DNA of 64,000 nt from an uncultured Bacteroidales bacterium (GTDB taxonomy: Bacteria > Bacteroidota > Bacteroidia > Bacteroidales > P3), in assembly GCA_900318835.1 (NCBI GenBank), contig ONLW01000006.1, positions 12,327 through 76,326 on the forward strand. The letters run 5' to 3'. The notes under the pieces are model-generated. The model made no database searches. It was given only the letters and a program-made list of their open reading frames with translations, and was not told where the DNA came from. Below are positions 1-64,000 of the stretch, piece after piece. How positions within the stretch are numbered: the first letter of the stretch is position 1; every line of letters begins with the position of its first letter. The translations under genes and the position numbers were made by a program.

Positions 1-1
1 G

Positions 2-1738
2 GGGTACGAGCCTGTTGCAGAAGCTATTATGAAAGGCCATTGGGACGATTGGAACGACGAGGCGTTGGCTGGAGCCCGCGACATCATCGCTGAGCGCATC
101 AGTGAGGACGCCGCCGTGCGCAACCGCGTCCGCAATGTCTTTCGCCGCCGTGCCATGCTCTCTTCCTCATTGGCTCGCGGCGTGGACGAGAACGACGAGA
201 AGGTGGGTAGGTTCGAGAGCTGGATCGACTGGAAAGAGCCCATTGGCCGCGCCCCTTCGCACCGCATTCTGGCTCTCTTCCGTGGCGAGGAGGTCGGCGT
301 GCTCAAGGTGCACGTGAAGCCCGAGAAAGACGACGAAAGCATCGGGGCCATGACCTCCCATACCCGTCCGCACGGCAAAGCCGGCGAACAATACGACCTT
401 GCTGTGGCAGACAGCTACAAGCGTCTCGTCATGCCGAGCATCGAGACAGAGTTCCGTAACATACTGAAGGAGAAGGCCGACCGCGAGGCTATACGCGTCT
501 TCGCCGAGAACCTGCGGCAACTGCTTCTGGCCGCTCCTATGGGACAGAAGCGCACCCTGGCCATCGACCCCGGCTTCCGCACCGGATGCAAGGTGGTGTG
601 TCTCGATGCCCAGGGGCAACTGCTTCATAATGAGACTATCTACCCCTTTACCTCGATGCGTGAGGAGCGTGCTGCTGTCAACAAACTAGAGGCGCTGGTC
701 GAGGCCTTCCAGATAGAGGCTATCGCCATTGGCAACGGCACCGCCGGCCGCGAGACCGAGGAGGTGGTGCAGCGCTGCCACTTCAACCGCAAGGTCATTG
801 CTGTCAGCGTCAGTGAGGCTGGCGCCAGCGTCTACAGCGCCAGCGACGTGGCCCGCCGCGAGTTCCCCGACTATGATGTCACTGTCCGTGGTGCCGTCAG
901 CATCGGTCGACGACTGATGGATCCCCTCAGCGAGTTGGTCAAAATAGACCCCAAGAGCATTGGCGTGGGTCAGTATCAGCACGATGTGGACCAGAAGATG
1001 CTCTCCGAGAGCCTGGGCGACACGGTGGTGAGTTGCGTCAACAGCGTGGGCGTGGAACTCAACACCGCCAGTCGCGAGCTGCTCTCCTATGTCAGCGGCA
1101 TCGGCCCCTCGTTGGCCGACAAGATTGTGGCGCACCGCAACAAGAACGGCGCCTTCCCCTCGCGTGAGGCGTTGCACGACGTGAAGGGTCTCGGCGACAA
1201 GGCTTTCGAACAGTGTGCCGGCTTCCTTCGCGTGCGCGAGAGTGCCAATCCGCTGGACAGGAGTGCCGTCCACCCCGAGCGCTACGCCCTGGTGGGGAAG
1301 ATGGCCGCCTCGGTGGGCTGTGATGTGGAGACATTGATGAAAGACAGGGAATTGCGATCAAAGATACGTCTGGAGGACTTTGTAACTCCTGAATGCGGTA
1401 TGCCCACCCTGCAGGACATCATGAAGGAGCTGGAGAAACCAGGACTGGACCCGCGCGCCAGATTCGAAGTCTTCGAGTTCGACAAGAACGTCACCCGCTT
1501 CGAGGATGTCAAGGAGGGCATGGTTATGCCCGGCATCGTCACCAATATCACCGCCTTCGGTGCCTTCGTTGATATCGGAGTACATCAGGACGGCCTCATC
1601 CATGTGAGCCAGATGGCTAATCGTCGAGTCAGCGACCCGGGCGAGGTGGTCCACCTCCACCAGCACCTCAAGGTCAAAGTCCTCGAAGTGGACCTCCGCC
1701 GCCATCGTATCAGTTTAACATTGAAGGGTGTCGAGTAG
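2..1738 (+). CDS. tex: Tex-like transcription accessory protein (YqgF-like, HhH and S1 domains); 5' end lies outside the window
   Basis: The frame is open from nt 2 with no stop before the listed Met at 29. YqgF/RNase-H-like block IDPGFRTGCKVV. C-terminal S1 domain GMVMPGIVTNITAFGAFVDIG...ISLTLK. Stop TAG at 1736-1738. Confidence 0.85.
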   Translation, partial: GYEPVAEAIMKGHWDDWNDEALAGARDIIAERISEDAAVRNRVRNVFRRRAMLSSSLARGVDENDEKVGRFESWIDWKEPIGRAPSHRILALFRGEEVGVLKVHVKPEKDDESIGAMTSHTRPHGKAGEQYDLAVADSYKRLVMPSIETEFRNILKEKADREAIRVFAENLRQLLLAAPMGQKRTLAIDPGFRTGCKVVCLDAQGQLLHNETIYPFTSMREERAAVNKLEALVEAFQIEAIAIGNGTAGRETEEVVQRCHFNRKVIAVSVSEAGASVYSASDVARREFPDYDVTVRGAVSIGRRLMDPLSELVKIDPKSIGVGQYQHDVDQKMLSESLGDTVVSCVNSVGVELNTASRELLSYVSGIGPSLADKIVAHRNKNGAFPSREALHDVKGLGDKAFEQCAGFLRVRESANPLDRSAVHPERYALVGKMAASVGCDVETLMKDRELRSKIRLEDFVTPECGMPTLQDIMKELEKPGLDPRARFEVFEFDKNVTRFEDVKEGMVMPGIVTNITAFGAFVDIGVHQDGLIHVSQMANRRVSDPGEVVHLHQHLKVKVLEVDLRRHRISLTLKGVE

Positions 1739-1756
1739 GGGGCAACCTCGCACAAA

Positions 1757-1817
1757 CTACCTACCAAACCCCTATCAACTCCTAACCAACTCCTACCATG
1801 GTAGGTGTTGATAGGTC
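1757..1817 (+). repeat. Intergenic 11-mer-array palindromic element, copy 1
   Basis: CTACCTACCAAACCCCTATCAACTCCTAACCAACTCCTACC-ATG-GTAGGTGTTGATAGGTC. About 4 units of the complement of GTARGGAGTTG face 1.5 units on the other side. Lies between convergent tex and sppA and is followed by a T-rich tail. Confidence 0.8.
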
Positions 1818-1898
1818 TTTCTTTAAGTTAAAATCCTTTGATTTAATGTTTATTAGGAAAGTTTGGCGCAGAATTCTAAATCTGTGCATGCATCGGAG

Positions 1899-3722
1899 TT
1901 ATTCGCCGACAAGGAGGAAAGGCAGGCGGGCCTGAAGGCCTTCGGCGGTGGAGATGTAGCGGAGGTTGTTCTCCATGCGCGAGATGGTTCTCATCGTTTT
2001 GCTGGCGGCTTTCCATTTATTAGCCAGGCGAATCTTTGCGAAGAGGTTCAGGTCCTCTTCGCTGCTGCCGTTGAAGAACTCGATGAGTTGAGTCCATGTA
2101 TCTTTTTCCTGGGGGAAGTCTTTAACGGTGTAGTCGGTAATGCCAGCTTTTTCAGCAGCGATACTCAAGGCAAGGTCGAGGCCGCCGAGGGTGTCGACGA
2201 GGCCTATCTTGATGGCATCGGCACCAGTCCACACACGTCCGCGGGCAATCTTGTGCACCTCGTCGTAGGTCATGTGACGACCCTCGGCGACGCGGCCCAC
2301 GAAGACTTTATAGAAATCCTCGACATTGCGGGTCATCATGGCCATGGCGGTGGGAGAGAGGGGGCGCAGGATGGTGAGTCCGTTGGCGTTGCGGTTGGTG
2401 GCGACGGTGTCGGTGTGCAGGCCGAGTTTCTGGTTGAGAAGTTTTTGCACGTTGGGGATGGTGCCGAAGACTCCGATGGAACCGGTAATGGTCATGGGTT
2501 GTGCTACGATGACGTCCGCCATGCAACTCATTTCGTAGCCTGCCGAGGCTGCGAGGTCGCCCATGGAGACGATGACAGGCTTCTTGGCCTTAGCGGCAAT
2601 GACGGCGTGGGTCATGCTTTCGCTGGCGGTGGCGGCACCGCCGGGCGAATTGATGCGTAGCACGATGGCCTTCACCTTTTCGTCGTTCATGGCCTCGCGG
2701 AGGGCTTTCACGATGTCGTCGCCGTAGACCCCTTCGTTGAATCCCTTGGCGCTGCCGTCCATCACGTTGCCTTCGGCATAAATGACGGCAATTTGATTGC
2801 TTGATTGCTTGATTGTTTGATTGCTTGTTTGGAAGTTCTCGGCGTAGTCTTCGATTGGCAGCAGGTGTTCGCCGCCGTAGTTTTCTTTCAGCATATTGCG
2901 GACATCCTCCTCGAAGCAGAGGGTGTCCACAAGATGGTGCGCGCAAGCGTCGTCGGCCAGATAGCCGCTCAGGTCGTCGGCAATCTTGTTGAGCTCGTCG
3001 GCCTCAATATGGCGGCTCTTGGCGATGGCTTTGGTGACGGAGCACCAAATACTTGAGATGTAAGCGCGTATCTGCTCGCGGTTGGCATCCGACATGTGGC
3101 TCAGTGAGTAGACTTCGCCGGCGCTCTTATATGCGCAACTTTCGGGACGGATGAGCTGCATCTCGATGCCCAGCTGGTCAAGCAGGTCTTTGTAATACAT
3201 AACCTCTCCGCCCATGCCTCGGAAGTCGAGCATGCCGCTGGGGTGTAGGCTGATGAGGTCGGCGGAGGTGGCGAGATAGTAGCCGTGCTGGGAATAGCTG
3301 GTAGCATAGCTTACCACGGGTTTGCCGCTCTGACGGAAGGCTTCGATGGCGTTGCGCAGCTCTTCCATTGAGGCCCACGAGATGGTGGCACCGTTACTTT
3401 CTTTAATCAGGATGCCTTTGATATTGTTGTCGGTGGCGGCTTCACGGATGGCATTGATAGCGGGGATAAGACCAACAGTCCTATCGCTATTGAAGGTTTG
3501 CATTAGACTGTTCGCAGCACGGTCTCCAGTGATATGGCTGAGGTCAATGGTGAGAAAACTGTTTGCTTCCACGGCAGTTACAGGTTTCCCGGAAAGTGAC
3601 GAAATCATGGCAAGCATCATGATAAACTTGACCAATGCGCCAATGACTGAAACGATGAGCACACCTAGCACACAGGCGAGCATGACTTTGCCAAAAGAGA
3701 GTTTCTTTTCCATAACTATCAA
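1899..3722 (-). CDS. sppA: Signal peptide peptidase SppA, 67K type (two tandem S49 halves)
   Basis: N-terminal TM segment, two ClpP/crotonase-like halves, and a GDLAASAGYEMSC Ser-nucleophile block. The listed start is TTG; an ATG (MEKKLSF) lies at 3711-3713. Confidence 0.9.
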   Translation of the reverse strand: MIVMEKKLSFGKVMLACVLGVLIVSVIGALVKFIMMLAMISSLSGKPVTAVEANSFLTIDLSHITGDRAANSLMQTFNSDRTVGLIPAINAIREAATDNNIKGILIKESNGATISWASMEELRNAIEAFRQSGKPVVSYATSYSQHGYYLATSADLISLHPSGMLDFRGMGGEVMYYKDLLDQLGIEMQLIRPESCAYKSAGEVYSLSHMSDANREQIRAYISSIWCSVTKAIAKSRHIEADELNKIADDLSGYLADDACAHHLVDTLCFEEDVRNMLKENYGGEHLLPIEDYAENFQTSNQTIKQSSNQIAVIYAEGNVMDGSAKGFNEGVYGDDIVKALREAMNDEKVKAIVLRINSPGGAATASESMTHAVIAAKAKKPVIVSMGDLAASAGYEMSCMADVIVAQPMTITGSIGVFGTIPNVQKLLNQKLGLHTDTVATNRNANGLTILRPLSPTAMAMMTRNVEDFYKVFVGRVAEGRHMTYDEVHKIARGRVWTGADAIKIGLVDTLGGLDLALSIAAEKAGITDYTVKDFPQEKDTWTQLIEFFNGSSEEDLNLFAKIRLANKWKAASKTMRTISRMENNLRYISTAEGLQARLPFLLVGE

Positions 3723-3731
3723 TGTAAATAG

Positions 3732-3763
3732 AATTGCGGCGAGCCGTTAGGCTCGCCGCAATT
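3732..3763 (-). terminator. Perfect 14-bp stem-loop directly after the fba stop and 10 nt before sppA
   Basis: AATTGCGGCGAGCC-gtta-GGCTCGCCGCAATT. Only a weak U-tail on the minus strand, so it may be a partial terminator or an RNA processing/stability element. Confidence 0.6.
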
Positions 3764-3766
3764 GTT

Positions 3767-4765
3767 TTAAAGCTTGTCGTTGCTTCCCAGCACATTCACA
3801 ATCTTGTGGATGTACATTTTCTTCATGCTCTCGCGGGCAGGTTTGAGGTACTGGCGGGGGTCGAAGTGGTCGGGGTGCTCGGCCATGTGCTTGCGGATGG
3901 CGGCGGTCATGGCGAGGCGGCTGTCGCTGTCGATGTTAATCTTGCAGACGGCGCTCTTGGCGGCCTTGCGGAGCTGCTCCTCGGGGATGCCCACGGCGGC
4001 CTTCAGGGCGCCACCGTTGGCGTTGATGGTGTCCACCTCGTCCTGGGGCACCGAGCTGGAGCCGTGGAGGACGATGGGGAAGCCGGGGAGTTTCTTCTCG
4101 ACGGCCTCGAGGACGTCGAAGGCCAGGGGAGGAGGCAGCAGGCGGCCGGTCTGGGGGTCGACGGTGCACTGTTCGGGTTTGAACTTGTAGGCGCCATGGG
4201 AGGTGCCGATGGAGATGGCCAGGGAGTCGCAGCCCGTGCGGGTGGCGAAGTCGATGACCTCTTCGGGCTTGGTGTAGTGGGAGACCTCGGAGGCTACCTC
4301 ATCCTCGACGCCGGCCAGCACTCCGAGCTCGCACTCGACGGTGACGTCATACTTGTGGGCATATTCCACCACCTGACGGGAAATCTTGATATTCTCCTCA
4401 TAGGGCAGGGCGCTGCCGTCGTACATGACGCTGGAGAAGCCCATGTCGATGCAGCTCTTGCAGGTCTCGAAGCTGTCGCCGTGGTCGAGGTGGAGGACGA
4501 TCTGGGGGTTGGGGCAACCGAGCTCCTTGGCATACTCGACGGCACCCTCGGCCATGTAGCGCAGGAGGGTGGGGTTGGCATAGTCGCGGGCACCCTTGCT
4601 GACCTGCAGGATGACGGGACTCTTGGTCTCGACGGTGGCCTGGATGATGGCCTGCATCTGCTCCATATTGTTGAAGTTGAAGGCGGGGATTGCATAGCCG
4701 CCGTTGACTGCTTTCTTGAACATCTCGCGGGTATTCACGAGACCGATTTTCTTGTAATCTACCAT
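3767..4765 (-). CDS. fba: Class II fructose-1,6-bisphosphate aldolase
   Basis: Motifs AIPAFNFNN, LHLDHGDS and GTSHGAYKF. Start moved to ATG 4763-4765 (MVDYKK) because the listed TTG start at 4805-4807 lies inside the -7 promoter box. Confidence 0.9.
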   Translation of the reverse strand: MVDYKKIGLVNTREMFKKAVNGGYAIPAFNFNNMEQMQAIIQATVETKSPVILQVSKGARDYANPTLLRYMAEGAVEYAKELGCPNPQIVLHLDHGDSFETCKSCIDMGFSSVMYDGSALPYEENIKISRQVVEYAHKYDVTVECELGVLAGVEDEVASEVSHYTKPEEVIDFATRTGCDSLAISIGTSHGAYKFKPEQCTVDPQTGRLLPPPLAFDVLEAVEKKLPGFPIVLHGSSSVPQDEVDTINANGGALKAAVGIPEEQLRKAAKSAVCKINIDSDSRLAMTAAIRKHMAEHPDHFDPRQYLKPARESMKKMYIHKIVNVLGSNDKL

Positions 4766-4804
4766 ATTGTTAGTGTTTATGTTTTTTTTATTGTTTTGAA
4801 TTTG

Positions 4805-4812
4805 CAAAAATA
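4805..4812 (-). promoter_or_regulatory. Bacteroidetes sigma-A -7 box (TAttTTTG) for fba
   Basis: The minus strand reads AAATTTGG-N19-TATTTTTG, i.e. TTTG -33 element, 19-nt spacer, TAnnTTTG. Confidence 0.7.
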
Positions 4813-4882
4813 CAAATTATATTTCAAACGACCAAATTTATTTTCTTCGAAGGATATTTTGGTAGATTCCGTTTATGATAGG

Positions 4883-6820
4883 TTAGTGCTTGAAACACTG
4901 TTCGACGTCGAGAGAGAGTCCCATCGACAGGGTTCGTCCGATGGTGGCGGGCGAATTGTTGTAATAGTAGTCGGGGCGGTAGTCGAAAAGGTTATCCACG
5001 GTAGCCGTGAGTGACAATCCGCAGTCGAAGTGGTGGCCAAGCGTGAATCGCCAAAGGGTGTAGCCGGGGTAGGTGATTTCTTCAGTCTGTGTGAGGTCGC
5101 TGTATGTGGCGTATTCGTCGCAGGTGACGGTCGAGAGAATTCTTCCGTTGAGTGCCAAAGTGGAGCGCCCCCAGCGCCAGTGGCGGGAGTAGTCGATGCG
5201 CAATGTGGCGCTATGAGGGCGGGTGGAGGATGCTCGCATGCCGCCCTCATAGAGGCTTTCATGGGTGAAGATATAGGATACCCGTATACCGAGGCCGTAG
5301 TCCCATCGGGCCGAGGCGGAAAGGTCGAGACCTGTTATTCTGACAGGGCTCATATTGGAATAGATCATGCCGTTCTTCTCCTGGCTCCAGAATGTTGTGA
5401 TGCGGTTTTTGACATGATTGTGGAATGCCATGAGGGTGAAATTGTAGTGGCTGTGACTCCACTCGACAGAGGCGTTGAGGTTGTCGCTCACTTCAGAATG
5501 CAGGTCAGGGGTCCCGTAAATAATGAAGATGTTGGCCATGTCGAAATTCATGTACATCTCTTTGAGTGTGGGAGCGCGAAAGCCATTGGCATAGCTGGCG
5601 CGAAGATTCATCTTGGAGAATTTGTACATGAGGTTGATTTTGGGTGAAAGATGTGATATTGAAGCCTCTGAGTAATAGTCGTAGCGCATTGCGGCGACGA
5701 TGTTGAGGCGTGCGGTGGGTTGCCAGTCCCATTGGGCGAATGCGTTGGTGGTATATTGTGTGTGACTGCCGTCGGAGAATTGGTACGACATGAGGTGGTC
5801 GCGCAGGAAGTCACCGCCGAATGCGAGTGTGCCGAGGATAGATGATGAGTCTGAGGAAGACCAGAAAGCGTGGTTGAAGAGAGTGCGGAGTGTGTGTTGG
5901 ACGTTGCTGTAGTTGCGCACGTCAAGATGTGAAGATGCGGTGTAGTTGCTTTTGTCGTATTGGTCAAAAGCGTAGGATATCATCATGTCGGTTTTATTCC
6001 CGAGGTCGAGGTCTCCCTTAATACCGGCGGAGAAATCACGGTAGCGGTCGTTGACATTGGGGTCTCTCTCTCGTTGACGGAAGAAATATCCAGCCCTGCC
6101 GGTGAATGCGAGTCTGTCGGATGCTTTGAAGAGAAGTCGCTCTTTGGCATTGAATGAGTGGTTGGCGAATATGGTGCGCAAGTCACCGGTATCGGCCAGA
6201 TGGACGGCATTGGCGTGATTGTATTGTAGGTTGGTGAGACTGTTCCAACGTCTGCGGACGATTCCGAAGGTGCCGTTATAGTGCTTCTCGCCGAGCGATG
6301 AGGCGTGTGCGCCAAGGTTGAGGCTCCAGGGCTTATCGGGAGTGTGTGTAATGATGTTGACAACACCTCCCACAGCATTGGATCCATATAGGGATGAGGC
6401 TGCCCCTTTGATTATTTCGATACGTTGCACCGCGTCGAGATTGAGGCGTGAGTAGTCGATGTTGTCGAGAGTCTCTCCTGCAAGACGTTCGCCGTCGACG
6501 AGGAATAGAACTGAGTTGCCCCCGAATCCTTGCATGTTGAGGCTGACCTGCTGGTTCATGGAGAAAGAGAACTCGATGCCCGGCAGTTCGGTTTGGAGGA
6601 GTTCTTGAATGGAAGAAACATCTGCAATTTTGATATCCTGCTCGGTAATGACCCGTGTGACCACAGGTACCTCCATGATGAGTTTTGGCGTGCGAGTTGC
6701 GGTGATGACTACCGTGTTGAGCAGTCGCGAATCAACTTGGGTAGAGTCTACCGTAGGCTTTTGTGCCAGAATGGTGAAGGCGGAAAGGATGGTCAATAAA
6801 ACCAGCAGAGAACGTTTCAT
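4883..6820 (-). CDS. TonB-dependent receptor, HmuR-like by operon context
   Basis: Signal peptide, plug domain (VVITATRTP, LVDGERL), GFRAPTLKEMY box, C-terminal beta-barrel ending in an aromatic residue. Its start lies 2 nt after the hmuY-like stop. Confidence 0.8.
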   Translation of the reverse strand: MKRSLLVLLTILSAFTILAQKPTVDSTQVDSRLLNTVVITATRTPKLIMEVPVVTRVITEQDIKIADVSSIQELLQTELPGIEFSFSMNQQVSLNMQGFGGNSVLFLVDGERLAGETLDNIDYSRLNLDAVQRIEIIKGAASSLYGSNAVGGVVNIITHTPDKPWSLNLGAHASSLGEKHYNGTFGIVRRRWNSLTNLQYNHANAVHLADTGDLRTIFANHSFNAKERLLFKASDRLAFTGRAGYFFRQRERDPNVNDRYRDFSAGIKGDLDLGNKTDMMISYAFDQYDKSNYTASSHLDVRNYSNVQHTLRTLFNHAFWSSSDSSSILGTLAFGGDFLRDHLMSYQFSDGSHTQYTTNAFAQWDWQPTARLNIVAAMRYDYYSEASISHLSPKINLMYKFSKMNLRASYANGFRAPTLKEMYMNFDMANIFIIYGTPDLHSEVSDNLNASVEWSHSHYNFTLMAFHNHVKNRITTFWSQEKNGMIYSNMSPVRITGLDLSASARWDYGLGIRVSYIFTHESLYEGGMRASSTRPHSATLRIDYSRHWRWGRSTLALNGRILSTVTCDEYATYSDLTQTEEITYPGYTLWRFTLGHHFDCGLSLTATVDNLFDYRPDYYYNNSPATIGRTLSMGLSLDVEQCFKH

Positions 6821-6822
6821 TT

Positions 6823-7446
6823 CTAGTCGTTGATGATCCTGTAGCGCAGGGAGATAATGCCTTTGGTGAAGGCCTCGTCCATGTAGGCGGTGAACTGCAG
6901 CGCTACAAGTGTGCCGTCGGAGAGGCGGAGGAGATAGACTTTATTGGATGGTGTGTAGATGGGTGGCATGGTGGACAGGTCGACGTCGAGCCAACGGGAG
7001 AGTACCGGATTGACTGGCGAAGGCGTGTATCCCAGATAACCTTCCATCATGGTCGACATGTCGATTACCACTTGGCTATCGGCATCAGCGATGTAGTTCA
7101 GTCCCTCGAGATCTATGGCCATGTTGACGTTGTCGAATGGACTTTCGGCAGCGATGCCGTTGTGGGTCTTCACATCGTAGTGGTGGATGGCGAAGTCCCA
7201 CTCGGCTGGTGCGGCCTGCCCAAGGGTGATGTTGGCGGTGTCGATGTGTCGGTGATGGAGATCGATGTAGGTCCATCGAGTGTAGCTGGTGGCATCAATG
7301 CGGAGGATGCCTCCGCGGCCGTCGTCGTCGCGTTGTACAAAACCAAAAGGATTTTTGGCGGGCTCGTCATAGAGCCCGCCAAAAAGTCCGTCGCATGAAA
7401 CCAATGCCAGCAATGCTGGAAGTAGTATTAACTGCTTCAGTTTCAT
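6823..7446 (-). CDS. hmuY: HmuY-family hemophore-like lipoprotein
   Basis: Lipobox LVSC. Blocks align by eye to P. gingivalis HmuY: IDATSYTRWTYIDL, WDFAIHHYDVKTHNG, KVYLLRLSDGTLVALQFTAYMDEAFTKGIISLRY. Confidence 0.75.
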   Translation of the reverse strand: MKLKQLILLPALLALVSCDGLFGGLYDEPAKNPFGFVQRDDDGRGGILRIDATSYTRWTYIDLHHRHIDTANITLGQAAPAEWDFAIHHYDVKTHNGIAAESPFDNVNMAIDLEGLNYIADADSQVVIDMSTMMEGYLGYTPSPVNPVLSRWLDVDLSTMPPIYTPSNKVYLLRLSDGTLVALQFTAYMDEAFTKGIISLRYRIIND

Positions 7447-7460
7447 GAGTGAGGTGGTGA

Positions 7461-7910
7461 TTATTTGCTTGAGAAACTGAGCTCAACGGACATCGGCATG
7501 GCACCGGGTGTGACAGGGCAGGTGAAGTTGAGTTTGCCGTCATTGATAGTACCGTCGATGGAGCCTTTATAAGGAACCTCATTCACGGTAATGGTGAATT
7601 GGTCTTTCTTGAGGGTGTAAGTGTTGCCGCTTTTGTCGACATTGACATTGGTGATTGCGAGTTCGGGCATGGCCATGTGTCCTTCGCCGAAAGCGGGAAT
7701 GGTCATGGTGACCTGGTCGTCGGATGATGACTGGACGTTTACCTCGAGATCGAAAGAGCCATAAGAGGTACCGGAAACGGACATGACAAGGCTGCCGTCA
7801 TAGTTTCCGACGACCTCCTTTGCATACTCTTTGTTTTCTTTACTGCAGGAAATAGTGGCAAGGGTGAGAACTGAAAGCACCGCAGTTAACAGAAATTTGC
7901 TTGTTTTCAT
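7461..7910 (-). CDS. Small lipoprotein, calycin/lipocalin-like; first gene of the hmuY operon
   Basis: Lipobox TISC. 149 aa rich in beta-strand-like sequence. Family assignment is from memory of calycin-like proteins found next to hmuY in Bacteroidales. Confidence 0.5.
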   Translation of the reverse strand: MKTSKFLLTAVLSVLTLATISCSKENKEYAKEVVGNYDGSLVMSVSGTSYGSFDLEVNVQSSSDDQVTMTIPAFGEGHMAMPELAITNVNVDKSGNTYTLKKDQFTITVNEVPYKGSIDGTINDGKLNFTCPVTPGAMPMSVELSFSSK

Positions 7911-7982
7911 TGTGATTTTTTTTTGTTTTTTTGTTTGATATTAAGTTGTTTAACAATAAGTCTTGAATAGTTAATTTTGTGA

Positions 7983-7990
7983 CAAAAATA
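7983..7990 (-). promoter_or_regulatory. -7 box (TAttTTTG) for the calycin-hmuY-receptor operon
   Basis: The minus strand reads GTATTTTTGTCAC, about 73 nt upstream of the ATG at 7910. Confidence 0.55.
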
Positions 7991-8059
7991 CAAAAAAATA
8001 ATAAAATATCGATAGCTAAAAATGGTGATTTCACCCTTTGTGGAAGAAGATGGCATCCT

Positions 8060-8833
8060 TTACTTGGAGAAGATACCGAAGACGGCGGCACCGCTGCCGG
8101 TCATCGAGGCGTAGAGGGCGCCCCTGCGGTACATGTCCTTCTTGAGGGTGGCGATGGTGGGGTGGGTGGGGAAGACCGAGGTCTCGAAGTCGTTGACGAT
8201 GAGGTTGCGCCACTCTTCAATAGGCCGTCTTACTACTTCTCGCAGGTCGGGCCGCCGGGTGCCGAAGAGATCGCGTTTGAGTCCTGAATATGCCTCTTTA
8301 GTGCTTACATGCTCTCCATCCGGGATCTCAATCAAGATACGGTAACTGCTCATATCCAACTCGATGGAATCCAAAACGTCTCCGATACCGGAGGCGTAGG
8401 CGGTTTTGTTGCGGATGAAGAAGGCGCAGTCGGCACCCAACTGAGCGGCACGGCGTTCCAAGTCGCAGTCAGTCAGTTTTAAAGAGAATATCTGGTTGAG
8501 CATTTTCAGTGTGAAGGCGGCGTCGCTGCTGCCGCCACCGAGTCCGGCACCGAAAGGAATGTTTTTTTTCAACCGAATGTTTACCGGTGGGATGTTGAAC
8601 TCGTCGTGTAGCAGTCGCCAGGCTCGGATGCAGAGGTTGTCCTCGGGGGCGTTGTCGAGCACGATGCCCTCTTGTGTCATCTGCAATGAGTCGCCAGGTT
8701 CGATGATGAGGGTATCCGTTAAATCCATCACTGGCAGGAAGATGGTCTCCAAGTCGTGGTAGCCGTCCGGGCGTTTGCCGACAACATGCAGGCCGAGGTT
8801 AATCTTGCAGTTTGGGTACGTTGTCATAGGCAC
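8060..8833 (-). CDS. ispE: 4-diphosphocytidyl-2-C-methyl-D-erythritol kinase
   Basis: KINLGLHV N-terminus and GHMP kinase motif PFGAGLGGGSSDAA. Overlaps the 3' end of phoH. Confidence 0.85.
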   Translation of the reverse strand: MPMTTYPNCKINLGLHVVGKRPDGYHDLETIFLPVMDLTDTLIIEPGDSLQMTQEGIVLDNAPEDNLCIRAWRLLHDEFNIPPVNIRLKKNIPFGAGLGGGSSDAAFTLKMLNQIFSLKLTDCDLERRAAQLGADCAFFIRNKTAYASGIGDVLDSIELDMSSYRILIEIPDGEHVSTKEAYSGLKRDLFGTRRPDLREVVRRPIEEWRNLIVNDFETSVFPTHPTIATLKKDMYRRGALYASMTGSGAAVFGIFSK

Positions 8834-9761
8834 GGATAATGTCGGTGACGAGGCGGTGGCGGATGACGTCGCTGTTGTCTAGCTGGATGATGTCGATTCC
8901 ATTTACATCCTTCAGAATTTGAACGGCTTGCAGCAGGCCACTCTGTTGGTGACGTGGCAGGTCGACTTGGGTGAGGTCACCTGTGATGACGAACTTGGCG
9001 TTGCGTCCCATGCGCGTGAGGAACATTTTTAATTGCGCCGAGGTAGCATTCTGTGCCTCGTCGAGGATGACAAAGGCGTTGTCCAGCGTGCGGCCGCGCA
9101 TGAAGGCCAGCGGTGCGATCTCGATGGTGTTGTCCTCCCAGTAGGAGAGCAGTTTCTGCTGTGGTATCATGTCGCGCAGGGCATCATACAGAGGCTGCAG
9201 GTAGGGGTCCAGCTTGTCGCGCAGGTCTCCCGGCAGGAAGCCGAGATTTTCACCGGCTTCGACGGCGGGACGCGTGAGGATGATGCGTCGTATCTCTTTG
9301 TTCTTCAGTGCACGTACGGCCATGGCTACGGCAGTGTAGGTCTTGCCGGTACCGGCGGGACCGATGGCAAAGACCATGTCGTGTTCGTACACCGAGCGCA
9401 CGAGGCGCTGCTGGTTGGGGGTGCGTGCCTTGATTAGCAGTCCGTTGCGGCCGTGCACCAGCACTTCGTCGCTCATCTCCGACTCCGGGCTGCCGCCACC
9501 GCTTTCCATAATGCCCATGATGGCGTTCTCGGTGATGCGGCCGAACTTGTCGTAGTAGGTCATCATGGCCTGCAGCTTGCCCTCGAACCAGGCAATGTCC
9601 TCCTCGCTGCCGATGGCTTTGAGCATCTCGCCGCGGGCAATGAGTTTCAGTTTCGGGAATAGCAGCCGCACAAAGTCGAGCATGCGGTCGTTGGTGCCCC
9701 AAAAGCGCGCATAATCAATTTCTTCCAGTGAAAAAATCTTCTCGTTCATTAATTCATTCAT
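8799..9761 (-). CDS. phoH: PhoH-family ATPase
   Basis: Walker A GPAGTGKTY and Walker B ILDEAQN. The listed TTG start (9774-9776) abuts the -7 box, so the start was moved to ATG 9759-9761. ATG 9747-9749 is also possible. Confidence 0.85.
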   Translation of the reverse strand: MNELMNEKIFSLEEIDYARFWGTNDRMLDFVRLLFPKLKLIARGEMLKAIGSEEDIAWFEGKLQAMMTYYDKFGRITENAIMGIMESGGGSPESEMSDEVLVHGRNGLLIKARTPNQQRLVRSVYEHDMVFAIGPAGTGKTYTAVAMAVRALKNKEIRRIILTRPAVEAGENLGFLPGDLRDKLDPYLQPLYDALRDMIPQQKLLSYWEDNTIEIAPLAFMRGRTLDNAFVILDEAQNATSAQLKMFLTRMGRNAKFVITGDLTQVDLPRHQQSGLLQAVQILKDVNGIDIIQLDNSDVIRHRLVTDIIRAYDNVPKLQD

Positions 9762-9765
9762 ATTG

Positions 9766-9773
9766 CAAAAGTA
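9766..9773 (-). promoter_or_regulatory. -7 box (TActTTTG) for phoH
   Basis: The minus strand reads CTTTGG-N20-TACTTTTG. This implies a very short leader. Confidence 0.65.
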
Positions 9774-9843
9774 CAAAACATTTTCCCAGTATCCAAAGAA
9801 AAGATATTAACATCTGTTAACAAACCTGTTTTTGCCCTAAGAA

Positions 9844-9930
9844 CTCCCTATCAACACCTACTGCGGTAGGAGATGGTAGGGAGTTGGTAAGGAGATGGTA
9901 GGGAGTTGGTAAGGAGATGGTAGGGAGTTT
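9844..9930 (-). repeat. Intergenic 11-mer-array palindromic element, copy 2 (largest array)
   Basis: CTCCCTATCAACACCTAC-TGC-GGTAGG, then six consecutive 11-nt units GTARGGAG(A/T)TG. This equals 2.8 copies of the 22-mer GGAGATGGTAGGGAGTTGGTAA at 9869-9929. Confidence 0.85.
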
Positions 9931-9998
9931 ATGGCTAGCGTTATGCATTGGTAATCATTGTAATAGGAATATGATTTGGCTCTTTTGAGAAAAAAATG

Positions 9999-10006
9999 TA
10001 TTTTTG
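9999..10006 (+). promoter_or_regulatory. -7 box (TAttTTTG) for the guanylyltransferase gene
   Basis: TTTG at 9975-9978, 20-nt spacer, TATTTTTG. The ATG is 56 nt downstream. Confidence 0.65.
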
Positions 10007-10061
10007 CATTTCTTTTTAGGATGAAAATGTTTTTGATTAACATAAATTAACAATTGGATAT

Positions 10062-11102
10062 ATGAATAATCACATCGTCATAATGGCCGGCGGCATTGGT
10101 AGCCGTTTCTGGCCCTTGAGCACCCCCGAGTTCCCCAAGCAGTTCATTGACATCTTGGGTTGCGGCCGTACGCTGATACAGCTCACCGTCGATCGCTTCA
10201 AGGGGGTGTGCCCGATGGAGAATTTCTGGGTGGTGACCAACGCCTCCTATGTCGATATTGTCCGTCAGCAGTTGCCGGAGATACCTGTCAATCATATTCT
10301 TGCCGAGCCTGCGGCACGCAACACGGCACCCTGCATCGCGTGGGCCTGCTGGCGCATCAAGGCCGAAGACTCCGAGGCCAATGTGGTGGTGACGCCCGCC
10401 GATGCCGTAGTGATGAACCCCGAGGAGTTTCGCCGCGTGATTGGCAATGCGCTGAAGTTTACCGAGAAGAGTGATGCCATCGTGACCGTCGGCATCAAGC
10501 CGTCGCGCCCCGAAACGGGTTACGGCTATGTAGAGACGCAGACCGATGCGTCTCCCGCCGAAAGTGAAATCCACAAGGTGGCGGCCTTCAAGGAGAAGCC
10601 TGATTTGGAGACGGCAGAGAAGTACCTGAAGGCGGGGAATTATTTGTGGAATGCCGGCATTTTCGTGTGGAATGTGAAGACAATCATCGAGGCTATAAAG
10701 ACATATAAACCCAACATTTCCAGCGATATGGAACGAATGAAAACGGAGGCCGACGTGCAGGAGGTGTTCCCGCAATGTGAGAAGATCAGCATCGACTACG
10801 CCGTGATGGAGCCTGCCGCTGCCGACGGTAAGGTATATACCCACCCTGCCGATTTCGGATGGAGCGACCTTGGCAACTGGGCTTCGCTGCACGACAAGCT
10901 TCAGAAAGACAGCGAGAACAATGGCGCCGTGGGCAAGGTGCGTCTATATGAATGCAAGAATTGTGTGGTGCATGCCGAGGATGCCTCGAAGGTTGTCCTT
11001 CAGGGACTTGACGGCTACATCGTTTCTGCCAAGGGTGACCGCCTGCTGGTATGCAAACGCAGTGAGGAGCAGCGCATCAAGGAGTTTTCACAGGCCGACT
11101 AA
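10062..11102 (+). CDS. manC: Mannose-1-phosphate guanylyltransferase (nucleotidyltransferase domain only)
   Basis: N-terminal IMAGGIGSRFWPLS and KQF motif. At 346 aa it has no C-terminal PMI/cupin domain. Confidence 0.8.
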   Translation: MNNHIVIMAGGIGSRFWPLSTPEFPKQFIDILGCGRTLIQLTVDRFKGVCPMENFWVVTNASYVDIVRQQLPEIPVNHILAEPAARNTAPCIAWACWRIKAEDSEANVVVTPADAVVMNPEEFRRVIGNALKFTEKSDAIVTVGIKPSRPETGYGYVETQTDASPAESEIHKVAAFKEKPDLETAEKYLKAGNYLWNAGIFVWNVKTIIEAIKTYKPNISSDMERMKTEADVQEVFPQCEKISIDYAVMEPAAADGKVYTHPADFGWSDLGNWASLHDKLQKDSENNGAVGKVRLYECKNCVVHAEDASKVVLQGLDGYIVSAKGDRLLVCKRSEEQRIKEFSQAD

Positions 11103-11116
11103 ACGTTATATATATA

Positions 11117-11293
11117 ATGAATACGATAATTATTGTGGCACTCATCGCTGTGGGCGTTGTAGGACTGATGATGGCCGGTTTGGGTCTCAAGATGCTTCTG
11201 CATAAGGAGAAAGAGTTCAAGCGGCCTTGCGCCAACGCCGACCCCAAGACGGGGCGGTGCGCCAACTGTACCTGTGGAAAAAAGAAGAAATAG
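11117..11293 (+). CDS. 58-aa membrane peptide with a Cys-rich basic tail (not in the ORF track)
   Basis: My translation is MNTIIIVALIAVGVVGLMMAGLGLKMLLHKEKEFKRPCANADPKTGRCANCTCGKKKK. One TM helix plus a C-X10-C-X2-C-X-C tail. It resembles FeoB-associated/p12-type Cys-rich mini-proteins and is followed by a terminator. Confidence 0.4.
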   Translation: MNTIIIVALIAVGVVGLMMAGLGLKMLLHKEKEFKRPCANADPKTGRCANCTCGKKKK

Positions 11294-11294
11294 A

Positions 11295-11325
11295 AAGCGG
11301 GACCGTGAGGTCCCGCTTCTGTTTC
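11295..11325. terminator. Bidirectional intrinsic terminator between convergent genes
   Basis: AAGCGGGACC-gtga-GGTCCCGCTT (10-bp stem) followed by CTGTTTCTT. Confidence 0.7.
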
Positions 11326-13392
11326 TTAGATGGTTAGCTTGGCGCCGAAGAGGAGTGTGCGTGGTAGTGAAGGGCCGTAGATGTAGGCGGCGTCGCGTTC
11401 GGGGCCACTGTCGAGGTCGCGCTGGTATCTGTTGAAGATGTTTTGCAATCCAATGCTGATTTCCAGCTCGGTGCGTTCTCCAAAGGGGATGCTGTAGGCG
11501 GCTTTGAGCGAGAGATCGAGGAAGGAGTCGGTGATGACTTTCTGTACTTCGCTGCCACTGCCGTGCTTGGCGTCGTTAGCCACACTGTGGTAGACTAGCA
11601 TGGGACCGGTGAATGTGCCGGTGGCGGTGATTTGCAGGTGCTTGAAGGGGCTGTAGCTGCCGGTGAGGTAGGCGTAGAAGTCGGGCGTGCGCTCCATGCG
11701 GCGCTCATATTGGCCTTCTTCCCATTCCTTTCCCTGGCCGGTGTAGAGGCTGCTCTGCCAAGTGCCGCCAAGCTGCAGGCGCATGGCCTCGATGGGCGAG
11801 ATGGTCATCTCGACGTTGACGCCCATCACTTCGGCCCCGTTGGCGTTGCGACGCTCGTAGTGCATGTAGCCACTGGTGGTGTCGTCGAAAAGCAGCTCAT
11901 TGACAAAGGCATCGTTGATGCGGGTATAGAACCCTTCGATGAGCACGTCGGCCTCGAGGCTGCCGAGGTGCAGGCAAATGTCGGTCGAGCCGGTGATTGA
12001 GTGCGACTGCTCCATGCGGAGGTCGGGGGCATTAGTGATTTTGTATAGCTCGCCGTTGACGGCACCTACATGCAGGTCCTCGTCGTAGACCTGTGGCGCG
12101 CGGAAGCCCGAGGCATAGCCGACGCGGAGGGCCAGATGGTCGTTGGGGGCGTAGCGCAGGTTGAGGCGCGGGCTGACGACGGGAGCGTCAATCATCGTGT
12201 GTTTGTCCATGCGAGCTCCCACGAGGATGCTCCAGCGGAGGTTCTTCCATTCGTTCTGCAGGTAGGCGCTCAGGATGCCGATGTTCTGGCGTAGGGTTTC
12301 GGGACTGCCATAGGTGTGGTCTTTCAGACGGTCGAGGGTGTGCTCTAGGCCGGCGGTGAATTCGGCTGGCATGAGCCAAAGTGTGTCGAAATGGCGGCTG
12401 TAGAGAGCACCGTAGTTGAGTGTGAGGTCCTGCGTGTAGCCATAGGCGGTACCGAAGGGTTCATCGTCTTCGCGCTCGCCGTAGTAGCTCTCACGGTCGA
12501 CATGCTGCATCGAGGCAAAGAGCGAGGCATGGCGCAGGCCGCTGGCGGGCAGCCAGTCCCATTTAAGGCTGGCACTGTGGATGTCGTGCTCACCGCCTTC
12601 GGAGATGTGGGCCATGGGCGACGGCAGGTCGAAGCAATCGCCGCCGCGGCGGAAGTCGTGGATGTTATGGTATTCGAGGTTGAGCTTGGTGAAGTCTGAG
12701 GTGCGCAGGTAGCCGCGGAAGCCCACCATACGGGCCTTGAGCAGACCGATTTCGGAGTAGCCGTCGCCGTTATGGTCGTAAGGTTCGCGGTGACGGTTGT
12801 GGCCAAAGACAGCGATGCCTGCACGGCGGTCGTCGCTGACAACGGAGGCGTTGAACGAGTTGGAGAAATCCCAGCTCTTCCCGCCAATGAGGCTTGTTGT
12901 GTTGCCTACGCTGGCCTCATTGTATCGGGGCTCGCGGGTAATAACATTGATGACGCCGGCTATGGCGTTGCTGCCATAGAGTGCAGAGCCGCCGCCACGC
13001 AGCACCTCCACACGGTCAATCAAGGCTGTGGGCAGCTGGTCGAGTAGGTAAATTCCCGCCAGCGCACTGTTTACCGGACGGCTGTCGATGAGAATCTGTG
13101 AGTAAGCCTGGCCGAGACCATTGATACGCACCTCGTTGGCGCCGCAGTTTTGGCAAGTGTTCTCCACCCGCAGACCTGTGCTGAAGTTGAGGGCCTGGCC
13201 AAGGTTGACGGCGCTTGCAGCCTCCATCTGCCCGCCATCAATGACACCTACGGCTGTGGGCGCCTCACTACGCGAGGTGGCATGCTGTGTGGCCGTGACC
13301 ACTACTTGGCGCAGACGGATGGTGTCGCTGTGGCTCTGCGCCGTAGCCATCAGCGGAAAAATAGTTATGATTGTGATGATTATTTTCTTCAT
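11326..13392 (-). CDS. TonB-dependent receptor
   Basis: Signal peptide. Plug domain with VVVTATQ, CQNCG and RVEVLRGGGSALYGSNA. GFRAPQVYDEDLHVGAV...NAPDLRME boxes. C-terminal barrel. Confidence 0.85.
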   Translation of the reverse strand: MKKIIITIITIFPLMATAQSHSDTIRLRQVVVTATQHATSRSEAPTAVGVIDGGQMEAASAVNLGQALNFSTGLRVENTCQNCGANEVRINGLGQAYSQILIDSRPVNSALAGIYLLDQLPTALIDRVEVLRGGGSALYGSNAIAGVINVITREPRYNEASVGNTTSLIGGKSWDFSNSFNASVVSDDRRAGIAVFGHNRHREPYDHNGDGYSEIGLLKARMVGFRGYLRTSDFTKLNLEYHNIHDFRRGGDCFDLPSPMAHISEGGEHDIHSASLKWDWLPASGLRHASLFASMQHVDRESYYGEREDDEPFGTAYGYTQDLTLNYGALYSRHFDTLWLMPAEFTAGLEHTLDRLKDHTYGSPETLRQNIGILSAYLQNEWKNLRWSILVGARMDKHTMIDAPVVSPRLNLRYAPNDHLALRVGYASGFRAPQVYDEDLHVGAVNGELYKITNAPDLRMEQSHSITGSTDICLHLGSLEADVLIEGFYTRINDAFVNELLFDDTTSGYMHYERRNANGAEVMGVNVEMTISPIEAMRLQLGGTWQSSLYTGQGKEWEEGQYERRMERTPDFYAYLTGSYSPFKHLQITATGTFTGPMLVYHSVANDAKHGSGSEVQKVITDSFLDLSLKAAYSIPFGERTELEISIGLQNIFNRYQRDLDSGPERDAAYIYGPSLPRTLLFGAKLTI

Positions 13393-13476
13393 AAAATGGT
13401 TTGATGTTTGAATAATGCACTAAAGCTGCCTAGTGATTCTAGGCAGACCTGATGGACTGTAAATGTTGGAAGATAC

Positions 13477-13806
13477 TTACGCCACCGGCGGTGCCCGCAG
13501 TTGTGCCACCCCATGGTGGAGCAGCATCGTCGGATTGGATGCCGACGAGAGAAGCATCTCCGCGGTGGGGAGGAGGATTGTCGATTGCCCCATGGCCTGA
13601 CTGAGATAGTCCAGGCTGAGGAAATGGCAATATTGGCAGTCGGATTGGTGATGGTGTTGCGCCTCGAAGTGACCGACGCATTGCAGGCAGTCGTCGTGGA
13701 GGTCAACAGTGTCATGATGGACGTGCAGCGACGACATTACCAGCATTGGCAGGTAGGCTGCCAACAGCACTATCGGGGCAATATGTCGCAATGCACGGTG
13801 GTTCAT
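13477..13806 (-). CDS. Membrane-anchored His/Cys-rich protein, putative metal-binding partner of the receptor
   Basis: One N-terminal TM segment, then HVHHDTVDLHDDCLQCVGHFEAQHHHQSDCQYCH (two CxxC motifs plus His clusters). Overlaps the upstream gene by 4 nt. Confidence 0.5.
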   Translation of the reverse strand: MNHRALRHIAPIVLLAAYLPMLVMSSLHVHHDTVDLHDDCLQCVGHFEAQHHHQSDCQYCHFLSLDYLSQAMGQSTILLPTAEMLLSSASNPTMLLHHGVAQLRAPPVA

Positions 13807-14090
13807 TTCTTTTTCTTCGGGTTGGCAGGAAACCAGCCTTTTCTTACGCGCTCACGCTGCTGGAAAAGTTCCAGGATTGACCAGAAACTGGAGAATGCCA
13901 CCACGCCAAGGATGGTCGAGGGAATGATGGCAGCGACCGCCAGCGATGCTGCCAGGCAACCGATGCCTGCCAGCAGAAACATCCACCAGCAACGCACTCC
14001 AAGATGGTATTCGGATTTGATGACGATGGGGTGAAAAAGCCCGATGCAGAGGAATGTGGCCGCCCCAATGATGATTCCAGTATAGTTCAT
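13803..14090 (-). CDS. DUF4491-family small membrane protein
   Basis: MNYTGIIIGAATFLCIGLFHPIVIKSEYH... Start moved to ATG 14088-14090. The listed GTG start at 14196-14198 would run through the tRNA terminator and the promoter. Confidence 0.6.
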   Translation of the reverse strand: MNYTGIIIGAATFLCIGLFHPIVIKSEYHLGVRCWWMFLLAGIGCLAASLAVAAIIPSTILGVVAFSSFWSILELFQQRERVRKGWFPANPKKKK

Positions 14091-14141
14091 TTCGCAGATA
14101 GTCAATAGCTTGTTATAAACGCTTCGCTTGCTAACCGGTTG

Positions 14142-14149
14142 CAAAGATA
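14142..14149 (-). promoter_or_regulatory. -7 box (TAtcTTTG) for the DUF4491 / His-Cys protein / receptor operon
   Basis: The minus strand reads GTTGTATCTTTGCAACC, about 50 nt upstream of the ATG at 14090. Confidence 0.6.
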
Positions 14150-14185
14150 CAACTTTTTTGTCGACCACGCAATACCTAAATATAA

Positions 14186-14216
14186 TGAAAAAGAGCACAG
14201 GCTTAATCTGTGCTCT
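14186..14216 (-). terminator. Intrinsic terminator of tRNA-Asn
   Basis: AGAGCACAG-7 nt-CTGTGCTCT stem at 14192-14216, followed on the minus strand by TTTTT. Confidence 0.75.
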
Positions 14217-14220
14217 CTTG

Positions 14221-14294
14221 CTCCCCCTGAAGGACTTGAACCTTCGACCCCCTGATTAACAGTCAGGTGCTCTAACCAACTGAGCTAAGGAGGA
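14221..14294 (-). tRNA. tRNA-Asn (anticodon GTT)
   Basis: The reverse complement is TCCTCCTTAGCTCAGTTGGTTAGAGCACCTGACTGTTAATCAGGGGGTCGAAGGTTCAAGTCCTTCAGGGGGAG. It folds as a cloverleaf: acceptor TCCTCCT/AGGGGGA, anticodon stem CCTGA/TCAGG with loop CTGTTAA, T-arm GAAGG-TTCAAGT-CCTTC. Confidence 0.9.
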
Positions 14295-14324
14295 ATGTTG
14301 GTGTTTCTCTCTTGAAATCGGGTG

Positions 14325-14332
14325 CAAAAGTA
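14325..14332 (-). promoter_or_regulatory. -7 box (TActTTTG) for tRNA-Asn
   Basis: The minus strand reads ATTCGTACTTTTGCACCC, about 30 nt upstream of the mature 5' end. Confidence 0.6.
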
Positions 14333-14386
14333 CGAATAATTCTAATACTGACCAAATTTTTTTTGAAAATATTTTTACTTTTTATC

Positions 14387-15199
14387 TTAACTTATTGTGG
14401 ATTCGATGGATATATTTTTCAATTCCTCTACCATATCGGAGGCTATGAGGCTGGATTCGGACTGTTTTTGCACCAAATTGTCTCCGATTTGGCCGTGAAT
14501 CTGTACTCCAAGGCATACAGATTTGAATAAGTTGCTGGGTTTCTGTGCGGTAATTCCGAGTAAGATGCCTGTCAGCACGTCTCCACTACCGGCAGTTGCC
14601 ATGCCTGCGTTCCCTGTAAGGTTCTCATACACAAGTCCGTCTGGGGTGTAGATGTGGGTGTGATGCGATTTTTTTACAATAAATATATTGTGACGTTGCG
14701 CCATTTCGGCCGGGTCGGCGTCACCGAAGAGGCGTGCGTATTCGCGGGCATGGGGTGTAAGGACGGCGCCGGAGGCCAGCGGCAGCCATTTTTTGTTCAG
14801 GGCCAGTATGTTGAGGGCGTCGGCATCGAGGATGAGGGGGATGCCTTCAAGGTGACGGTACTCCGTGAGCAGGTCGTGGAGTGCCTGGCAGGTGAACTCG
14901 TCGGTGCCGATACCGGGGCCGACTGCGAGGGCGGTATAGTGGTCGAGGTGGGGTGGGGGAGCGGTGAAAACCGTGTCGCAGGCATCAGGGCTCACCATGG
15001 CCTCGGGAAAAGCCGCCTGCATGGGATCGACGCAACGCCACGGCAGGTGGGCGCTCACCAGGCCACAGCCCGAACGCAGCGCCGCCCGTGCGGCCAGGAT
15101 GGCGCAACCCATACGCCCGTGGGCCCCGGCAATCAAAAGCCCGTGGCCATAGTCGTGTTTTGTGGTCTCTTGGTTTCTCATTCTTATAATCAGTTGCAT
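14387..15199 (-). CDS. nnrD: ADP-dependent NAD(P)H-hydrate dehydratase (stand-alone YjeF C-terminal domain)
   Basis: GHGLLIAGAHGRMGCAILAARAALRSGCG and GSGDVLTGILLG motifs. No N-terminal epimerase domain. Confidence 0.75.
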   Translation of the reverse strand: MQLIIRMRNQETTKHDYGHGLLIAGAHGRMGCAILAARAALRSGCGLVSAHLPWRCVDPMQAAFPEAMVSPDACDTVFTAPPPHLDHYTALAVGPGIGTDEFTCQALHDLLTEYRHLEGIPLILDADALNILALNKKWLPLASGAVLTPHAREYARLFGDADPAEMAQRHNIFIVKKSHHTHIYTPDGLVYENLTGNAGMATAGSGDVLTGILLGITAQKPSNLFKSVCLGVQIHGQIGDNLVQKQSESSLIASDMVEELKNISIESTIS

Positions 15200-15945
15200 T
15201 TTCCGTCGGGAGTGCAGACTTCGGGTGTGGGGGTATGGGAGAGAGTGTCTACCTTGCTGTAGTCCAGTTCGGTAACAGGTACGGTGATGTCTCTTATGTC
15301 GGTGGGACCGAAGGATTTGGCACCGGATTCATCGATGACAATGGTGCATTTCATACGGCCCTGAGGGTCGAGCATCAGTGTGGTGGGCACGCCGTCGACG
15401 CTGGTAATAGGTTGTTTTTGAGGCGCTATTGCGTTCGCAATATTGTTCAGGCGATCCTCGGCCACGTCGCAACCCAACTCGGCATGGCTCTCGCCATCAT
15501 GCCGGAAAACATTCCATACAACCGACCACATGTTCTTCATCATCAGTGGCCGGTATTGTGGCAGAGTGTCGTTTATCCAGTAGCGGGGTGAGTCTATGTG
15601 GCTGGCTTTGAATACCATGTCCATGTACTGTGCCGAGCTGTAGTCGACCTCCACGAAGTACCAGTGCACCAAGTTGCTGTCGCATTCGGCCATTTTCTTT
15701 GGGTAGACGTCGCGCATGTTTATTCCGCAGTAGCCACAGCATGAACTTGTCAGTACCACCACTTTGTAGTGTGTCGAGTCGGAGGCAATCAGCTGCCTCA
15801 ACTGTTCTACCGTGATGGGGGTGAGCTCGTTCATTTTGAGTACTCTACGGTAGTTCTTCTCGGTGGGCTTCGATATCCAGATATTGCAGCCCGTCAGCAG
15901 TAGACAAATAAGAGTTCCGAGGATAAGTGTTTTTTTCATTTTCAT
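15190..15945 (-). CDS. Lipoprotein with a thioredoxin-like CxxC motif
   Basis: Lipobox LTGC. VVVLTSSCCGYCG looks like a thioredoxin-fold active site. Function unknown. Confidence 0.4.
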   Translation of the reverse strand: MKMKKTLILGTLICLLLTGCNIWISKPTEKNYRRVLKMNELTPITVEQLRQLIASDSTHYKVVVLTSSCCGYCGINMRDVYPKKMAECDSNLVHWYFVEVDYSSAQYMDMVFKASHIDSPRYWINDTLPQYRPLMMKNMWSVVWNVFRHDGESHAELGCDVAEDRLNNIANAIAPQKQPITSVDGVPTTLMLDPQGRMKCTIVIDESGAKSFGPTDIRDITVPVTELDYSKVDTLSHTPTPEVCTPDGKCN

Positions 15946-16140
15946 TAGTAACGTGTTTTTTGAGGGTTTATTGTTCGTTTTTTTTTTAGTAGACGAAAGG
16001 AGGGCCGAAATCTTACACGGCCCTCGCTTCCGACCTCTCGGAAACGTAGAAAATACGTTGGTTGTATATGATTGGTTATCAGTGAGATGCTTTTTTGTAC
16101 AGTTGGAATGTTAGATAATGGGTAACTGGCTGTAAACCAG

Positions 16141-16193
16141 TTATCAACTCCCTACCAACTCCTAACCAACTCCTACCATAGTAGGTGTTGGTC
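16141..16193 (+). repeat. Intergenic 11-mer-array palindromic element, copy 3
   Basis: TTATCAACTCCCTACCAACTCCTAACCAACTCCTACC-ATA-GTAGGTGTTGGTC. Confidence 0.8.
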
Positions 16194-16224
16194 TGTTTTT
16201 GGTAGTTTTTTGTGCTCAATTTGC

Positions 16225-16263
16225 CATAAAAAGAAAAGCCCTACGGGCTATCCTCGTAGGGCT
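16225..16263 (-). terminator. Intrinsic terminator of proS
   Basis: AGCCCTACG-9 nt-CGTAGGGCT, followed on the minus strand by TTTCTTTTTAT. Confidence 0.75.
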
Positions 16264-16288
16264 GTTAATCGGCAAAATTTGTCGGTGG

Positions 16289-17761
16289 TTAGTAGCTGCG
16301 GGCGAAGACGACGCGGCGGTGGCTGGGTTTGCCGCTGTAGATACATTTGCCTTCCTCTTCGGGGGCATCGTAGGGGATGCAGCGGATGGTGGCCTTGGTC
16401 TCTTCCTTGATGCGTTCCTCGGTCTCAGGGGTGCCGTCCCAGTGGCAGAGCAGGAAGCCGTTCTTTTCAATCTCGACCTTGAAGTCGTCCCAGGTGTCGA
16501 CCTTGCGGGTCATCGAGGCGCGGAAGTCAGCAGCTTTCTTGAAGAGGTTCTTTTGGATATCCTCCATGAGGCCGTAGACGTGGTCGGCGATACCTTCGAG
16601 AGGCAGCGTAGCCTTTTCGAGTGTGTCGCGACGGCGCACCTCACAAGTGCCGTTCTCCATGTCGCGGGCACCGATGGCCAGCTGCACGGGGACGCCCTTG
16701 AACTCGTACTCGGTGAACTTCCAGCCGGGCTTGTACTCCGGACGGTTGTCGTATTTCACCACAAGGCCTTTGGCTTCGAGGGCTTTCACTATCGGGGCGA
16801 TATGTTCGTCGAGCTGGCGCTGCTGCTCGTCGCTCTTGCAGATGGGCACGATGGCCACATGGATGGGCGCCAGACGCGGCGGCAGGACGAGACCGTTGTC
16901 GTCGCTGTGGGTCATGATGAGGGCCCCCATCAGACGGGTGCTAACACCCCACGAGGTGGCCCATACGTATTCTAACTTATTCTCTTTGTTGAGGAACTGC
17001 ACCTCGAAGGCCTTGGCGAAGTTCTGTCCGAGGAAGTGGCTGGTACCGGCCTGGAGGGCCTTGCCGTCCTGCATCATAGCCTCGATGCAGAGGGTGTCGA
17101 GGGCACCGGCGAAGCGCTCGTTGGGGCTCTTGTGACCCTTGATGACGGGCACGGCCATGTAGTTCTCCACGAAGTCGCCGTAGACATCGAGCATCTTGCG
17201 AGCCTCGGCCTCGGCCTCCTCGCGGGTGGCGTGGGCGGTGTGGCCCTCCTGCCAGAGGAACTCGGCGGTGCGGAGGAACATGCGGGTGCGCATCTCCCAG
17301 CGCACGACGTTGGCCCACTGGTTGCAGAGGATGGGGAGGTCGCGGTAGGACTTGATCCAGTTCTTATAGGTGCTCCAGATGATGGTCTCGGAGGTGGGGC
17401 GCACGATGAGTTCTTCCTCGAGCTTGGCGGCGGGGTCAACGACGACGCCGTTGCCGTTGGGGTCGTTCATCAGGCGGTGGTGGGTCACCACGGCGCACTC
17501 TTTAGCAAAACCCTCCACGTGCTCGGCCTCACGGCTGAGGAAGCTCTTGGGGATGAAGAGAGGGAAGTAGGCGTTGACGTGGCCGGTGGCCTTGAACATG
17601 CTGTCGAGTTGGTGCTGCATCTTCTCCCAGATGGCATAGCCATAGGGTTTTATCACCATACATCCTCGGACAGCACTTTGCTCGGCGAGGTCGGCACGCA
17701 CCACCAGTTCGTTATACCATTCGGAATAGTTCTCACTACGTTTCGAGAAATCTTTAGCCAT
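16289..17761 (-). CDS. proS: Proline--tRNA ligase (archaeal/eukaryote-like type)
   Basis: [20 protein letters not shown]... N-terminus typical of Bacteroidetes ProRS, class II core, C-terminal [16 protein letters not shown]. Confidence 0.95.
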
Positions 17762-17826
17762 TGAATATATATTTTTCTATTATTATACAATATTTTGTGA
17801 CGTCTGTCGTTTCTTTAAACGATTTG

Positions 17827-17834
17827 CAAAGATA
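17827..17834 (-). promoter_or_regulatory. -7 box (TAtcTTTG) for proS
   Basis: The minus strand reads AAATTCGTATCTTTGCAAATC. Confidence 0.6.
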
Positions 17835-17849
17835 CGAATTTTTTTGGAA

Positions 17850-18674
17850 ATGAGAAATAAATTTTGGATAATGATGCTGGGTGCCATGCTGATACCCGGA
17901 ATGGTAAAGGCTCAGGAGAAGCATGGAATCGACACGCTGCAATGTCATATCGTCGGGGTGTCGTTCGGGGTGTTGAATCCTTTTGATGGCAGCCATAGTG
18001 GCGGCTTTGAAGGGGGGAACATGAAAGACCTCTACGACGGGCCATATCTTAACTTTTCTGTCGAATGGGCATATAAGTGGAAGAGTAACTGGCTGGTGTC
18101 GATGGAAAGCGACCTGTGGTTTGGCTACAATAGCAACAATCTGCGACAGAGGGTGGAGCGCATGGGTGACATCTTTACGAGTCAGGGCTATATGATGAGT
18201 ATGAACGGGAGCGATGGTGTGGCGGCATTGTACAACCGAGGGTTGGCTGTGCGTCCGGGTGTTGGAAAGATTATCCCGCTTTTCCGTAAGAATCCCGATT
18301 CGGGCATCCTGTTGAAATTGAGTGGCGGATGGTTTATGCAGAAAACAATCCTCACGCAGGACATGAACGAGGGCGAGGTGCCGCAGCTGGGAGAGGATAT
18401 GATGCCGCTCTATGACCACTTGCGCAATGGTGTGATGCTGACGGAGAGTGTGGGATTCATTTATATGAGCAACCGATTGACGTATGTGAATTTCAAGGTT
18501 ACCTTCGACCTGAGCCAATGCTGGAGTTGGTCGTCGCGCCCCTATATTATCGACAAGGTGATGGGTCTGAGCGGAAAAGACAAGAATAGATATTTCGATT
18601 TGATGGGTGGAGTGAAACTGTCGTGGATGTTCCCGTTCACGGGCAAGACATCGTATGACTACTATTATTATTGA
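17850..18674 (+). CDS. Putative outer-membrane beta-barrel protein of unknown function
   Basis: Signal peptide MRNKFWIMMLGAMLIPGMVKAQE, alternating amphipathic strands, aromatic C-terminus (YDYYYY). The listed start is TTG 17844; the ATG at 17850 is preferred. Confidence 0.4.
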   Translation: MRNKFWIMMLGAMLIPGMVKAQEKHGIDTLQCHIVGVSFGVLNPFDGSHSGGFEGGNMKDLYDGPYLNFSVEWAYKWKSNWLVSMESDLWFGYNSNNLRQRVERMGDIFTSQGYMMSMNGSDGVAALYNRGLAVRPGVGKIIPLFRKNPDSGILLKLSGGWFMQKTILTQDMNEGEVPQLGEDMMPLYDHLRNGVMLTESVGFIYMSNRLTYVNFKVTFDLSQCWSWSSRPYIIDKVMGLSGKDKNRYFDLMGGVKLSWMFPFTGKTSYDYYYY

Positions 18675-18676
18675 TT

Positions 18677-19918
18677 ATGAGAGTTCTGTATACAATAGGG
18701 ATTTGGTTTTATACTTTTGGTATCCGTCTGGTTGCCTTTTTTGGACACGAGAAAGCGCGTCAGATGGTTAAAGGGTGGAATCAGTGGCCCGGACAGGTGT
18801 CCAAGTTGAGCTCCGATGCTCCCACGGCCTGGTTTCATGCGGCTAGCCTCGGTGAATTCGAACAGGCGCGACCTGTGCTCGAAGAACTCCGTCGTCGGCA
18901 TCCAGACTATCAAGTGTTTGTTACCTTCTTCTCGCCTTCCGGCTATGAGGTGAGGAAAAATTACGCTCAAGCTGATGCGATATGCTACCTTCCAATGGAT
19001 ACCCCACGGAATGCGAGTCGGCTGTTGGATGCTGTAAAACCCTCGGTGGTCTTCTTTGTGAAGTATGAGTTTTGGTACAACTATCTGTGTATGTTGCGAA
19101 AACGCGGCATCCCGACCTACATCTTCTCTACCATCTTCCGCCCTAACCAGTACTTTTTCAAGTGGTATGGTGGATGGTTCCGTCGACAACTCAAGTCCTC
19201 CTTTGCTCATCTTTTTGTGCAGAACGAGGAAAGCCTACGTTTGTTGAAAGGCATTGGCATCGGGCAGTGCTCGTTGGCAGGTGACACACGTTTCGACCGG
19301 GTACATCAGATTGCTGAGGCTTCTGAAAGCAATGATGTTGTGGAGAAATTCCTCCAGGGTTATGATGGCAAGGTGCTGGTGGGAGGAAGTACGTGGCCTC
19401 CCGACGAGGAGATTATCTCCCATGTGCGAGAGTGCAATAATGGCTGGTTTCCTGGCCGCATTATTCTGGCCCCCCACGTGATTAGCGAAGAACATCTCAA
19501 GCAGATAGAATCCCTCTTCCCCGACAGCGTTAGGTATTCTGTTTTGGCAGGGATGAACGGTAGTACCAGTAAAGTTTTGATTATCGATAATATCGGCCTT
19601 CTTTCCAAGCTCTATCGTTATGCCGATGTGGCCTATATCGGAGGTGGCTTCGGAGTGGGAATACACAATATCCTCGAGGCTGTTACTTTCGGCAAGCCTG
19701 TTTTCTTTGGCCCCAACTATAAGAAGTTTCAGGAGGCGTGTGACATCATTGTCCGTGGTGGCGGTTGGAGCATTGGCATTGCAAAAGAGTTGGAAGATGA
19801 ACTGAAACAACTAGTGACCGCTCCAGAAGTGTTTCGGAAATCCTCGCAGGCCTGCACCGACTATATGAGTGAGAACCTAGGTAGCACAGAAAAGATTCTT
19901 TCCACCATTGAGATTTAG
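18677..19918 (+). CDS. waaA: 3-deoxy-D-manno-octulosonic acid (Kdo) transferase
   Basis: WFHAASLGEFEQARPV motif and GT30 architecture. The ATG at 18677 lies 2 nt after the upstream stop; the listed start is TTG 18671. Confidence 0.9.
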   Translation: MRVLYTIGIWFYTFGIRLVAFFGHEKARQMVKGWNQWPGQVSKLSSDAPTAWFHAASLGEFEQARPVLEELRRRHPDYQVFVTFFSPSGYEVRKNYAQADAICYLPMDTPRNASRLLDAVKPSVVFFVKYEFWYNYLCMLRKRGIPTYIFSTIFRPNQYFFKWYGGWFRRQLKSSFAHLFVQNEESLRLLKGIGIGQCSLAGDTRFDRVHQIAEASESNDVVEKFLQGYDGKVLVGGSTWPPDEEIISHVRECNNGWFPGRIILAPHVISEEHLKQIESLFPDSVRYSVLAGMNGSTSKVLIIDNIGLLSKLYRYADVAYIGGGFGVGIHNILEAVTFGKPVFFGPNYKKFQEACDIIVRGGGWSIGIAKELEDELKQLVTAPEVFRKSSQACTDYMSENLGSTEKILSTIEI

Positions 19919-22313
19919 GTTTCTACATATAATCTTTTTTGCCATGCTGGCGATGCTGGTTACGGGGTGCTACACTAACCGTTACATTCCCGACGGTAGC
20001 TATCGGCTTGACGAAACGGTGCAGACGGTGGAGATGGCGGACAGTACGGAAGTTCCTTCCGAAGTGGAGGAGGCGCTGAAGAAGTCGGAGAACTATTATG
20101 TCCAGCGTCGCAACTCCAAGGTCTTGGGTGTTCGTTGGTTGCCCGTCGGTATGTGGATTTATTGTATCGCCAAGCCTGAGAACACCTCCTTTTGGGGCAA
20201 CTACTGGCATCGCCTCGGTCAGGCCCCGGTTATCTATGACGAGGACAAAGCCCGCCGTACCGCCCGCCAACTGCAGGGACTGTTGGAATCTAAAGGATGT
20301 TTCAATTCCACTGTTACCTTTGACACCCTTGAGATTTCGGGAAAGAAAATCACTATAGGCTACCACATCACCGCCACCCAGCGCTATCTTATTGATGAGG
20401 TGGGTTACAGAACAGGGAACGATACCATTCGGCGGCTATTGGACCGCTGGTCGGCGACTTCGTCGCTCAAGGTAGGTACTTATTATGATCAGGAGGTCCT
20501 CTCCTCTGAACGTTCCCGTATCGTCTCTCTTCTTCGCGAGCGTGGATACTATCTTGCTACCCCCGAGAATGTTTCTTTCTTCGTCGACACTACTTACGAC
20601 AAGCGGCACCTTTCGGTCGAAGTCCTTGTCGACAGTCGCAACCTCCGCGTTTTCCGCATTAACAATATCTTCATCTATCCTAACTCCACCGCTGGTCTCC
20701 GCTCCAATGAGTCTGCCTTCGAGACCACCATTGCGCCTTTTTATGATATTCGCGGTCGCTCCATCGACTTCCTGTTTGTCAAAGAACGTGGCAAAAAGAT
20801 GACTATCGACTCTACCGCAATTTGTCGTGCCATGATGATGTTTCCTGGTATGCTCTACCGACCCTCTCATATTTCTAATACTTATAATTCACTCCTTAAC
20901 CTACGCAATTTCAAATACATAAATATTGAATTTAACGAGTCTCCTTTCTCCACCGATTCTGTTCCTCTTGTCGACGCCCATGTGCGTCTCATCAACACAA
21001 CCCAGCAGAAAATTACCCTCTCTCTGGAACTTACCAATGCATCCCCCATTTCCGCCACCGACACATCTTCTAATTTTTTCACCTCAGGTAATCTTGGCAT
21101 CGAGACTTCCCTCGAATATCAGCATAAAAACCTCTTTGGAGGCGCTGAGCTTTTTAAAGTGAAAAGTTCTTTGGTGCTAGAACTGCCGAAATTTATTCTC
21201 AAGGGAGGACGGGAAAGTTTCTATGACAACTTCTCTACCTTTGAAGTCAACCTCGATGCCTCACTCGACATCCCCGAGGCCTACCCCTTCTCCAATTTCT
21301 TCCGTCTCCAGAACACCCGTCCCCATACCCTTTTCAACCTTGGTGGATCGTACCAGTACCGTTACTGGTATGAACGTATACTTGCCAACACCTCTTTCGG
21401 ATACACATGGTCAAAACAGTCGAACCTTCAGACCGTTAAACAATCCACCCATCAGCATCAACTCCTACCCGTCGAGCTCACTTTTGTCCGTGTCCTTAAT
21501 CTCGACGTCGACTTTGCTCTTCGCCTTAGCAATGTGAATGACCTCCGCGTAATCTATCAATATAGTGACCACTTTATCATGGATGCCCGCTATGACTACA
21601 CCTATTCTAACCAGAGGTTCGGTACCCGAAACAATTTCTCGTTGGTTCACCTTTCTCTAGAGAGCGCCGGTAACCTTCTCAACGCCTATTCACGCCTTGT
21701 TAACGGGAATTCAGACAGCAACGCGGTTCGCGAAATCTTCGGTGTCCCATTTGCACAGTATCTTCGCCTAGGAGGTGAATATACATACTACCTCTACCAT
21801 GGTCGTCGCAGCACCTTCGTTTCTCGAATCCTTTTCGGGGTGGGCATCCCCTACGGGAATTCCATGGATATGCCATACGAAAAAAGCTTCTTCGGCGGAG
21901 GCCCCACCACCATGCGCGCATGGCAACTTCGTCGTTTGGGTCCGGGGTCCTATGATGGCTCCACGCAAATGATTGAGCGTGTCGGTGACATCCAGATGGT
22001 TCTCAATTTTGAGGAACGCTTCCCCATTGCAGGCATCTTCGAGGGCGCACTCTTCACCGACATGGGCAATGTATGGCTTTTTAACCCATCAGAACTATAT
22101 CCAGGTGGAGAATTCCGTCCGAAGGAATTCTTTAAGGAGGTGGCTGTCGATGTAGGATTGGGACTGCGTATTAACGTCTCCATTGCCACCATCCGACTCG
22201 ATTTTGCCATTCCGCTCTACGACCCCGGTTTTGAGACCTCTTTACGTTGGCGGCCTCCCCATTGGCAGTTTAAACAGATTGTTGTTAATTTTGGTATCAA
22301 CTACCCCTTCTAG
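19908..22313 (+). CDS. BamA/TamA-family (Omp85) outer membrane protein
   Basis: The TTG start gives a good lipoprotein signal, MRFRFLHIIFFAMLAMLVTGC. C-terminal Omp85 barrel (FFGGGPTTMRAW, FDFAIPLY). Overlaps waaA by 11 nt. Confidence 0.7.
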   Translation: MRFRFLHIIFFAMLAMLVTGCYTNRYIPDGSYRLDETVQTVEMADSTEVPSEVEEALKKSENYYVQRRNSKVLGVRWLPVGMWIYCIAKPENTSFWGNYWHRLGQAPVIYDEDKARRTARQLQGLLESKGCFNSTVTFDTLEISGKKITIGYHITATQRYLIDEVGYRTGNDTIRRLLDRWSATSSLKVGTYYDQEVLSSERSRIVSLLRERGYYLATPENVSFFVDTTYDKRHLSVEVLVDSRNLRVFRINNIFIYPNSTAGLRSNESAFETTIAPFYDIRGRSIDFLFVKERGKKMTIDSTAICRAMMMFPGMLYRPSHISNTYNSLLNLRNFKYINIEFNESPFSTDSVPLVDAHVRLINTTQQKITLSLELTNASPISATDTSSNFFTSGNLGIETSLEYQHKNLFGGAELFKVKSSLVLELPKFILKGGRESFYDNFSTFEVNLDASLDIPEAYPFSNFFRLQNTRPHTLFNLGGSYQYRYWYERILANTSFGYTWSKQSNLQTVKQSTHQHQLLPVELTFVRVLNLDVDFALRLSNVNDLRVIYQYSDHFIMDARYDYTYSNQRFGTRNNFSLVHLSLESAGNLLNAYSRLVNGNSDSNAVREIFGVPFAQYLRLGGEYTYYLYHGRRSTFVSRILFGVGIPYGNSMDMPYEKSFFGGGPTTMRAWQLRRLGPGSYDGSTQMIERVGDIQMVLNFEERFPIAGIFEGALFTDMGNVWLFNPSELYPGGEFRPKEFFKEVAVDVGLGLRINVSIATIRLDFAIPLYDPGFETSLRWRPPHWQFKQIVVNFGINYPF

Positions 22314-22322
22314 TGTATTTAA

Positions 22323-23255
22323 ATGTTTAAAGGAAAGACCCTCACGTATGTTCTAATTACCGCCTCTGTTGTTTTCTGGGGTGTGAGTTTTATTCTTACC
22401 AAGGAACTTTTCCTCAGCGAGGAACATATTACCGTCACTATCCTCATCGCCCTCCGGCTCGCCATCGCTACAGCAGTCATGCTGCCGTTGCTGGCACTCT
22501 CGGGGAAACTGCAGCGTATCCGCAGGGAAGATCTCAAATGGTTTCTCCTACTGGCCTTCTGCGAGCCTTTTATTTATCACCTATGCGAAACCAATGGTGT
22601 CCGCCTTGTCAGCGGCTCTTTGGCATCGGTGGTAATTGCCACTATCCCCCTTTTCGTGCCTTTCGGCATGTGGGTGGCCTACCGGCAGCGCATAAAACCG
22701 TCATTAATTGTTGGAGTACTTCTCTCTTTGGCAGGAGTATTTCTTATGCTTAATGGTGAGATAGGATTCCAAGGTTCTGCTCTCCAAGGCATTCTCTTCC
22801 TCTCAGGTGCCGTGCTTATCGCCATTGTCTATACCCTGTTGCTGGTCAAGATTGTGGATCGCTACCACCCTCTGGTTGTCACTACTTGGCAAAATGTCAT
22901 AGGCCTAGTCTATTTCCTACCGCTGATGTTTGCCTTCGATGGAGCCTCTTTGCCGCTACTCTCATGGAGCCCCAAGATGCTTCTCATTCTCCTCACCCTT
23001 GGACTCTTCTGCTCCACACTGGCCTATGCAGGCTACAACTACGGCGTTCGCAACCTTGGCGCCTCCGAGGCCTGCATTTTTAACAATGCAATACCCGTCT
23101 TCTCCCTCATCGCTGCTGTGGCTATTGGACAGGAGGAATTCAGTTGGCTCAAGGTTGTCGGGATGGTCATCGTTATCGCCGGTGTCATCCTTGCCCAAAA
23201 TCCATTCAAAACTTCGAAAAATCCAGAATCTCCAGCTCCGCAGGCTGAGGATTGA
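22323..23255 (+). CDS. DMT-superfamily (EamA) transporter
   Basis: About ten predicted TM segments in two EamA-like halves. Confidence 0.75.
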   Translation: MFKGKTLTYVLITASVVFWGVSFILTKELFLSEEHITVTILIALRLAIATAVMLPLLALSGKLQRIRREDLKWFLLLAFCEPFIYHLCETNGVRLVSGSLASVVIATIPLFVPFGMWVAYRQRIKPSLIVGVLLSLAGVFLMLNGEIGFQGSALQGILFLSGAVLIAIVYTLLLVKIVDRYHPLVVTTWQNVIGLVYFLPLMFAFDGASLPLLSWSPKMLLILLTLGLFCSTLAYAGYNYGVRNLGASEACIFNNAIPVFSLIAAVAIGQEEFSWLKVVGMVIVIAGVILAQNPFKTSKNPESPAPQAED

Positions 23256-23694
23256 GCACAAACCTCACCAGCGTGGCTTTTTGATGGAACCCCTGCTGTC
23301 CGGCAGCACCAGGGTTGATGTGCAGGAATCCATAGTCTTTGTCGTACATCACCCGCAGGATATGGCTGTGTCCGCAGACGAAGATGTCGGGCTTTGCCAG
23401 TTCCAGCGTCCGTCGTAGTTCGTAAGGGTAATGGCCCGGCCAGCCACCGATGTGTGTCATCAACACCCGCTGGCCTTCCACCTCGAAGAACGCACGTTCC
23501 TCCAATTCATAGTGCAAGGCAAAACTGTCGCAGTTACCCCATACGGCACGCACAGGCTTCCATGCACGCAATTCTTCCAGCACCCCTGGTCCCAAATCGC
23601 CTGCATGCCATATCTCGTCGCAGTCTTTGAAAAACTCATAAACCTGTTCGCGTACTACACCGTGTGTGTCGCTCAATACTCCTATCCGCTTCAT
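23206..23694 (-). CDS. YfcE/MJ0936-family metallophosphoesterase
   Basis: Motifs LSDTHG, HAGDL, GNCD and CGHSH. Its 3' end overlaps the convergent DMT gene by 50 nt. Confidence 0.8.
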   Translation of the reverse strand: MKRIGVLSDTHGVVREQVYEFFKDCDEIWHAGDLGPGVLEELRAWKPVRAVWGNCDSFALHYELEERAFFEVEGQRVLMTHIGGWPGHYPYELRRTLELAKPDIFVCGHSHILRVMYDKDYGFLHINPGAAGQQGFHQKATLVRFVLNPQPAELEILDFSKF

Positions 23695-24239
23695 TCGTTG
23701 GCGTGTATTTCCTTCAAGTTCTCTCTAATCATCTCTTTTAGGTAGTTGATGATGTGGATGTCGTTCATTGACATGCCGTCCAGCGCCTCCTTTAGTTCGT
23801 CGGTGTCGAGCACAAACTCATCCTCGTCGGTTTGATAGGTGATGACGAAATGGATGTCTTCGTGAGCCGACAGCAACATTACCAGAGTCCCCGGCAGGTC
23901 GCCCATCGGCGGACGATCCCAGTGGTTGTGCTGGAACCAGAACTCCAGACGTGTACCAACGCCTACTTCGGAAGTCAGTTTCATCCCGCCACCGCAGTTC
24001 TCCGTGTTCATCTTGATGAGCGGCAAACCCAGGCCTACCTTGCGGGTGGTTCGGCTTGTGGTGTACGGGTCGGTTACTTTTGCCAAAAATTCGGGGCTCA
24101 TGCCTTTGCCGTTGTCTTCTATGGTGAAGTGGAAGTCGTTATCCTTCAGACTGTCCCTGATGGTCAGTTTTACATCCTTGGAGTTAGCTGCCGTCGAATT
24201 TTCCATCAGGTCGTACACGTGCATTGCCAGTTCTTTCAT
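23691..24239 (-). CDS. Stand-alone GHKL (HATPase_c) ATP-binding protein
   Basis: N-box/G-box-like DNGKGMSPEF and KVGLGLPLIK. No DHp or sensor domain. ATGA overlap with the phosphoesterase gene. Confidence 0.6.
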   Translation of the reverse strand: MKELAMHVYDLMENSTAANSKDVKLTIRDSLKDNDFHFTIEDNGKGMSPEFLAKVTDPYTTSRTTRKVGLGLPLIKMNTENCGGGMKLTSEVGVGTRLEFWFQHNHWDRPPMGDLPGTLVMLLSAHEDIHFVITYQTDEDEFVLDTDELKEALDGMSMNDIHIINYLKEMIRENLKEIHANE

Positions 24240-24264
24240 ATCTTGGTGCTATTAATTCCGATTG

Positions 24265-24272
24265 CAAAAATA
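24265..24272 (-). promoter_or_regulatory. -7 box (TAttTTTG) for the GHKL-phosphoesterase pair
   Basis: The minus strand reads ATATGTATTTTTGCAAT. Confidence 0.55.
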
Positions 24273-24350
24273 CATATAAAAAATCATTCCGCCAACAATA
24301 AAATATCAACAAGCCCGTTTTTTATATATTATTCATATTAATATAGTACG

Positions 24351-25289
24351 ATGAAAAGACTTATCGCTGTAGCTCTATGCTGCCTCTTCTTCGCCGCCTG
24401 CAAGGACGACGAAGACTTTATCGCCCCGGCTTTTCTTCATATCGATGCCATTACCCTCGTTCCTCCGGCCACCAATCCCATCACCCTCGAAAGCGGTTTC
24501 TACACTTCTGATATCGTGGCCTGCTATGTTTCTGTCCACTATCCCGGCTCTTCCAAACTCGACAACCTTGGCCTTTTTGAACTTCCCTTCACAGTCCCGG
24601 TTCTCAACGATGGCCCCATCGACTACATCGAAATTTACCCCGCTGTCCGCCAGTCCGGCTCTGCCTCCCACCTCCCGTACTATACTTTCTATAAGCCTAT
24701 CAAAATCACCAAGCTTACCTTCGACCTTGGCGGAGCCCACTATGTCGACACACTCTTTACTCGCAGTGGCGACACCCTAAGTCTTGACACTCTTCATACG
24801 ACCTATGACCTCACCCTGCAGGATGTTCACATGTTCGAGCTTTTTGAGCCGACCTCCTCATCTGTCTATTTTGACTCTGTTACATGGCATAAACACGCTC
24901 CTGACGAGGCCTGCACCGGACAAGGTTACGCTTCCGTCCATGTTCCCGACACCCTCTCGCGTGTGCCTTTTGCCATTAACTATGATTTCTATGTCAACGA
25001 CTCGCGCCGTGCTGTCTATCTCGAACTCGATACACGCTCCGACATACCTTTTGAAATCTATATGACTGCCGCCTACACTTCCGGCGGTGCCACCGACATC
25101 CAGCGAGTGATGGTTATTAATCCTTCCACAGAATGGAAGCATATCTACGTCAACCTCGGCCGCACGTGGAACTATTTTAACTATCAAGTCCCCTTCCGTC
25201 TTTCCTTTGCAGCCCTCAATGTCGAAGGTGAGACTGGCGACATCCGCATTGACAATGTCCGTGTGTTGTCAACCCTCAAAACCAGCTAA
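24351..25289 (+). CDS. Lipoprotein of unknown function
   Basis: Lipobox FFAAC. 312 aa. The stop TAA is followed immediately by the ATG of the sugar transferase. Confidence 0.4.
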   Translation: MKRLIAVALCCLFFAACKDDEDFIAPAFLHIDAITLVPPATNPITLESGFYTSDIVACYVSVHYPGSSKLDNLGLFELPFTVPVLNDGPIDYIEIYPAVRQSGSASHLPYYTFYKPIKITKLTFDLGGAHYVDTLFTRSGDTLSLDTLHTTYDLTLQDVHMFELFEPTSSSVYFDSVTWHKHAPDEACTGQGYASVHVPDTLSRVPFAINYDFYVNDSRRAVYLELDTRSDIPFEIYMTAAYTSGGATDIQRVMVINPSTEWKHIYVNLGRTWNYFNYQVPFRLSFAALNVEGETGDIRIDNVRVLSTLKTS

Positions 25290-26711
25290 ATGATGAAAAG
25301 AAAACAAACCATCAAATATATCCTTTGCGATATTCTCGCAGCCATGCTGTCGTGGACGGCTCTCTTTGTATTCCGCAAGCTTGCTCTCGAGCCCCTTTCC
25401 GTTTCCTGCTTCCAACTGTCAACCTTGAATGATTCCAATTACTTCCTCGGCCTCGTTATTATTCCTCTGGGGTGGCTGGCTCTGTATACTGTTCTCGGCG
25501 CCTACCGCGACGTGCTCCGCAAGGCTCGACTCAAAGAACTCCTCGACACCCTCCTGGCGTCGCTCCTCGGTGCCATTGTCATCTTTTTCCTCCTCCTCCT
25601 CGACGACACTGTCCCCACTTATCGTTACCACTACCTTGCTTTCCTTTTCCTCTTTGTTGTCCATTTTGTCCTCACCTATTTGCCTCGACTTCTCATCACC
25701 TCGCAGACTGTCCGCCGCGTCCACTCGCGCCAGATAGGTTTCCCCACCCTCCTTATAGGTTCGGGCAACAAGGCCCTTCATACCTATCTTGATATCGAAA
25801 ATCAGGAAACTTACTCTGGAAATCTCTTCGTGGGCTATGTCAACGTGGGTGTTGGCGGTGAATCATCCCTGCGAAATATCATGCCATGCCTGGGAAAGCT
25901 CGACGATATTCGCCCGCTCATTGAACAGCACCGTATCCAAGAGGTTATTATTGCCCTTGAGGACGACCAGCGGTATCTCACCGCCGATATTCTCCGCACC
26001 CTCAACGCTGCTGCCGATCTCATTGTCAAGATTACACCCGATGCACGCGACCTCATTGTTGGATCCGTCAAGCAGGAGGCTATCTTCCATTCGCCCTTCA
26101 TAGTCATCAACAACCGCCTGATGTCTGAGTGGCAGTACTCCCTCAAGCGCATCGGCGATGTCGTCATTGCCCTCCTGTCTATGATTGTCCTCTCGCCGGT
26201 CTATCTTGTTACGGCCATTATTGTGAAATGCACTTCCCCGGGCCCAGTATTCTACGCACAGGAACGCATTGGCCTCTACGGCAAGCCTTTCTGCATGCAT
26301 AAGTTCCGCTCTATGTATGTCGATGCCGAGTCGACCGGCCCGGCACTTTCCAAGGATGACGACCCGCGCATTACGCCCTTCGGACATTTTATGCGCAAGG
26401 TTCGTCTTGATGAGATACCCCAGTTCTACAATGTCCTCCGTGGTACCATGTCCATTGTCGGACCCCGTCCCGAGCGTCAGTTTTACATCGATCAGATTGT
26501 TAAGCGTGCTCCCGAATACCTGCTGCTGCAGCGTGTAAAGCCTGGCATTACTTCTTGGGGGCAGGTGAAATACGGATACGCTTCGTCGGTCGACGAGATG
26601 GTCGAGCGTCTGCGCTATGATCTTCTTTACCTCGACAATATGTCTATTACCACCGACCTCAAAATTATGGTCTACACCGGAAAGATTATTCTTCAGGGTC
26701 GTGGAAAATAA
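25290..26711 (+). CDS. Polyprenyl-phosphate glycosyl-1-phosphate transferase (WbaP/EpsL-type bacterial sugar transferase)
   Basis: N-terminal TM bundle. C-terminal motifs RIGLYGKPF, KFRSM, PRPERQFY and KPGITSWGQV. Confidence 0.85.
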   Translation: MMKRKQTIKYILCDILAAMLSWTALFVFRKLALEPLSVSCFQLSTLNDSNYFLGLVIIPLGWLALYTVLGAYRDVLRKARLKELLDTLLASLLGAIVIFFLLLLDDTVPTYRYHYLAFLFLFVVHFVLTYLPRLLITSQTVRRVHSRQIGFPTLLIGSGNKALHTYLDIENQETYSGNLFVGYVNVGVGGESSLRNIMPCLGKLDDIRPLIEQHRIQEVIIALEDDQRYLTADILRTLNAAADLIVKITPDARDLIVGSVKQEAIFHSPFIVINNRLMSEWQYSLKRIGDVVIALLSMIVLSPVYLVTAIIVKCTSPGPVFYAQERIGLYGKPFCMHKFRSMYVDAESTGPALSKDDDPRITPFGHFMRKVRLDEIPQFYNVLRGTMSIVGPRPERQFYIDQIVKRAPEYLLLQRVKPGITSWGQVKYGYASSVDEMVERLRYDLLYLDNMSITTDLKIMVYTGKIILQGRGK

Positions 26712-26780
26712 TCCATCCGACCGTTCTGAGTTGTGGTGTATGGGAGTAATGTATGGTTGCTCCCTTTTTCGTTTCAAATG

Positions 26781-26861
26781 CCTATCAACATCCTACCAAC
26801 ACCCTTTCAAGTCCTACTATGGTAGGAGTTGGTAGGGTGTTGGTAGGGGTTTGGTAAGGTG
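26781..26861 (-). repeat. Intergenic 11-mer-array palindromic element, copy 4
   Basis: CCTATCAACATCCTACCAACACCCTTTCAAGTCCTAC-TAT-GGTAGGAGTTGGTAGGGTGTTGGTAGGGGTTTGGTAAGGTG. It continues into a G/T-rich degenerate tract to about 26935. Confidence 0.8.
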
Positions 26862-26992
26862 ATTGTGTTTAGTGTGTGGTAGTTAGGTACTGTTTTGTGT
26901 GTATTCTGCTGTGGGATAGTGCGTTATGTGTATGGCTGTAAATTCGGTGTAAATTTTTTGAATTTTTTTTTACAATGTAAGTGATTTAGTTG

Positions 26993-27000
26993 TATCTTTG
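26993..27000 (+). promoter_or_regulatory. -7 box (TAtcTTTG) for the decarboxylase gene
   Basis: GTTGTATCTTTGCAGG, 62 nt upstream of the ATG at 27062. I found no clean -33 TTTG at consensus spacing. Confidence 0.5.
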
Positions 27001-27061
27001 CAGGACAATCCGCGTGAGTTGGATTGGAAGATATGGTTGAATTTTAATTACATCGGTTAAA

Positions 27062-28465
27062 ATGAAGAATAAGTATTACGACCTAATCGACCAGACATTT
27101 GATTTTCCGCAGGATGAATTCCGGACGGAGGATGGCGAGCTTTATTTCCATGACATCCCTTTGATGGAAATTATCAAACAATATGGCACACCACTGAAGA
27201 TTACCTATCTGCCTAAGATAAGTTCACAGATTCAGAGGGCCAAACGTTTGTTTAACGTGGCTATTGCCAAAACTGACTATCGCGGCACCTACAACTACTG
27301 CTACTGCACCAAGAGCAGCCATTTCGCTTTTGTTCTCGAAGAGGCATTGAAGAACGATATCAATCTCGAGACATCGTCGGCTTTCGACATCAACCTTATT
27401 CAGGAACTGCATAACCAAGGTCTCGTGGATAAGGACAAGGTTGTGGTATGCAATGGTTTCAAGAAGGAACAATATGTTGAGAATATTGTGGATCTGTTCC
27501 ATGACGGTTTCCACAATGTGATTCCCGTGCTTGACAACAAGAACGAGTATTATATGTTGGATAAGGCCTTGGAGACCGGTGCACAGGAGCCTATGATGCT
27601 GGGAATCAGGATTGCATCGGAGGAAGAACCGAAGTTCGACTTCTATACCTCGCGTTTGGGTATTCGCTACAACGACATTGTCAGTTTCTACGAGGAGCAG
27701 GTGAAACCCAACACGAAGTTCCGTTTCAAGATGCTACATTTCTTCATCAACACGGGTATCCGCGATACCGCTTACTATTGGAACGAGCTGGCCAAGTGCG
27801 TCAATGTCTACTGCGACTTGAAGCGTGTGTGTCCTGAGCTGGATTCGCTGAACATTGGCGGCGGTTTCCCGAGCAAGGTGAGCCTGGCGGCCAACTATGA
27901 CTATGAGTATATGGCCGAGGAGATTCTGGCACAGATAAAGAATATCTGCACACAGCGCGGCGTAGAGGAACCGAACATCTTCACCGAGTTCGGCAGCTTC
28001 ACCGTTGGAGAGAGTGGCGCCACTTTATACAGTATTTTGGACCAGAAACAGCAGAACGACCGCGAGTTGTGGTATATGATCGACAGTAGTTTCATTACCA
28101 CACTGCCCGACACCTGGGGTATCAACCAGCGTTTCATTATGTTGCCCATCAACCATTGGGACTGCGAGTACCAGCGTGTATTCCTCGGTGGCCTCACCTG
28201 TGACTCGGAGGACTATTACAATGCCGACTCGCACGCCAATGCCATCTTCTTGCCCAAGTTGCAAAAGGATGAGCCTCTCTACATCGGATTCTTTCACACG
28301 GGAGCCTACCAGGAGAGTATCGGTGGCTACGGTGGCATTCAGCACTGTCTCATTCCCGCGCCCAAGCATGTAATCATTGACAAGGACGAGAACGGGGAGT
28401 ATTCGACGAAACTCTTTGCCAAGGAACAAAGCTACAAGTCGATGCTGAAGATTTTGGGCTATTAA
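27062..28465 (+). CDS. Group IV PLP-dependent decarboxylase (Orn/Arg/DAP family), probable arginine decarboxylase
   Basis: PLP-Lys context YCYCTKSS, phosphate-binding LNIGGGFP, active-site GGLTCDSEDYY. Substrate not determinable here. Confidence 0.65.
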   Translation: MKNKYYDLIDQTFDFPQDEFRTEDGELYFHDIPLMEIIKQYGTPLKITYLPKISSQIQRAKRLFNVAIAKTDYRGTYNYCYCTKSSHFAFVLEEALKNDINLETSSAFDINLIQELHNQGLVDKDKVVVCNGFKKEQYVENIVDLFHDGFHNVIPVLDNKNEYYMLDKALETGAQEPMMLGIRIASEEEPKFDFYTSRLGIRYNDIVSFYEEQVKPNTKFRFKMLHFFINTGIRDTAYYWNELAKCVNVYCDLKRVCPELDSLNIGGGFPSKVSLAANYDYEYMAEEILAQIKNICTQRGVEEPNIFTEFGSFTVGESGATLYSILDQKQQNDRELWYMIDSSFITTLPDTWGINQRFIMLPINHWDCEYQRVFLGGLTCDSEDYYNADSHANAIFLPKLQKDEPLYIGFFHTGAYQESIGGYGGIQHCLIPAPKHVIIDKDENGEYSTKLFAKEQSYKSMLKILGY

Positions 28466-28494
28466 AAAAAGGCTGCCGAATGGCAGCCTTTTTT
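28464..28494. terminator. Bidirectional intrinsic terminator
   Basis: AAAAAAA-GGCTGCC-gaat-GGCAGCC-TTTTTT between convergent stops at 28465 and 28493. Confidence 0.8.
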
Positions 28495-29200
28495 AATTTT
28501 CGTAGAGCTCGTGGAGCTCGATTTCATAGATGAATGGCGTATAGCCTGGAATGTTGCCAGACCCTTTGACTCCGAAAGCAAGCTGATAGGGGAAGTAGAA
28601 GCGGTAGATGCTGCCGGCATTCATCAATTGGAATGCTTCGATCAGGCCCGGGAACATGGGTTCGCCAACGACATGGAGAATGGGTTCGCGCTTGCCATAG
28701 GTCTGGTCATAAGCTTCGCCTGTGAGCATGACAAACGAGCGATAGTCAAACTTGATGCGTTGTGCGTATTTCGCCTTGGGACCTTTGCCTTCGCGCAGTA
28801 CCTCGTAGTAGAAGCCCGCGGGGTGACGCTTGACGTTGGAATTCTCTTGCTCAAGTTTCTTAAAATATTCGGCTTGGGCGGCATCGACCTCTTGTTGTGT
28901 CTGGTTGGAGGTTTGTTGGGCACCGACGGAGTACATGGCCATGATGTAGTTGAGGGCTTCGATGATTTCGTCGGGGCTCATGGGCTGTTCTTTACCTCCG
29001 TTGAGGGTGTATTGAGCCGACTGCAGGATGAGATCAGCGTCGAGTTCGTTGAAGTAGCCTTTCTTCAATGCGTCGGCAATATTCTGTCCGTAGGCCCAAG
29101 AGAGGGAGTCGGTACGGTCTTTGAGTTCGGGAGCTTTGGCTCTGTTGTTGCATGAAGCCAGCAAGAGGGCGCAGGCCGATAAAAGAAGGATTCTTTTCAT
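28493..29200 (-). CDS. FKBP-type peptidyl-prolyl cis-trans isomerase lipoprotein (FkpA-like)
   Basis: Lipobox LASC. N-terminal dimerisation-like helices and C-terminal FKBP domain (GFYYEVLREGKG...YEIELHEL). Confidence 0.75.
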   Translation of the reverse strand: MKRILLLSACALLLASCNNRAKAPELKDRTDSLSWAYGQNIADALKKGYFNELDADLILQSAQYTLNGGKEQPMSPDEIIEALNYIMAMYSVGAQQTSNQTQQEVDAAQAEYFKKLEQENSNVKRHPAGFYYEVLREGKGPKAKYAQRIKFDYRSFVMLTGEAYDQTYGKREPILHVVGEPMFPGLIEAFQLMNAGSIYRFYFPYQLAFGVKGSGNIPGYTPFIYEIELHELYEN

Positions 29201-29209
29201 GAAAATGGG

Positions 29210-31531
29210 TTATTTGTTGACAACTAGTTTTTTGACGGAGACGGCAGTATCGGTGTGGAGACGGAGGAAGTAGACACCCGGAAGGATATCTTGAATGTCG
29301 AGGGTGACAGAGGAAGTTGCCTTTAGGGTGCGGCCGGTGAGGTCTAGCAGTTCGATGAGACGGAGACCGGGAGCGTCGATGGTGACGTGGTCGGTGGCGG
29401 GGTTGGGGTAGACGTTGACAGGTTGATTGTCGGATACCTGATTGATTCCCACAGTGATTTCGTTGAAGGATTTGTGGTAGGGTTTATGTCCTTGGGACGT
29501 GATGGAGAGGCAGTAGGCGCTGATGTCGGAAGTGTTGTCGATGTTGAGGTTTGCAATGCCTCTTTCGTTAGCGAAAGCGGCGGCAATAACGTTGTTGTGG
29601 AGGGAGTCGACGATAGCGACATAGGCGTTGGGAGCGGTGGTAACATCTATGGTATTATCGTTACGGTTAACGTTTACTGTGAGGTCGGAGGCACGTCCCA
29701 ACCAAGGGAGGAGGGATGGGTCTCCCATGAGTTCGTAAATCTCCCAGTAGTAATGCTTGTATCTGGAAGAACTGGTGTTGACTGCCATATTACCATAGAA
29801 AACCAAGGAACCCGCGGAGACTGCATACTGTTCATTGTTTTCGTTGTGGGTATGGAAGAGACGGTCGTAGATGCCAAGATTCTCGGAATCGTAGGAAGGA
29901 TTCAATTGGTTGTTGATGTTGGAACGGATTCCAACTGACCAGTAGAAATCTTCGGCCCAGATGGTTGAGTTGGTACCACCGATATAAATGACGGCGCCAG
30001 CGTTTTCTTTTTTGCGAAGGAGGGTTTCTCCGAAACAAGAGGGGTTATCAAACTTGTTGGTGAGGCAGCAATTTCCTATCATCACAGAGGGCTTTCCCTT
30101 GTTCGACATGGAGTTGATATTGCTGTTGGTGAAGGTGGGTTTGTGCCATCTGTCCCAGTCGCCATGGGCGGAGTAGTTAATCCAACCCAAACCCTCGCTG
30201 TAGAGTCTGCGGAGGGCTGTAGCGGTGGAGTTGTCGCTGCAGTAGCCTGTGACGGTGACACCGTCGGGAACGAAATCGACATTGTTTTTATAGTAGCTGA
30301 CAGTGTCGAAGCCGTTGCTATAGTTGATATATGTCTTTGCAATATAGTCCATGGATGGGTCGCAATAGCGCCATGCGTTGTCGTAGGAGTCACTATGATA
30401 GGCGTTGTCTTCTCCGGCGATGAGGGCGGCGTGGGCAAGGTATTCATCGTTGTCAAAAGCATACTGCTCATAGAGAAGAGTCTTCTTGATAATGGCGGCA
30501 ACGGTATTGGTGTCGGTAGCGGAGAAACGGCCTTGGTAGCAGTCAGGAATATTGTCGTTGCCTGTCCAGGTGACAAAGTAGAGGTCGGTGACATGGTCGT
30601 CTAAAGAGTAAACGTTGACTCTGGATTCGAAAGCGGGAATCTGTTCGTTGTCGCCGACAAGGATGAGGTAGGTCGGTGCAGGATCCTTGACAGTGGCGTT
30701 GGTATAAATGCTTTTAAGATAGTTCGCGATGGCGGTATTGTCCGAGAGTTGCGCATCATCGGTGTAGACAAGGTTGACCAGCATGCCTTGTGAGCGTTTC
30801 CAGTTGGCATAGAGGTTCAGTTTTTCGCAACGAAGCGAGCCTGACGCCATGATGACCATGCGGATGGGCGCTGGGAGGACTTCCTTCAGCGAGACGAGTT
30901 GGTTGAGGGTAGTGCCGGCCGAGAAAGCTGGTGTGTGGTAGCGGTTGAAATGCTCCTGGGTACCCTCAGCGTCGGAGTTGATATAATGCACTGTGATGTC
31001 GGCACTGCGGCATACGATTACCTCATTGGTGACAGGGTTCACCTGCACGGGACTGAAGGTGAGGTTGGCCAAACGACGGTCGCGTGCAACACCGAGAACC
31101 TCGACTGAGGCCAGAGGCATGCCCCAGAAGGCATTGGTGGCGTATCGGTCGGCATCAATTACCGGCGCATGTTGGATGGTATCGCTTTTAATGCGGCTAG
31201 GTTGGAGTGGGTAAATAGTATTATTAATAAAAAGAGTGAGGGTGTCATAGACGGCATTAGTGACCTCGACTTCCACATCATCGCAGAAGGGAATGGTAAT
31301 CATGTCGATGCTCATGGGCAGTGCTGGCGACCCCAACTCTCCACCGAGTTGGTAGCCGGCGAGACTGAGTACATCAGCCTTGCTGTCAGCAAAGGGTATG
31401 GATTCTGTCTGTAGGGTTGGGGTCTGATAGTGTACCTCGAGCCGGTTGAAATTATCGGTTACCACCCGCTGGGCATGCATGGCCGTCAGTGGTGCAACCA
31501 TAAGTGTCAAAATAAGAAATATCTTTTTCAT
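29210..31531 (-). CDS. Peptidase C25 (gingipain-like cysteine protease) with a T9SS C-terminal sorting domain
   Basis: Propeptide-like N-terminus. Caspase-fold dyad contexts INYSAHGDWDRW (His) and VMIGNCCLTNKF (Cys). C-terminal VYPNPATDHVTID...GVYFLRLHTD...KKLVVNK. Confidence 0.8.
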   Translation of the reverse strand: MKKIFLILTLMVAPLTAMHAQRVVTDNFNRLEVHYQTPTLQTESIPFADSKADVLSLAGYQLGGELGSPALPMSIDMITIPFCDDVEVEVTNAVYDTLTLFINNTIYPLQPSRIKSDTIQHAPVIDADRYATNAFWGMPLASVEVLGVARDRRLANLTFSPVQVNPVTNEVIVCRSADITVHYINSDAEGTQEHFNRYHTPAFSAGTTLNQLVSLKEVLPAPIRMVIMASGSLRCEKLNLYANWKRSQGMLVNLVYTDDAQLSDNTAIANYLKSIYTNATVKDPAPTYLILVGDNEQIPAFESRVNVYSLDDHVTDLYFVTWTGNDNIPDCYQGRFSATDTNTVAAIIKKTLLYEQYAFDNDEYLAHAALIAGEDNAYHSDSYDNAWRYCDPSMDYIAKTYINYSNGFDTVSYYKNNVDFVPDGVTVTGYCSDNSTATALRRLYSEGLGWINYSAHGDWDRWHKPTFTNSNINSMSNKGKPSVMIGNCCLTNKFDNPSCFGETLLRKKENAGAVIYIGGTNSTIWAEDFYWSVGIRSNINNQLNPSYDSENLGIYDRLFHTHNENNEQYAVSAGSLVFYGNMAVNTSSSRYKHYYWEIYELMGDPSLLPWLGRASDLTVNVNRNDNTIDVTTAPNAYVAIVDSLHNNVIAAAFANERGIANLNIDNTSDISAYCLSITSQGHKPYHKSFNEITVGINQVSDNQPVNVYPNPATDHVTIDAPGLRLIELLDLTGRTLKATSSVTLDIQDILPGVYFLRLHTDTAVSVKKLVVNK

Positions 31532-31582
31532 TGGTTTATTATTTATCTATATGTATTATGTATCGCTTGAAGCGAAAAACTT

Positions 31583-32260
31583 TTACTCAAGATGGAACAT
31601 TTTTTCAATAGTAGGGCAGGGGGCTGTGATTGTAATGGGGAGATGTGTGACAGGGTGCTCGAAAGAGACGGTATGTGCATGGAGCAAGATGGAACCATCG
31701 TCGTTGCTGCGTGGGGCACCGTATTTGAGGTCACCCTTGATGGGACAGCCGATGTTGGCCAGTTGGCATCGTATCTGGTGGTGACGGCCGGTGTGGAGGT
31801 TGATGTCAAGGAGGTGATATCCACCGTCAGAGACGGCAATCTCTCGGTATTCGAGGCGCGCTAGCTTGGCGTTTGGACGTGCTGAGCCAAAGACGTAGCT
31901 TTTGTTGCGTTCCTCGTTCTTCACCAGCCAGTTCTCAAGGGCACCGACGGTTTGAGGAGGGGCATTTTTGACTACCGCCCAATAGTGCTTCTCAAACTCA
32001 CGGGTACGAACTTTTTCCACCATACGACTGAGGGCTTTCGAGGTTTTGGCAAGCAGTACCACTCCAGAGACAGGTCGATCCAGACGGTGGATAACACCGC
32101 AATAGACTTGTCCGGGCTTGTGGTCGCGCTCCTTGATGAATTCCTTGACCAAATCGGCTAGACAGGGGTCGCCTGTTTTGTCTCCCTGTGTGATTTGTCC
32201 AGGCAATTTGTTGATGGCCAGCAGATGATTGTCCTCGTAGAGTATTTGGTCGGCAATCAT
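31583..32260 (-). CDS. RluA-family pseudouridine synthase
   Basis: HRLDRPVSGVVLLAKT catalytic Asp motif, and HQIRCQL. Confidence 0.8.
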   Translation of the reverse strand: MIADQILYEDNHLLAINKLPGQITQGDKTGDPCLADLVKEFIKERDHKPGQVYCGVIHRLDRPVSGVVLLAKTSKALSRMVEKVRTREFEKHYWAVVKNAPPQTVGALENWLVKNEERNKSYVFGSARPNAKLARLEYREIAVSDGGYHLLDINLHTGRHHQIRCQLANIGCPIKGDLKYGAPRSNDDGSILLHAHTVSFEHPVTHLPITITAPCPTIEKMFHLE

Positions 32261-32262
32261 GG

Positions 32263-32922
32263 TTAAACGATTTCGGCAATGGGGCTGATGGCGTTCTTCA
32301 CTTTGTCCTGCAGGTCGACGCTGATGGGGAAGTCGAGTGGCAGGAAGAGGTCGACACGCGAACCAAAGCGGATGAAGCCGAGTTCCTGGTTTTGCTTGAC
32401 GCGCTCGCCTTCTTTGGCGTAGCAGACGATGCGGCGCGCCATCACGCCCGCCACTTGGCGGATGAGGATGCGTTTGCCGTTATCAAGGAGCATGCCAATC
32501 TCGGTACGCTCATTGAGGTCGCTACTTTTAGGGTACGAGGCTACGAAATAGTTGCCACGGCGAAACTTTACATACTCCACTAGGCCGTCGCAAGGGTAGC
32601 GGTTGACATGCACATCGGTTCCACTCATGAAAATACTAATCTGCATGCATTCGCCTTGAATGTAGGCCTTCTCGGTAACCTGCTCGATGGTGACGATGGT
32701 GCCGTCGGCGGGTGAAATGAGCTCCGAGGGATTGTTGGCGAAGATGCGCCGTGGAATGCGGAAGAAGGCCGTTACCAGAAAGCCGAAGACTACTAGGCCT
32801 GCGACGAAAAGATAATGGACCACGTTCCATTCCTTGACCAACAATAGCATCAGCAGCACAATGACAAAGATGCCTGCGCCGGTGAGCATGATTATTTTCT
32901 TTCCTTCACGATGGATTGTCAT
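32263..32922 (-). CDS. psd: Phosphatidylserine decarboxylase proenzyme
   Basis: N-terminal TM segments and FGSRVD self-cleavage (G-S) motif near the C-terminus. Confidence 0.85.
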   Translation of the reverse strand: MTIHREGKKIIMLTGAGIFVIVLLMLLLVKEWNVVHYLFVAGLVVFGFLVTAFFRIPRRIFANNPSELISPADGTIVTIEQVTEKAYIQGECMQISIFMSGTDVHVNRYPCDGLVEYVKFRRGNYFVASYPKSSDLNERTEIGMLLDNGKRILIRQVAGVMARRIVCYAKEGERVKQNQELGFIRFGSRVDLFLPLDFPISVDLQDKVKNAISPIAEIV

Positions 32923-32926
32923 ATTC

Positions 32927-33763
32927 TTATATTATTGTAAATAGGGTTATGTATGCAAAAGCGAAAGGCATGATGATGAGTAGGCTGTCGAAGCGATCAA
33001 GGAAGCCTCCATGGCCGGGCATGATGTTGCCGCTGTCCTTGACTCCTACGGAACGCTTGAGCATGCTCTCCACAAGGTCGCCGAGGGTGTCGACTACACT
33101 GCAAATGAAGCCGAGGACCAGCCAATGGTACCATGCTACAGTGGGAACTACCAACGGACCGACGAAAACGGCCAGCATTATGGTGACGAGTATGCCGAAA
33201 GCGGTGCCTTCCCAAGTCTTTCCTGGGGAATGACGCACCCACATCTTGTGCTTGCCGAAGAGAGAACCTCCAATATAGGCACCGGAGTCGTTGACCCACA
33301 CCATTACTACCAGCATCAAGACCATGAGGGGACCTGAATAGTTAGAGAAAAGCATGAGCATCAGGCTAAGTGGTAGGGCGACATAGAGTAGGGGAATCAT
33401 CGTGTAGGCTGCATCGCGGAAAGGCTGTTCGCTCTGTTTCCATAGCTGTACGATGGCTGCCAGTGCAAAAGTGGTAGGGAATAAGATGAATGCCATTAGC
33501 ATCAAGTTGAAGTTCGCCAATGGTAGTGCCAGAAGACAGCAGGCAGCATAGATATAGCCCAATACCTGACTGGGTTTTGCTCCTTGATGTTTTACGATAC
33601 GGAAGAATTCAAAGGTGCAGCCCATCGAGACGAAGAGCAGGAAGGCTCCGAAAAGGATGCGCCCCAGATGGAAATTATTGAATAGGTATCCGCTGAGGAG
33701 TGTGCCTAGGAATAGGATGGCATAAACTACGGCACTGGCTGTGCGAATCCAGAATGTTTTCAT
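32927..33763 (-). CDS. cdsA: Phosphatidate cytidylyltransferase
   Basis: Signature SMLKRSVGVKDSGNIMPGHGGFLDRFDS. Polytopic membrane protein. Confidence 0.9.
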   Translation of the reverse strand: MKTFWIRTASAVVYAILFLGTLLSGYLFNNFHLGRILFGAFLLFVSMGCTFEFFRIVKHQGAKPSQVLGYIYAACCLLALPLANFNLMLMAFILFPTTFALAAIVQLWKQSEQPFRDAAYTMIPLLYVALPLSLMLMLFSNYSGPLMVLMLVVMVWVNDSGAYIGGSLFGKHKMWVRHSPGKTWEGTAFGILVTIMLAVFVGPLVVPTVAWYHWLVLGFICSVVDTLGDLVESMLKRSVGVKDSGNIMPGHGGFLDRFDSLLIIMPFAFAYITLFTII

Positions 33764-35808
33764 GACAGGGTAGTGTTTTCAGGGTTATACGTATTCTTGG
33801 ACAACTCCGGAGTTTCTGAATCTTCCTCGATTTCTGGTTTCTCAGGAGTTTCCCACGGACGAGGGCCGTAGATGCGCTCCAGATCTTCACGGAAGAGCAC
33901 CTCTTTTTCATAGAGTTGCGCGGCTAATTGGTCGAGTTGCTCGCGATGATTTGTCAACAACTCTTTAGCCTTGTTGTAGGCCTCTTCCACCATGCGGCGA
34001 ACCTCTTTGTCTATGGTTTCGGCGGTCTTCTCGCTGAAGGGTTTCGCAAAAGCATATTCGCTTTGGCCGGTGGAGTCATAGAAGCTGATGTTGCCCACTT
34101 CGGGACTCATACCATAGTAGGTCACCAGTGCCTGAGCCATCTTGGTGGCCCGCTCGATGTCGTTCAACGCACCGGTGCTGATGCGCCCGAAGACGATCTC
34201 CTCCGATGCGCGGCCTGCCATGAGACTGGTCATCTCGTCGAACATCTGTTCGTAGGTGGTAATTTGGCGTTCTTCCGGCAGGTACCAGGCGGCACCGAGG
34301 GCTTTGCCACGTGGCACAATGGTGACTTTCACCAACGGGTTGGCCCAGCGCAGTAACCAAGAGACCGACGCATGTCCGCTCTCGTGGTAAGCGATGGTGT
34401 GCTTCTCTTGGTCGGAGAGTACCTTGGTTCGTTTCTCAAGACCGCCGACGATGCGGTCGACAGCGTCGAGGAAGTCTTGTTTCTCGATCTGTTTCTTATT
34501 CTTGCGGGCAGCGCAGAGTGCAGCTTCATTGCAGACATTGGCGATGTCGGCACCGCTGAAGCCCGGAGTTTGTTTGGCCAGAAAATCCTTGTCCACATGA
34601 CCTTCGCTTCCTTCCTGAGTATTGAGTTTCAGGTTTTTCATGTGGACGGCGAAGATGGCCTTACGCTCCTCGATGTCGGGTAGCTCGACGTAAATCTGCC
34701 GGTCGAAACGGCCGGCACGCATCAGTGCTTTGTCGAGCACATCAGCACGATTGGTGGCGGCCAGCACAATGACGTTGGTGGTGCTGGAGAATCCATCCAT
34801 CTCGGTAAGCAGCTGGTTCAGCGTGTTCTCGCGCTCATCGTTGCCACCGGCAAGGCCATTCCTTCCACGGGCACGGCCCACGGCATCAATCTCGTCAATG
34901 AAGACTATGCAGGGTGATTTCTTTTTGGCTTCGTCGAACAGGCCGCGGACACGTGAGGCTCCCACGCCGACGAACATCTCCACGAAGTCGCTTCCGCTCA
35001 TCGAGAAGAACGGCACGCCCGCCTCGCCGGCCACGGCTTTGGCCAGCAGGGTCTTACCTGTACCTGGAGGGCCAACCAGCAGTACACCCTTGGGAATCTT
35101 GCCTCCCAGTTCGGTGTAATGTTTAGGGTTCTTCAGGAAGTCTACCACCTCCATCACCTCTTCCTTGGCACCGGCCAATCCGGCCACATCCTTGAAGGTG
35201 ACGTTGACCTGCTTGGTGGCGTCGTACTGCTTGGCACGTGAACCGCCAAAGCCGAACAGACCGCTGAAGCCGCCTCCGCCTTCACCTCCCATCTGCTTTC
35301 GGGCGTAGGCACTCATGCCCCAGAAGAGGAAAATCATAATCAAAAGAGGTCCAAACCATATCAGTAACTCGCGCCAGGCATTGGAGTGGGTCTCTATCTT
35401 GTAGCTGATGTGCTCTCCAGTCTTGGCCTCGATGATAGCCAATTCCTTGTCGAAATGCTCGTAGTTGCCTATGTTATAGGTGTACACACCCGTGGGACCT
35501 TCACCACCGGTGATGGTCTGTGTCTGCAGATCTTTGTAGAGTTCCGGATGGGTCTTGATGGCGTCTTTCTTTATTCTGATTTCGGCTACCTCCTGGTTGA
35601 TGACGGTGATAGTCTCGTAGTCGTGACGCTCGAGTATGAGTGACAACTTATTCCAGTCGACAGTTTTCTTGGCCTCATTGCCATTGCCGAACATGCCGAA
35701 GAGCAACGCTACCATGATGACTCCGTAGACGATGTAAATCCACTTCGCCGTCTTGGGCTTGTTGCCACGGGGAGCATTAGGCATCTTGTTCTGTTGTTGT
35801 TGTGCCAT
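33760..35808 (-). CDS. ftsH: ATP-dependent zinc metalloprotease FtsH
   Basis: Walker [22 protein letters not shown] region, HESGHA zinc motif. ATGA overlap with cdsA. Confidence 0.95.
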
Positions 35809-35836
35809 TAATTCTTTAACCTTAAAGTGATGATCA

Positions 35837-36202
35837 TTAACTTTTAACAGCTATCTCTTCCCCGTCGCTCCAAAGCTCGTCGAGGCGGAAGAAGGCGCGC
35901 TTGTCTTTCTGGAAGATATGGATGACTACATCGAAATAGTCCATCAAAATCCACTCGGCGTTGTTGTAGCCTTCAATCTTGTGGGGATTGAGGCCAGTGG
36001 CTTTCTTCACGGTCTCGAATACAGCGTCGCTCAAGGCACTGACGTGCGACGGCACATTGCCGCTGCATATCACGAAATACTCCGCCGGAGCGCCGTGGAC
36101 TTTCCTCAGATCTAGAATACGTACATCTTCTCCTTTCTTTGTGTCGAGTGTTTGTGCAGCCAATCGTGCCAGCACCTCTGCTTCTTTTTCTCTATTGTTC
36201 AT
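35837..36202 (-). CDS. rsfS: Ribosome silencing factor
   Basis: 121 aa. DYFVICSG and WILMDYFDVVIHIF blocks typical of RsfS/Iojap. Confidence 0.85.
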   Translation of the reverse strand: MNNREKEAEVLARLAAQTLDTKKGEDVRILDLRKVHGAPAEYFVICSGNVPSHVSALSDAVFETVKKATGLNPHKIEGYNNAEWILMDYFDVVIHIFQKDKRAFFRLDELWSDGEEIAVKS

Positions 36203-36249
36203 TTATATTTTATTGTTCTTTATTTAATACTTAATACTGTGTGCGACCT

Positions 36250-36672
36250 TTAGGACGTGCAAACCTCTGCTGTCAGCGTACGCACGCCGTCCTCTTCCAC
36301 AATCTCCACCCTCACATACTCTTCGGGCAGCAACTCTTCTACTTTCTCGGTCCATTCCGTAAAACAGTAGCAACCGCTATAGAAATATTCTTCGTAGCCA
36401 AGGTCGTAGGCTTCGGTCAGATTCTTTAGCCGGTAGAAATCGAAGTGGTATATGGGTTCCCCGTCGCCCGATGAGTACTCATTGACGATGGCGAACGTCG
36501 GGCTGCACACATTGTCTCCCACGCCTAAAGCGGCGCAGAGCTCTTTGATGAGTGTGGTCTTCCCAACACCCATCTTGCCGAAGAACGCGAAAAAGCGCTC
36601 TCCGGGGAATGTTCCGAGCAGTTCTTTTGCCACCTTGGGCAACTGTCCTAGATTATCAATTTTAATTTTCAT
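36250..36672 (-). CDS. tsaE: tRNA t6A37 biosynthesis ATPase TsaE
   Basis: P-loop GKMGVGKTTL, SPTFAIVNEY and HFDFYRL motifs. Confidence 0.85.
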   Translation of the reverse strand: MKIKIDNLGQLPKVAKELLGTFPGERFFAFFGKMGVGKTTLIKELCAALGVGDNVCSPTFAIVNEYSSGDGEPIYHFDFYRLKNLTEAYDLGYEEYFYSGCYCFTEWTEKVEELLPEEYVRVEIVEEDGVRTLTAEVCTS

Positions 36673-36702
36673 TTTTCAATTCTCAATATCACCTCTCACC
36701 TT

Positions 36703-37242
36703 TCACCTTAAACGGTCGGCGGCTCTCACCAGTGCCTCGTCCTTGCGGATGGCCCTTTGCGCTAGGAAGAAGAATACTATGGAGGCTAGCGGGAGGAAGG
36801 CTCCGACACCCCACGTCACCTGCTGCTCCGTCTGGGTGAAGAGGGCGTTGAGCTGGTCGGCATAGGCGTCGACAGCCCAGAAGAAGAGCAGGAAGGCATA
36901 CACCACATTGAGCAGGAAGGCCACTGCCACCATGCGCATCTGAAGCGTGCGTTTTCTGTAGAGGAAGATGCACAGCACGGCCATCGCCAGAATTACGCAG
37001 GTCATCGCCACCAGCGGCCACATCGACACGTCGACCTGCGACTGGAAAAGCTCCACCCGAGGTTCGCCGTTGGCGAGGGCGATACTGTAGTGCGGACCGT
37101 CTTTGGACACAAGGTTGAGTTGCGAAACAACCTGCTGGTTTTCGGTGTAGTCGATTGAGTAGCTGGCCACGGGAAATACGAAGCACAATCCCATGCAAGC
37201 GGCGGCAAAAATAAGCCATAATGTTTGAATTCTCTGTATCAT
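36703..37242 (-). CDS. DUF4293-family membrane protein
   Basis: MIQRIQTLWLIFAAA N-terminus typical of the family. Start moved to ATG 37240-37242. Confidence 0.6.
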   Translation of the reverse strand: MIQRIQTLWLIFAAACMGLCFVFPVASYSIDYTENQQVVSQLNLVSKDGPHYSIALANGEPRVELFQSQVDVSMWPLVAMTCVILAMAVLCIFLYRKRTLQMRMVAVAFLLNVVYAFLLFFWAVDAYADQLNALFTQTEQQVTWGVGAFLPLASIVFFFLAQRAIRKDEALVRAADRLR

Positions 37243-37255
37243 GATTATGTAAAGT

Positions 37256-38374
37256 TTACAACTCAATAGCCTTGCGGCCTTTGTTCATGACCACGGCGTT
37301 CTGCACATACATGAAGCCGGGGTTGCCGCGCATCATAGTCTCGATGGCGGTGGCGTCGGCGAAGTAGTATTCCAGGCCGTCAATCTTGTTCTCATACATC
37401 CATGTCTGGATGTCCTCGGGCAGTGCGGAAGTCAGCAGCACAATCTCCTTGCCGTTCTCTTCGGCCAGCGTGATTGCTGTTTTGATTTCCTCAACGTCTT
37501 TGGCACCAATCTTTTCCAGATGGTGTATCGTTATAATCACCAAACCTTCTTCGGCGGTAATCATGTCGAGGGCGCGGTCCGACCCCTCCATGTCGAGCAT
37601 CGAGAATCCCGGAGCCTTGATTTCCGGCATTTCCACGCGGCTGCTTTCCCACTCCCAGGTGTTGGCCCACGCGCTGTCGGACAGATACTCCATCAGTTTG
37701 GCCGACTCGAACTCCATTGTCTCGCCGGTCTGTTTGTTCTTGTAGGTGACATAACTCTTTGGCGTCGAACCTTCCTCCATGTCAATCATCTGGTTGCCGA
37801 CTTTCCAGGGGCGGAAGTCGATGACCGGCTCGTGGTTGATGTTGTAGATGCAGAACACCAGCATCACCGCCAGACCGGCGATGAAGACGATGCAGTCGCG
37901 CTCGAAGCGGCGTTTCATCCGCAGGCGGCAGGTGAGGAGAATCCACACCGTGGGCACGTCGAGGATAACGTTCTTCCAGAAAGTCTGCCAGTTGGTGAGC
38001 TTGATGGCGTCGCCGAAGCAGCCGCAGTCGTCCACCAGATTGGTAATGGCGTCAAAGAGGGTGGTGACGGTGAAGAAGGCCATCATGATGGTGAGCATCC
38101 AGGCCGTAACCACGCGGAAGGAGTTGAGGATGAGCATTACGCCAACCAAAAACTCAGCGCATATCAGCCCCACTGCCAACACGCCCGCCAGTGGCAGGGC
38201 CCAGTCGAAGCTCATGCCCAGAATCTCCCAGTTCGACATGTAGTCCTGCACCTTGAACATCGTTCCCATGGGATCCACGCCCTTCACGAACGATGAGAAC
38301 AGGAACACCAGTCCCACAACCCAGCGCGAGACCACATTCAGTGTGTAGTTGAGTTTTGTATCCTTGATTTTCAT
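37256..38374 (-). CDS. DoxX/MauE-like membrane domain fused to a thioredoxin-like domain (BT_3928-type)
   Basis: N-terminal 4-5 TM segments with a DDCGCFGD motif. C-terminal soluble alpha/beta domain of about 180 aa. Confidence 0.55.
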   Translation of the reverse strand: MKIKDTKLNYTLNVVSRWVVGLVFLFSSFVKGVDPMGTMFKVQDYMSNWEILGMSFDWALPLAGVLAVGLICAEFLVGVMLILNSFRVVTAWMLTIMMAFFTVTTLFDAITNLVDDCGCFGDAIKLTNWQTFWKNVILDVPTVWILLTCRLRMKRRFERDCIVFIAGLAVMLVFCIYNINHEPVIDFRPWKVGNQMIDMEEGSTPKSYVTYKNKQTGETMEFESAKLMEYLSDSAWANTWEWESSRVEMPEIKAPGFSMLDMEGSDRALDMITAEEGLVIITIHHLEKIGAKDVEEIKTAITLAEENGKEIVLLTSALPEDIQTWMYENKIDGLEYYFADATAIETMMRGNPGFMYVQNAVVMNKGRKAIEL

Positions 38375-38970
38375 GATTTTGTGTTTTCTTCGGTTAATCT
38401 AACGAGGCAGAACAGCGAGTAGTTGACAATGTCCATGTATCCGCCCTCGACGCCCTCGCTGACAAGCGTCTTGCCTTTGTTGTCTTCTATCTGTTTGATG
38501 CGCAGGAGCTTCATGAGGATGAGGTCCACCATCGAGCTTACCCGCATCTGCCGCCAAGCCTCGCCGTAGTCGTGATTCTTGTCCATCATCAGGTCCAGGA
38601 TGTGCTTGGTCTGCTCATCATAGAGATTCATCGTCTCTTCCAACGACAGCTCCAAACTTTCACCTTTCACCTTTAACCTTTCACCTTGCATAAGCGCCAT
38701 CACCGCGTAGTTGACCATGGCGACAAACTCGTCGCGGATGTCGTCGCCCACGCGGTTCTCGCCGCTTTCCTGTATGCTGCGGATGCGGTTGGCTTTGATG
38801 AATATCTGGTCGGTGAGCGACGGCAGGCGCAGTATGCGCCACGAGGTGCCGTAGTCGCGCGTCTTCTTTTCGAACAGTGCCCGGCATTCCACCACCTCCC
38901 GTTCCATCTCTTTCCTTGTATCGTGTCCCATTAGTCCGTTTTTAATCATAATTAACCTTAAACGTGACAT
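38371..38970 (-). CDS. DUF1599 domain protein (two tandem repeats)
   Basis: Duplicated K..DYG.SWR....L.DQI.IK..RI block (KTRDYGTSWRIL... and KNHDYGEAWRQM...). Confidence 0.6.
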   Translation of the reverse strand: MSRLRLIMIKNGLMGHDTRKEMEREVVECRALFEKKTRDYGTSWRILRLPSLTDQIFIKANRIRSIQESGENRVGDDIRDEFVAMVNYAVMALMQGERLKVKGESLELSLEETMNLYDEQTKHILDLMMDKNHDYGEAWRQMRVSSMVDLILMKLLRIKQIEDNKGKTLVSEGVEGGYMDIVNYSLFCLVRLTEENTKS

Positions 38971-39152
38971 CGATTTATTTATTGTATGATTTATTATAAA
39001 AATATTTTTATTCGCCCTTAACTATCTTTTCAGTCTGAATGGATTTAACATCTGTTAAGTTAATTTTATGGTACGAATAACCCTTCATCTACCTGTTTTC
39101 GGTGCGTGTCCCCGTTTTTGTTGCAAAACTCTCTGTACCTGATAGAGATAAA

Positions 39153-39231
39153 CTACCTACCATCTCCTTACCAATTCCTAACCAACTCCTACCATAGTAG
39201 GTGTTGATAGGTGTGTGGTAGGATGTTGGTG
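39153..39231 (+). repeat. Intergenic 11-mer-array palindromic element, copy 5
   Basis: CTACCTACCATCTCCTTACCAATTCCTAACCAACTCCTACC-ATA-GTAGGTGTTGATAGGTGTGTGGTAGGATGTTGGTG. Confidence 0.8.
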
Positions 39232-39374
39232 TTTAAGATTTGTTAACATTTCGTCAATGGTGATTGCGACAGCAGTCCCTTCCTGGCCGGGAGGGGTTGA
39301 GAAAATGTTTTTTCCATCGAAGCAATATTTTTTTCGGAGGTGCGTTTTTATAGTAATTATTGATTATCGATTTT

Positions 39375-40217
39375 ATGGAAAGACAGCATTTTACTCCGTT
39401 CAGCATCACCGTGCAGGGGCGACTGGTCACTTTCGACCGGCCGGCGGTGATGGGTATCCTCAATTATACCCCCGACTCGTTCTATGACGGTGGCCGCCAC
39501 AATGACCCCGAAACGCTTGTCAATCACGCCCGTAAACTCGTGGACGAAGGCGCCGACATCGTCGACATCGGCGTTGTCTCGTCACGTCCCGGTGCGCAGT
39601 TGTTGCCGCCGGAGGTTGAGGCCCAGCGTCTTGCCGGAGCAGTGAAGCTGGTGCGCGAGGCGTTGCCCGAAGCCATCCTCTCGGTCGACACCTGCTACAG
39701 TTTGCCAGCCCGCGAGGCCATTGAGGCTGGCGCCGATATCGTGAATGACATCTCCGGTGGCCAGTTCGATGAGGCAATGTTCCAAACCGTTGCAGACCTG
39801 CAAGTTCCGTATATTCTGATGCACAACCGTGCGCTGCCTTCCGAGATGCAGCAACACACGGGCTACGACGATATTGTCGACGACCTCACCAAGTATTTTT
39901 CCGAGAAATTGAACACTCTCTACCGATTGGGTGTCAAGGATATATGGATTGATCCGGGCTTCGGTTTCGCCAAGACTGTTGAGGAAAACTATGAATTGCT
40001 CCACCGATTGGACGAGCTGACGTCGCTCTTCCGTGAGCCTTTGCTCACCGCTTTGAGTCGCAAAAGTATGATTTACAAGAAGCTTGGCATCACGCCCGAC
40101 GAGGCGTTGACGGGTACTATCGTCCTCGACGCCATCGCCTTGGAGAAAGGCAGCAGCCTCCTGCGCGTCCACGACCCACGGCCCGCACTTGAAACCATCA
40201 AACTGTTATCAATATGA
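39375..40217 (+). CDS. folP: Dihydropteroate synthase
   Basis: GILNYTPDSFYDGG, DIGVVSSRPG, and pterin-binding barrel motifs. The listed start is TTG 39360; the ATG at 39375 is preferred. Confidence 0.9.
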   Translation: MERQHFTPFSITVQGRLVTFDRPAVMGILNYTPDSFYDGGRHNDPETLVNHARKLVDEGADIVDIGVVSSRPGAQLLPPEVEAQRLAGAVKLVREALPEAILSVDTCYSLPAREAIEAGADIVNDISGGQFDEAMFQTVADLQVPYILMHNRALPSEMQQHTGYDDIVDDLTKYFSEKLNTLYRLGVKDIWIDPGFGFAKTVEENYELLHRLDELTSLFREPLLTALSRKSMIYKKLGITPDEALTGTIVLDAIALEKGSSLLRVHDPRPALETIKLLSI

Positions 40218-41014
40218 TTATCAATGCTATTTTAGGCCTTCCGGAGCTACAGCTCATTGACATTATCGACATTGTCATTGTGGCGGCACTGGTCTTTTAT
40301 GTCTACCGCATGATTCGTGGCTCGAACGCCATGCTTATCTTCTGGGCCCTGGTCATCATCCTGCTGGCTTGGCGTGCTGCCGACCTGTTGGGAATGAGGC
40401 TTTTGGGTGCTATCCTCAGTGCCATAGCCAGTGTGGGCCTGATAGCGCTTATCGTTATCTTTCAACCCGAGATCCGTCGCTTTCTGCTTTTCCTCGGCAC
40501 CAAGACGCAGTTCGACCAGTCGTGGGTGCAGCGCTTCAAGTTTTGGAAACACAACATGCAGAACAAGCCGCAGAACGCGGTGAACTACGAGGCCTACATC
40601 AACGCCTGCATGCACATGTCGCAGTCGAAGACCGGCGCCCTCATCGTTTTCAAACGCAGGAATGAGGTGGAGGATATCGTCAATACCGGTGAACGTATCA
40701 ATGCCATGGCTTCCAGTGCTTTGATTGAGGCTTTGTTCTTCAAGAACTCGCCTCTGCACGACGGTGCCGTCATTGCGCACCACAACCAGATATTGGCTGC
40801 ACGCTGCATCCTGCCTGTCACCTCGCGGCTCGACATCGACCCCAACCTCGGCCTGCGCCACCGCTCGGCCATCGGGGTCACTGAACAGCTCGACGTGTTG
40901 AGCGTTATTGTGAGCGAGGAAACCGGAGCTATTTCCTATTCCCTCGACGGAGAAATCCACCACGACATTACCCCTGTGGAGCTGCGTCAGGCATTGGAAA
41001 AGTATGAGTGCTGA
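40214..41014 (+). CDS. cdaA: Diadenylate cyclase CdaA (DisA_N/DAC domain with N-terminal TM segments)
   Basis: Three N-terminal TM helices. DAC motifs SPLHDGAVI and GLRHRSAIGVTE. ATGA overlap with the folP stop. Confidence 0.9.
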   Translation: MIINAILGLPELQLIDIIDIVIVAALVFYVYRMIRGSNAMLIFWALVIILLAWRAADLLGMRLLGAILSAIASVGLIALIVIFQPEIRRFLLFLGTKTQFDQSWVQRFKFWKHNMQNKPQNAVNYEAYINACMHMSQSKTGALIVFKRRNEVEDIVNTGERINAMASSALIEALFFKNSPLHDGAVIAHHNQILAARCILPVTSRLDIDPNLGLRHRSAIGVTEQLDVLSVIVSEETGAISYSLDGEIHHDITPVELRQALEKYEC

Positions 41015-41068
41015 AGATTGAATAACAGACCATTGTAAAATTATTTGCAGCGATACGAATTTTTTCCG

Positions 41069-41076
41069 TATCTTTG
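41069..41076 (+). promoter_or_regulatory. -7 box (TAtcTTTG) for the M16 peptidase
   Basis: TTTG at 41044-41047, 21-nt spacer, TATCTTTG. The listed TTG start (41074) lies inside this box. Confidence 0.65.
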
Positions 41077-41133
41077 CACCCTATTTATATATTGAATCAT
41101 CTAACATATATAATAAATTTAAAACAACAAAAA

Positions 41134-44028
41134 ATGAAGAAATCAATTTGGATTCTGCTGCTGACCGTTCTGATTGGCGGCACCTCTTTCGCCCAGCTGC
41201 CCGGTGCAGACAAGAAAGAAAAGAAGAGCGACCTGAACGCTCAGGTGGCCCTCGACAAGAAAGTTACCTACGGCAAACTTGACAACGGATTCACCTACTA
41301 CATCCGCAACAACAAAAAGCCGGAAAACATGATTCAGTTCCGTCTGGTCTCCAATGCCGGTTCCATCATGGAGCGCGACGACCAGCAGGGTCTCGCCCAC
41401 TTCTGCGAGCACATGGCCTTCAACGGCATCAAGGGTTATCCCGGCAACGAGATGATCGACAAGCTGCAGAAGCATGGTGTTGAGTTCGGCCGCGACATCA
41501 ACGCCTACACCTCGTTTGACCAGACTGTTTACTATGTGAACATGCCTGCCGACGACGAGGAAATGGTGAAGATGGGTGTCGAGATTCTCGACGGCTGGGC
41601 CGGCAACATCCTCTTCGACGAGAAAGAAATTGAGGAAGAGCGTGGTGTTATCCATGAGGAATGGCGCGGTGGTGTTGGCCACGGCGACCGTCTCCGCAAG
41701 AAGACTTGGCCCATCATGCTCAAAGGTTCCCTCTATGCCGACCGTCTCCCCATTGGTAAAGAGGAAGTTATCATGAACTTCAAGCGCCAGAGCATCGTTG
41801 ACTTCTTCAACGACTGGTATCGTCCCGACCTGCAGGCCATCGTCATCGTTGGTGACATGGACAACTACGAGTACGCTGGCAAGAAGGGTGTCAAGGCCAT
41901 GGAGCAGAAGGTGAAAGACACCTTCAGCAGCCACAAGTTCCTCGGCAAAGAGAAACTGCCCCGCCTGAGCTATGAGATTCCCGACAACAAGGAACCCCTC
42001 ATCTGCATCGCCACCGACAAGGAGGCCACCAGCACCACCCTCGAAATCTTCTGGAAACACAAGAAAGGTGTTAACGGCACCGTCGGCGCCTACCGCGCCA
42101 TGCTTGTTCGCAGCCTTATTGGTATGATGATCAACGAGCGCTTCCGCGACATCACCGAGAAACCCACTGCCCCCATGATGCACGCCGGTGGCGGCTATGG
42201 TGGATTCCTGGGCCGTGAAATCGATGTCTTCGAAGTTAGCGCCTCCCCCAAGGAGAACCGCATCAACGAGACCGCCGAACTGCTCCTCAAGACCGTCAAG
42301 CAGATGACCGACCACGGCTTCCTCCAGACTGAGCTCGACCGCCAGAAAGAGGACCTCCTCAGCACCTACACCAAACTCGCCAAGGAAGAGAACAAGACCC
42401 AGACCAACAGCTTGGCCGACGAGTACACCAACCACTATCTGGACAACGATCCCTGCCCCGGCATCCGTCAGGAATGGAAATATGCCAAGGAGTTCATCCC
42501 CGAGATTACCCTCGAAGAGTGCAACGCCCTCATCAAGACCTGGGTCACCGACAACAACTTGATCTTCTACCTCACTGCCCCCGAAAAAGAAGGCTTCAAG
42601 GTTACCACCGAGAAAGAAGCCCTCAAGATTATCAAGGATTTCAAGAAAGTGAAGACCGAACCCTGGGTTGACACCTTCAAGGATGAGCCCCTCTTCACCG
42701 AGACCCTCAAGGATGTGAAGGCCAAAGTGACCAAGACCAACGATATCCTCGGCTACATCGAGTATACCTGCCCCAACGGCATCCGCTTCATCATCAAGAA
42801 GACCGACTACAAGGCCGATGAGATTCAGATCAGCTCCTTTGGCTTCGGTGGCACCTCGCTCTACAACGACGAGGAAGCTTACCAGGCCCAGAACGCTGCC
42901 GGCTTCGTCGATGCCGGTGGTATTGCCAACTTCAGCGCCACCCAGCTTGGCAAGAAACTTAAAGGTATGAACCTCAGCATGAGTCCCTATATCAGTGAAG
43001 AGACCCAGGGCTTCAGCGGTAGCTGCTCGCCCAAGGACCTCGAAACCACCCTCCAACTCATCAACCTCTACTATACTGCTCCCCGTAAGGACCAGGAAGC
43101 CTATGAGCGTAACATCGAGAACACTGTCAACCAGATTAAGTTCCTCAGCGAAAATCCGCAGGTGGCCTTCATTGAGACCTACTACAAGACCGCTTTCCCG
43201 AAGGACAAACGTCAAGTGGTTGTCCCCACCGAGGAGAAGGTGCGCAGTCTTAATCTCGACCGCATGTTCCAGATTTATCAGGAGCGCTTTGCCGACGCTT
43301 CCAACCAGACCTTCTTCTTCGTTGGTAACATCGAGGATAAGGACATCGACCTTATTGCCAAGTACATTAACAACCTGCCTGTCAACGGCAAGCAGAAGAA
43401 CGAGAAGTTCATCAACCGTAACCCCGAGTTTGCCAAAGGCATCCAGCATGCCGAGGCTGTCAAGGGTATCGAGAAGCAAGGTATGCTCCTCATGAGCGGT
43501 CAGGTGAAATGCAATGCCAAAGAGCTTGACCCGCAGACCCGTATCGCCATCACTGAGCTCGGCGAGGCCCTCAGCATCACTGTTACTGAGATTATCCGTG
43601 AGAAGAACGGAGACGCCTACAGCCCTAGCGCCGGTTTTGACTATGAGATTACTCCCGAAGGCGAGGTTAGCTGGCAGTTCTACATTGGCTGCGACCCTGA
43701 AAAGGCCAAGAAGATTGAAGGCGACTGCATCGACATCCTCAAGCAGTACATGAAGGAGGGTTGCGATGAGAAGACCCTCGGCAAAGTTCAGGAGCAGATG
43801 ATTGTCAACCGCGACAAAGCCCGTCAGAACAACGGTTTCTGGCTTGGTCAGATCAGCGCCAGCTATCGCTTCAACGAGAGCCGCGACTTCGTCAACCAGT
43901 ACAACGAGATGGTCAAGAAGGTTACCGTTAAGGACATTCAGGCTATCGCTGCCAAGTATGTCAAACTCGACAACTATGTCTGTGTGACCCTTCGTCCTGA
44001 GGATGGCGCCACCGGTACTGCCGACTGA
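41134..44028 (+). CDS. M16-family (pitrilysin/insulinase-like) zinc metallopeptidase, secreted
   Basis: Signal peptide MKKSIWILLLTVLIGGTSFAQ. Inverted zinc motif HFCEH...E. Four-domain length of about 960 aa. Confidence 0.85.
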   Translation: MKKSIWILLLTVLIGGTSFAQLPGADKKEKKSDLNAQVALDKKVTYGKLDNGFTYYIRNNKKPENMIQFRLVSNAGSIMERDDQQGLAHFCEHMAFNGIKGYPGNEMIDKLQKHGVEFGRDINAYTSFDQTVYYVNMPADDEEMVKMGVEILDGWAGNILFDEKEIEEERGVIHEEWRGGVGHGDRLRKKTWPIMLKGSLYADRLPIGKEEVIMNFKRQSIVDFFNDWYRPDLQAIVIVGDMDNYEYAGKKGVKAMEQKVKDTFSSHKFLGKEKLPRLSYEIPDNKEPLICIATDKEATSTTLEIFWKHKKGVNGTVGAYRAMLVRSLIGMMINERFRDITEKPTAPMMHAGGGYGGFLGREIDVFEVSASPKENRINETAELLLKTVKQMTDHGFLQTELDRQKEDLLSTYTKLAKEENKTQTNSLADEYTNHYLDNDPCPGIRQEWKYAKEFIPEITLEECNALIKTWVTDNNLIFYLTAPEKEGFKVTTEKEALKIIKDFKKVKTEPWVDTFKDEPLFTETLKDVKAKVTKTNDILGYIEYTCPNGIRFIIKKTDYKADEIQISSFGFGGTSLYNDEEAYQAQNAAGFVDAGGIANFSATQLGKKLKGMNLSMSPYISEETQGFSGSCSPKDLETTLQLINLYYTAPRKDQEAYERNIENTVNQIKFLSENPQVAFIETYYKTAFPKDKRQVVVPTEEKVRSLNLDRMFQIYQERFADASNQTFFFVGNIEDKDIDLIAKYINNLPVNGKQKNEKFINRNPEFAKGIQHAEAVKGIEKQGMLLMSGQVKCNAKELDPQTRIAITELGEALSITVTEIIREKNGDAYSPSAGFDYEITPEGEVSWQFYIGCDPEKAKKIEGDCIDILKQYMKEGCDEKTLGKVQEQMIVNRDKARQNNGFWLGQISASYRFNESRDFVNQYNEMVKKVTVKDIQAIAAKYVKLDNYVCVTLRPEDGATGTAD

Positions 44029-44041
44029 TTTTGAATTGGTC

Positions 44042-44091
44042 AAAAAAAAAGAAACTCCGCAGAGCTCATCGCTCTGCGGAGTTTTCTTTTT
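44042..44091. terminator. Bidirectional intrinsic terminator
   Basis: A9 run, then AAACTCCGCAGAGC-tcatc-GCTCTGCGGAGTTT, then TCTTTTT. Lies between convergent stops at 44028 and 44104. Confidence 0.85.
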
Positions 44092-44103
44092 GTGATGATG
44101 GTG

Positions 44104-45288
44104 TTATTCGCGAATAATGTTTTCGGGGCGGATTTCCTCTTCGGTGATGGTGTTTACGAGGGTGGGGGAGTAGGGACGTGTGAGGCGGATGTAGTTGTCG
44201 GTCCAGCCCTGCATGTTGTCGCCGTGAGCGGTGGACTCCCAGAGCACTGGACGGACCTTGCCGATTTGGCTGGCGATGAACTCTTTGTGTTTCTTTTCGC
44301 TGAGTTCGAGAAGACGGGCGGTGTGCTCGTGTCGTACTGGGATTGGAATCTTCTCGCCAAGTTTCAGGGCAGCGGTTCCAGGACGGTCGCTATAGGTGAA
44401 GACGTGGAGATAGGAGATGGGTAGCGAGTCGATGAAACTGAGCACCTTGCCGAACTCCTCCTCGCTCTCGCCGTTGAAGCCTGCCATCACGTCGGCAGCT
44501 ATGCAGGCGTCGGGCATCACTCTCTTGATGCACTCCAGTTTGTTGCGGTAGAGGGCGGTGTCGTAGCGGCGATGCATAAGTTGCAGCACATGGTCGCTCC
44601 CAGCTTGCAGGGGAATGTGAAAGTGGGGGAGGAATGCTCGGCTGTGTGCTACAAAGTCGATAATATCATCGGTGAGCAAGTTGGGCTCGATGGAGGAGAT
44701 GCGGTAGCGCAGGATACCTTCTAATTTATCTAGTTTATCTAGTAGCTTTAGGAAGCTTTCTCCCTGATGCTGGCCGAAGGTGCCTGTGTTGACGCCGGTG
44801 AGAATGACTTCTTTGGCACCTGTTTGGGCGATGCGTCTCGCCGCGCACAGGGTTTCTTCCAGACTCGCCGACCGTGAGCGACCGCGGGCGTATGGAATGG
44901 CGCAATAGGTGCAGAAATAGTCGCAGCCGTCCTGAATCTTGAAGAAGGTGCGGGTGCGATCCTCGCCCGAGTAGGAGAGAAGTCGCTTGCTTTCGTTTCC
45001 CAATACTTGGGTAACGCCAGGCATTTTCTTGATTTCTTCGGCGGCTACTTGAGCAAAACATCCCATCACGACAATCTGTGCGTCGGGGCTCTGACGGTGG
45101 GCTTGACGGATAGCGTTGCGGCACTTTTTCTCGGCGACGGCAGTGACGGTGCATGTGTTGACGATATAGAGATCGGCTGGAGTGTGAAAGTCGACTATGG
45201 TGTTGCCCTCCTCTGAGAGACGACGAAGGAGATCGGATGTTTCTGCATAGTTGAGTTTACAGCCAAGAGTTTGTGCGGCGATTTTCAT
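44104..45288 (-). CDS. mtaB: tRNA t6A37 methylthiotransferase MtaB (radical SAM)
   Basis: MTTase N-domain QTLGCKLNYAETS, radical SAM CDYFCTYC, C-terminal TRAM-like region. Confidence 0.85.
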   Translation of the reverse strand: MKIAAQTLGCKLNYAETSDLLRRLSEEGNTIVDFHTPADLYIVNTCTVTAVAEKKCRNAIRQAHRQSPDAQIVVMGCFAQVAAEEIKKMPGVTQVLGNESKRLLSYSGEDRTRTFFKIQDGCDYFCTYCAIPYARGRSRSASLEETLCAARRIAQTGAKEVILTGVNTGTFGQHQGESFLKLLDKLDKLEGILRYRISSIEPNLLTDDIIDFVAHSRAFLPHFHIPLQAGSDHVLQLMHRRYDTALYRNKLECIKRVMPDACIAADVMAGFNGESEEEFGKVLSFIDSLPISYLHVFTYSDRPGTAALKLGEKIPIPVRHEHTARLLELSEKKHKEFIASQIGKVRPVLWESTAHGDNMQGWTDNYIRLTRPYSPTLVNTITEEEIRPENIIRE

Positions 45289-45325
45289 ATAAAATGTTAA
45301 ATTGTTATTTTTTTATCGAAAATAT

Positions 45326-45356
45326 TTTGTCGGTTTCAAAAAAAGTTGTATCTTTG
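45326..45356 (+). promoter_or_regulatory. Orphan consensus promoter with no downstream plus-strand ORF
   Basis: TTTG at 45326-45329, 19-nt spacer, TATCTTTG at 45349-45356. Confidence 0.6.
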
Positions 45357-45361
45357 CATTC

Positions 45362-45499
45362 GTGTTTGAGGACGTAAGAACGTCACAAATGGTTGATAAA
45401 TAAGGGAAAAGGTTTCCAGAATACCTTCTAAATTTTGGATTTTGTAATAGTGTTTAATGGAGGAAACGCCCTGCAGTCTAGCGGGGCGTTTCTTTTTTT
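45362..45499 (+). ncRNA. Candidate small RNA of about 135 nt, unknown family
   Basis: Bounded by the orphan promoter and a plus-strand intrinsic terminator. Internal hairpin GACGT-aaga-ACGTC. No ORF longer than 14 codons. Confidence 0.3.
45464..45499 (+). terminator. Intrinsic terminator oriented for the plus strand
   Basis: AAACGCCC-12 nt-GGGCGTTT followed by TCTTTTTTT. On the minus strand the tail is only TTTCCTCC. Confidence 0.7.
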
Positions 45500-45516
45500 A
45501 TGATTTGTAGAGGATG

Positions 45517-46554
45517 TCATTTGTTAAGCATCTCCTCCAGGGGTGAGTGCTCTTGGAAGCGGGTGGACTGGACCATTTTCAAGGCATCCTCATCGGGAAA
45601 GATGGTGAAGTCGGGTTGCGGGTCAAGAAGGAGTATGTCGCGGTTCTCACTGTCCTTGCCGATGCCTTGGATGCAACTGCGAGCCACTGAGATGTGACTC
45701 TTGCGGTTAGCGAGGGCAAAGAGTTCGTCACCAGCGCGGGAAAAGACGGGGTCGTAGCTTTCCTGAGCGGTGAGTTTGGCGCCGTCGCGAAGGAGTATGA
45801 TGGTTTTGGCTTTGCCTTGGGCAGCCATGCAGGCGATGTCGTGGATGGAAACGAAGCGGGGCTCTGGGGTGAGAAGGAGTATCTCGCGGTCGTTCATCAT
45901 GCCGTAGTTCCAGCGCTCTTTGATGATGAGGGTCCCGTCCTCGTAGTACTTGTAGTCACCATGCTTGAGGCCTCCGTTGTAGTTGCCTTCGCGGTTGAGT
46001 TTGCCGTTGTCATCATAGGCTACAAGGCGGCCCTCAAGACCACCATTGACATAGTTTCCGGTAATGTAGCCCTGCTTGCCGATGCGTTTCCACCAGCGAC
46101 CGTTGCGGTGGTTGTTGGTCCAATTGGAGACTTCCGCGGTGTCGCCGTTAGCTTCAAAGATGACATGGCAGCCATCCTTGATACCCATTTTGTAGGAAGC
46201 TTCCTTGACGAGATGACCGTCCTCGGCATAGAAACGCCAAAGACCGTCGCGGTTGCGTTGGCTATATTCGCCGCGGGCAAGAAGATGTCCTTGCTCGTCG
46301 TAAGCTTCATGCATGCAGCGCTTGCCAGGCTCGGAGTATGTGTTGCGGATACGTACGCTGCCGTCGTGGTAGTAGTAGGTGAAGATGCCAGTCTCGAGAC
46401 CATCCACGAAGTCGCCCTCGAAGATTTTGGAACCATCCTTATCGGTGCGAATCCAATGCCCTTGACGGCGACCCTGATTGTCAATTTGATTTTGGGAAAT
46501 GGCGCTGGCGGTAAACATTATGGCCGTGGCAAGGAAAAGAATACTTTTTTTCAT
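45517..46554 (-). CDS. Secreted MORN-repeat-variant protein (YwqK-like repeats)
   Basis: Signal peptide and about 8 repeats of G.W..Y..(N/D)G type (GHWIRTDKDGS, GLWRFYAEDGH, etc.). C-terminal region of about 120 aa is unassigned. Confidence 0.65.
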   Translation of the reverse strand: MKKSILFLATAIMFTASAISQNQIDNQGRRQGHWIRTDKDGSKIFEGDFVDGLETGIFTYYYHDGSVRIRNTYSEPGKRCMHEAYDEQGHLLARGEYSQRNRDGLWRFYAEDGHLVKEASYKMGIKDGCHVIFEANGDTAEVSNWTNNHRNGRWWKRIGKQGYITGNYVNGGLEGRLVAYDDNGKLNREGNYNGGLKHGDYKYYEDGTLIIKERWNYGMMNDREILLLTPEPRFVSIHDIACMAAQGKAKTIILLRDGAKLTAQESYDPVFSRAGDELFALANRKSHISVARSCIQGIGKDSENRDILLLDPQPDFTIFPDEDALKMVQSTRFQEHSPLEEMLNK

Positions 46555-46660
46555 CGGTTGCAGTAGCTATTATATATTATTGTTCTTATTAATTTTAAGT
46601 ATTATGTGACTGAATAACGCAGAATTAGATAAATTATTTTGACAAATGGAAAAAAAGGTG

Positions 46661-46668
46661 TATTTTTG
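46661..46668 (+). promoter_or_regulatory. -7 box (TAttTTTG) for the membrane-protein/ispD pair
   Basis: TTTG at 46638-46641, 19-nt spacer, TATTTTTG. The ATG is 21 nt downstream. Confidence 0.65.
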
Positions 46669-46688
46669 CACGCAAATATAAAGTATAT

Positions 46689-47174
46689 ATGACAACAAAG
46701 GTTAAAACACTGACTCATTTTGCGGTGCTGGATACGTTGCTTGTAGTTGCCGCTTGTTTTGTTCCGGCGGCCTCGCATCTCTTCGCTGCGCCGCTCTATA
46801 TGCTCAATCCCATGCTTGCGTTGATGTTGGCAGGCATCCTGGTGGGGCGCGATTGGCGTAATGCGCTGGCGCTGGCTGTGCTCATGCCGTTGGTCTCATG
46901 TCTGGTAGTTGGGATGCCTACAGCTCCCAAGATGGTCTGCATGATGGGAGAACTGGCCGTTGTAGCGGGATTGTTCCATTTGTTTGAGTATCGCCTGGGT
47001 GCAGTGTTGTCGGTTTTTGCGGCCATTGTGGCTGGCAAGGTGGTCTACTATGCCATGAAGGCCCTCATTTTGGCACCAGCCACCTTGGTGGGCACCGAGT
47101 GGTGGATCCAGCTTATGGCTGTTGCCCTTTGGGGGGGATTGTTCGCAATGGTATACAACAGAGTGAAGAAATGA
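46689..47174 (+). CDS. Polytopic membrane protein of unknown function (ECF S-component-like size and topology)
   Basis: About 5 TM segments over 161 aa. ATGA overlap with the next gene. Confidence 0.4.
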   Translation: MTTKVKTLTHFAVLDTLLVVAACFVPAASHLFAAPLYMLNPMLALMLAGILVGRDWRNALALAVLMPLVSCLVVGMPTAPKMVCMMGELAVVAGLFHLFEYRLGAVLSVFAAIVAGKVVYYAMKALILAPATLVGTEWWIQLMAVALWGGLFAMVYNRVKK

Positions 47175-47911
47175 GAAATATTGCAGTGATACTGGCGGGT
47201 GGTACCGGTAGCCGTATGGGTGGACCGGTACCCAAACAATTTCTGCTTTTGGCCGGACGCACTGTGATAGAGTATTCCATAGATACTTTATGCAACCATC
47301 CGGCAATCGACGAGGTGGCCGTGGTGGTGCATCCCGATTGGCGTGGTCGCATGGAAGAGATTGTTGCCGCAAGTTGCAGGGAGAAGCTTAAAAAGATTAT
47401 CGATGGGGGAAACGAACGTTATATGTCGTCGCTCAACGCCATCATGGCTTATATCGATGAGCCCGACGACACCAACTTGCTGCTGCACGATGCTGCACGC
47501 CCCCTGGTGAGTGTGGATATTATCGACCGTGTGACCACAGCACTTGTACGCCATGAGGCTGTGGGTGTGGCTGTGCCCAGTACAGATACCATCTGGGAGG
47601 TGCATCCGGATTTTGATGCTGTGGAAGTGGGGCGTTTTGTGGCCAGAATTCCCGAACGCCGATTGATGTGGCGGGCCCAGACCCCCCAGGCTTTCCGTTT
47701 GCCCCTGATTCGTGACGCCTACCAGCGCGCCTTGCAAGACCCCCAGTTCCAAGCTACCGACGATTGCGGCGTGGTCCGCAAGTACATGCCCGGCACCAAG
47801 ATAACGGTGGTGGAAGGCAGCGACCGCAATATGAAAGTGACCACCCCGCAGGATGTCGCCATGATGGACAGTTTGTTGATAAAAAATAATTATTCGTCTG
47901 TAAGACAATAA
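47171..47911 (+). CDS. ispD: IspD/TarI-family cytidylyltransferase (2-C-methyl-D-erythritol 4-phosphate cytidylyltransferase-like)
   Basis: Motifs [33 protein letters not shown] and NMKVTTPQD. Start at ATG 47171; the listed start is an upstream GTG. Confidence 0.7.
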
Positions 47912-47912
47912 T

Positions 47913-48069
47913 ATGGAGAAAAAAAGTATATGTCGGTATGAGTGCCGATATGATCCATCCGGGTCATCCGAATATAATACATGAGGCTTTGAAGCTTGGC
48001 AGTGTCACGGTCGGTGTGTTGACCGACGAGTCTATTGCCAGCTAAAAGCGTTTGCCCTACCTTACCTAA
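47913..48069 (+). pseudogene. Decayed 5' stub of an HxGH-motif cytidylyltransferase-domain gene
   Basis: ATG GAG, then an A7 run causing a +1 shift. The shifted frame reads [48 protein letters not shown]. There is an in-frame TAA at 48043 where homologues, as I recall them, have Tyr. Similarity ends at 48069. Confidence 0.6.
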
Positions 48070-48110
48070 TCAACATTGTGCAATAGAAGTTATAGAAATA
48101 AAATAGAGAT

Positions 48111-48866
48111 ATGAAAGAACCGAAAATAATTGGAGTCATTCCTGCGAGATACCAGTCTTCTCGATTCCCCGGTAAACCGTTGGCTGATGTTTGTGGCAAA
48201 CCCATGATATGGTGGGTGTATCAGCACGCTTCACAGGTGAAGTATTTTAACGAGTTATATGTCGCTACTGACGACCAGCGCATCTATGATGCTTGTGTTG
48301 CTAATGACATGAAGTGTATCATGACTTCTACCAGTCATCGTACTGGTACTGATCGTATAGGTGAGGTGGCAGAAAAAATTCCTGCTGACCTCTATGTGAA
48401 CATTCAGGGTGACGAACCCCTGATGGAACCGGAGGTGATGGAAAAGGCTATCCTTCCGTTCTTTGATAATCCAGAGCTTCAGGTATCAAACCTGATGACC
48501 AAGATTAACGATCCTGTGGATGTGGTTAATTTCACCGTTCCCAAGGTTATTACCAACAAGGAAGGTATTGGTATTTATCTGACACGCTCTACGGCTCCTT
48601 ATCCCAAGGGCAGTATTGACTATGCTTACTACAAGCAAGTATGCGTGTACGGTTTCACTCCTGCCGCATTGAAGTTCTACTGTGACTATGGTAAGAAGTA
48701 CGGCAAGGCCAAGATTGAAGCCATTGAAGATATTGAGATTCTCCGCTTCATCGAGAACGGCTACAAGGTACAGTACATTGAAGTGGATAGTGAGACCGTG
48801 GCGGTTGATACGCCCAACGATTTAAAGAAGGTTAATGAGATAATGGCAGCCAAGCTGCAGAAATAA
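48111..48866 (+). CDS. kdsB: KdsB-family 3-deoxy-manno-octulosonate (ulosonic acid) cytidylyltransferase
   Basis: IGVIPARYQSSRFPGKPLADVCGKPMI, HRTGTDR and VNIQGDEPLM motifs. Sugar specificity not determinable. Confidence 0.75.
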   Translation: MKEPKIIGVIPARYQSSRFPGKPLADVCGKPMIWWVYQHASQVKYFNELYVATDDQRIYDACVANDMKCIMTSTSHRTGTDRIGEVAEKIPADLYVNIQGDEPLMEPEVMEKAILPFFDNPELQVSNLMTKINDPVDVVNFTVPKVITNKEGIGIYLTRSTAPYPKGSIDYAYYKQVCVYGFTPAALKFYCDYGKKYGKAKIEAIEDIEILRFIENGYKVQYIEVDSETVAVDTPNDLKKVNEIMAAKLQK

Positions 48867-48870
48867 AGCT

Positions 48871-50406
48871 ATGCAAATACTGGATTGCACATTGAGGGAC
48901 GGTGGTTATTACACCAACTGGGACTTCAATGCACAGGTTGTGGACGCTTATATAAGCGCCATGAAGGGACTACCGATTGACTACCTTGAACTGGGTTACC
49001 GGAATAACCCTTTGAAGGAGTATAACGGAAAGTTTGGCTATTGCCCGCTTTCCGTGCTGAAACATATTCGTGAAAACTCCAAGCAGAAACTGGCCGTAAT
49101 GCTCAATGAGAAGAGTACCAAACCAGAGGATTTGGACAAACTCATTGCGCCATTGAAAGGTGTAGTGGATATGATCCGTATGGCGGTTGACCCTAAAAAT
49201 CTTGAGCGTGCTGCTGTTTTGGCTGAGAAGGTAAAGGAGTACAGTTTCGAAGTGGCTTTCAATGTGATGTACGTGTCCAAGTGGGACCAGTATGAAGGCC
49301 TGTTTGAAAAGCTTCCTCGCTTGAATGGTACTGTGAAGATTTTTAATATGGTTGACTCCTATGGTAGCGTAACTCCGGAGGAAGTAAAAGCCATCATTGA
49401 GAAAATAAAGAAGTATCTTACCTGCCAAATTGGTTTCCACGGTCACAATAATCTTCAGTTGGGTCTCATTAACACACTAACCGCCATTGAATGTGGTGTT
49501 GACAGTGTGGATGCAACCATCCTGGGTATGGGTCGTGGTGCCGGCAACTTGAACATGGAACTGCTGCTGACATTTCTTAACAAGCACAAAGGTCTCAAAG
49601 TAAACTTCAATGAGTTAGGTGATGCTATTCAGGCGTTCACACCGCTTTATGAGAAGTACCGTTGGGGAACCAGTCTGCCGTACATGATTTCTGGGGCGAA
49701 CTCCTTCCCTCAAAAGGAGGTGATGGATTGGGTAAGTAACCGTGTTTATTCTTTCAACAGTATTGTTCGTGCGCTTGACAACAAGAAGGACAAGAAAGAA
49801 GACAACGCCAAGTATCCTGTTTTAGAAGTCACTAAGAAGTACAAACAAGTTTTGGTAATTGGTGGCGGTAACACAGTTGCTGAACATGTGGAGGCTATTC
49901 ACGAGTATCTGGATAAGAATCCTGATACGGCTATTGTGCTTTCTACTGCCCGTCATGCCAAACTGTTCCTGGGCCGCAAAGAGCCTGTGTTCTACTGCTT
50001 GGTTGGTAATGAAGGTCATCGCTTGACAGCAAATGTGGGTAAAGCAAAGTATAATGGAACTTGCATCCTTCCTCCTTATCCTCGTACTATGGGAACAGAG
50101 GTGCCGGAGTATGCAGAATCCAGCACATTTGAACTGAAGGAGATTTCCTTTATTGATAACTACAAAGATTCTGTAACTACCATTGCTATCCAGTTGGGCC
50201 TGAACCTGACAGACGGAGAAGTATATCTGGTCGGATATGACGGTTATCCTGGAAGTGTGTTGTCAGAGAAGGAAGTTGCCCTTACGCACGAGAATAATGA
50301 GATTTTCATGGGCTATGCATTGGCTCGTGGTTCTCAGATGAAGTCGCTTACACCGTCTATCTACAGGACGCTGGATGTGACATCTATTTATCAGTTAATT
50401 GACTAA
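48871..50406 (+). CDS. DRE-TIM metallolyase (HMGL-like pyruvate aldolase) fused to an unassigned C-terminal domain of about 200 aa
   Basis: N-terminal LDCTLRDGGY and metal site IGFHGHNN...GMGRGAGN. The C-terminal part has a Rossmann-like VLVIGGGNTV. Confidence 0.6.
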   Translation: MQILDCTLRDGGYYTNWDFNAQVVDAYISAMKGLPIDYLELGYRNNPLKEYNGKFGYCPLSVLKHIRENSKQKLAVMLNEKSTKPEDLDKLIAPLKGVVDMIRMAVDPKNLERAAVLAEKVKEYSFEVAFNVMYVSKWDQYEGLFEKLPRLNGTVKIFNMVDSYGSVTPEEVKAIIEKIKKYLTCQIGFHGHNNLQLGLINTLTAIECGVDSVDATILGMGRGAGNLNMELLLTFLNKHKGLKVNFNELGDAIQAFTPLYEKYRWGTSLPYMISGANSFPQKEVMDWVSNRVYSFNSIVRALDNKKDKKEDNAKYPVLEVTKKYKQVLVIGGGNTVAEHVEAIHEYLDKNPDTAIVLSTARHAKLFLGRKEPVFYCLVGNEGHRLTANVGKAKYNGTCILPPYPRTMGTEVPEYAESSTFELKEISFIDNYKDSVTTIAIQLGLNLTDGEVYLVGYDGYPGSVLSEKEVALTHENNEIFMGYALARGSQMKSLTPSIYRTLDVTSIYQLID

Positions 50407-50407
50407 A

Positions 50408-51442
50408 ATGAAAGTAGTAACCTTTGGTGAGATAATGGTGCGCTTGGGAGCACCCGATTACCTCAAGCTTATTCAAGCGAATAGGTTTGATGTGAGTTAT
50501 GCCGGTGCAGAGGCCAATGTGGCCGTATCACTGGCCAATTATGGTTTGGAAACGGATTACATCACATGCCTTCCGGACAATCCTATTGCAGAACGTTGCA
50601 TAATGGATTTACGTGGGCATAAGGTGGACGTTGACCATATTCAGCGAACCGGTAAACGTATGGGTATTCTCTATCTGGAAACAGGTAGCAACGCCCGTCC
50701 ATCAAAGGTTTACTATGATCGTGAGGATAGTTCCATTGCAACAGTAGCTCCTGGTTCCATTGACTGGAACGAGATTTTGAAGGATGCCACTTGGTTCCAC
50801 TGGACGGGCATTACTCCAGCTCTTTCAGCTAATGCGGCAGCAGAGTGCCTTAAGGCCATCAAGACTGCCAATGACCTGGGAGTAACCGTGAGTTGTGACA
50901 TCAACTACCGTGGAAATCTGTGGAAGTATGGAAAGACTGCTGCTGAAGTGATGCCTGAGATGGTAGCTGGTTCTGACATCATTCTTGGAAATGAAGAAGA
51001 TTGTGAGAAGGTGTTTGGCATCAAGCCTAAAGATTTTGATGCAGCCAAGACCAATGGAAATGTTGACCAAAGCAGTTTCCTGAGTGTTTGCCAGCAGATG
51101 AAGGAGAGATTCCCTCGTTGTAAGAAACTGGTGGTTACGCTCCGTGGTGCCATCAATGCCAACCATAATACTTGGGGTGGTGTGCTTTACAATGGTAAAG
51201 AACTAATAGAGTCCCGTCGCTATGATATTACAGATATTGTAGATAGAGTAGGAGGAGGTGATTCCTTTATGGGTGGACTCATCTTTGGACTGCTCCATTA
51301 TCAGGATGACCGCAAAGCTTTGGAGTTTGCTACAGCAGCAAGTTGTTTGAAGCATACTTTGAAAGGTGATTATAACTGGGTTACCGTCCAAGAGGTGGAG
51401 AACCTGATGGGCGGTGATGCGAGTGGAAGAGTGAAAAGATAG
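50408..51442 (+). CDS. PfkB-family sugar kinase, 2-dehydro-3-deoxygluconokinase-like
   Basis: VVTFGEIMVRL, GAEANVAVSLANYG and VDRVGGGDSFMGGLIFGL motifs. The ATG at 50408 lies 1 nt after the upstream stop; the listed start is TTG 50399. Confidence 0.8.
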   Translation: MKVVTFGEIMVRLGAPDYLKLIQANRFDVSYAGAEANVAVSLANYGLETDYITCLPDNPIAERCIMDLRGHKVDVDHIQRTGKRMGILYLETGSNARPSKVYYDREDSSIATVAPGSIDWNEILKDATWFHWTGITPALSANAAAECLKAIKTANDLGVTVSCDINYRGNLWKYGKTAAEVMPEMVAGSDIILGNEEDCEKVFGIKPKDFDAAKTNGNVDQSSFLSVCQQMKERFPRCKKLVVTLRGAINANHNTWGGVLYNGKELIESRRYDITDIVDRVGGGDSFMGGLIFGLLHYQDDRKALEFATAASCLKHTLKGDYNWVTVQEVENLMGGDASGRVKR

Positions 51443-51598
51443 AAGATTATTAATAAAACGTGACGTTTAAATGCGATAATCTTGAGCGATGGCGGATGAG
51501 GTCTAATGTGAAATGACTGATTATGTTATCCAATAGAACAGCGGGAACGGTGTGGCTCAAGTGTCTGTAAAGTTGAAAAATGAAAACCAACTATAATT

Positions 51599-52660
51599 AT
51601 GGATAGACATTGTAAACAGCAGTTAGAGAAGTTTGGAATGAAAGTGGAGGATGTTACACACGTATGCATCGCGCCCACATTATATCCATTGTTGCAATAT
51701 TTACTGCTTATGGAAGATGATATTGCATTCCGTCATACTTTCTATTTTGTTAATGAACTCATTCCCGAAAAAGTTCGTACACAACTTCCTTGTCAGTGTT
51801 TTAACTATTTTGGGAAAGAATTATCACATAAGCTAAACAGGAGGGTGATAAAACTTAAACTTAGGTTTTTCAAATACGTTGATTTCCCTTTTCTAAAAAC
51901 TGCAGAATTTTTCGCGTATGACCTACCTTATGGTAGTCTTTGCATAGGAAATCATAAATACAATTTGCTTCCAGATGCTCCTAATTGTATGACATTAAAC
52001 TCCCAATACGACAGTGCGGAATACATCCGAATGCAAAATCGTGCGAATTCGTTGATGGGCAAAGTTCAACGTATAGTATATGGCGACCTATTCGTAAATT
52101 ATTTGGGACATAACAGCCAATGCAAAGCAGTATATCTCACAGAAGAGAACACAACACCTGTTTTAAATGGTAAAACTGTAAGTATTCAGACTCTACCTTC
52201 GTTATGGGAAAAATCTTCAAAAAGGAAAAAAGATTTTATTTTAGGACTATTTAATGTAACTGCTACAGATATTACATTATTAAATAGTCGTCCAAATCTT
52301 TTCTTCTCACAGCCTCTATTGAATGATTGTGGTTTAACCGAGTCTGAATACGTAGATATCCTTACGAAAATATTCAATAATTACCCAACCGATAGTTTAA
52401 TAATCAAAACACATCCGAGAGATAAGTTTAATTACACTAAACATTTCCCCAATATATTGGTGTTCTCTAAAGCAATTAGCAGTCAGTTGCTTTATATTAC
52501 AGGGGTGACCCCACAGACAATAATAACTATTTCTTCTACCGCCATTGAAGGGTTTCCTGAGTCAATTGCATGTGACTATTATGGAATTCATATTCATCCA
52601 AAACTGGAACATTTTTTTGGAAATGAATACCGACCAGCGCGAAGTGTAACATATAAATAA
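51599..52660 (+). CDS. Putative glycosyltransferase, GT52-like (sialyltransferase-type HP motif)
   Basis: N-terminal VCIAPTLYPLLQYLLL resembles the GT52 TPLQ block. IIKTHPRDKF is an HP motif. Lowest G+C in the window. Assignment is from memory only. Confidence 0.4.
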   Translation: MDRHCKQQLEKFGMKVEDVTHVCIAPTLYPLLQYLLLMEDDIAFRHTFYFVNELIPEKVRTQLPCQCFNYFGKELSHKLNRRVIKLKLRFFKYVDFPFLKTAEFFAYDLPYGSLCIGNHKYNLLPDAPNCMTLNSQYDSAEYIRMQNRANSLMGKVQRIVYGDLFVNYLGHNSQCKAVYLTEENTTPVLNGKTVSIQTLPSLWEKSSKRKKDFILGLFNVTATDITLLNSRPNLFFSQPLLNDCGLTESEYVDILTKIFNNYPTDSLIIKTHPRDKFNYTKHFPNILVFSKAISSQLLYITGVTPQTIITISSTAIEGFPESIACDYYGIHIHPKLEHFFGNEYRPARSVTYK

Positions 52661-52664
52661 AATT

Positions 52665-53231
52665 ATGCTTTCTAAAATCATTGCCAAGTTAAAATCACTT
52701 TTCCTATATCCTTTTCAATTCAAAAAGTTTGGGAAGAAGAGTAGGATAGACAAGCCGCTGCATATTGACGGTAAAAAGTATATTGAAATATCTGATCGGG
52801 TATATGTACAGCCATATACATGGTTGGCTTGCCAGCCGCTTACAGGATGTAGTAATCCACTCCTTGCCATAAGTAAGGGATCTGTTATCGGAAATTATAA
52901 CCACATATACGCCACACAGAGGATAGTTATCGAAGATCATGTCCTTACCGCAGATAAAGTGTATATCTCAGACAACCTGCACGGTTATGCCAATCCCGAC
53001 ATCCCCATCCTCCAGCAACCTATAAGGCAAATTGGGGAGGTTCGTATCGGAGAAGGTAGCTGGCTTGGCGAAAATGTATGTGTTATCGGGGCTTCTATCG
53101 GGAAGCACTGCACCATTGGTGCAAACTCCGTGGTTACGCATGACATTCCCGACTACTGCGTTGCCGTCGGTTCTCCGGCACGGGTCATCAAACAATACAA
53201 TTTTGAAACCAAACAGTGGGAAAAGAAATGA
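52665..53231 (+). CDS. Hexapeptide-repeat (LbH) O-acetyltransferase
   Basis: Hexapeptide repeats VRIGEGSWLGENVCVIGASIGKHCTIGANSVV and C-terminal VGSPARVIK. Confidence 0.8.
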   Translation: MLSKIIAKLKSLFLYPFQFKKFGKKSRIDKPLHIDGKKYIEISDRVYVQPYTWLACQPLTGCSNPLLAISKGSVIGNYNHIYATQRIVIEDHVLTADKVYISDNLHGYANPDIPILQQPIRQIGEVRIGEGSWLGENVCVIGASIGKHCTIGANSVVTHDIPDYCVAVGSPARVIKQYNFETKQWEKK

Positions 53232-54259
53232 AAAAAGTCCTTATCATATCCTCGCCTTTTTATGACTACCAAATCAGCGTGGGTAGGGCGTTTGAGGAGC
53301 TCGGCTACCAAATAAAGATTGAGACATATGACGATCCTATTCATCCGTTTAGGGGTTTGCTGAAATGGAGGCACAAGTTCGCTCGCGATAAGGAATCTCT
53401 TCGTGCACAAAGCCGAGCTAAGTATGATGCCTACATTAAGCAGGTATATGATAACTACCAACCCGACATTGTGTTCTCCTACAACGGTACTATTCTGCTG
53501 GATGAACGTTTGGACTATTTTAGGCAGAAGTCCAAGGTGGTCCTTTGGATGTACGACAGTGTGCAACGCCCGGATAGACTCCGGTGTGAGAAGCATATCG
53601 ACCATGCGGATGCGGTATTCTGTTTTGAAGAAAGGGACGTGGACTACTACGCCAAACAGGGCAAGACTGCATATTTCCTCCCGCTGGCTTGCGATACGTC
53701 AGTCTACCATCCTCTGCCTAACAACGACAAAGGTATTGATATCCTCTATGTGGCGACATTGTACACTAGCGCCAAACGTATGCGTCTCATTAAGCAGGTG
53801 GTCAACCATTACCCGCAGGCGAAGATTCTTGTCTATGGATGGTATAAGCCTTTTGTGAAGATGCCTATAAAGTGGCTGTTCCGCGAAAAGAGGGATGTGT
53901 TCAAAAACAAGAACATCCCGCCTGCCAAAGTCAACGAGCTGTTTGCCCGTACCAAGGTGGCTCTTAACATACATCATGAACAAACCTTCCACGGGGCCAA
54001 CCAGCGCCTGTTTGAGGCTTGCGGCGCTGGCGTGTATCAGGTTTGCGACGCCAATCCCTACATCGAATCACTCTTTCCTAACGGCGAAGTGGGACTGTAC
54101 CACAATGAAGAGGAAATGTTCGAGCGGATAAGTTGGGCATTGGATGAGAATAACCGTGAAGAGCGAGAGAGAAGAGCCTATGCAGCATACAATATTATTA
54201 TAGAACAACATACCTTCACCATCCGTGTAAAGGAGATGCTCAAAGTTATCGGAGAATAA
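53228..54259 (+). CDS. Glycosyltransferase, CgeB/DUF3880 plus GT1-like C-terminal domain
   Basis: MKKVLIISSPFYDY... and C-terminal NQRLFEACGAGVYQV. ATGA overlap with the acetyltransferase stop; the listed start is GTG 53216. Confidence 0.55.
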   Translation: MKKVLIISSPFYDYQISVGRAFEELGYQIKIETYDDPIHPFRGLLKWRHKFARDKESLRAQSRAKYDAYIKQVYDNYQPDIVFSYNGTILLDERLDYFRQKSKVVLWMYDSVQRPDRLRCEKHIDHADAVFCFEERDVDYYAKQGKTAYFLPLACDTSVYHPLPNNDKGIDILYVATLYTSAKRMRLIKQVVNHYPQAKILVYGWYKPFVKMPIKWLFREKRDVFKNKNIPPAKVNELFARTKVALNIHHEQTFHGANQRLFEACGAGVYQVCDANPYIESLFPNGEVGLYHNEEEMFERISWALDENNREERERRAYAAYNIIIEQHTFTIRVKEMLKVIGE

Positions 54260-54276
54260 TAAAACAAAATAAGTAT

Positions 54277-55107
54277 ATGAAAGTTCTAGTTACAGGAGCC
54301 AACGGATACATAGGCAGCCATGTTGTATCGGCATTGCTGGATAAAGGTTGCGAAGTGATCGCTTGCGACTTGGTGACAGACAATATTGACCGCCGTGCAA
54401 CTATGGCACAAATGAATCTGTTTGCCGATGATTATAATGACATATACAATAGATTGGGTGCGCCAGATGTATGTCTCCATTTGGCATGGCGTAATGGCTT
54501 TGTACATAATGCAGATACTCAGATGGGTGATGTGTCGGCACATTACAATTTCATTGCTGCACTAATAAAGCAGGGACTCAAGCACCTTGCAGTGATGAGT
54601 TCAATGCATGAGGTCGGCTACTGGGAAGGAATGATAGACGAGAATACCGCTTGCAACCCCATGTCACAGTATGGCATCGCCAAGAATGCCTTGCGGCAGT
54701 CGTTTACACTCCTATGCTCACAGAATAATGTCACGCTGCAGTGGCTAAGAGGCTATTACATCATAGGAGATGATAGCAAGAACCATTCTATCTTTACCAA
54801 GATTTGTCAGGCTGAAGCGGAAGGAAAGAAAACATTCCCGTTCACTTCTGGTAAGACCAAATATGATTTTATATCAATCAAAGAACTTGCCAATCAAATT
54901 ACTGCCGTGGTGATGCAGGACAAGGTAAATGGGATTATTAACTGCTGCTCGGGTAAACCGGTTACTTTGGCCGAACAGGTTGAGACGTATCTAAAGGAAC
55001 ATGGATTCAAGATAAAACTTGAATATGGAGCCTTCCCCGATCGTCCCTATGATTCACCTATCATCTACGGCGACAACAGTAAGATAAAGGCGATAATGTC
55101 AGTCTAA
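54277..55107 (+). CDS. NAD-dependent sugar epimerase/dehydratase (extended SDR)
   Basis: VTGANGYIGSHV Rossmann motif and YGIAK catalytic YxxxK. Confidence 0.8.
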   Translation: MKVLVTGANGYIGSHVVSALLDKGCEVIACDLVTDNIDRRATMAQMNLFADDYNDIYNRLGAPDVCLHLAWRNGFVHNADTQMGDVSAHYNFIAALIKQGLKHLAVMSSMHEVGYWEGMIDENTACNPMSQYGIAKNALRQSFTLLCSQNNVTLQWLRGYYIIGDDSKNHSIFTKICQAEAEGKKTFPFTSGKTKYDFISIKELANQITAVVMQDKVNGIINCCSGKPVTLAEQVETYLKEHGFKIKLEYGAFPDRPYDSPIIYGDNSKIKAIMSV

Positions 55108-56190
55108 TATTGTACGGAACTTGTCGACCATTCTGTCGGAGGAGTATTGGTTGGCGAAGACTTCGCGGCTGTAGGCGTTGAATCGGGGGCGTGGCTTCTG
55201 GCAGAAGCCGTTGATGTTGACGGCAAATTCGTCGGCTGTCAGGCAGCAAGCACCGGCTTTCGTGTAGTCGAGTTCGTAGCCACTCCAGGCTTCGGGGGTG
55301 CCTATGATGTTCTTGCCGTACATGAGACTCTCACAGGTTTTTACTTTCATACCGCTGCCTTTGAAGATGGGCAGCACCATGATGTCGGCGGCCTCGAACA
55401 GCGGCTCGAGGTCAGGCACATTGGAGAGTACTTCGATATCGGGCCTCATCCAGTCGGCTTCCCTCACCTTTTCCATTCCTTTGCCCACAATCTGCATGCG
55501 GATATTCACCTTTGGCAGGACATTTCTGACGAACCATTCGATACCCTCGACGTTGGCGGGCATATAGGCTCCGAGGAACATGCAGAGTGGCGGATTCCTG
55601 ATGGATTCGGTGGGGTAGGAGTCGCGTTTGTAACGGTCAACGAAGGCAATGGGAATGAGCTGGTCGGCATGTCGATGGTAGCGGCGGAAGAGTTCGTCGT
55701 CATCACGCTTGGACAGGGCGATGGTGCGGTCGGCATAGCGGCAACTCCAACGGTCGTTGCGGTCGGCACAGGGTACTGTCAGCCACCGCATGGGGTTCAT
55801 CGTTCCCGAATATTTAGCAGAGAAATAGATGGTTTCCACATTATGGAAGAAACCGACTACGCGCCCTTTATAGCCAGTTTCTTTAAGCCGTTTGGCAATG
55901 ATTCCGAAGACCGAACGGTCGACGAATACCACGTCGTAGGTCTGGGCCCGTGATACAATCTCGCGGACGCGTCCGGGGGTCAGTCCGAAGTAGTAGCCCA
56001 AGGGCATATAAACGATGCCTTGCAGGTATTCTCCAAGGGTGCGGTGGTGGGCTTCGTCGTGGATGAAGTAGGTGTCCACGTTCTCCTCACCGGCAATTTG
56101 TGCCAGTACCGTACGGTTTAGCTCGCTGGCCTTTTCTCCCCCTTCGGGAACACCGCGGGTCTTCTTGTATCGAACAGTCAGTATCTTCAT
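55099..56190 (-). CDS. Glycosyltransferase family 4 (GT-B, group 1)
   Basis: C-terminal donor-binding region VLPIFKGSGMKVKTCESLMYGKNIIGT. Its 3' end overlaps the convergent epimerase gene by 9 nt. Confidence 0.7.
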   Translation of the reverse strand: MKILTVRYKKTRGVPEGGEKASELNRTVLAQIAGEENVDTYFIHDEAHHRTLGEYLQGIVYMPLGYYFGLTPGRVREIVSRAQTYDVVFVDRSVFGIIAKRLKETGYKGRVVGFFHNVETIYFSAKYSGTMNPMRWLTVPCADRNDRWSCRYADRTIALSKRDDDELFRRYHRHADQLIPIAFVDRYKRDSYPTESIRNPPLCMFLGAYMPANVEGIEWFVRNVLPKVNIRMQIVGKGMEKVREADWMRPDIEVLSNVPDLEPLFEAADIMVLPIFKGSGMKVKTCESLMYGKNIIGTPEAWSGYELDYTKAGACCLTADEFAVNINGFCQKPRPRFNAYSREVFANQYSSDRMVDKFRTILD

Positions 56191-58631
56191 TTTTTGTTTT
56201 TACGGTACACAAGGAATATGCTGCCCGCTATCGCCAATACCAGCAGGATGCCGAAGATGATGTTGACGGTGATGAGGCGGTAGAGGCCAGGGGCTTCGCA
56301 GCGGAACTCGATGACGTGGTCGCCGGCGGGAATTACCATGGCGCGGAGGATGTAGTTGGCGCGGACATATTCGGCAGGTTTGCCGTCGATGTAGGCACGC
56401 CAGTCGGGGGCGTAGTACACTTCGCTGAAGACTGCCAGCTGGTCGGCAGAGGCATGGCTGCGGTACTTCACATAGTCTGTCTGGTAGGGCACCTGGTGCT
56501 CCATTTCGATGGTGGCAGTGGAGTCAATACTGAACGTCGTGCTCAGGGATTCGAACTCATGGGTGTTGACGACAGCCGTCGTCGCAGGGTTGAGGTCGTT
56601 GAGGGCCAGAATCTCCTCATTGGCATTTTGCACGGGCTTTACTTCACGCACGAACCAGCAGTTGCCCAGAGCATCGGGGTTGCGCTGAATCTGTCCGTTT
56701 TGCATTACAATGTAGCGTGTGTTGAGCATGTTGAGCACGCCCATGTTGATGTGGCGGCCGAGGTAGAAGTCGATAATGTCTTGGTAGCGACGCAGTTTTG
56801 CGGCGTGGTAGCCACCCACCTGATGGTGGAATGCCGAGGGACGCGAGTCGTTGAAGGTGTTCACCGAGAGGTCGAACACGCGGTAGTCCTTGTCACCATT
56901 CTGTGCGGCGAGGGCGTCCAGAGCGTCGTCGGTCTGATTACGGTACAATGCCATGCGGCTGGGGTCAGAGAAGTTGCTCTCGTCGAGGTAACGACGATCC
57001 ACGCGCCACAGGTCGATGAGCACCAGCACTATTAGTGCACCGATGATGATGCCGGCCTTCTTCACTTTTTCATTCACATAGAGCCAAATGGCAACGGCAG
57101 CCAGCAGCACGAAGGCTAGGCTGCGCCAGGAATCGCTGCGGAGCAGAGCTGCACGGTCGCTGACGAGGACGCTTTTGATCATATCCCACTGGTTGCCGTA
57201 TTGTGCGGCCATCTGCTGGTCGCTGGCACCGGTGTAGCTGAACGAACCGCTCAGTAACAGCACTACGAGGATGAGCCCGCCGACTACGCCGGTGGCGATG
57301 TACAGGCTGCGGTTCAGTACCTTGCGGTCGATGGGGCTCTTCTTGTCAAATACCGCTTTCAGCGCCAGCACGGCCATCACCACCATTGTCACGTTGGCAA
57401 TCACCAGACTCATGCTGGGTGTACGGAATTTATTGTACATTGGCAAGTGGTGGAAGAGAAACTCATTGAATGCCATGAAGTTGTTTCCCCACGACATGAG
57501 CAATGCCAGAAGGGTTGCAATTAGCAGCCACCAGCGTTCGGGACCTTTCACCACCAAGCATCCCAGCACAAAGAGAAAGATGATGATGGCGCCGAAGTAG
57601 ACGGGTCCGCTGGTGAAGGGCTGGTTGCCCCAATAGAGCGGAGCTTGCTCGCTGTGGAAGGTTTTATAGAAGGCACTTTCGGTGCCCACTTTTTCTCCGC
57701 TTCCGCCACCCATGGCGCCGGGGACGAGGAGTGTGTAGGTCTCGCCCACACCATAACTCCAACTGAAGGCATAGTCGATATCCAGACCGGTGGTTTCGCC
57801 TCCGATGGAGGCAGGCTCGCTGTCGTGATAGAGGTCTTCTGGGGTCACCGTGATGTCGTTGCCGCCACGCATGGTGTATTTGGCGTATTCCTGATTGGAG
57901 AAGAGGAGTGCTGCGTTGCCGCCGATGGCGAGGGCGCTGCCTGCCACCAGTATGGCGACGGCTATCAGGAATCCTTTCACCTGCTTCTCTTTAACTGCGA
58001 AGACGGCATATACCAGTCCGAGAATCACTCCCGCCAGCATAGTGTAGTAGGTAATCTGGATGTGGTTGAAGGCAATCTGTATTCCCAGAGCAAGGGTGAA
58101 GAGGATACCCCCCCACAGCCATTTGCGTTTGAAGAGCAATACCATGCCTGCCAATATCGGGGCCATCATGGCCAGCGACCATGCTTTGGTGATGTGACCG
58201 GCCTCGATGATGATGATGTTATAGCTTCCCAGGCCGAAAGCCAGTGCACCCAACAGGCTCAACCACGGCCCAGCGCCGAAAGCCATCAGGCAGATGTAGA
58301 AGCCCAGCAGGTAGAGGAAGAGTACTCCAATGTCGCGTCCCCGTCCGGCAAACTGGAGGTTCAACACATTTTTTATCGTGGTAAACACGGAATGGTGGTT
58401 CACGCCAGTTGTAATCTGGTAGCCGGGCATACCGCTGAACATTGAACTGTTCCATATTGTCGGCTCGCCAGTCTTTTCGTGCAGGTCGATTTGCTCCTTG
58501 GCCATAGCTTCCCACTTCATTGAGTCGCCCTGTAGCATTACTTTCCCATTCAGTGCGGGGGCCATGTAGATGCAGGCCGCAATCAACATCGCGGCCACAA
58601 TTCCAGCATGAATAAAAATGTTTTTCTTCAT
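56187..58631 (-). CDS. YfhO-family polytopic membrane protein (GT-C-like)
   Basis: About 13 TM segments followed by a C-terminal extracytoplasmic domain and a terminal TM. ATGA overlap with the GT4 gene. Confidence 0.75.
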   Translation of the reverse strand: MKKNIFIHAGIVAAMLIAACIYMAPALNGKVMLQGDSMKWEAMAKEQIDLHEKTGEPTIWNSSMFSGMPGYQITTGVNHHSVFTTIKNVLNLQFAGRGRDIGVLFLYLLGFYICLMAFGAGPWLSLLGALAFGLGSYNIIIIEAGHITKAWSLAMMAPILAGMVLLFKRKWLWGGILFTLALGIQIAFNHIQITYYTMLAGVILGLVYAVFAVKEKQVKGFLIAVAILVAGSALAIGGNAALLFSNQEYAKYTMRGGNDITVTPEDLYHDSEPASIGGETTGLDIDYAFSWSYGVGETYTLLVPGAMGGGSGEKVGTESAFYKTFHSEQAPLYWGNQPFTSGPVYFGAIIIFLFVLGCLVVKGPERWWLLIATLLALLMSWGNNFMAFNEFLFHHLPMYNKFRTPSMSLVIANVTMVVMAVLALKAVFDKKSPIDRKVLNRSLYIATGVVGGLILVVLLLSGSFSYTGASDQQMAAQYGNQWDMIKSVLVSDRAALLRSDSWRSLAFVLLAAVAIWLYVNEKVKKAGIIIGALIVLVLIDLWRVDRRYLDESNFSDPSRMALYRNQTDDALDALAAQNGDKDYRVFDLSVNTFNDSRPSAFHHQVGGYHAAKLRRYQDIIDFYLGRHINMGVLNMLNTRYIVMQNGQIQRNPDALGNCWFVREVKPVQNANEEILALNDLNPATTAVVNTHEFESLSTTFSIDSTATIEMEHQVPYQTDYVKYRSHASADQLAVFSEVYYAPDWRAYIDGKPAEYVRANYILRAMVIPAGDHVIEFRCEAPGLYRLITVNIIFGILLVLAIAGSIFLVYRKNKK

Positions 58632-58647
58632 ATTGTTACTTGTTTTT

Positions 58648-60522
58648 TTACTTCACTTTCGGGTACTCCACTCTCACGTGGTAGATGCTCATCATCTTCG
58701 ATTTCAGCATCTTTCTCATGCGGGCGATGTCGCCGTAGGAGAGGGGGCAGTTGTCAAGTTGTCCGGCTTTGATCTTGCCGTCTATCAGGTTGTCGATCAT
58801 GGTGTCGGTGGCCTCCTTGGTGTGTTGCTTGAGGCTGCGGCAGGCGGCTTCGACGGTATCCACAATCATCACCACGGCGGTTTCACGGCTGTAGGGACGC
58901 GGGCCGGGGTAGCGGAAGGCTGCATCGTCGAAGTTTCCGTCGGGATGCTGCTCTTTGGCTTTTGCATAGAAGTAGCCGGTGTAGGTAGTGCCGTGGTGTG
59001 TGCGGATGAAGTCCTGCACCTCGGCGGGCAGTCGGTATTTCCGGGCCTCCTCAAGGCCTGCTGTCACGTGGCTCGTAATCATACGGGCACTTTCCTCATA
59101 GTCGAGTTCGTCGTGGGGGTTGAATCCTGTTGATTGGTTTTCTGTGAAATAGATGGGGTTGCGAATCTTGCCGATGTCGTGGTAGAGGGCACCGACTTTG
59201 GCCAGCAGCACGTCGCCACCGAGGTCGCTCACGAGGTCCTCCACGATGTTGGCTACCTGCATCGAGTGCTGGAAAGTGCCGGGAGCTCGGCGGCTCAGCT
59301 CGCGCAATGCCTTGTTGTTGGTCGATGATAGTTCCATGAGTGTCAGCGCCGTAGTCATGCCGAAGAGTTTCTCGAAGATATATATCAGGGGGTAGGCGAG
59401 GAGTGTCAACACTGCATTCAGGAAGAAAATCAGATACTTCTCTCCGGTAAGGTTTTCAAAGTTTGTGTCCTGACTCAGCACACCGGCCGTGTAGATAAGC
59501 GAGTAGCTCACGAAGATGACGAGCGACAGCACGAAGAATTGGCTGCGTTTTTCCAGATTTCTCACCGTGATGATGCTCATCATACCCGTGATGAGCTGGT
59601 AGAAGATGAACTCGAAGGCGTTCGGAACCAGGTTGGCGAGGATGATGACGGTGGTGAGGTGGATGTAGAGGGCCACGCGCATGTCGAAGAAGACGCGCAT
59701 GAGGATGGGCACGATGCACAAGGGCACTAGGAGGACCCATTCATGGGCTTCCCACACCATCAGGGCTTCCATAGCCGCCGCCAGAAGGATTACCACCAGC
59801 ACCATGATGACCTTGCGGTTGTCTTCCAGGATGCGGTGGCGCGTGTTTTTCAGGAACATATAGAGTGCCGTGAAAGCGATGATGGCCAGGAGGAGCTGTC
59901 CGCCCATGCGGCCCCACACGTTGAACCCTTCGGAGAAACGACGTTCCTCCTCGGCTTCGAGGGCGGCAATTTTCCTGCCGCGCTCTTCGGTGACGAGTTC
60001 GCCTTTGCTCACTATGCGTTCGCCGTTCATCACCAGTTCGGAGGTGTAGCTCAGCTGCGAGAGACGGCTTTCGAGTTCGAGGGCAGTGCGGCTGCGGTCG
60101 AGGATGTAGTCGAAGGAGTTATTGCTGTCGTTTTCAGCTATTTCGAAATCGGACATTCTGTATTCATGACCGATATTTCCGTCGAGGACAACCACTTTGC
60201 GGTCCGGACTTGTCGTGCCCCATTCCTCTCCCTGCGGCATCTCGAGCGTGCGGCCGTTACCCACTTTTGTATAATAAAGTATGGCCTTGCTGCGCTCGAG
60301 GGCCTCCTCGGCCTTCACGTCTTCGGCGCTTTTGAGTACCGCAAAGTCGAAAGGCGCCACCAGATCCGCTCCACGCCACACGGCGCCCACCTTGTAGTCG
60401 TATTTTTCCCCTCGTCCTTCGTGGGGGAACATTAAGACGATGATGCAAGATGTGACGAGCATCGCCGTTATTTTATATATCAGTCCGAGATGGCGGACCG
60501 TCCCCGATAGCATCTTTCCCAT
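58648..60522 (-). CDS. pgpH: 7TM-HD membrane phosphohydrolase, PgpH-like (candidate c-di-AMP phosphodiesterase)
   Basis: Extracellular N-domain, 7 TM segments, HD domain with ALYHDIGK, and RTHHGTT. Confidence 0.8.
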   Translation of the reverse strand: MGKMLSGTVRHLGLIYKITAMLVTSCIIVLMFPHEGRGEKYDYKVGAVWRGADLVAPFDFAVLKSAEDVKAEEALERSKAILYYTKVGNGRTLEMPQGEEWGTTSPDRKVVVLDGNIGHEYRMSDFEIAENDSNNSFDYILDRSRTALELESRLSQLSYTSELVMNGERIVSKGELVTEERGRKIAALEAEEERRFSEGFNVWGRMGGQLLLAIIAFTALYMFLKNTRHRILEDNRKVIMVLVVILLAAAMEALMVWEAHEWVLLVPLCIVPILMRVFFDMRVALYIHLTTVIILANLVPNAFEFIFYQLITGMMSIITVRNLEKRSQFFVLSLVIFVSYSLIYTAGVLSQDTNFENLTGEKYLIFFLNAVLTLLAYPLIYIFEKLFGMTTALTLMELSSTNNKALRELSRRAPGTFQHSMQVANIVEDLVSDLGGDVLLAKVGALYHDIGKIRNPIYFTENQSTGFNPHDELDYEESARMITSHVTAGLEEARKYRLPAEVQDFIRTHHGTTYTGYFYAKAKEQHPDGNFDDAAFRYPGPRPYSRETAVVMIVDTVEAACRSLKQHTKEATDTMIDNLIDGKIKAGQLDNCPLSYGDIARMRKMLKSKMMSIYHVRVEYPKVK

Positions 60523-60579
60523 TTCCTGACCCTTAGTTTTTAAACCTTTAGAAGTCTACAAGCATAGAGCTTTAAAATG

Positions 60580-60587
60580 CAAAAGTA
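60580..60587 (-). promoter_or_regulatory. -7 box (TActTTTG) for the pgpH-yfhO-GT4 operon
   Basis: The minus strand reads GTCGTACTTTTGCATT, about 58 nt upstream of the ATG at 60522. Confidence 0.6.
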
Positions 60588-60697
60588 CGACTTTTTCTCC
60601 GTATGGCAAAAAAAAACTCCCGCAGTGGCGTTTTATTATGGAAAATACTTTTTGCGATTCAAATTGTAAAGATGTTAACAGATGTTAAGTGTCAATA

Positions 60698-60768
60698 CCC
60701 TTACACAACCTAACCAACACCTACTGCAGTAGGTGTTGGTAGGGAGTTGGTAAGGAGTTGGTATGTGG
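60698..60768 (-). repeat. Intergenic 11-mer-array palindromic element, copy 6
   Basis: CCCTTACACAACCTAACCAACACCTAC-TGC-AGTAGGTGTTGGTAGGGAGTTGGTAAGGAGTTGGTATGTGG. Confidence 0.8.
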
Positions 60769-60959
60769 TTTATCTATATTTGGTACAGTGTGTTAGGTTC
60801 GAAATCGGGATTTTGTCGCAGAAACTGGTGGCTATAGCGGTTTTGATTTTGTGAAATTAACTTAATAAATGTTAAATAGCGATGGATGTTTCTTGTTGAA
60901 AAACCTCCATGTTTTGGCAGCACCATATTTTTATTATGTTTTTTTTCTGTGTGACGCAA

Positions 60960-60967
60960 TATTTTTG
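60960..60967 (+). promoter_or_regulatory. -7 box (TAttTTTG) for the 61032 gene
   Basis: CAATATTTTTGAG, 65 nt upstream of the ATG. Confidence 0.5.
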
Positions 60968-61031
60968 AGTTTTGCAAGTTATTGATTAAAATTAGGACTA
61001 ATATAATTGAAAATAATAAAAAAACAATAAA

Positions 61032-61787
61032 ATGAAGAAAGCATTTGTTTTGGCAGCTGCTGTGCTGCTGGGAATGGGCACCATGATGGCCCAGAATTCG
61101 TTCAAGGGTATCGTGAAGTACAAGGTGGAGTCTACCGGCTCCGTTTCGATGACCATCCCCGAGGAGATTGCCACGGCTGAGATTAAGGTCGACGGTGACA
61201 ATATGTTCACCAAGAGCGCCATCTTTATGAGCGGCATGGGTACCGAGTGTGTTCTGATCAGCGGTCTCAGCAATACCAGCTGTCTCGACCTCAGTAGCTT
61301 GCTGAGTTATCTGCGTGCCCAGGGTTCGGAGTTTACCTATGAGGGCACTGGCAAGATTATCGTGAAGAATACTGCCAAGGAGAGCGCTTTCGACTCGCTC
61401 GAAATCAAGGATACCGAGCCCGGCCATTTCTACTATGAGTATGTCTCCGGCGAGACCAAGGAGATTGCCGGTGTGAATGCCAAGAAGATGATCCGCCACA
61501 TGTATGACGAGGAGGGTGTCGACCATCCCATGACGATGTGGTACACCGACGAGATTGGCCCTAGAATCAATATCCTCTTCAATGGTATCAAAGGCATGCC
61601 CTTGGAGTGCACCATGGATGCCGGCGAGGGTAAGGCTATCACCTACACGGCCACTGAAATTGTCAAAGGTAAGGTCAAGGAAGCCGACTTCCTGTTGCCC
61701 GACGGTTACGACACGCTCAGCGACGAGGAGATGGAGGAGTTTGGTCAGCAGCTGATGGAAGAGCTTGAGCTGCTGCAGGGGGAATAA
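61032..61787 (+). CDS. Secreted protein of unknown function
   Basis: Signal peptide MKKAFVLAAAVLLGMGTMMAQ. 251 aa with an acidic C-terminal tail. Family not recognised with confidence. Confidence 0.4.
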   Translation: MKKAFVLAAAVLLGMGTMMAQNSFKGIVKYKVESTGSVSMTIPEEIATAEIKVDGDNMFTKSAIFMSGMGTECVLISGLSNTSCLDLSSLLSYLRAQGSEFTYEGTGKIIVKNTAKESAFDSLEIKDTEPGHFYYEYVSGETKEIAGVNAKKMIRHMYDEEGVDHPMTMWYTDEIGPRINILFNGIKGMPLECTMDAGEGKAITYTATEIVKGKVKEADFLLPDGYDTLSDEEMEEFGQQLMEELELLQGE

Positions 61788-61820
61788 ACGGGTTTAAGAT
61801 TTAAGGTTTTAAGATTAAAG

Positions 61821-64000
61821 GTGGCAGGAGCGAAAAAGAAACAGGCTGCAAAGCCAAAGGGTAAGGGCAAGAGCACTCCAAGGGGGAAAAACCGCTGGGG
61901 CGCTTTTGTCGCGTTTGTGAAGAGTGAGCGTTTTGCGCATATCCGCGGTGTGGTGTATGTGCTGTTTGCAGTGTTTCTGCTGCTGTCGCTGACGAGCTAT
62001 TATGCGACAGGCTGCGACCCGACGCGCCATTGGCTGAAGACTTTGGGCTTCGGGACGGCAGAGTTTTTCGCCGTCAATCTTTTTGGTATCGGCAGCCTAG
62101 GATTCACATTGTTGTTCTTCGTCTACGGCCTGCGGCTGTGGAGGGTGAGCGTGATGCCATGGTGGAAGACCTTCGGCAGCACAATGTTCTGGATGGCGTG
62201 GCTGAGTGTGACGTTAGGCTACATCGCGGTGAAATGGATGTCGGGAGGCGTGGGCTTCGAGCAGTATGCGGGCATCGGTGTGCTGATGGCCGAGCCGTTG
62301 GAGAACCTCATGGGCTGGTGGACGCTGGTGCTGCTGGTGGCTGTGGCCGTGGCAGTGCTGGTGATGGTTCACAAGATGGAACTGCCCGAGGTGCATGTGC
62401 CGAAGATCGACCTGAAGAAGGTTATTGAAGAGGTGGAGAAGGTTGAGGAGAAGGAGGGGAAAAAGGCCAAGAAGAAGGTTGAACCCGAATTCATCGACTT
62501 CGCCGAGCAGCAACAGGAGGAGGACGAAGGTGCCGAGTTTGAGGAGGCTGCGATGGAGTTGTTCCGGCAACACAATCCGGTGGAACCGGAGGAGGAACGC
62601 AACCAGAAGACCGAGCCGCAGGACAATCTGGAGGGGGAAGTGGCGTTTGGCATCGACGACGAGTTTGTCCGAGTGAATGCAAAGGCACAGGAGACGGGGG
62701 AAGAGAAGACGGAGGATGTGACGTTCACCATTGAAGGAGAGACGGAAGTGGAAGGTGGAGAGGTGGAAGAGAAAAGTGAAGATAGGGAAGAAGAAAGTGA
62801 AGAGATGGCGGAGGAGGGTGAAGAACTGGAAGAGGATGACTACAGGAGGCATTACGGCTTGGACGAGCCGTATGACCCGCATCTGGATTTGAGTGACTAT
62901 GAGATGCCTGAGACGGGTATCCTCGAGGACTGGGAGGTGGCCAACACCAAAGTAACCAAGGAGGAGCTCGTGGCCAACAAGGACCGCATCGTGCAGACGC
63001 TGAGGGACTATGGCATCGAGATTACCGACATCAGCGCCATACCGGGACCTACGGTGACGCTCTACAAGATTAAGCCTGCCGCGGGTGTCAGAATCTCGAA
63101 GATTAAGAATCTGGAGGACGACATTGCCTTGAGCCTTGCGGCCTTGGGTATCCGCATCATTGCACCGATTCCAGGCGAAAGCAATGTGGGTATCGAGGTG
63201 CCGAATGCGAAGCCGCAGGTGGTGGCCATGAAGACCATGCTGGAGAGCGAGGCCTTCCAGAAGGCCAAGGAGAAGATGGAGTTGCCGATAGCCTTCGGCA
63301 AAACCATCTCGAACGAGTGTTTCGTGACCGACCTGGCCAAGATGCCTCATTTGCTGATGGCTGGAGCCACAGGTACGGGTAAGTCGGTCGGCTTGAATGC
63401 CGTGCTGGCGAGCCTGCTCTACACCAAGCATCCCAGCGAACTGAAGCTGGTGCTTGTGGATCCGAAGAAGGTGGAGTTTAGCCTCTATTCGGCATTGGAA
63501 CGCCACTATCTGGCCAAGATGCCCGACGAGGAAGAGGCCGTGATCACCGACGTCAAGAAGGTGGTGCGGACGTTGAACTCGCTCTGCATCGAGATGGACA
63601 GCCGCTACGACCTGCTGAAACAGGCCAAGGTGAGGAAGATTACAGAATACAATGAGAAGTTCTGCAAGCGGATGCTGAATCCGGAGCACGGACATAGGTA
63701 TCTGCCCTATATCGTGGTGGTGATTGACGAGTTTGGCGACTTGATTATGACGGCCGGCAAGGAAGTGGAACTGCCTATTGCACGACTGGCGCAGCTGGCC
63801 CGTGCCGTGGGTATCCATCTGATTATCGCCACCCAGCGTCCCACGACGAACATCATCACGGGCACCATAAAAGCCAACTTCCCCGCACGAGTGGCGTTCC
63901 GTGTGACGAGTGGTATCGATTCGAAGACCATCCTCGATACCGGTGGCGCACAGCAGCTGATAGGTCGTGGCGATATGCTTATTTCATTGGCAGGCAAGGA
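61821..64000 (+). CDS. ftsK: DNA translocase FtsK/SpoIIIE; 3' end lies outside the window; not in the ORF track because no stop is reached
   Basis: My translation runs from GTG 61821. Basic N-terminus, 4 TM segments, acidic linker, then MPHLLMAGATGTGKSVGLNA (Walker A), IVVVIDEFGDL (Walker B) and IHLIIATQRP. Confidence 0.9.
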   Translation, partial: MAGAKKKQAAKPKGKGKSTPRGKNRWGAFVAFVKSERFAHIRGVVYVLFAVFLLLSLTSYYATGCDPTRHWLKTLGFGTAEFFAVNLFGIGSLGFTLLFFVYGLRLWRVSVMPWWKTFGSTMFWMAWLSVTLGYIAVKWMSGGVGFEQYAGIGVLMAEPLENLMGWWTLVLLVAVAVAVLVMVHKMELPEVHVPKIDLKKVIEEVEKVEEKEGKKAKKKVEPEFIDFAEQQQEEDEGAEFEEAAMELFRQHNPVEPEEERNQKTEPQDNLEGEVAFGIDDEFVRVNAKAQETGEEKTEDVTFTIEGETEVEGGEVEEKSEDREEESEEMAEEGEELEEDDYRRHYGLDEPYDPHLDLSDYEMPETGILEDWEVANTKVTKEELVANKDRIVQTLRDYGIEITDISAIPGPTVTLYKIKPAAGVRISKIKNLEDDIALSLAALGIRIIAPIPGESNVGIEVPNAKPQVVAMKTMLESEAFQKAKEKMELPIAFGKTISNECFVTDLAKMPHLLMAGATGTGKSVGLNAVLASLLYTKHPSELKLVLVDPKKVEFSLYSALERHYLAKMPDEEEAVITDVKKVVRTLNSLCIEMDSRYDLLKQAKVRKITEYNEKFCKRMLNPEHGHRYLPYIVVVIDEFGDLIMTAGKEVELPIARLAQLARAVGIHLIIATQRPTTNIITGTIKANFPARVAFRVTSGIDSKTILDTGGAQQLIGRGDMLISLAGK

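Follow-up and report, generated by a model that had tools for sequence, protein, structure and literature searches.

Six intergenic palindromes in the window

The window (the whole 64,000-nucleotide stretch of Bacteroidales DNA analysed here) contains six copies of a palindromic repeat, hereafter family A, all of them intergenic and present at about one copy per 10 kb. The polarity of a copy is read from its short C-rich arm through the centre to its long G-rich arm, and flanking genes are named by Pfam. Copy 1 (1753..1815, minus strand, covariance model score 50.4 bits) lies between the convergent 3' ends of the Tex and SppA genes; its centre, CCATGG, occupies 1796-1801, flanked on the left by the long G-rich arm (in minus strand reading) and on the right by the short arm. 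Copy 2 (9838..9930, plus strand, 64.3 bits) separates the divergent PhoH and nucleotidyl transferase genes. It is centred on CTGCGG at about 9861-9866, and its long arm, on the right, carries a perfect 22-nt x 2.8 tandem expansion (TRF period 22, 100% matches). Copy 3 (16120..16190, minus strand, 57.4 bits) is found downstream of the ProRS gene (proS) in a tandem arrangement, about 40 nt past the proS intrinsic terminator at 16230-16275. Its centre is CCATAG at about 16176-16181, and its long arm, on the left, ends in a terminal module at 16120-16145, the reverse complement of GATAACTGGTTTACAGCCAGTTACCC.

Copy 4 (26781..26886, plus strand, 73.5 bits) sits between tandem sugar transferase and decarboxylase genes, 3' of the sugar-transferase terminator (about 26743-26770) and with a decarboxylase promoter box about 140 bp downstream of it. 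It is the most symmetric copy (arms of 26 nt around CTATGG at about 26817-26822; folding z-score -6.98), and its right arm continues to a terminal ...GGTAGTTAG at 26886. Copy 5 (39150..39231, minus strand, 61.8 bits) lies between the divergent DUF1599 and folP genes, with its centre CCATAG at about 39192-39197 and its long arm on the left; orthologous copies were found in UBA2939 (L044) and bin.131 (L097). Copy 6 (60698..60775, plus strand, 58.8 bits) is upstream of a 7TM-HD gene, in a probably divergent region. It has a perfect 12-bp stem around the centre CTGCAG (about 60724-60729), a longer right arm and an orthologous copy in RGIG4993 (L099).

Matches to the unit CAACTCCTACC with at most two mismatches numbered 42 in the window against 14.5 +/- 3.4 in shuffled sequence, and none of 100 shuffles reached 42. 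A cluster scan of the window for CCTAYC/GRTAGG units returned exactly six clusters, each holding both polarities. When a covariance model of 107 family A copies was run over the window with filters off, the six copies scored 38-73 bits and the next match 14.6 bits. Arrays of period 11 or 22 were detected by TRF at all six copies, and every copy folded as a DNA hairpin (6/6, z-scores -3.5 to -7.0). The six copies listed in the initial annotation are thus all present; the two independent scans agree on them and find no seventh. Its division into three copies in each orientation reflects a true polarity, with copies 2, 4 and 6 on the plus strand and copies 1, 3 and 5 on the minus strand. The extents required adjustment at copies 3 and 4, which reach farther than first given (to 16120 and 26886, respectively) by way of the terminal module. 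The six sites are members of a genuine dispersed family of intergenic palindromes.

Architecture of family A

Family A copies are 50-120 bp long and form an inverted repeat over their entire length. The core is a near-perfect palindrome of about 46-50 bp in which each arm contributes two 10/11-bp units around CC-RY-GG, with the consensus CAAC-NN-CCCTAYC-AACTCCTACC-RY-GGTAGGAGTT-GRTAGGG-NN-GTTG. The arms are multi-unit, every unit contains GTAGG within the stem, and the mean unit length of 10-11 bp is near one helical turn. Outside the core, extra tandem 11-bp units vary in number from arm to arm and have no mirror in the opposite arm. A terminal module of about 25 bp, GATAACTGGTTTATAGGYAGTTAG, is attached to one arm only and thereby gives the element a polarity, which is tracked by a CGTG centre; 26 copies had the module on a single arm and one copy had it on both, and it was always beside an element and never free-standing. 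The earlier description of an array meeting one or two units of opposite polarity can be refined: the element is a near-perfect palindrome of two units per arm, to which unmirrored units and, on one side only, a terminal module are added.

In the 107-copy alignment 82.9% of cells were paired and the centre was invariant; conservation along the element is highest at the centre and lowest at the outer ends. The variable dinucleotide of unit 2 was mirrored between the arms in 24 of 34 symmetric copies, compared with 9.1 expected, and not one permutation in 20,000 gave as high a count. No mirroring between the arms was seen for unit 3. A global test of arm covariation gave an own-arm ungapped identity equal to the swapped-arm identity, and the 58-column alignment displayed no covariation excess under a shuffle control. 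Because only the unit-2 test on symmetric copies was significant, covariation is not claimed for the whole stem. Selection for pairing may keep unit 2 symmetric, or quasi-palindromes may be corrected from a hairpin template, and the centre is predicted to be able to extrude as a hairpin of about 22 bp or as a cruciform.

Intrinsic curvature was considered as a defining property with the help of a wedge model. Predicted static curvature peaked above the window's 99th percentile at four of the six window copies. The median was 28.8 degrees at elements against 25.5 degrees at element-free intergenic centres, a marginal difference, and the analogous families B1 and C had no predicted curvature. 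Given this small excess over intergenic DNA and its absence in B1 and C, curvature was rejected as a defining property.

Gene context

Among 84 classified copies, 41 lie in tandem, 23 in divergent (27%) and 20 in convergent intergenic regions, in line with the background of intergenic bases. This bears out the initial report of copies in all three kinds of region, with the addition that they occur in proportion to the available intergenic DNA. Orientation relative to transcription was likewise unbiased (9 versus 13), and the position of family A is independent of which way the neighbouring genes point. The view that the elements are not simply terminators was also upheld: copies 3 and 4 are each preceded by a separate gene terminator with its own hairpin and T-run, the elements themselves are without a T-run, and more than a quarter of copies are divergent. 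A function as intrinsic terminator was rejected on these grounds.

Strong predicted hairpins, together with the location of copies 1, 3 and 4 just 3' of genes, could suggest that the elements act as RNA, whether as terminators, as mRNA-stabilising 3' hairpins or as small RNAs. The evidence against terminators weighs on this reading as a whole, and the absence of orientation bias and the many copies between divergent genes, a setting in which read-through transcription would be unexpected, make a role in RNA unlikely. In Rfam, the window matched a tRNA and nothing else, and family A scored below every gathering score. In E-value mode the elements hit miRNA hairpins by chance, with 25-33 bits as compared with gathering scores of 72-140. 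We consider an RNA-level function to be highly improbable. The repeat had been noted as belonging to no recognised family, and the lack of an Rfam match, along with the lack of any description in the literature searched, agrees with that statement; family A is apparently undescribed so far.

Distribution and change over time

Metagenome-assembled genomes (MAGs) of rumen Bacteroidales, representing 13 or more species, yielded at least 98 genome tiles with family A, and at least 120 metagenome stretches also carry it, so its initial designation as a dispersed family extends well outside the window. No match was obtained in viral contigs, phage records or plasmid records, and a phage or plasmid origin was rejected for that reason. 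The repeats probably break short-read assemblies, and contig ends are found about 100 bp away from many copies.

Comparison of copies revealed changes at several levels. Perfect expansions of one arm are present in window copy 2 and in a seven-unit copy (L056), and lineage-specific unit variants include GGGTAGGAG in RGIG4993 and bin.131 and GGTACGG in RUG153 and RUG11969. Tandem slippage lengthens and shortens the arms. In three orthologous intergenic regions the occupancy by an element differs between species: in the two comparisons that were unbiased the other species was empty both times, and a third empty site was also found. Alignment of filled and empty alleles at the three sites gave flanks of about 80-85% identity, the species being too diverged for element boundaries or a target-site duplication to be read. 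Copies 3 and 4 were present and stable in length across 3-5 strains of the window species, with no presence/absence difference among those strains at the two sites. Orthologous copies were better conserved than the rest of their own intergenic region in 13 of 15 pairs. This favours selection on the element, although an exact core match was used to ascertain the pairs.

Six loci of 19-21 kb around proS in other species contained no canonical family A copy. Instead, sister clades possess analogous families (B1, B2 and C) in which the architecture is kept but the 11-nt units are others, and one such element occupies the corresponding position after proS. The family A build recurs with many unrelated unit sequences, and 11 nt is the preferred unit length in every family. 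An element of the same build and different sequence after proS is easier to account for as a functional site than as a selfish element.

These observations bear on the proposal that the arrays form in place and need no protein of their own, with slippage expanding an 11-nt unit, template switching mirroring it and gene conversion homogenising the result. The recent perfect expansions of one arm, the mirroring of unit 2 and not of unit 3, and the recurrence of one build with many unrelated unit sequences are all as such a process would produce. It fails, however, for hundreds of unrelated loci that share a 46-bp core, a unit order and a one-sided terminal module, and it leaves unexplained both the preference for 11 nt in every family and the 5-kb exclusion described below. 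A purely local origin is regarded as improbable.

Spacing between copies

Family A copies almost never lie within 5 kb of each other, a spacing that random repeats would not show. With duplicates removed, the rate of neighbours at less than 5 kb was 0.05 times the rate at 5-15 kb, or about 20-fold rarer (binomial p ~2e-7). Copies occupied 3 of 199 eligible intergenic regions within 5 kb against 16 of 88 at 5-15 kb, and the rarity of close neighbours persisted when the available intergenic regions were controlled for. Neighbour density climbs to at least one per 10 kb at 10-15 kb. Tiles with two copies made up 4 of 98 among the matches listed, at spacings of 5.2-6.1 kb, and one true pair was found 3.0 kb apart (L120).

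Exclusion in cis best accounts for how seldom a second copy lies within 5 kb, and the spacing implies that something acts in cis over kilobases. The initial annotation suggested that the 11-bp phasing might serve protein binding of the iteron or nucleoid-associated-protein kind; the exclusion zone is compatible with a cis-acting protein but is not proof of one. It could represent transposition immunity conferred by a miniature element, or selection for evenly spaced architectural sites. To our knowledge, mutual exclusion over about 5 kb has not been reported for any bacterial miniature repeat.

Comparison with known repeats

The REP, BIME and REPIN sequences of Proteobacteria resemble family A in being short extragenic palindromes in hundreds of copies, with long vertical inheritance and subfamilies that show complementary changes in the stem; gyrase, IHF and HU have been suggested to bind them. 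A REP is defined as a single stem-loop of 20-40 nt, one end of which bears an unpaired GTAG (or CGTC) tag, and GTAG REPs were unreported in Bacteroidetes as of a 2013 survey (PMC3733652). Family A could be pictured as a REP or REPIN mobilised through single-stranded hairpin intermediates by a RAYT, a domesticated IS200-like Y1 transposase: it is a high-copy extragenic palindrome, the GTAGG of every unit recalls the REP GTAG tag (PMC3733652), and one genome with family A, RUG156, has a RAYT. A search with a Y1_Tnp seed sequence, the match being confirmed by Pfam, located RAYTs in L078 and in L105 (carrying P0001). Both are flanked by a REP that is not family A; the repeat that adjoins the RAYT and its 73%-identical relative is a GTAG-REP, GGTAGGGGCGTACCCCCGTGTACGCCCG, which is absent from the window. 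The RAYT found was consequently rejected as the partner of family A. Neither the window nor the neighbourhood of any copy contains a Y1 gene, and the GTAG of family A sits in the stem of modular, tandem 10/11-bp-unit arms rather than as an unpaired tag. REPs prefer sites 3' of genes, whereas family A has no such bias and 27% of its copies are divergent; REPs also often cluster into BIMEs, whereas family A copies avoid each other. Taken together, mobilisation by a RAYT appears very unlikely.

Within the order Bacteroidales, family A can be likened to BrickBuilt, a MITE of Porphyromonas gingivalis that incorporates a minisatellite (PMC4596501). It too is strictly intergenic, with an internal tandem array of variable copy number and flanking modules (a 'leader' and a 'tail'). 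BrickBuilt elements, however, have 23-nt units in one direct array, measure 84-991 nt, number 19 per genome and end in short terminal inverted repeats (PMC4596501), while the units of family A are 11 nt long and form two arrays that face each other across a palindromic centre, in an element that measures 50-120 nt and is about ten times denser. The two share no sequence similarity. Like MITEs generally, which are non-autonomous derivatives of DDE insertion sequences and measure 50-500 bp, family A combines small size with terminal inverted repeats, although its outer ends are the least conserved part.

The foldback (FB) elements of Drosophila also have inverted arms made of tandem short repeats, with arm lengths that vary between copies and within one copy. 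They are eukaryotic and kilobases long and have known transposase relatives, and the analogy with family A is one of form only. Tandem 11-bp direct repeats with cooperative binding on one helix face are characteristic of parC/ParR-type centromeres and plasmid iterons. Those occur once or a few times per replicon beside the gene for their binding protein, whereas family A occurs about once per 10 kb. REPs and MITEs are known kinds of repeat; the architecture of family A, its one-sided terminal module and its mutual exclusion over about 5 kb are new.

A possible mobile foldback element or chromosome-architecture site

Our preferred interpretation, to which we assign a probability of roughly 0.45, is that family A is a non-autonomous, MITE/REP-like foldback element whose phased units bind a protein and whose copies exclude one another in cis. 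It would have begun as non-autonomous mobile DNA of the MITE/REP kind and would act at the DNA level, its phased units being putative sites for a trans-acting protein that may be a transposase, a recombinase or a host protein. Exclusion in cis would then resemble the target immunity of Tn7, Mu and Tn3, in which transposase on arrays of end sites blocks insertion nearby. We know of no report of target immunity for a high-copy miniature element. The ends of Tn7 consist of arrays of 22-bp TnsB sites that confer target immunity (PMC9308760), and each site is twice the length of the 11-bp unit of family A. Like family A, the ends of Tn7, Mu and Tn3 are phased inverted repeat arrays that are unequal and so impart polarity, and when bound they exclude a second insertion over several kilobases; this resemblance is of form only. 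Those ends flank a cargo of several kilobases, have conserved terminal nucleotides and generate 5-bp target duplications, whereas the 'ends' of family A abut at the centre and its outer termini are variable.

Several results count against a mobile element. Variable outer ends with a conserved centre are the opposite of a classical transposon that is cut at its ends, and the 3-5 strains compared at copies 3 and 4 showed no insertion polymorphism. No TnsB-, MuA- or TnpA-like gene was found in the genome tiles and window DNA, nor any DDE transposase accompanied by an AAA+ regulator. All-against-all clustering of 738 ORFs from the 98 listed tiles and the window yielded no recurrent gene family near the elements that could be a partner, and the search for an autonomous relative with matching ends found no multi-copy ORF in about 0.8 Mb of genome tiles and window.

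The main rival of the foldback-element interpretation is an architectural site of the chromosome. According to this proposal selection would maintain roughly evenly spaced putative sites for a nucleoid-associated protein, a topoisomerase or condensin, the protein nucleating on the centre and spreading over the 11-bp units; alternatively the copies would be cruciform supercoil sinks, about one per topological domain. The exclusion zone and the rise in density at 10-15 kb are in keeping with it, as are the superior conservation of the centre, the near-helical period of the units and a placement independent of gene orientation. Orthologous sites are filled in several species, the element exceeds the surrounding intergenic DNA in conservation in most orthologous pairs (13/15), and sister clades keep the same build in another sequence at the site after proS. 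Against these stand the empty sites, comprising both unbiased orthologous comparisons and the third case, and the true pair at only 3.0 kb. Also against it are a predicted curvature barely above that of other intergenic DNA, with families B1 and C uncurved, and the lack of a candidate protein. Moreover, unit sequences turn over between close clades, so that hundreds of sites and their binding protein would have to evolve in concert. We regard an architectural role as possible but doubtful, and return to the mobile foldback element with exclusion in cis as the reading that we prefer.

Implications for rumen Bacteroidales

Family A could serve as a lineage marker for uncultured rumen Bacteroidales. 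A bolder conjecture, which we hold to be rather unlikely, is that a clade of rumen Bacteroidales may mark its chromosome about every 6-15 kb with foldbacks of 11-bp units that define supercoil or loop domains. If this were true, a DNA-binding protein would nucleate at the marker sites, or the sites would form cruciforms, and no two of them would lie closer than about 5 kb; each genus-level lineage would have its own co-evolving unit sequence, while the architecture and individual sites, such as that after proS, would persist. Regularly spaced, sequence-encoded markers of chromosome domains would then constitute a system not described in bacteria. The nucleoid biology of Bacteroidota is little known, and either cause of the spacing, immunity conferred by a miniature element or selection for architectural sites, would be informative on genome organisation in this phylum.

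Anatomy of the repeat and its copies in the window

Family A is a lineage-specific, polar and modular foldback repeat. When 107 copies were parsed from the centre outward and aligned, they shared the invariant centre CAAC-(T/A)-CCTAC-C-RY-G-GTAGG-(A/T)-GTTG, flanked in each arm by a first unit of 10-11 bp (TAGGAGTTGG[T/G]) and later units of 11 bp (TAGGG-NN-TTGR). Pairs account for 82.9% of the cells across the 27 columns of each arm, and in global complementarity a copy's own arms perform no better than arms exchanged between copies. Unit 2 contains a variable dinucleotide that is identical across the arms in 24 of 34 symmetric copies, a count inflated by orthologous copies (expected 9.1; 0 of 20,000 permutations reached 24), whereas unit 3 shows no mirroring in symmetric copies; the paired core therefore spans 21-22 bp, roughly two units, in each arm. 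Such mirroring can stem from hairpin-templated correction of quasi-palindromes and not from selection. A terminal module, GATAACTGGTTTATAGGYAGTTAG or a variant, occupies a single arm in 26 copies and both arms in 1, and was never found away from an element. The central dinucleotide tracks polarity, CGTG accompanying a right-hand long arm in 20 copies versus 4. Arms lengthen via tandem duplication, as seen in the 2.8 perfect 22-nt repeats of copy 2 and the seven ATCTACCTACC units of an arm on L056, and some units are lineage-specific (the 12-nt GGGTAGGAGTTG in RGIG4993 and bin.131; GGTACGG units in RUG153 and RUG11969). That elements arise locally without any factor is an unlikely explanation of the family.

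The window holds six copies, and the sequence at the positions first proposed for them agrees with the initial annotation. With flanking genes named by Pfam, copy 1 (1753..1815, -) lies between convergent Tex and SppA genes, copy 2 (9838..9930, +) between divergent PhoH and nucleotidyl transferase genes, copy 3 (16120..16190, -) between ProRS and a hypothetical gene in tandem, copy 4 (26781..26886, +) between sugar transferase and decarboxylase genes in tandem, copy 5 (39150..39231, -) between divergent DUF1599 and FolP genes, and copy 6 (60698..60775, +) between a 7TM-HD gene and an unnamed gene that are probably divergent. The unit CAACTCCTACC occurs 42 times in the window with at most two mismatches, versus 14.5 +/- 3.4 times in shuffles. 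A simple cluster scan returned exactly six unit clusters with both polarities, and TRF reported period 11 or 22 arrays at all six copies. A covariance model of the kind proposed as a check, here trained on the 107 copies and applied across the window with filters off, scored the six at 38-73 bits and the next match at 14.6 bits. Folded as DNA hairpins, each copy beats 200/200 shuffles (z -3.5 to -7.0); by predicted static curvature they are not distinguishable from the rest of the intergenic DNA. All six are of the asymmetric type and somewhat degraded relative to RUG11699 and RUG156 copies.

Adjacent copies tend to alternate in polarity. The long arm in the window lies left, right, left, right, left and right, the sixth being weakly called, and the adjacent orientable pairs (window copies 1-6; L120; tile pairs L046/L004 and L030/L010) comprise 6 opposite and 1 same, too few to test. 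The window has a G+C content of 51.5% and contains Bacteroidota-type promoter boxes (TGCAAAGATAC...). Two long perfect hairpins bordered by A-runs and T-runs (3725-3770 and 44043-44093), in short gaps past the SppA start (3722) and past the stop of a 984-aa ORF (44028), resemble intrinsic terminators that work in both directions and have no relation to family A. Two further repeats, a GA-rich tandem repeat (62738-62836, 21-nt x 4.7) and an 8-nt x 4.9 repeat (2793-2831, TTGATTGC), lie within long ORFs.

Distribution and the search for a partner

A scan of a species-representative genome collection in 8-kb tiles with the exact core CCAWCWCCTACYRYRGTAGGWSTTG found further copies beyond the window, one of the checks on which the initial annotation had staked its proposal, in at least 98 tiles; the uncultured Bacteroidales MAGs that contributed them number at least 13. 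These include UBA2939, RUG156, RUG11699, RGIG4993 (roe deer rumen), ruminal_MAG_50 and RGIG3262 (goat reticulum), and the MAG titles point to rumen origin. At least 120 additional metagenome stretches carry the repeat; no match was found among viral contigs or in phage and plasmid records. Within Rfam and the literature searched, the view that this is no named repeat family held, with no matching family and no description found. ProRS of the window (16289-17761) and of UBA2939 (L088:1547-3016) are 99.6% identical as protein and only 82% as DNA, which indicates that the family-A hosts are separate species within one tight clade. Synonymous sites of this pair are near saturation, and purifying selection is very strong. 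Many metagenome copies lie ~20-150 bp from a contig end (for example on L106, L127, L138, L139, L142, L153, L159, L174 and L175), suggesting that the palindromes break short-read assemblies.

No recurrent gene was found beside the elements among 738 clustered ORFs from the tiles and window. RUG156 encodes a RAYT-like Y1 transposase (L078:1507-2043; Pfam Y1_Tnp, E = 5.6e-13), of which a 73%-identical relative, P0001, is present on L105. Both are bordered by another, classical GTAG-REP, CGGGCGTACACGGGGGTACGCCCCTACC...GGTAGGGGCGTACCCCCGTGTACGCCCG (L078:1430-2340; L105:1430-2170), and family A was therefore rejected as the REP of these transposases. A REP-RAYT system is a decidedly unlikely account of family A, which also lacks two of the features defining the nearby REP/BIME/REPIN kind. 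On L078 the same GTAG-REP also forms a tandem array, in which a repeat of roughly 40 nt recurs about seven times, and GGTAGGGGCGTACCCCCGTGTACGCCCG is absent from the window. A 2013 survey (PMC3733652) did not list GTAG REPs with a RAYT among Bacteroidetes.

Gene context

The repeat is confined to intergenic DNA, whatever the orientation of the genes around it. Among the 84 copies classifiable from crude ORF calls, 41 are tandem, 23 divergent and 20 convergent, in line with the earlier claim that all intergenic types are occupied and in agreement with the intergenic-base background (56%, 25% and 19%). The 11 apparent ORF overlaps are all at ORF ends. Polarity relative to transcription in tandem contexts showed no preference (9 vs 13), and copies 3 and 4 lie directly past the upstream gene's own hairpin-plus-T-run terminator. 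Simple termination is thereby set aside, as had been proposed. These observations argue against an orientation-dependent role in RNA, which we regard as very improbable, and point to a feature acting at the DNA level.

Mutual exclusion of copies

Family-A copies exclude one another within ~5 kb. Two copies were present in 4/98 tiles among the matches listed, with pairs 5.2-6.1 kb apart by both regex scan and covariance model. Two random points in an 8-kb tile lie >5 kb apart with a probability of 9/64, and 4/4 pairs beyond that distance give p ~4e-4, whatever the density. Pooling tiles, metagenome stretches and window, with redundant DNA removed, yielded 2 pairs below 5 kb over 1.17 Mb of exposure, one a false positive, versus 15 pairs at 5-15 kb over 0.43 Mb (rate ratio 0.05; binomial p = 2e-7). 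Neighbour density per 10 kb climbs with distance, being ~0 at 0-3 kb, 0.3-0.8 at 5-10 kb and 1.3-1.8 at 10-15 kb. As a control for available space, occupancy was calculated for intergenic regions 120 bp or longer, every pair being counted from both members, and amounted to 0/111 within 2.5 kb, 3/88 at 2.5-5 kb and 16/88 at 5-15 kb. We know of no assembly artefact that would vary with distance on this scale. In the window 6/13 eligible regions are occupied, with gaps between copies of 8.1, 6.3, 10.6, 12.4 and 21.5 kb.

Stability, turnover and related elements

Family A is stable within a species, whereas between species copies are gained and lost. Two other assemblies of the species have an identical copy 3 and four have a copy 4 of unchanged length, with only two SNPs inside the element in these comparisons. 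Many orthologous sites are occupied between species, including those of copy 3 (UBA2939), copy 5 (UBA2939 and bin.131) and copy 6 (RGIG4993). The element is more conserved than the remaining intergenic region in 13/15 orthologous pairs, a result biased by the choice of pairs through exact core match. Unbiased comparisons found the site empty in the other species in 2/2 cases (L055 vs L056; L096 vs L010), and a third empty site separates L079 and L151 from L131; flanks at these three sites are too diverged for element ends or a target duplication to be read. Synteny with UBA2939 (L044) stops precisely where the long arm of copy 5 ends (39151), and rearrangement relative to UBA2939 (L088, L044) has its breakpoints in the copy 3 intergenic region (16289) and at 44030-44105. 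Elements may mark rearrangement breakpoints.

Six unbiased 19-21 kb loci around proS, from species with 93-79% ProRS identity, contain no canonical family-A copy. Foldbacks of the same build, with tandem units, a short centre and inverted units, occur in these sister species with other 11-nt units. On L228, 4 x TTCTYCGATTG, CAAA and 4 x CAATCGRAGAA (11562-11659) directly follow the terminator of proS, where copy 3 sits in the window, and a family-A-like copy lies at 3790-3861. L226 carries AGTTCRACTTG foldbacks (11512-11575, after proS, and 19243-19304) and CTGTTCTTTTA foldbacks (near 4434-4474 and 13803-13860), L039 a CGTTAATTATC foldback (4392-4472) and L210 a GATATAAGAAC foldback (1173-1226). 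These five units are unrelated or distantly related, several foldback units read CAA+N8, and same-build foldbacks also occur in some family-A genomes. In all DNA examined the commonest TRF period by far is 11, with 509 rows, whereas period 12 has 179 and period 10 has 125. A different intergenic array has 3-4 copies of 10-nt units, each with the palindrome CCTAGG (CCTAGGAAAAC and similar; L036:1680-1723, L032:926-952, L224:318-357).

The main rival explanation, a host architectural site held at roughly even spacing, is favoured by conservation of the centre and not the ends, by well conserved orthologous copies and by the different-sequence element that sister clades carry at the same post-proS site; we consider it possible, if doubtful. 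Our preferred reading, to which we assign a probability of roughly 45%, is that family A is non-autonomous mobile DNA. Its phased units would be putative sites for a protein supplied in trans, and copies would exclude one another in cis, akin to the target immunity conferred by binding-site arrays in Tn7 ends (PMC9308760). Among the nearest known kinds are MITEs, notably BrickBuilt of P. gingivalis (PMC4596501); Drosophila foldback elements are alike in form only. As far as checked, the 11-bp modular foldback with lineage-specific units, the one-sided module and the exclusion zone are new features, and the exclusion among copies and an architecture wider than family A are new results.

Follow-up and report, generated by a model that had tools for sequence, protein, structure and literature searches.

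The closest described counterparts of the locus analysed here are the Kdo pathway (KdsD, KdsA, KdsC and KdsB followed by a Kdo transferase, with the KpsF/KpsU paralogues) and the nonulosonic acid pathways (NeuB/NeuA, PseI/PseF, LegI/LegF and the KDN-9-P synthase/phosphatase of B. thetaiotaomicron), the latter combining CTP_transf_3 activation with transfer by a sialyltransferase-family glycosyltransferase. KdsA, which has a DAHP_synth_1 fold, is PEP-dependent, and all of the nonulosonic pathways employ a PEP-dependent NeuB-fold synthase; indeed, to our knowledge, the biosynthesis of 3-deoxy-ulosonates is always PEP-dependent. Likewise, all CTP_transf_3 substrates known to us are 2-keto-3-deoxy sugar acids, and we know of no CMP-transferase with a phosphorylated ulosonate as substrate. 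The DRE-TIM class II pyruvate aldolases DmpG, BphI and HsaF are found in the context of aromatic and steroid catabolism; pyruvate aldolases are reversible.

The stretch of DNA under study (the window) comprises 64,000 nt of an uncultured rumen Bacteroidales genome, and all coordinates are window positions. It contains a four-gene cassette that displays the condense–activate–transfer logic of the Kdo pathway (with a phosphatase step in most relatives) and the activation and transfer steps of the nonulosonic pathways, but has neither a KdsA nor a NeuB-fold synthase. Its probable product is a keto-deoxy sugar acid activated with CMP, a pyruvate aldolase replacing the PEP-dependent enzyme. With moderate confidence, we regard it as a horizontally acquired sugar-supply-plus-transfer module within a hypervariable surface-glycan island, in which an aldolase, a CMP-transferase and a GT52 glycosyltransferase would act in succession.

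Composition of the cassette

Four consecutive plus-strand open reading frames occupy positions 48111–52660, and the identities proposed in an earlier note (a CMP-transferase, an aldolase fusion, a PfkB kinase and an HP-motif transferase) were all confirmed by Pfam. The first gene (48111..48866) encodes a KdsB/KpsU-like CMP-transferase of 251 residues (CTP_transf_3; 154.7 bits). The second encodes a 511-residue fusion of a DRE-TIM (HMGL-like) metallo-aldolase domain (48871..49806, residues 1–310; Pfam HMGL-like, 87.6 bits) and a C-terminal domain of about 200 residues (49807..50406), which is Maf/MptE (DUF115)-like according to AF2 and Foldseek. These are followed by a KDG-kinase-like PfkB kinase (50408..51442, alternative start 50399; 344 residues from the ATG; Pfam PfkB, 124.5 bits) and a 353-residue GT52 glycosyltransferase (51599..52660; Glyco_transf_52, 68.5 bits versus a cutoff of 26.1). 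The genes are spaced by 2–4 nt, with the exception of a 156 nt gap 5′ of the GT52 gene. The AT-richness that had been claimed was borne out: cassette genes have a GC content of 34.7–47.0% (GC3 0.29–0.57), the GT52 gene being the lowest at 34.7%, versus 53.7–55.5% (GC3 0.60–0.74) for the flanking genes.

The O-acetyltransferase, second glycosyltransferase and epimerase noted downstream were confirmed on the plus strand at 52665–55107, as a WbbJ-like hexapeptide-repeat O-acetyltransferase (52665..53231; domain and profile searches), a Glyco_trans_1_2/DUF3880 glycosyltransferase-like protein (53228..54259; domain search) and an SDR-family NAD-dependent epimerase/dehydratase (54277..55107; domain and profile searches). 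Domain and profile searches between 47.9 and 56.2 kb retrieved no KdsA/NeuB-type synthase and no flippase, polymerase or export gene, in agreement with the absences (a PEP-dependent synthase; wzx, wzy and export genes) asserted earlier, and genes that would supply a nine-carbon precursor (aminotransferase, dehydratase or NeuC-type) are missing from the cassette.

Several components differ from their counterparts in the Kdo pathway: the place of KdsA is taken by the metallo-aldolase fused to a Maf/MptE-like domain, that of the phosphatase by a kinase, and the transferase belongs to GT52 and not to GT30 or the KpsS/KpsC type. The CMP-transferase, in which QGDEP and VDTP motifs are visible, scores 279 against the NCBIfam KdsB subfamily model PRK13368 (cutoff 255) and lies below the TIGR00466 kdsB equivalog cutoff (148.4 versus 155.2). 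Its closest match in the PDB is the E. coli capsule CMP-Kdo synthetase KpsU (1gq9; E 2e-48), to which it is about as similar as KdsB paralogues are to one another, and like KpsU it is an accessory, glycan-locus copy, since 29 of the 30 syntenic relatives lack the cassette and the LPS Kdo transferase gene, waaA, is located elsewhere in the window, outside the cassette. Copies of the enzyme that are 95–99% identical are present in other CPS loci.

The fusion aldolase and its predicted chemistry

The aldolase domain is most closely related to the N-terminal domain of B. vulgatus BVU_2661, an orthologue of which only the aldolase domain was solved by structural genomics (PDB 3dxi; E 3.5e-144, 64% identity over the aligned region, TM 0.93) and for which we found no function, ligand or paper. 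The next best matches, in sequence as well as in fold, are the 4-hydroxy-2-oxovalerate aldolases (DmpG, HsaF and AmnG; Foldseek E 1e-15 to 1e-16). Although identity to DmpG, BphI and HsaF is only about 20%, the fold and the Arg–Asp and His-x-His metal/enolate motifs are conserved, and R9, D10, H190 and H192 are invariant among the orthologues from 71 genome loci with a full-length fusion aldolase (39–92% identity, mostly Bacteroidota). Unlike DmpG, the window aldolase has neither a partner acylating aldehyde dehydrogenase (DmpF) nor the DmpG communication domain, and its context is one of biosynthetic glycan loci instead of catabolism.

In the proposed pathway, the DRE-TIM domain would add a metal-stabilized pyruvate enolate to an aldehyde to give a 4-hydroxy-2-oxo acid, a 3-deoxy-2-ulosonic acid, in a step that takes the place of a PEP-dependent KdsA/NeuB-type synthase. 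The KdsB/KpsU-like enzyme would then couple this acid with CTP to form a CMP-glycoside, from which the GT52 protein would transfer the acid to an acceptor made by the neighbouring glycosyltransferases and altered by the acetyltransferase and the SDR protein.

The aldolase is far below every NCBIfam equivalog cutoff (87.7 versus 286 for the 4-hydroxy-2-oxovalerate aldolase model), and its nucleophile could therefore be other than pyruvate. The superfamily includes acyl-CoA-dependent synthases, and models for synthases of homocitrate, isopropylmalate and citramalate hit the domain with E-values of 1e-13 to 1e-19; moreover, the site that we take to be equivalent to the catalytic histidine of DmpG is Gly-Tyr in the fusion-aldolase family, and some modules include additional enzymes of C–C bond chemistry, namely HpcH/HpaI in five of the 71 loci and a TPP enzyme resembling acetolactate synthase in two relatives described below (L171 and L173). 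A Claisen-type synthase of this kind, or an enzyme using another 2-oxo acid, would give a hydroxy-acid, branched or not a carbohydrate, that becomes a substituent after activation with CMP. We consider this very unlikely, given the precedence of the 4-hydroxy-2-oxovalerate aldolases among the matches after 3dxi, the substrate range of CTP_transf_3 enzymes as generally known, the sialyl- or Kdo-transferase-like character of the linked glycosyltransferases and the KDG-specific type of the kinase partner.

The C-terminal domain (AF2 model, pLDDT 94.6, pTM 0.91) is predicted to adopt the nucleotide-binding fold of Maf/MptE proteins. Its top Foldseek match in the PDB is the Maf glycosyltransferase 5mu5 (E 1.8e-4, prob 1.0, TMq 0.58), followed by the archaeal 6-hydroxymethylpterin diphosphokinase (HPPK) MptE (8sd5), the likeness being at the level of the fold only (11–14% identity, TMq 0.45–0.58); the Pfam MptE-like model gives E 0.14 and 12.3 bits versus a cutoff of 34.6. 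A G331–G333 triplet, a GYDGY core and E474/N475 are near-invariant in the 71 orthologues, the invariance of LPPYPR and LSEKE is limited to the 35 closest homologues, and the two-domain architecture is kept in relatives at 21–25% identity. This conservation, the resemblance to a flagellin glycosyltransferase and the fact that a sialyl- or Kdo-transferase-like glycosyltransferase is recognizable near only 37 of the 71 aldolases would be compatible with a bifunctional synthase–transferase, in which the C-terminal domain itself transfers the activated acid (or acts as a kinase-like enzyme) and the GT52 protein adds another sugar or a second copy. However, the TM-score is modest at 0.58, the Pfam match is far under threshold, a stand-alone glycosyltransferase follows the module in the window and in many other loci, and C-terminal regulatory domains are common on DRE-TIM synthases, LeuA and CimA being examples, which makes a bifunctional fusion quite improbable. 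The strong conservation of a domain with putative roles only was counted against the proposed aldolase–CMP-transferase–GT52 pathway.

Genomic partners of the aldolase and the kinase

All 71 fusion-aldolase loci are polysaccharide or glycan loci. Of these, 68 contain a CTP_transf_3 gene, which directly follows the aldolase gene in 59, an adjacency that spans several phyla and an alphaproteobacterial plasmid. Only 13 loci have NeuB-like genes, which lie apart in legionaminic-type blocks that include a CMP-transferase of their own, and in 56 the aldolase–CMP-transferase pair is found without a NeuB/KdsA-type synthase. A HAD_2 hydrolase is encoded in 50 loci (at position +2 in 41) and a PfkB kinase in seven, the two never together. 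An aldolase and a CMP-transferase usually followed by a HAD phosphatase, of the HAD_2 β-PGM type and not of the KdsC type, suggest a KdsA/KdsC/KdsB-like logic. The neighbouring glycosyltransferases belong to sialyl- or Kdo-transferase-like families, namely GT29, polyST-like, Capsule_synth-like and MptE/WaaZ-like ones, and GT52 in the window. We found no literature on such a pair, which is a widespread and apparently undescribed module of bacterial surface-sugar loci; the non-canonical aldolase route to a CMP-ulosonic acid put forward in the earlier note thus gains support from comparative genomics.

Two thirds of the partner CMP-transferases are PseF-like and not KdsB-like; the pairing of one aldolase family with these two subfamilies was counted against the proposal. 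It also bears on whether the window enzyme is the conserved LPS copy of KdsB, a reading at variance with the PseF-like type of partners elsewhere, with the other genes held by 29 of 30 syntenic relatives and with the separate waaA. An ordinary sugar made by an unusual route may also be considered: the cassette could boost the supply of CMP-Kdo in the manner of kpsF/kpsU of E. coli group 2 capsules. The aldolase would join pyruvate to arabinose or arabinose-5-P to give Kdo or Kdo-8-P, and the GT52 protein would add Kdo. The proximity of the CMP-transferase to capsule-specific KpsU, its passing of the NCBIfam KdsB subfamily cutoffs and the islands of L171 and L173, which join a KpsF arabinose-5-P isomerase and a KdsC phosphatase to an HMGL-like aldolase, are in line with this. 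On the other hand, KpsF or KdsC is near none of the 71 fusion aldolases, most partner enzymes are not KdsB-like, the kinase keeps the residues that recognize the six-carbon acid KDG, and these bacteria, with waaA in the window, already have a supply of CMP-Kdo for their LPS, so that a role in Kdo supply seems unlikely.

The kinase is closest to KDG kinases, matching that of T. maritima over its whole length (PDB 2afb; E 2e-89) and the kinase half of NF041633 with 472 bits. It shares with KdgK of hexuronate and semi-phosphorylative Entner–Doudoroff metabolism the PfkB fold and, by position, all of the listed KDG-recognition residues (PMC5334617). In contrast to KdgK, its clade is tightly conserved (at least 120 clusters at 92–97% identity) and locked into CPS-locus triads: all three contexts sampled were CMP-transferase–aldolase–kinase triads in CPS/glycan loci, and eda, kduI, kduD and uxa genes were never adjacent to the kinase in them. 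The kinship with KDG kinases and the resemblance of the aldolase to catabolic DmpG-type enzymes could mean that the two are catabolic 2-keto-3-deoxygluconate genes lying by coincidence beside a glycan CMP-transferase and glycosyltransferase. This is contradicted by the context data and is extremely improbable: the co-occurrence with hexuronate catabolism that had been considered did not materialize, no uronate or KDG catabolic gene being found in any aldolase or sampled kinase context, the aldolase is adjacent to a CMP-transferase gene across phyla, the triad moves between different CPS loci as a unit at 92–99% identity, and its genes in the window are only 2–4 nt apart.

The presence of a HAD phosphatase in most relatives implies that their aldolases use a phosphorylated aldehyde. 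Position 228 of the aldolase is Lys or Arg in 48 of 50 HAD-linked versus none of eight kinase-linked enzymes, a correlation that represents two independent kinase lineages only, one of them in Verrucomicrobia. The kinase of the window type is restricted to a gut/rumen subset of aldolase modules, in which the conserved basic residue is lost (K228 to N). In this variant the acceptor aldehyde would be nonphosphorylated and the product a short-chain acid resembling KDG; the kinase may then trap or modify this product, or drain any excess of it. The kinase and the phosphatase share one slot and have opposite chemistry, and kinase-type cassettes are without any phosphatase gene; this, too, was counted against the proposal, as were the lack of a known CMP-transferase for phosphorylated ulosonates, the reversibility of pyruvate aldolases and the use of PEP in all known 3-deoxy-ulosonate biosynthesis.

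The hypervariable island and module exchange

The syntenic relatives (n = 30) were compared between the flanks MiaB–MORN–IspD and YfhO-like–7TM_HD. The left anchor, outside the acquired cassette, is a conserved IspD-type cytidylyltransferase gene (47171..47911, plus strand; Pfam IspD 177.6 bits; TIGR00453 187.8 versus a cutoff of 181.3; 53.7% GC), syntenic in all 30; the right anchor encodes a conserved polytopic membrane protein of 814 residues (56187..58631, minus strand), weakly YfhO-like (Pfam YfhO 20.9 bits versus a cutoff of 28.5). The space between them holds other genes in the 29 relatives that lack the cassette.

The GT52 protein carries IIKTHPRD, and this K-x-H-P-R motif is kept by 68 of 74 homologues; the Neisseria sialyltransferase Lst is a member of the same family. 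Membership of GT52 and the conserved motif speak against the alternative that the 353-residue protein has no glycosyltransferase fold. In every sampled context, the homologue lies immediately 3′ of a sugar module that includes a CTP_transf_3 gene. Co-occurrence of all four genes as a block was not borne out: triad copies at 92–99% identity in different CPS loci and a host-foreign GC content mark the CMP-transferase–aldolase–kinase triad as mobile, and these three genes constitute the conserved unit. The kinase is confined to the gut/rumen subset, and the GT52 gene is an element of the island.

Two relatives (L168 and L169) share orthologues of GT52 (69% identity), the hexapeptide acetyltransferase (73%, same position in L168), Glyco_trans_1_2 (84%), SDR (80%), GT4 (57%) and YfhO-like (68%) proteins, and in the triad position have NeuB, a KDN9P/KdsC-like phosphatase, a CMP-transferase and two oxidoreductases instead. 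A pseudaminic acid set precedes the GT52 gene in L170, so that nonulosonic acid modules occupy the triad position in relatives of the island. In L171 and L173 the order is KpsF (295 bits), CMP-transferase, HMGL-like protein, TPP enzyme, KdsC (152 bits) and GT52, with no KdsA in either island. Between IspD and the YfhO-like gene, the orthologous GT52 genes are preceded by sugar-supply modules that are interchangeable. L094 and a Leisingera plasmid encode a distant two-domain HMGL-like protein together with a KdsB-like CMP-transferase and a HAD protein; these sets and those of L171 and L173 represent independent aldolase-based versions.

The right anchor is syntenic in relatives, and its YfhO-like homologues carry PF09586 in L170, L171 and L173. 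A GT4-type glycosyltransferase gene identified by domain search (55099..56190, minus strand; host-like GC of 54.6%) forms the right edge of the island; it is semi-conserved and present at 78–81% identity in four of the 30 relatives (L083, L100, L102 and L105).

Gene content of the cassette and the status of its CMP-transferase

The cassette occupies positions 48111–52660 of the window on the plus strand and consists of four tightly packed ORFs, encoding a CTP_transf_3 CMP-transferase of 251 amino acids (48111–48866), a 511-residue fusion aldolase (48871–50406), the first ~310 residues of which form an HMGL-like/DRE-TIM barrel, a PfkB kinase of 344 amino acids (50408–51442) whose closest relatives are 2-keto-3-deoxygluconate (KDG) kinases, and a 353-residue Glyco_transf_52 protein (GT52; 51599–52660) containing IIKTHPRD. 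Downstream of GT52 come genes for a hexapeptide acetyltransferase resembling WbbJ, for a Glyco_trans_1_2 protein and for an SDR epimerase, in that order; on the opposite strand, and converging on them, are a GT4 gene and the gene for a membrane protein of 814 residues with weak similarity to YfhO. The four consecutive genes and the succeeding O-acetyltransferase, second glycosyltransferase and epimerase had been proposed in an earlier note, and the ORFs and domain matches bear out both proposals. Its description of the cassette as AT-rich also holds, with a GC content of 34.7–47.0% in the cassette genes compared with 53.7–55.5% in the flanking genes and a sharper difference still in GC3. Likewise, profile searches detected no DAHP_synth_1 or NeuB domain (KdsA, NeuB/PseI/LegI) among the cassette proteins, in agreement with the claim that the cassette lacks a PEP-dependent synthase. 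The contigs identical to the window derive from bovine rumen metagenomes, and on them a 35-residue ORF is called (47938–48045, plus strand) in the AT-rich 199 bp spacer between the IspD gene and the cassette.

The CMP-transferase matches Pfam CTP_transf_3 with 154.7 bits (cutoff 22.6) over profile positions 1–215 of 217. It scores above the NCBIfam cutoffs for KdsB subfamilies (PRK13368, 279 versus 255; PRK05450.1-5, 255.5 versus 193) and below those of the curated KdsB equivalogs (TIGR00466, 148.4 versus 155.2; PRK05450.1-1, 163 versus 281). Were it the ordinary LPS kdsB, a possibility raised in the earlier note, it would be expected at the same place in related genomes; the gene is missing in 29 of the 30 syntenic relatives. 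Moreover, the GC content of the gene is foreign to the host, it moves between loci together with the aldolase, and in other genomes a PseF-like CMP-transferase takes its place as the aldolase partner. The LPS Kdo transferase WaaA is encoded separately in the window by a waaA/KdtA-type gene (18677–19918, plus strand; Glycos_transf_N, 152 bits). Since 30 kb separate this gene from the cassette downstream of it, and its neighbour is an Omp85 gene (19944–22313), the LPS Kdo machinery of the organism is taken to be distinct from the cassette. On these genomic grounds, the kdsB-like gene of the cassette is read as an accessory gene.

The fusion aldolase and its genomic partners

The N-terminal domain of the fusion aldolase (Pfam HMGL-like, 87.6 bits) is orthologous to that of Bacteroides vulgatus BVU_2661, whose structure (PDB entry 3dxi) comes from structural genomics and has been without an assigned function since 2008. 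After 3dxi, Foldseek ranks the class II pyruvate aldolases DmpG, HsaF and AmnG as the closest structures, ahead of isopropylmalate and homocitrate synthases; DmpG and HsaF match with E values of 1e-15 to 1e-16. Residues Arg9, Asp10, His190 and His192 are invariant in the 71 fusion-aldolase orthologues, forming a conserved Arg-Asp pair and a His-x-His motif, which we take to be the DRE-TIM enolate and metal residues equivalent to Arg17/Asp18 and His200/His202 of DmpG. From the closest characterized relatives, we infer that pyruvate would serve as the nucleophile. The protein does not reach the equivalog level of 4-hydroxy-2-oxovalerate aldolase (TIGR03217, 87.7 versus 286), and none of the 71 neighbourhoods contains an aldehyde dehydrogenase as acylating partner (DmpF/BphJ). 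The aldolase family is large, with more than 4000 homologues, and an exhaustive phmmer search (E ≤ 1e-30) returned ~695 representative clusters at 50% identity, the best 150 of which are mostly 490–540 residues in length. Its members include proteins of human-gut Bacteroides and Phocaeicola, of Prevotella in the rumen, of many Bacteroidota from the environment and of roseobacter plasmids; a Priestia plasmid match was rejected as a short DmpG-like gene of a different subfamily in an aromatic-catabolism context.

For the C-terminal ~200 residues a confident fold was predicted (pLDDT 94.6), with the Maf flagellin glycosyltransferase 5mu5 as the top match (E = 1.8e-4, probability 1.0, TMq 0.58), followed by the archaeal MptE HPPK 8sd5 (E = 4.5e-3), a similarity at the level of the fold only. 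The Pfam MptE-like profile scores 12.3 bits on this domain against a gathering score of 34.6 (E = 0.14). A GGG triplet, a GYDGY core and Glu474/Asn475 are near-invariant in the 71 orthologues, and LPPYPR and LSEKE are invariant in the 35 closest homologues. DRE-TIM synthases of the LeuA type have regulatory domains; by analogy, a role as CMP-sugar sensor is conceivable for the Maf/MptE-like domain, as is, alternatively, a catalytic one.

Scanning a single genome for each species, followed by our own ORF clustering, yielded 71 fusion-aldolase loci, mostly in Bacteroidales, Chitinophagales, Flavobacteriales and Cytophagales, with stray occurrences in Burkholderiales, Verrucomicrobiales, Helicobacter and SAR86 MAGs. 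The aldolase has a CTP_transf_3 gene beside it in 68 of these loci, directly downstream in 59, the partner being KdsB-like in ~26 and PseF-like in ~48. A HAD_2 hydrolase is present in 50/71 loci (at +2 in 41) and a PfkB kinase, at the slot of the HAD, in 7/71, the two never occurring together. The conserved unit is composed of the aldolase, a CMP-transferase and a third enzyme. A NeuB-like synthase lies within 10 kb in only 13/71 loci, in separate legionaminic-type blocks with their own CMP-transferase. The module lies in polysaccharide loci, which also encode Wza/Wzc, flippases, ABC transporters and numerous glycosyltransferases, and the glycosyltransferases nearest to it (GT29, polysialyltransferase-like, Capsule_synth-like and MptE/WaaZ-like) are of families using CMP-ulosonates. 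No KpsF, KdsC or TPP-enzyme gene adjoins the fusion aldolase; as such sugar-phosphate supply genes were not found beside it, arabinose-5-phosphate is not assigned as its substrate. The four cassette genes do not form one conserved block, a co-occurrence that the earlier note had considered: GT52 is missing from all 71 fusion-aldolase loci and from the contexts collected for the triad of CMP-transferase, aldolase and kinase (L160–L167).

A row of ~26% identical aldolase, CMP-transferase and HAD genes on a plasmid of Leisingera sp. M527 (NZ_CP081038, locus L175, 6986–9988) indicates that a triad is present in Alphaproteobacteria too. Its products, a 536-residue aldolase-domain protein, a KdsB-annotated CMP-transferase and a HAD hydrolase, are annotated as 'aldolase catalytic domain-containing protein', '3-deoxy-manno-octulosonate cytidylyltransferase' and 'HAD family hydrolase', and the row stands in a glycan locus between glf/GT2 and GDP-fucose genes. 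In five Flavobacteriia-type loci (L025, L036, L044, L046 and L055, at about 11540–12280 in each), an HpcH/HpaI-family aldolase (116 bits), a second pyruvate-aldolase-type enzyme of the module, is encoded between the fusion aldolase and the CMP-transferase.

The mobile triad and the variable island

The kinase has homologues in at least 120 database clusters at 92–97% identity. These many close matches first raised the suspicion that it was the host's own kdgK, an explanation that was rejected because the sampled matches all lie in triads: three of three contexts have the CMP-transferase, aldolase and kinase genes together in different CPS loci, one of them in the complete genome of Prevotella communis. 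The cassette-like GC3 of the kinase gene (0.43) also counts against a housekeeping kdgK. Across most contexts the triad proteins are 92–99% identical to those of the window, and the kinase version of the module is a mobile triad. The exception is the aldolase of P. communis (L160, CP091790, 5672–9035), which is 59% identical and stands with a CMP-transferase and a kinase of 98% and 92% identity, respectively; it appears that the aldolase allele was exchanged while its neighbours were conserved. Directly upstream of the P. communis CPS locus, six TIR-domain genes (ThsB_TIR, TIR_2 and LD_cluster2) follow each other in a run (1–4417) that may be a Thoeris-like defence cluster.

In the Sulfolobus solfataricus enzyme KDG is recognized by Gly34, Tyr90, Tyr106, Arg108, Arg166, Asp258 and Asp294 (PMC5334617). 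Gly33, Tyr89, Tyr103, Arg105, Arg168, Asp279 and Asp321 of the cassette kinase correspond by position alone to the FlKin numbering (PMC5334617), so that each recognition residue given there for characterized KDG kinases has a counterpart, and are kept in all eight cassette kinases, except for Tyr89, which is Phe in locus L013. An association of the aldolase and kinase with hexuronate catabolism, which according to the earlier note would speak against a role in glycan synthesis, was not encountered: no KDPG aldolase or hexuronate catabolism gene lies near the kinase in the contexts examined, all of which are triads in polysaccharide loci.

The alternation of HAD and kinase is mirrored in the aldolase itself, in which three alignment columns distinguish the proteins linked to a HAD from those linked to a kinase. 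Position 228 does so most clearly, with Lys or Arg in 48 of 50 HAD-linked aldolases and Asn or Glu in all kinase-linked ones, including that of the Verrucomicrobia locus L049, an independent lineage; gut Bacteroidales loci with an aldolase and a CMP-transferase only carry the kinase-type residues. From the alignment, we read this change, seen in two lineages, as a probable sign that a residue binding phosphate was lost once the acceptor aldehyde came without a phosphate group.

The GT52 protein, which the earlier note had described as a transferase with a sialyltransferase-like HP motif, indeed scores 68.5 bits against Glyco_transf_52 (cutoff 26.1) and contains KTHPR. It has no meaningful sequence match to solved structures; its homologues form 74 clusters, 68 of which have K-x-H-P-R. 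In 30 rumen and gut relatives (IspD 67–86% identical), the flanks MiaB–MORN–membrane protein–IspD and YfhO-like–7TM_HD enclose an island of 2.8–8 kb that varies from genome to genome in length and content, and the cassette was found in one fragment only, identical to the window. Sampled GT52 homologues always occur in islands of this kind, right after a CTP_transf_3-containing sugar module (directly upstream in 5/5 contexts examined), a CMP-ulosonate being the putative donor. The GT52 gene belongs to the island and not to the conserved gene unit.

The sugar module ahead of GT52 is exchanged between islands. In L168 and L169, which share orthologues of the window for GT52 (69%), the acetyltransferase (73%), GT1_2 (84%), the SDR (80%), GT4 (57%) and the YfhO-like protein (68%), the upstream module comprises NeuB, a KDN-9-P/KdsC-type phosphatase, a CMP-transferase and two oxidoreductases; in L170 a pseudaminic-acid set precedes GT52. 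In L171 (937–7071) and L173 (879–7071), IspD is followed by the arabinose-5-phosphate isomerase KpsF (295 bits), a PseF-like CMP-transferase, a 344-residue HMGL-like aldolase, a split acetolactate-synthase-like TPP enzyme, KdsC (152 bits) and GT52, with no KdsA in either module. The island of another relative, L094, contains a distant two-domain HMGL-like protein, a KdsB-like CMP-transferase and a HAD. The module swaps show HMGL-like aldolases more than once at the synthase position of Kdo-like pathways, and they are the strongest evidence that the job of the triad would be to supply a CMP-activated ulosonic acid to GT52.

Many islands of the syntenic relatives L082–L109 contain a TagD-like CTP_transf_like cytidylyltransferase, an Asn_synthase-like protein, DUF362 and a CDP-glycerol glycerophosphotransferase (Glyphos_transf), a set that resembles a machinery for glycerol-phosphate decoration in the style of teichoic acids, here in a Gram-negative bacterium.

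Proposed pathway and wider significance

What is observed is the identity of the domains, the intactness of their motifs, the linkage statistics, the replacement of modules, and the mobile and accessory character of the genes; on this basis, an aldolase-based CMP-ulosonate model is a reasonably probable account of the cassette. The aldolase would join pyruvate and an aldehyde to give a 3-deoxy-2-ulosonate, which the CMP-transferase would convert to its CMP-glycoside for transfer by GT52. Where the module contains a HAD, this would take the role of KdsC, and a sugar phosphate is the probable aldehyde. One possible role of the kinase is to phosphorylate the product, trapping or modifying it; the CMP-transferase would then have to accept a phosphorylated ulosonic acid, for which we know of no precedent. 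Another is to pass any surplus of the KDG-like acid on to central metabolism. A role as supplier upstream of the aldolase fits poorly, given that no phosphatase gene belongs to the cassettes and that the basic residue at position 228 is lost.

A more specific reading, which we consider unlikely, is that the triad makes an unknown nucleotide sugar, a CMP-activated six-carbon 3-deoxy-hexulosonic acid (KDG/KDGal type or its 6-phosphate), from pyruvate and a triose, with the free acid as the substrate of the KdgK-like kinase. A 'mini-sialic acid' would in that case be exposed on the surface of many Prevotella and Bacteroides of rumen and gut, and the aldolase would have in its Maf/MptE-like domain a partner of a new kind, either sensing the CMP-sugar or catalytic. 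A six-carbon ulosonic acid is found in a capsule as the hexulosonic acid side branch of E. coli K3 (bioRxiv 10.1101/2025.01.29.635457); the triad DNA had no match in E. coli genomes and so gave no link to this capsule.

The synthesis and transfer of a CMP-ulosonic acid from a variable surface-glycan locus is a known type of system; what sets this one apart is a non-homologous condensing enzyme and, in the window, an unexpected kinase. To our knowledge, the characterized routes to CMP-keto-deoxy acids (Kdo, sialic, KDN, pseudaminic and legionaminic acids) all begin with a PEP-dependent synthase of the KdsA/NeuB fold. Under the aldolase-based model, this step would instead be solved in a new biosynthetic way, by a non-homologous enzyme that uses pyruvate; such a replacement may lead to an undescribed sugar and would be overlooked by genome mining with NeuB or KdsA. 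In full-text searches of the openly accessible literature, neither the aldolase family nor the module was described, and there was no publication on 3dxi or BVU_2661. The phase- and strain-variable surface-glycan loci that house the module shape interactions with phages, the immune system and the niche. Testable handles are offered by position 228, by the alternation of phosphatase and kinase and by a host that is in culture and completely sequenced.

Elsewhere in the window, a WbaP-like initiating sugar-phosphate transferase (Bac_transf and CoA_binding_3; 25290–26711, plus strand) and a 346-residue NTP_transferase (10062–11102, plus strand) are possible parts of other glycan pathways. The minus strand encodes a gingipain-like Peptidase_C25 protein (29210–31531), which has a propeptide and, at its C-terminus, a sorting domain for type IX secretion (Por_Secre_tail), and an HmuY haem-binding protein gene adjoining a TonB-dependent receptor gene (4883–7446), a haem-uptake pair typical of Bacteroidales.
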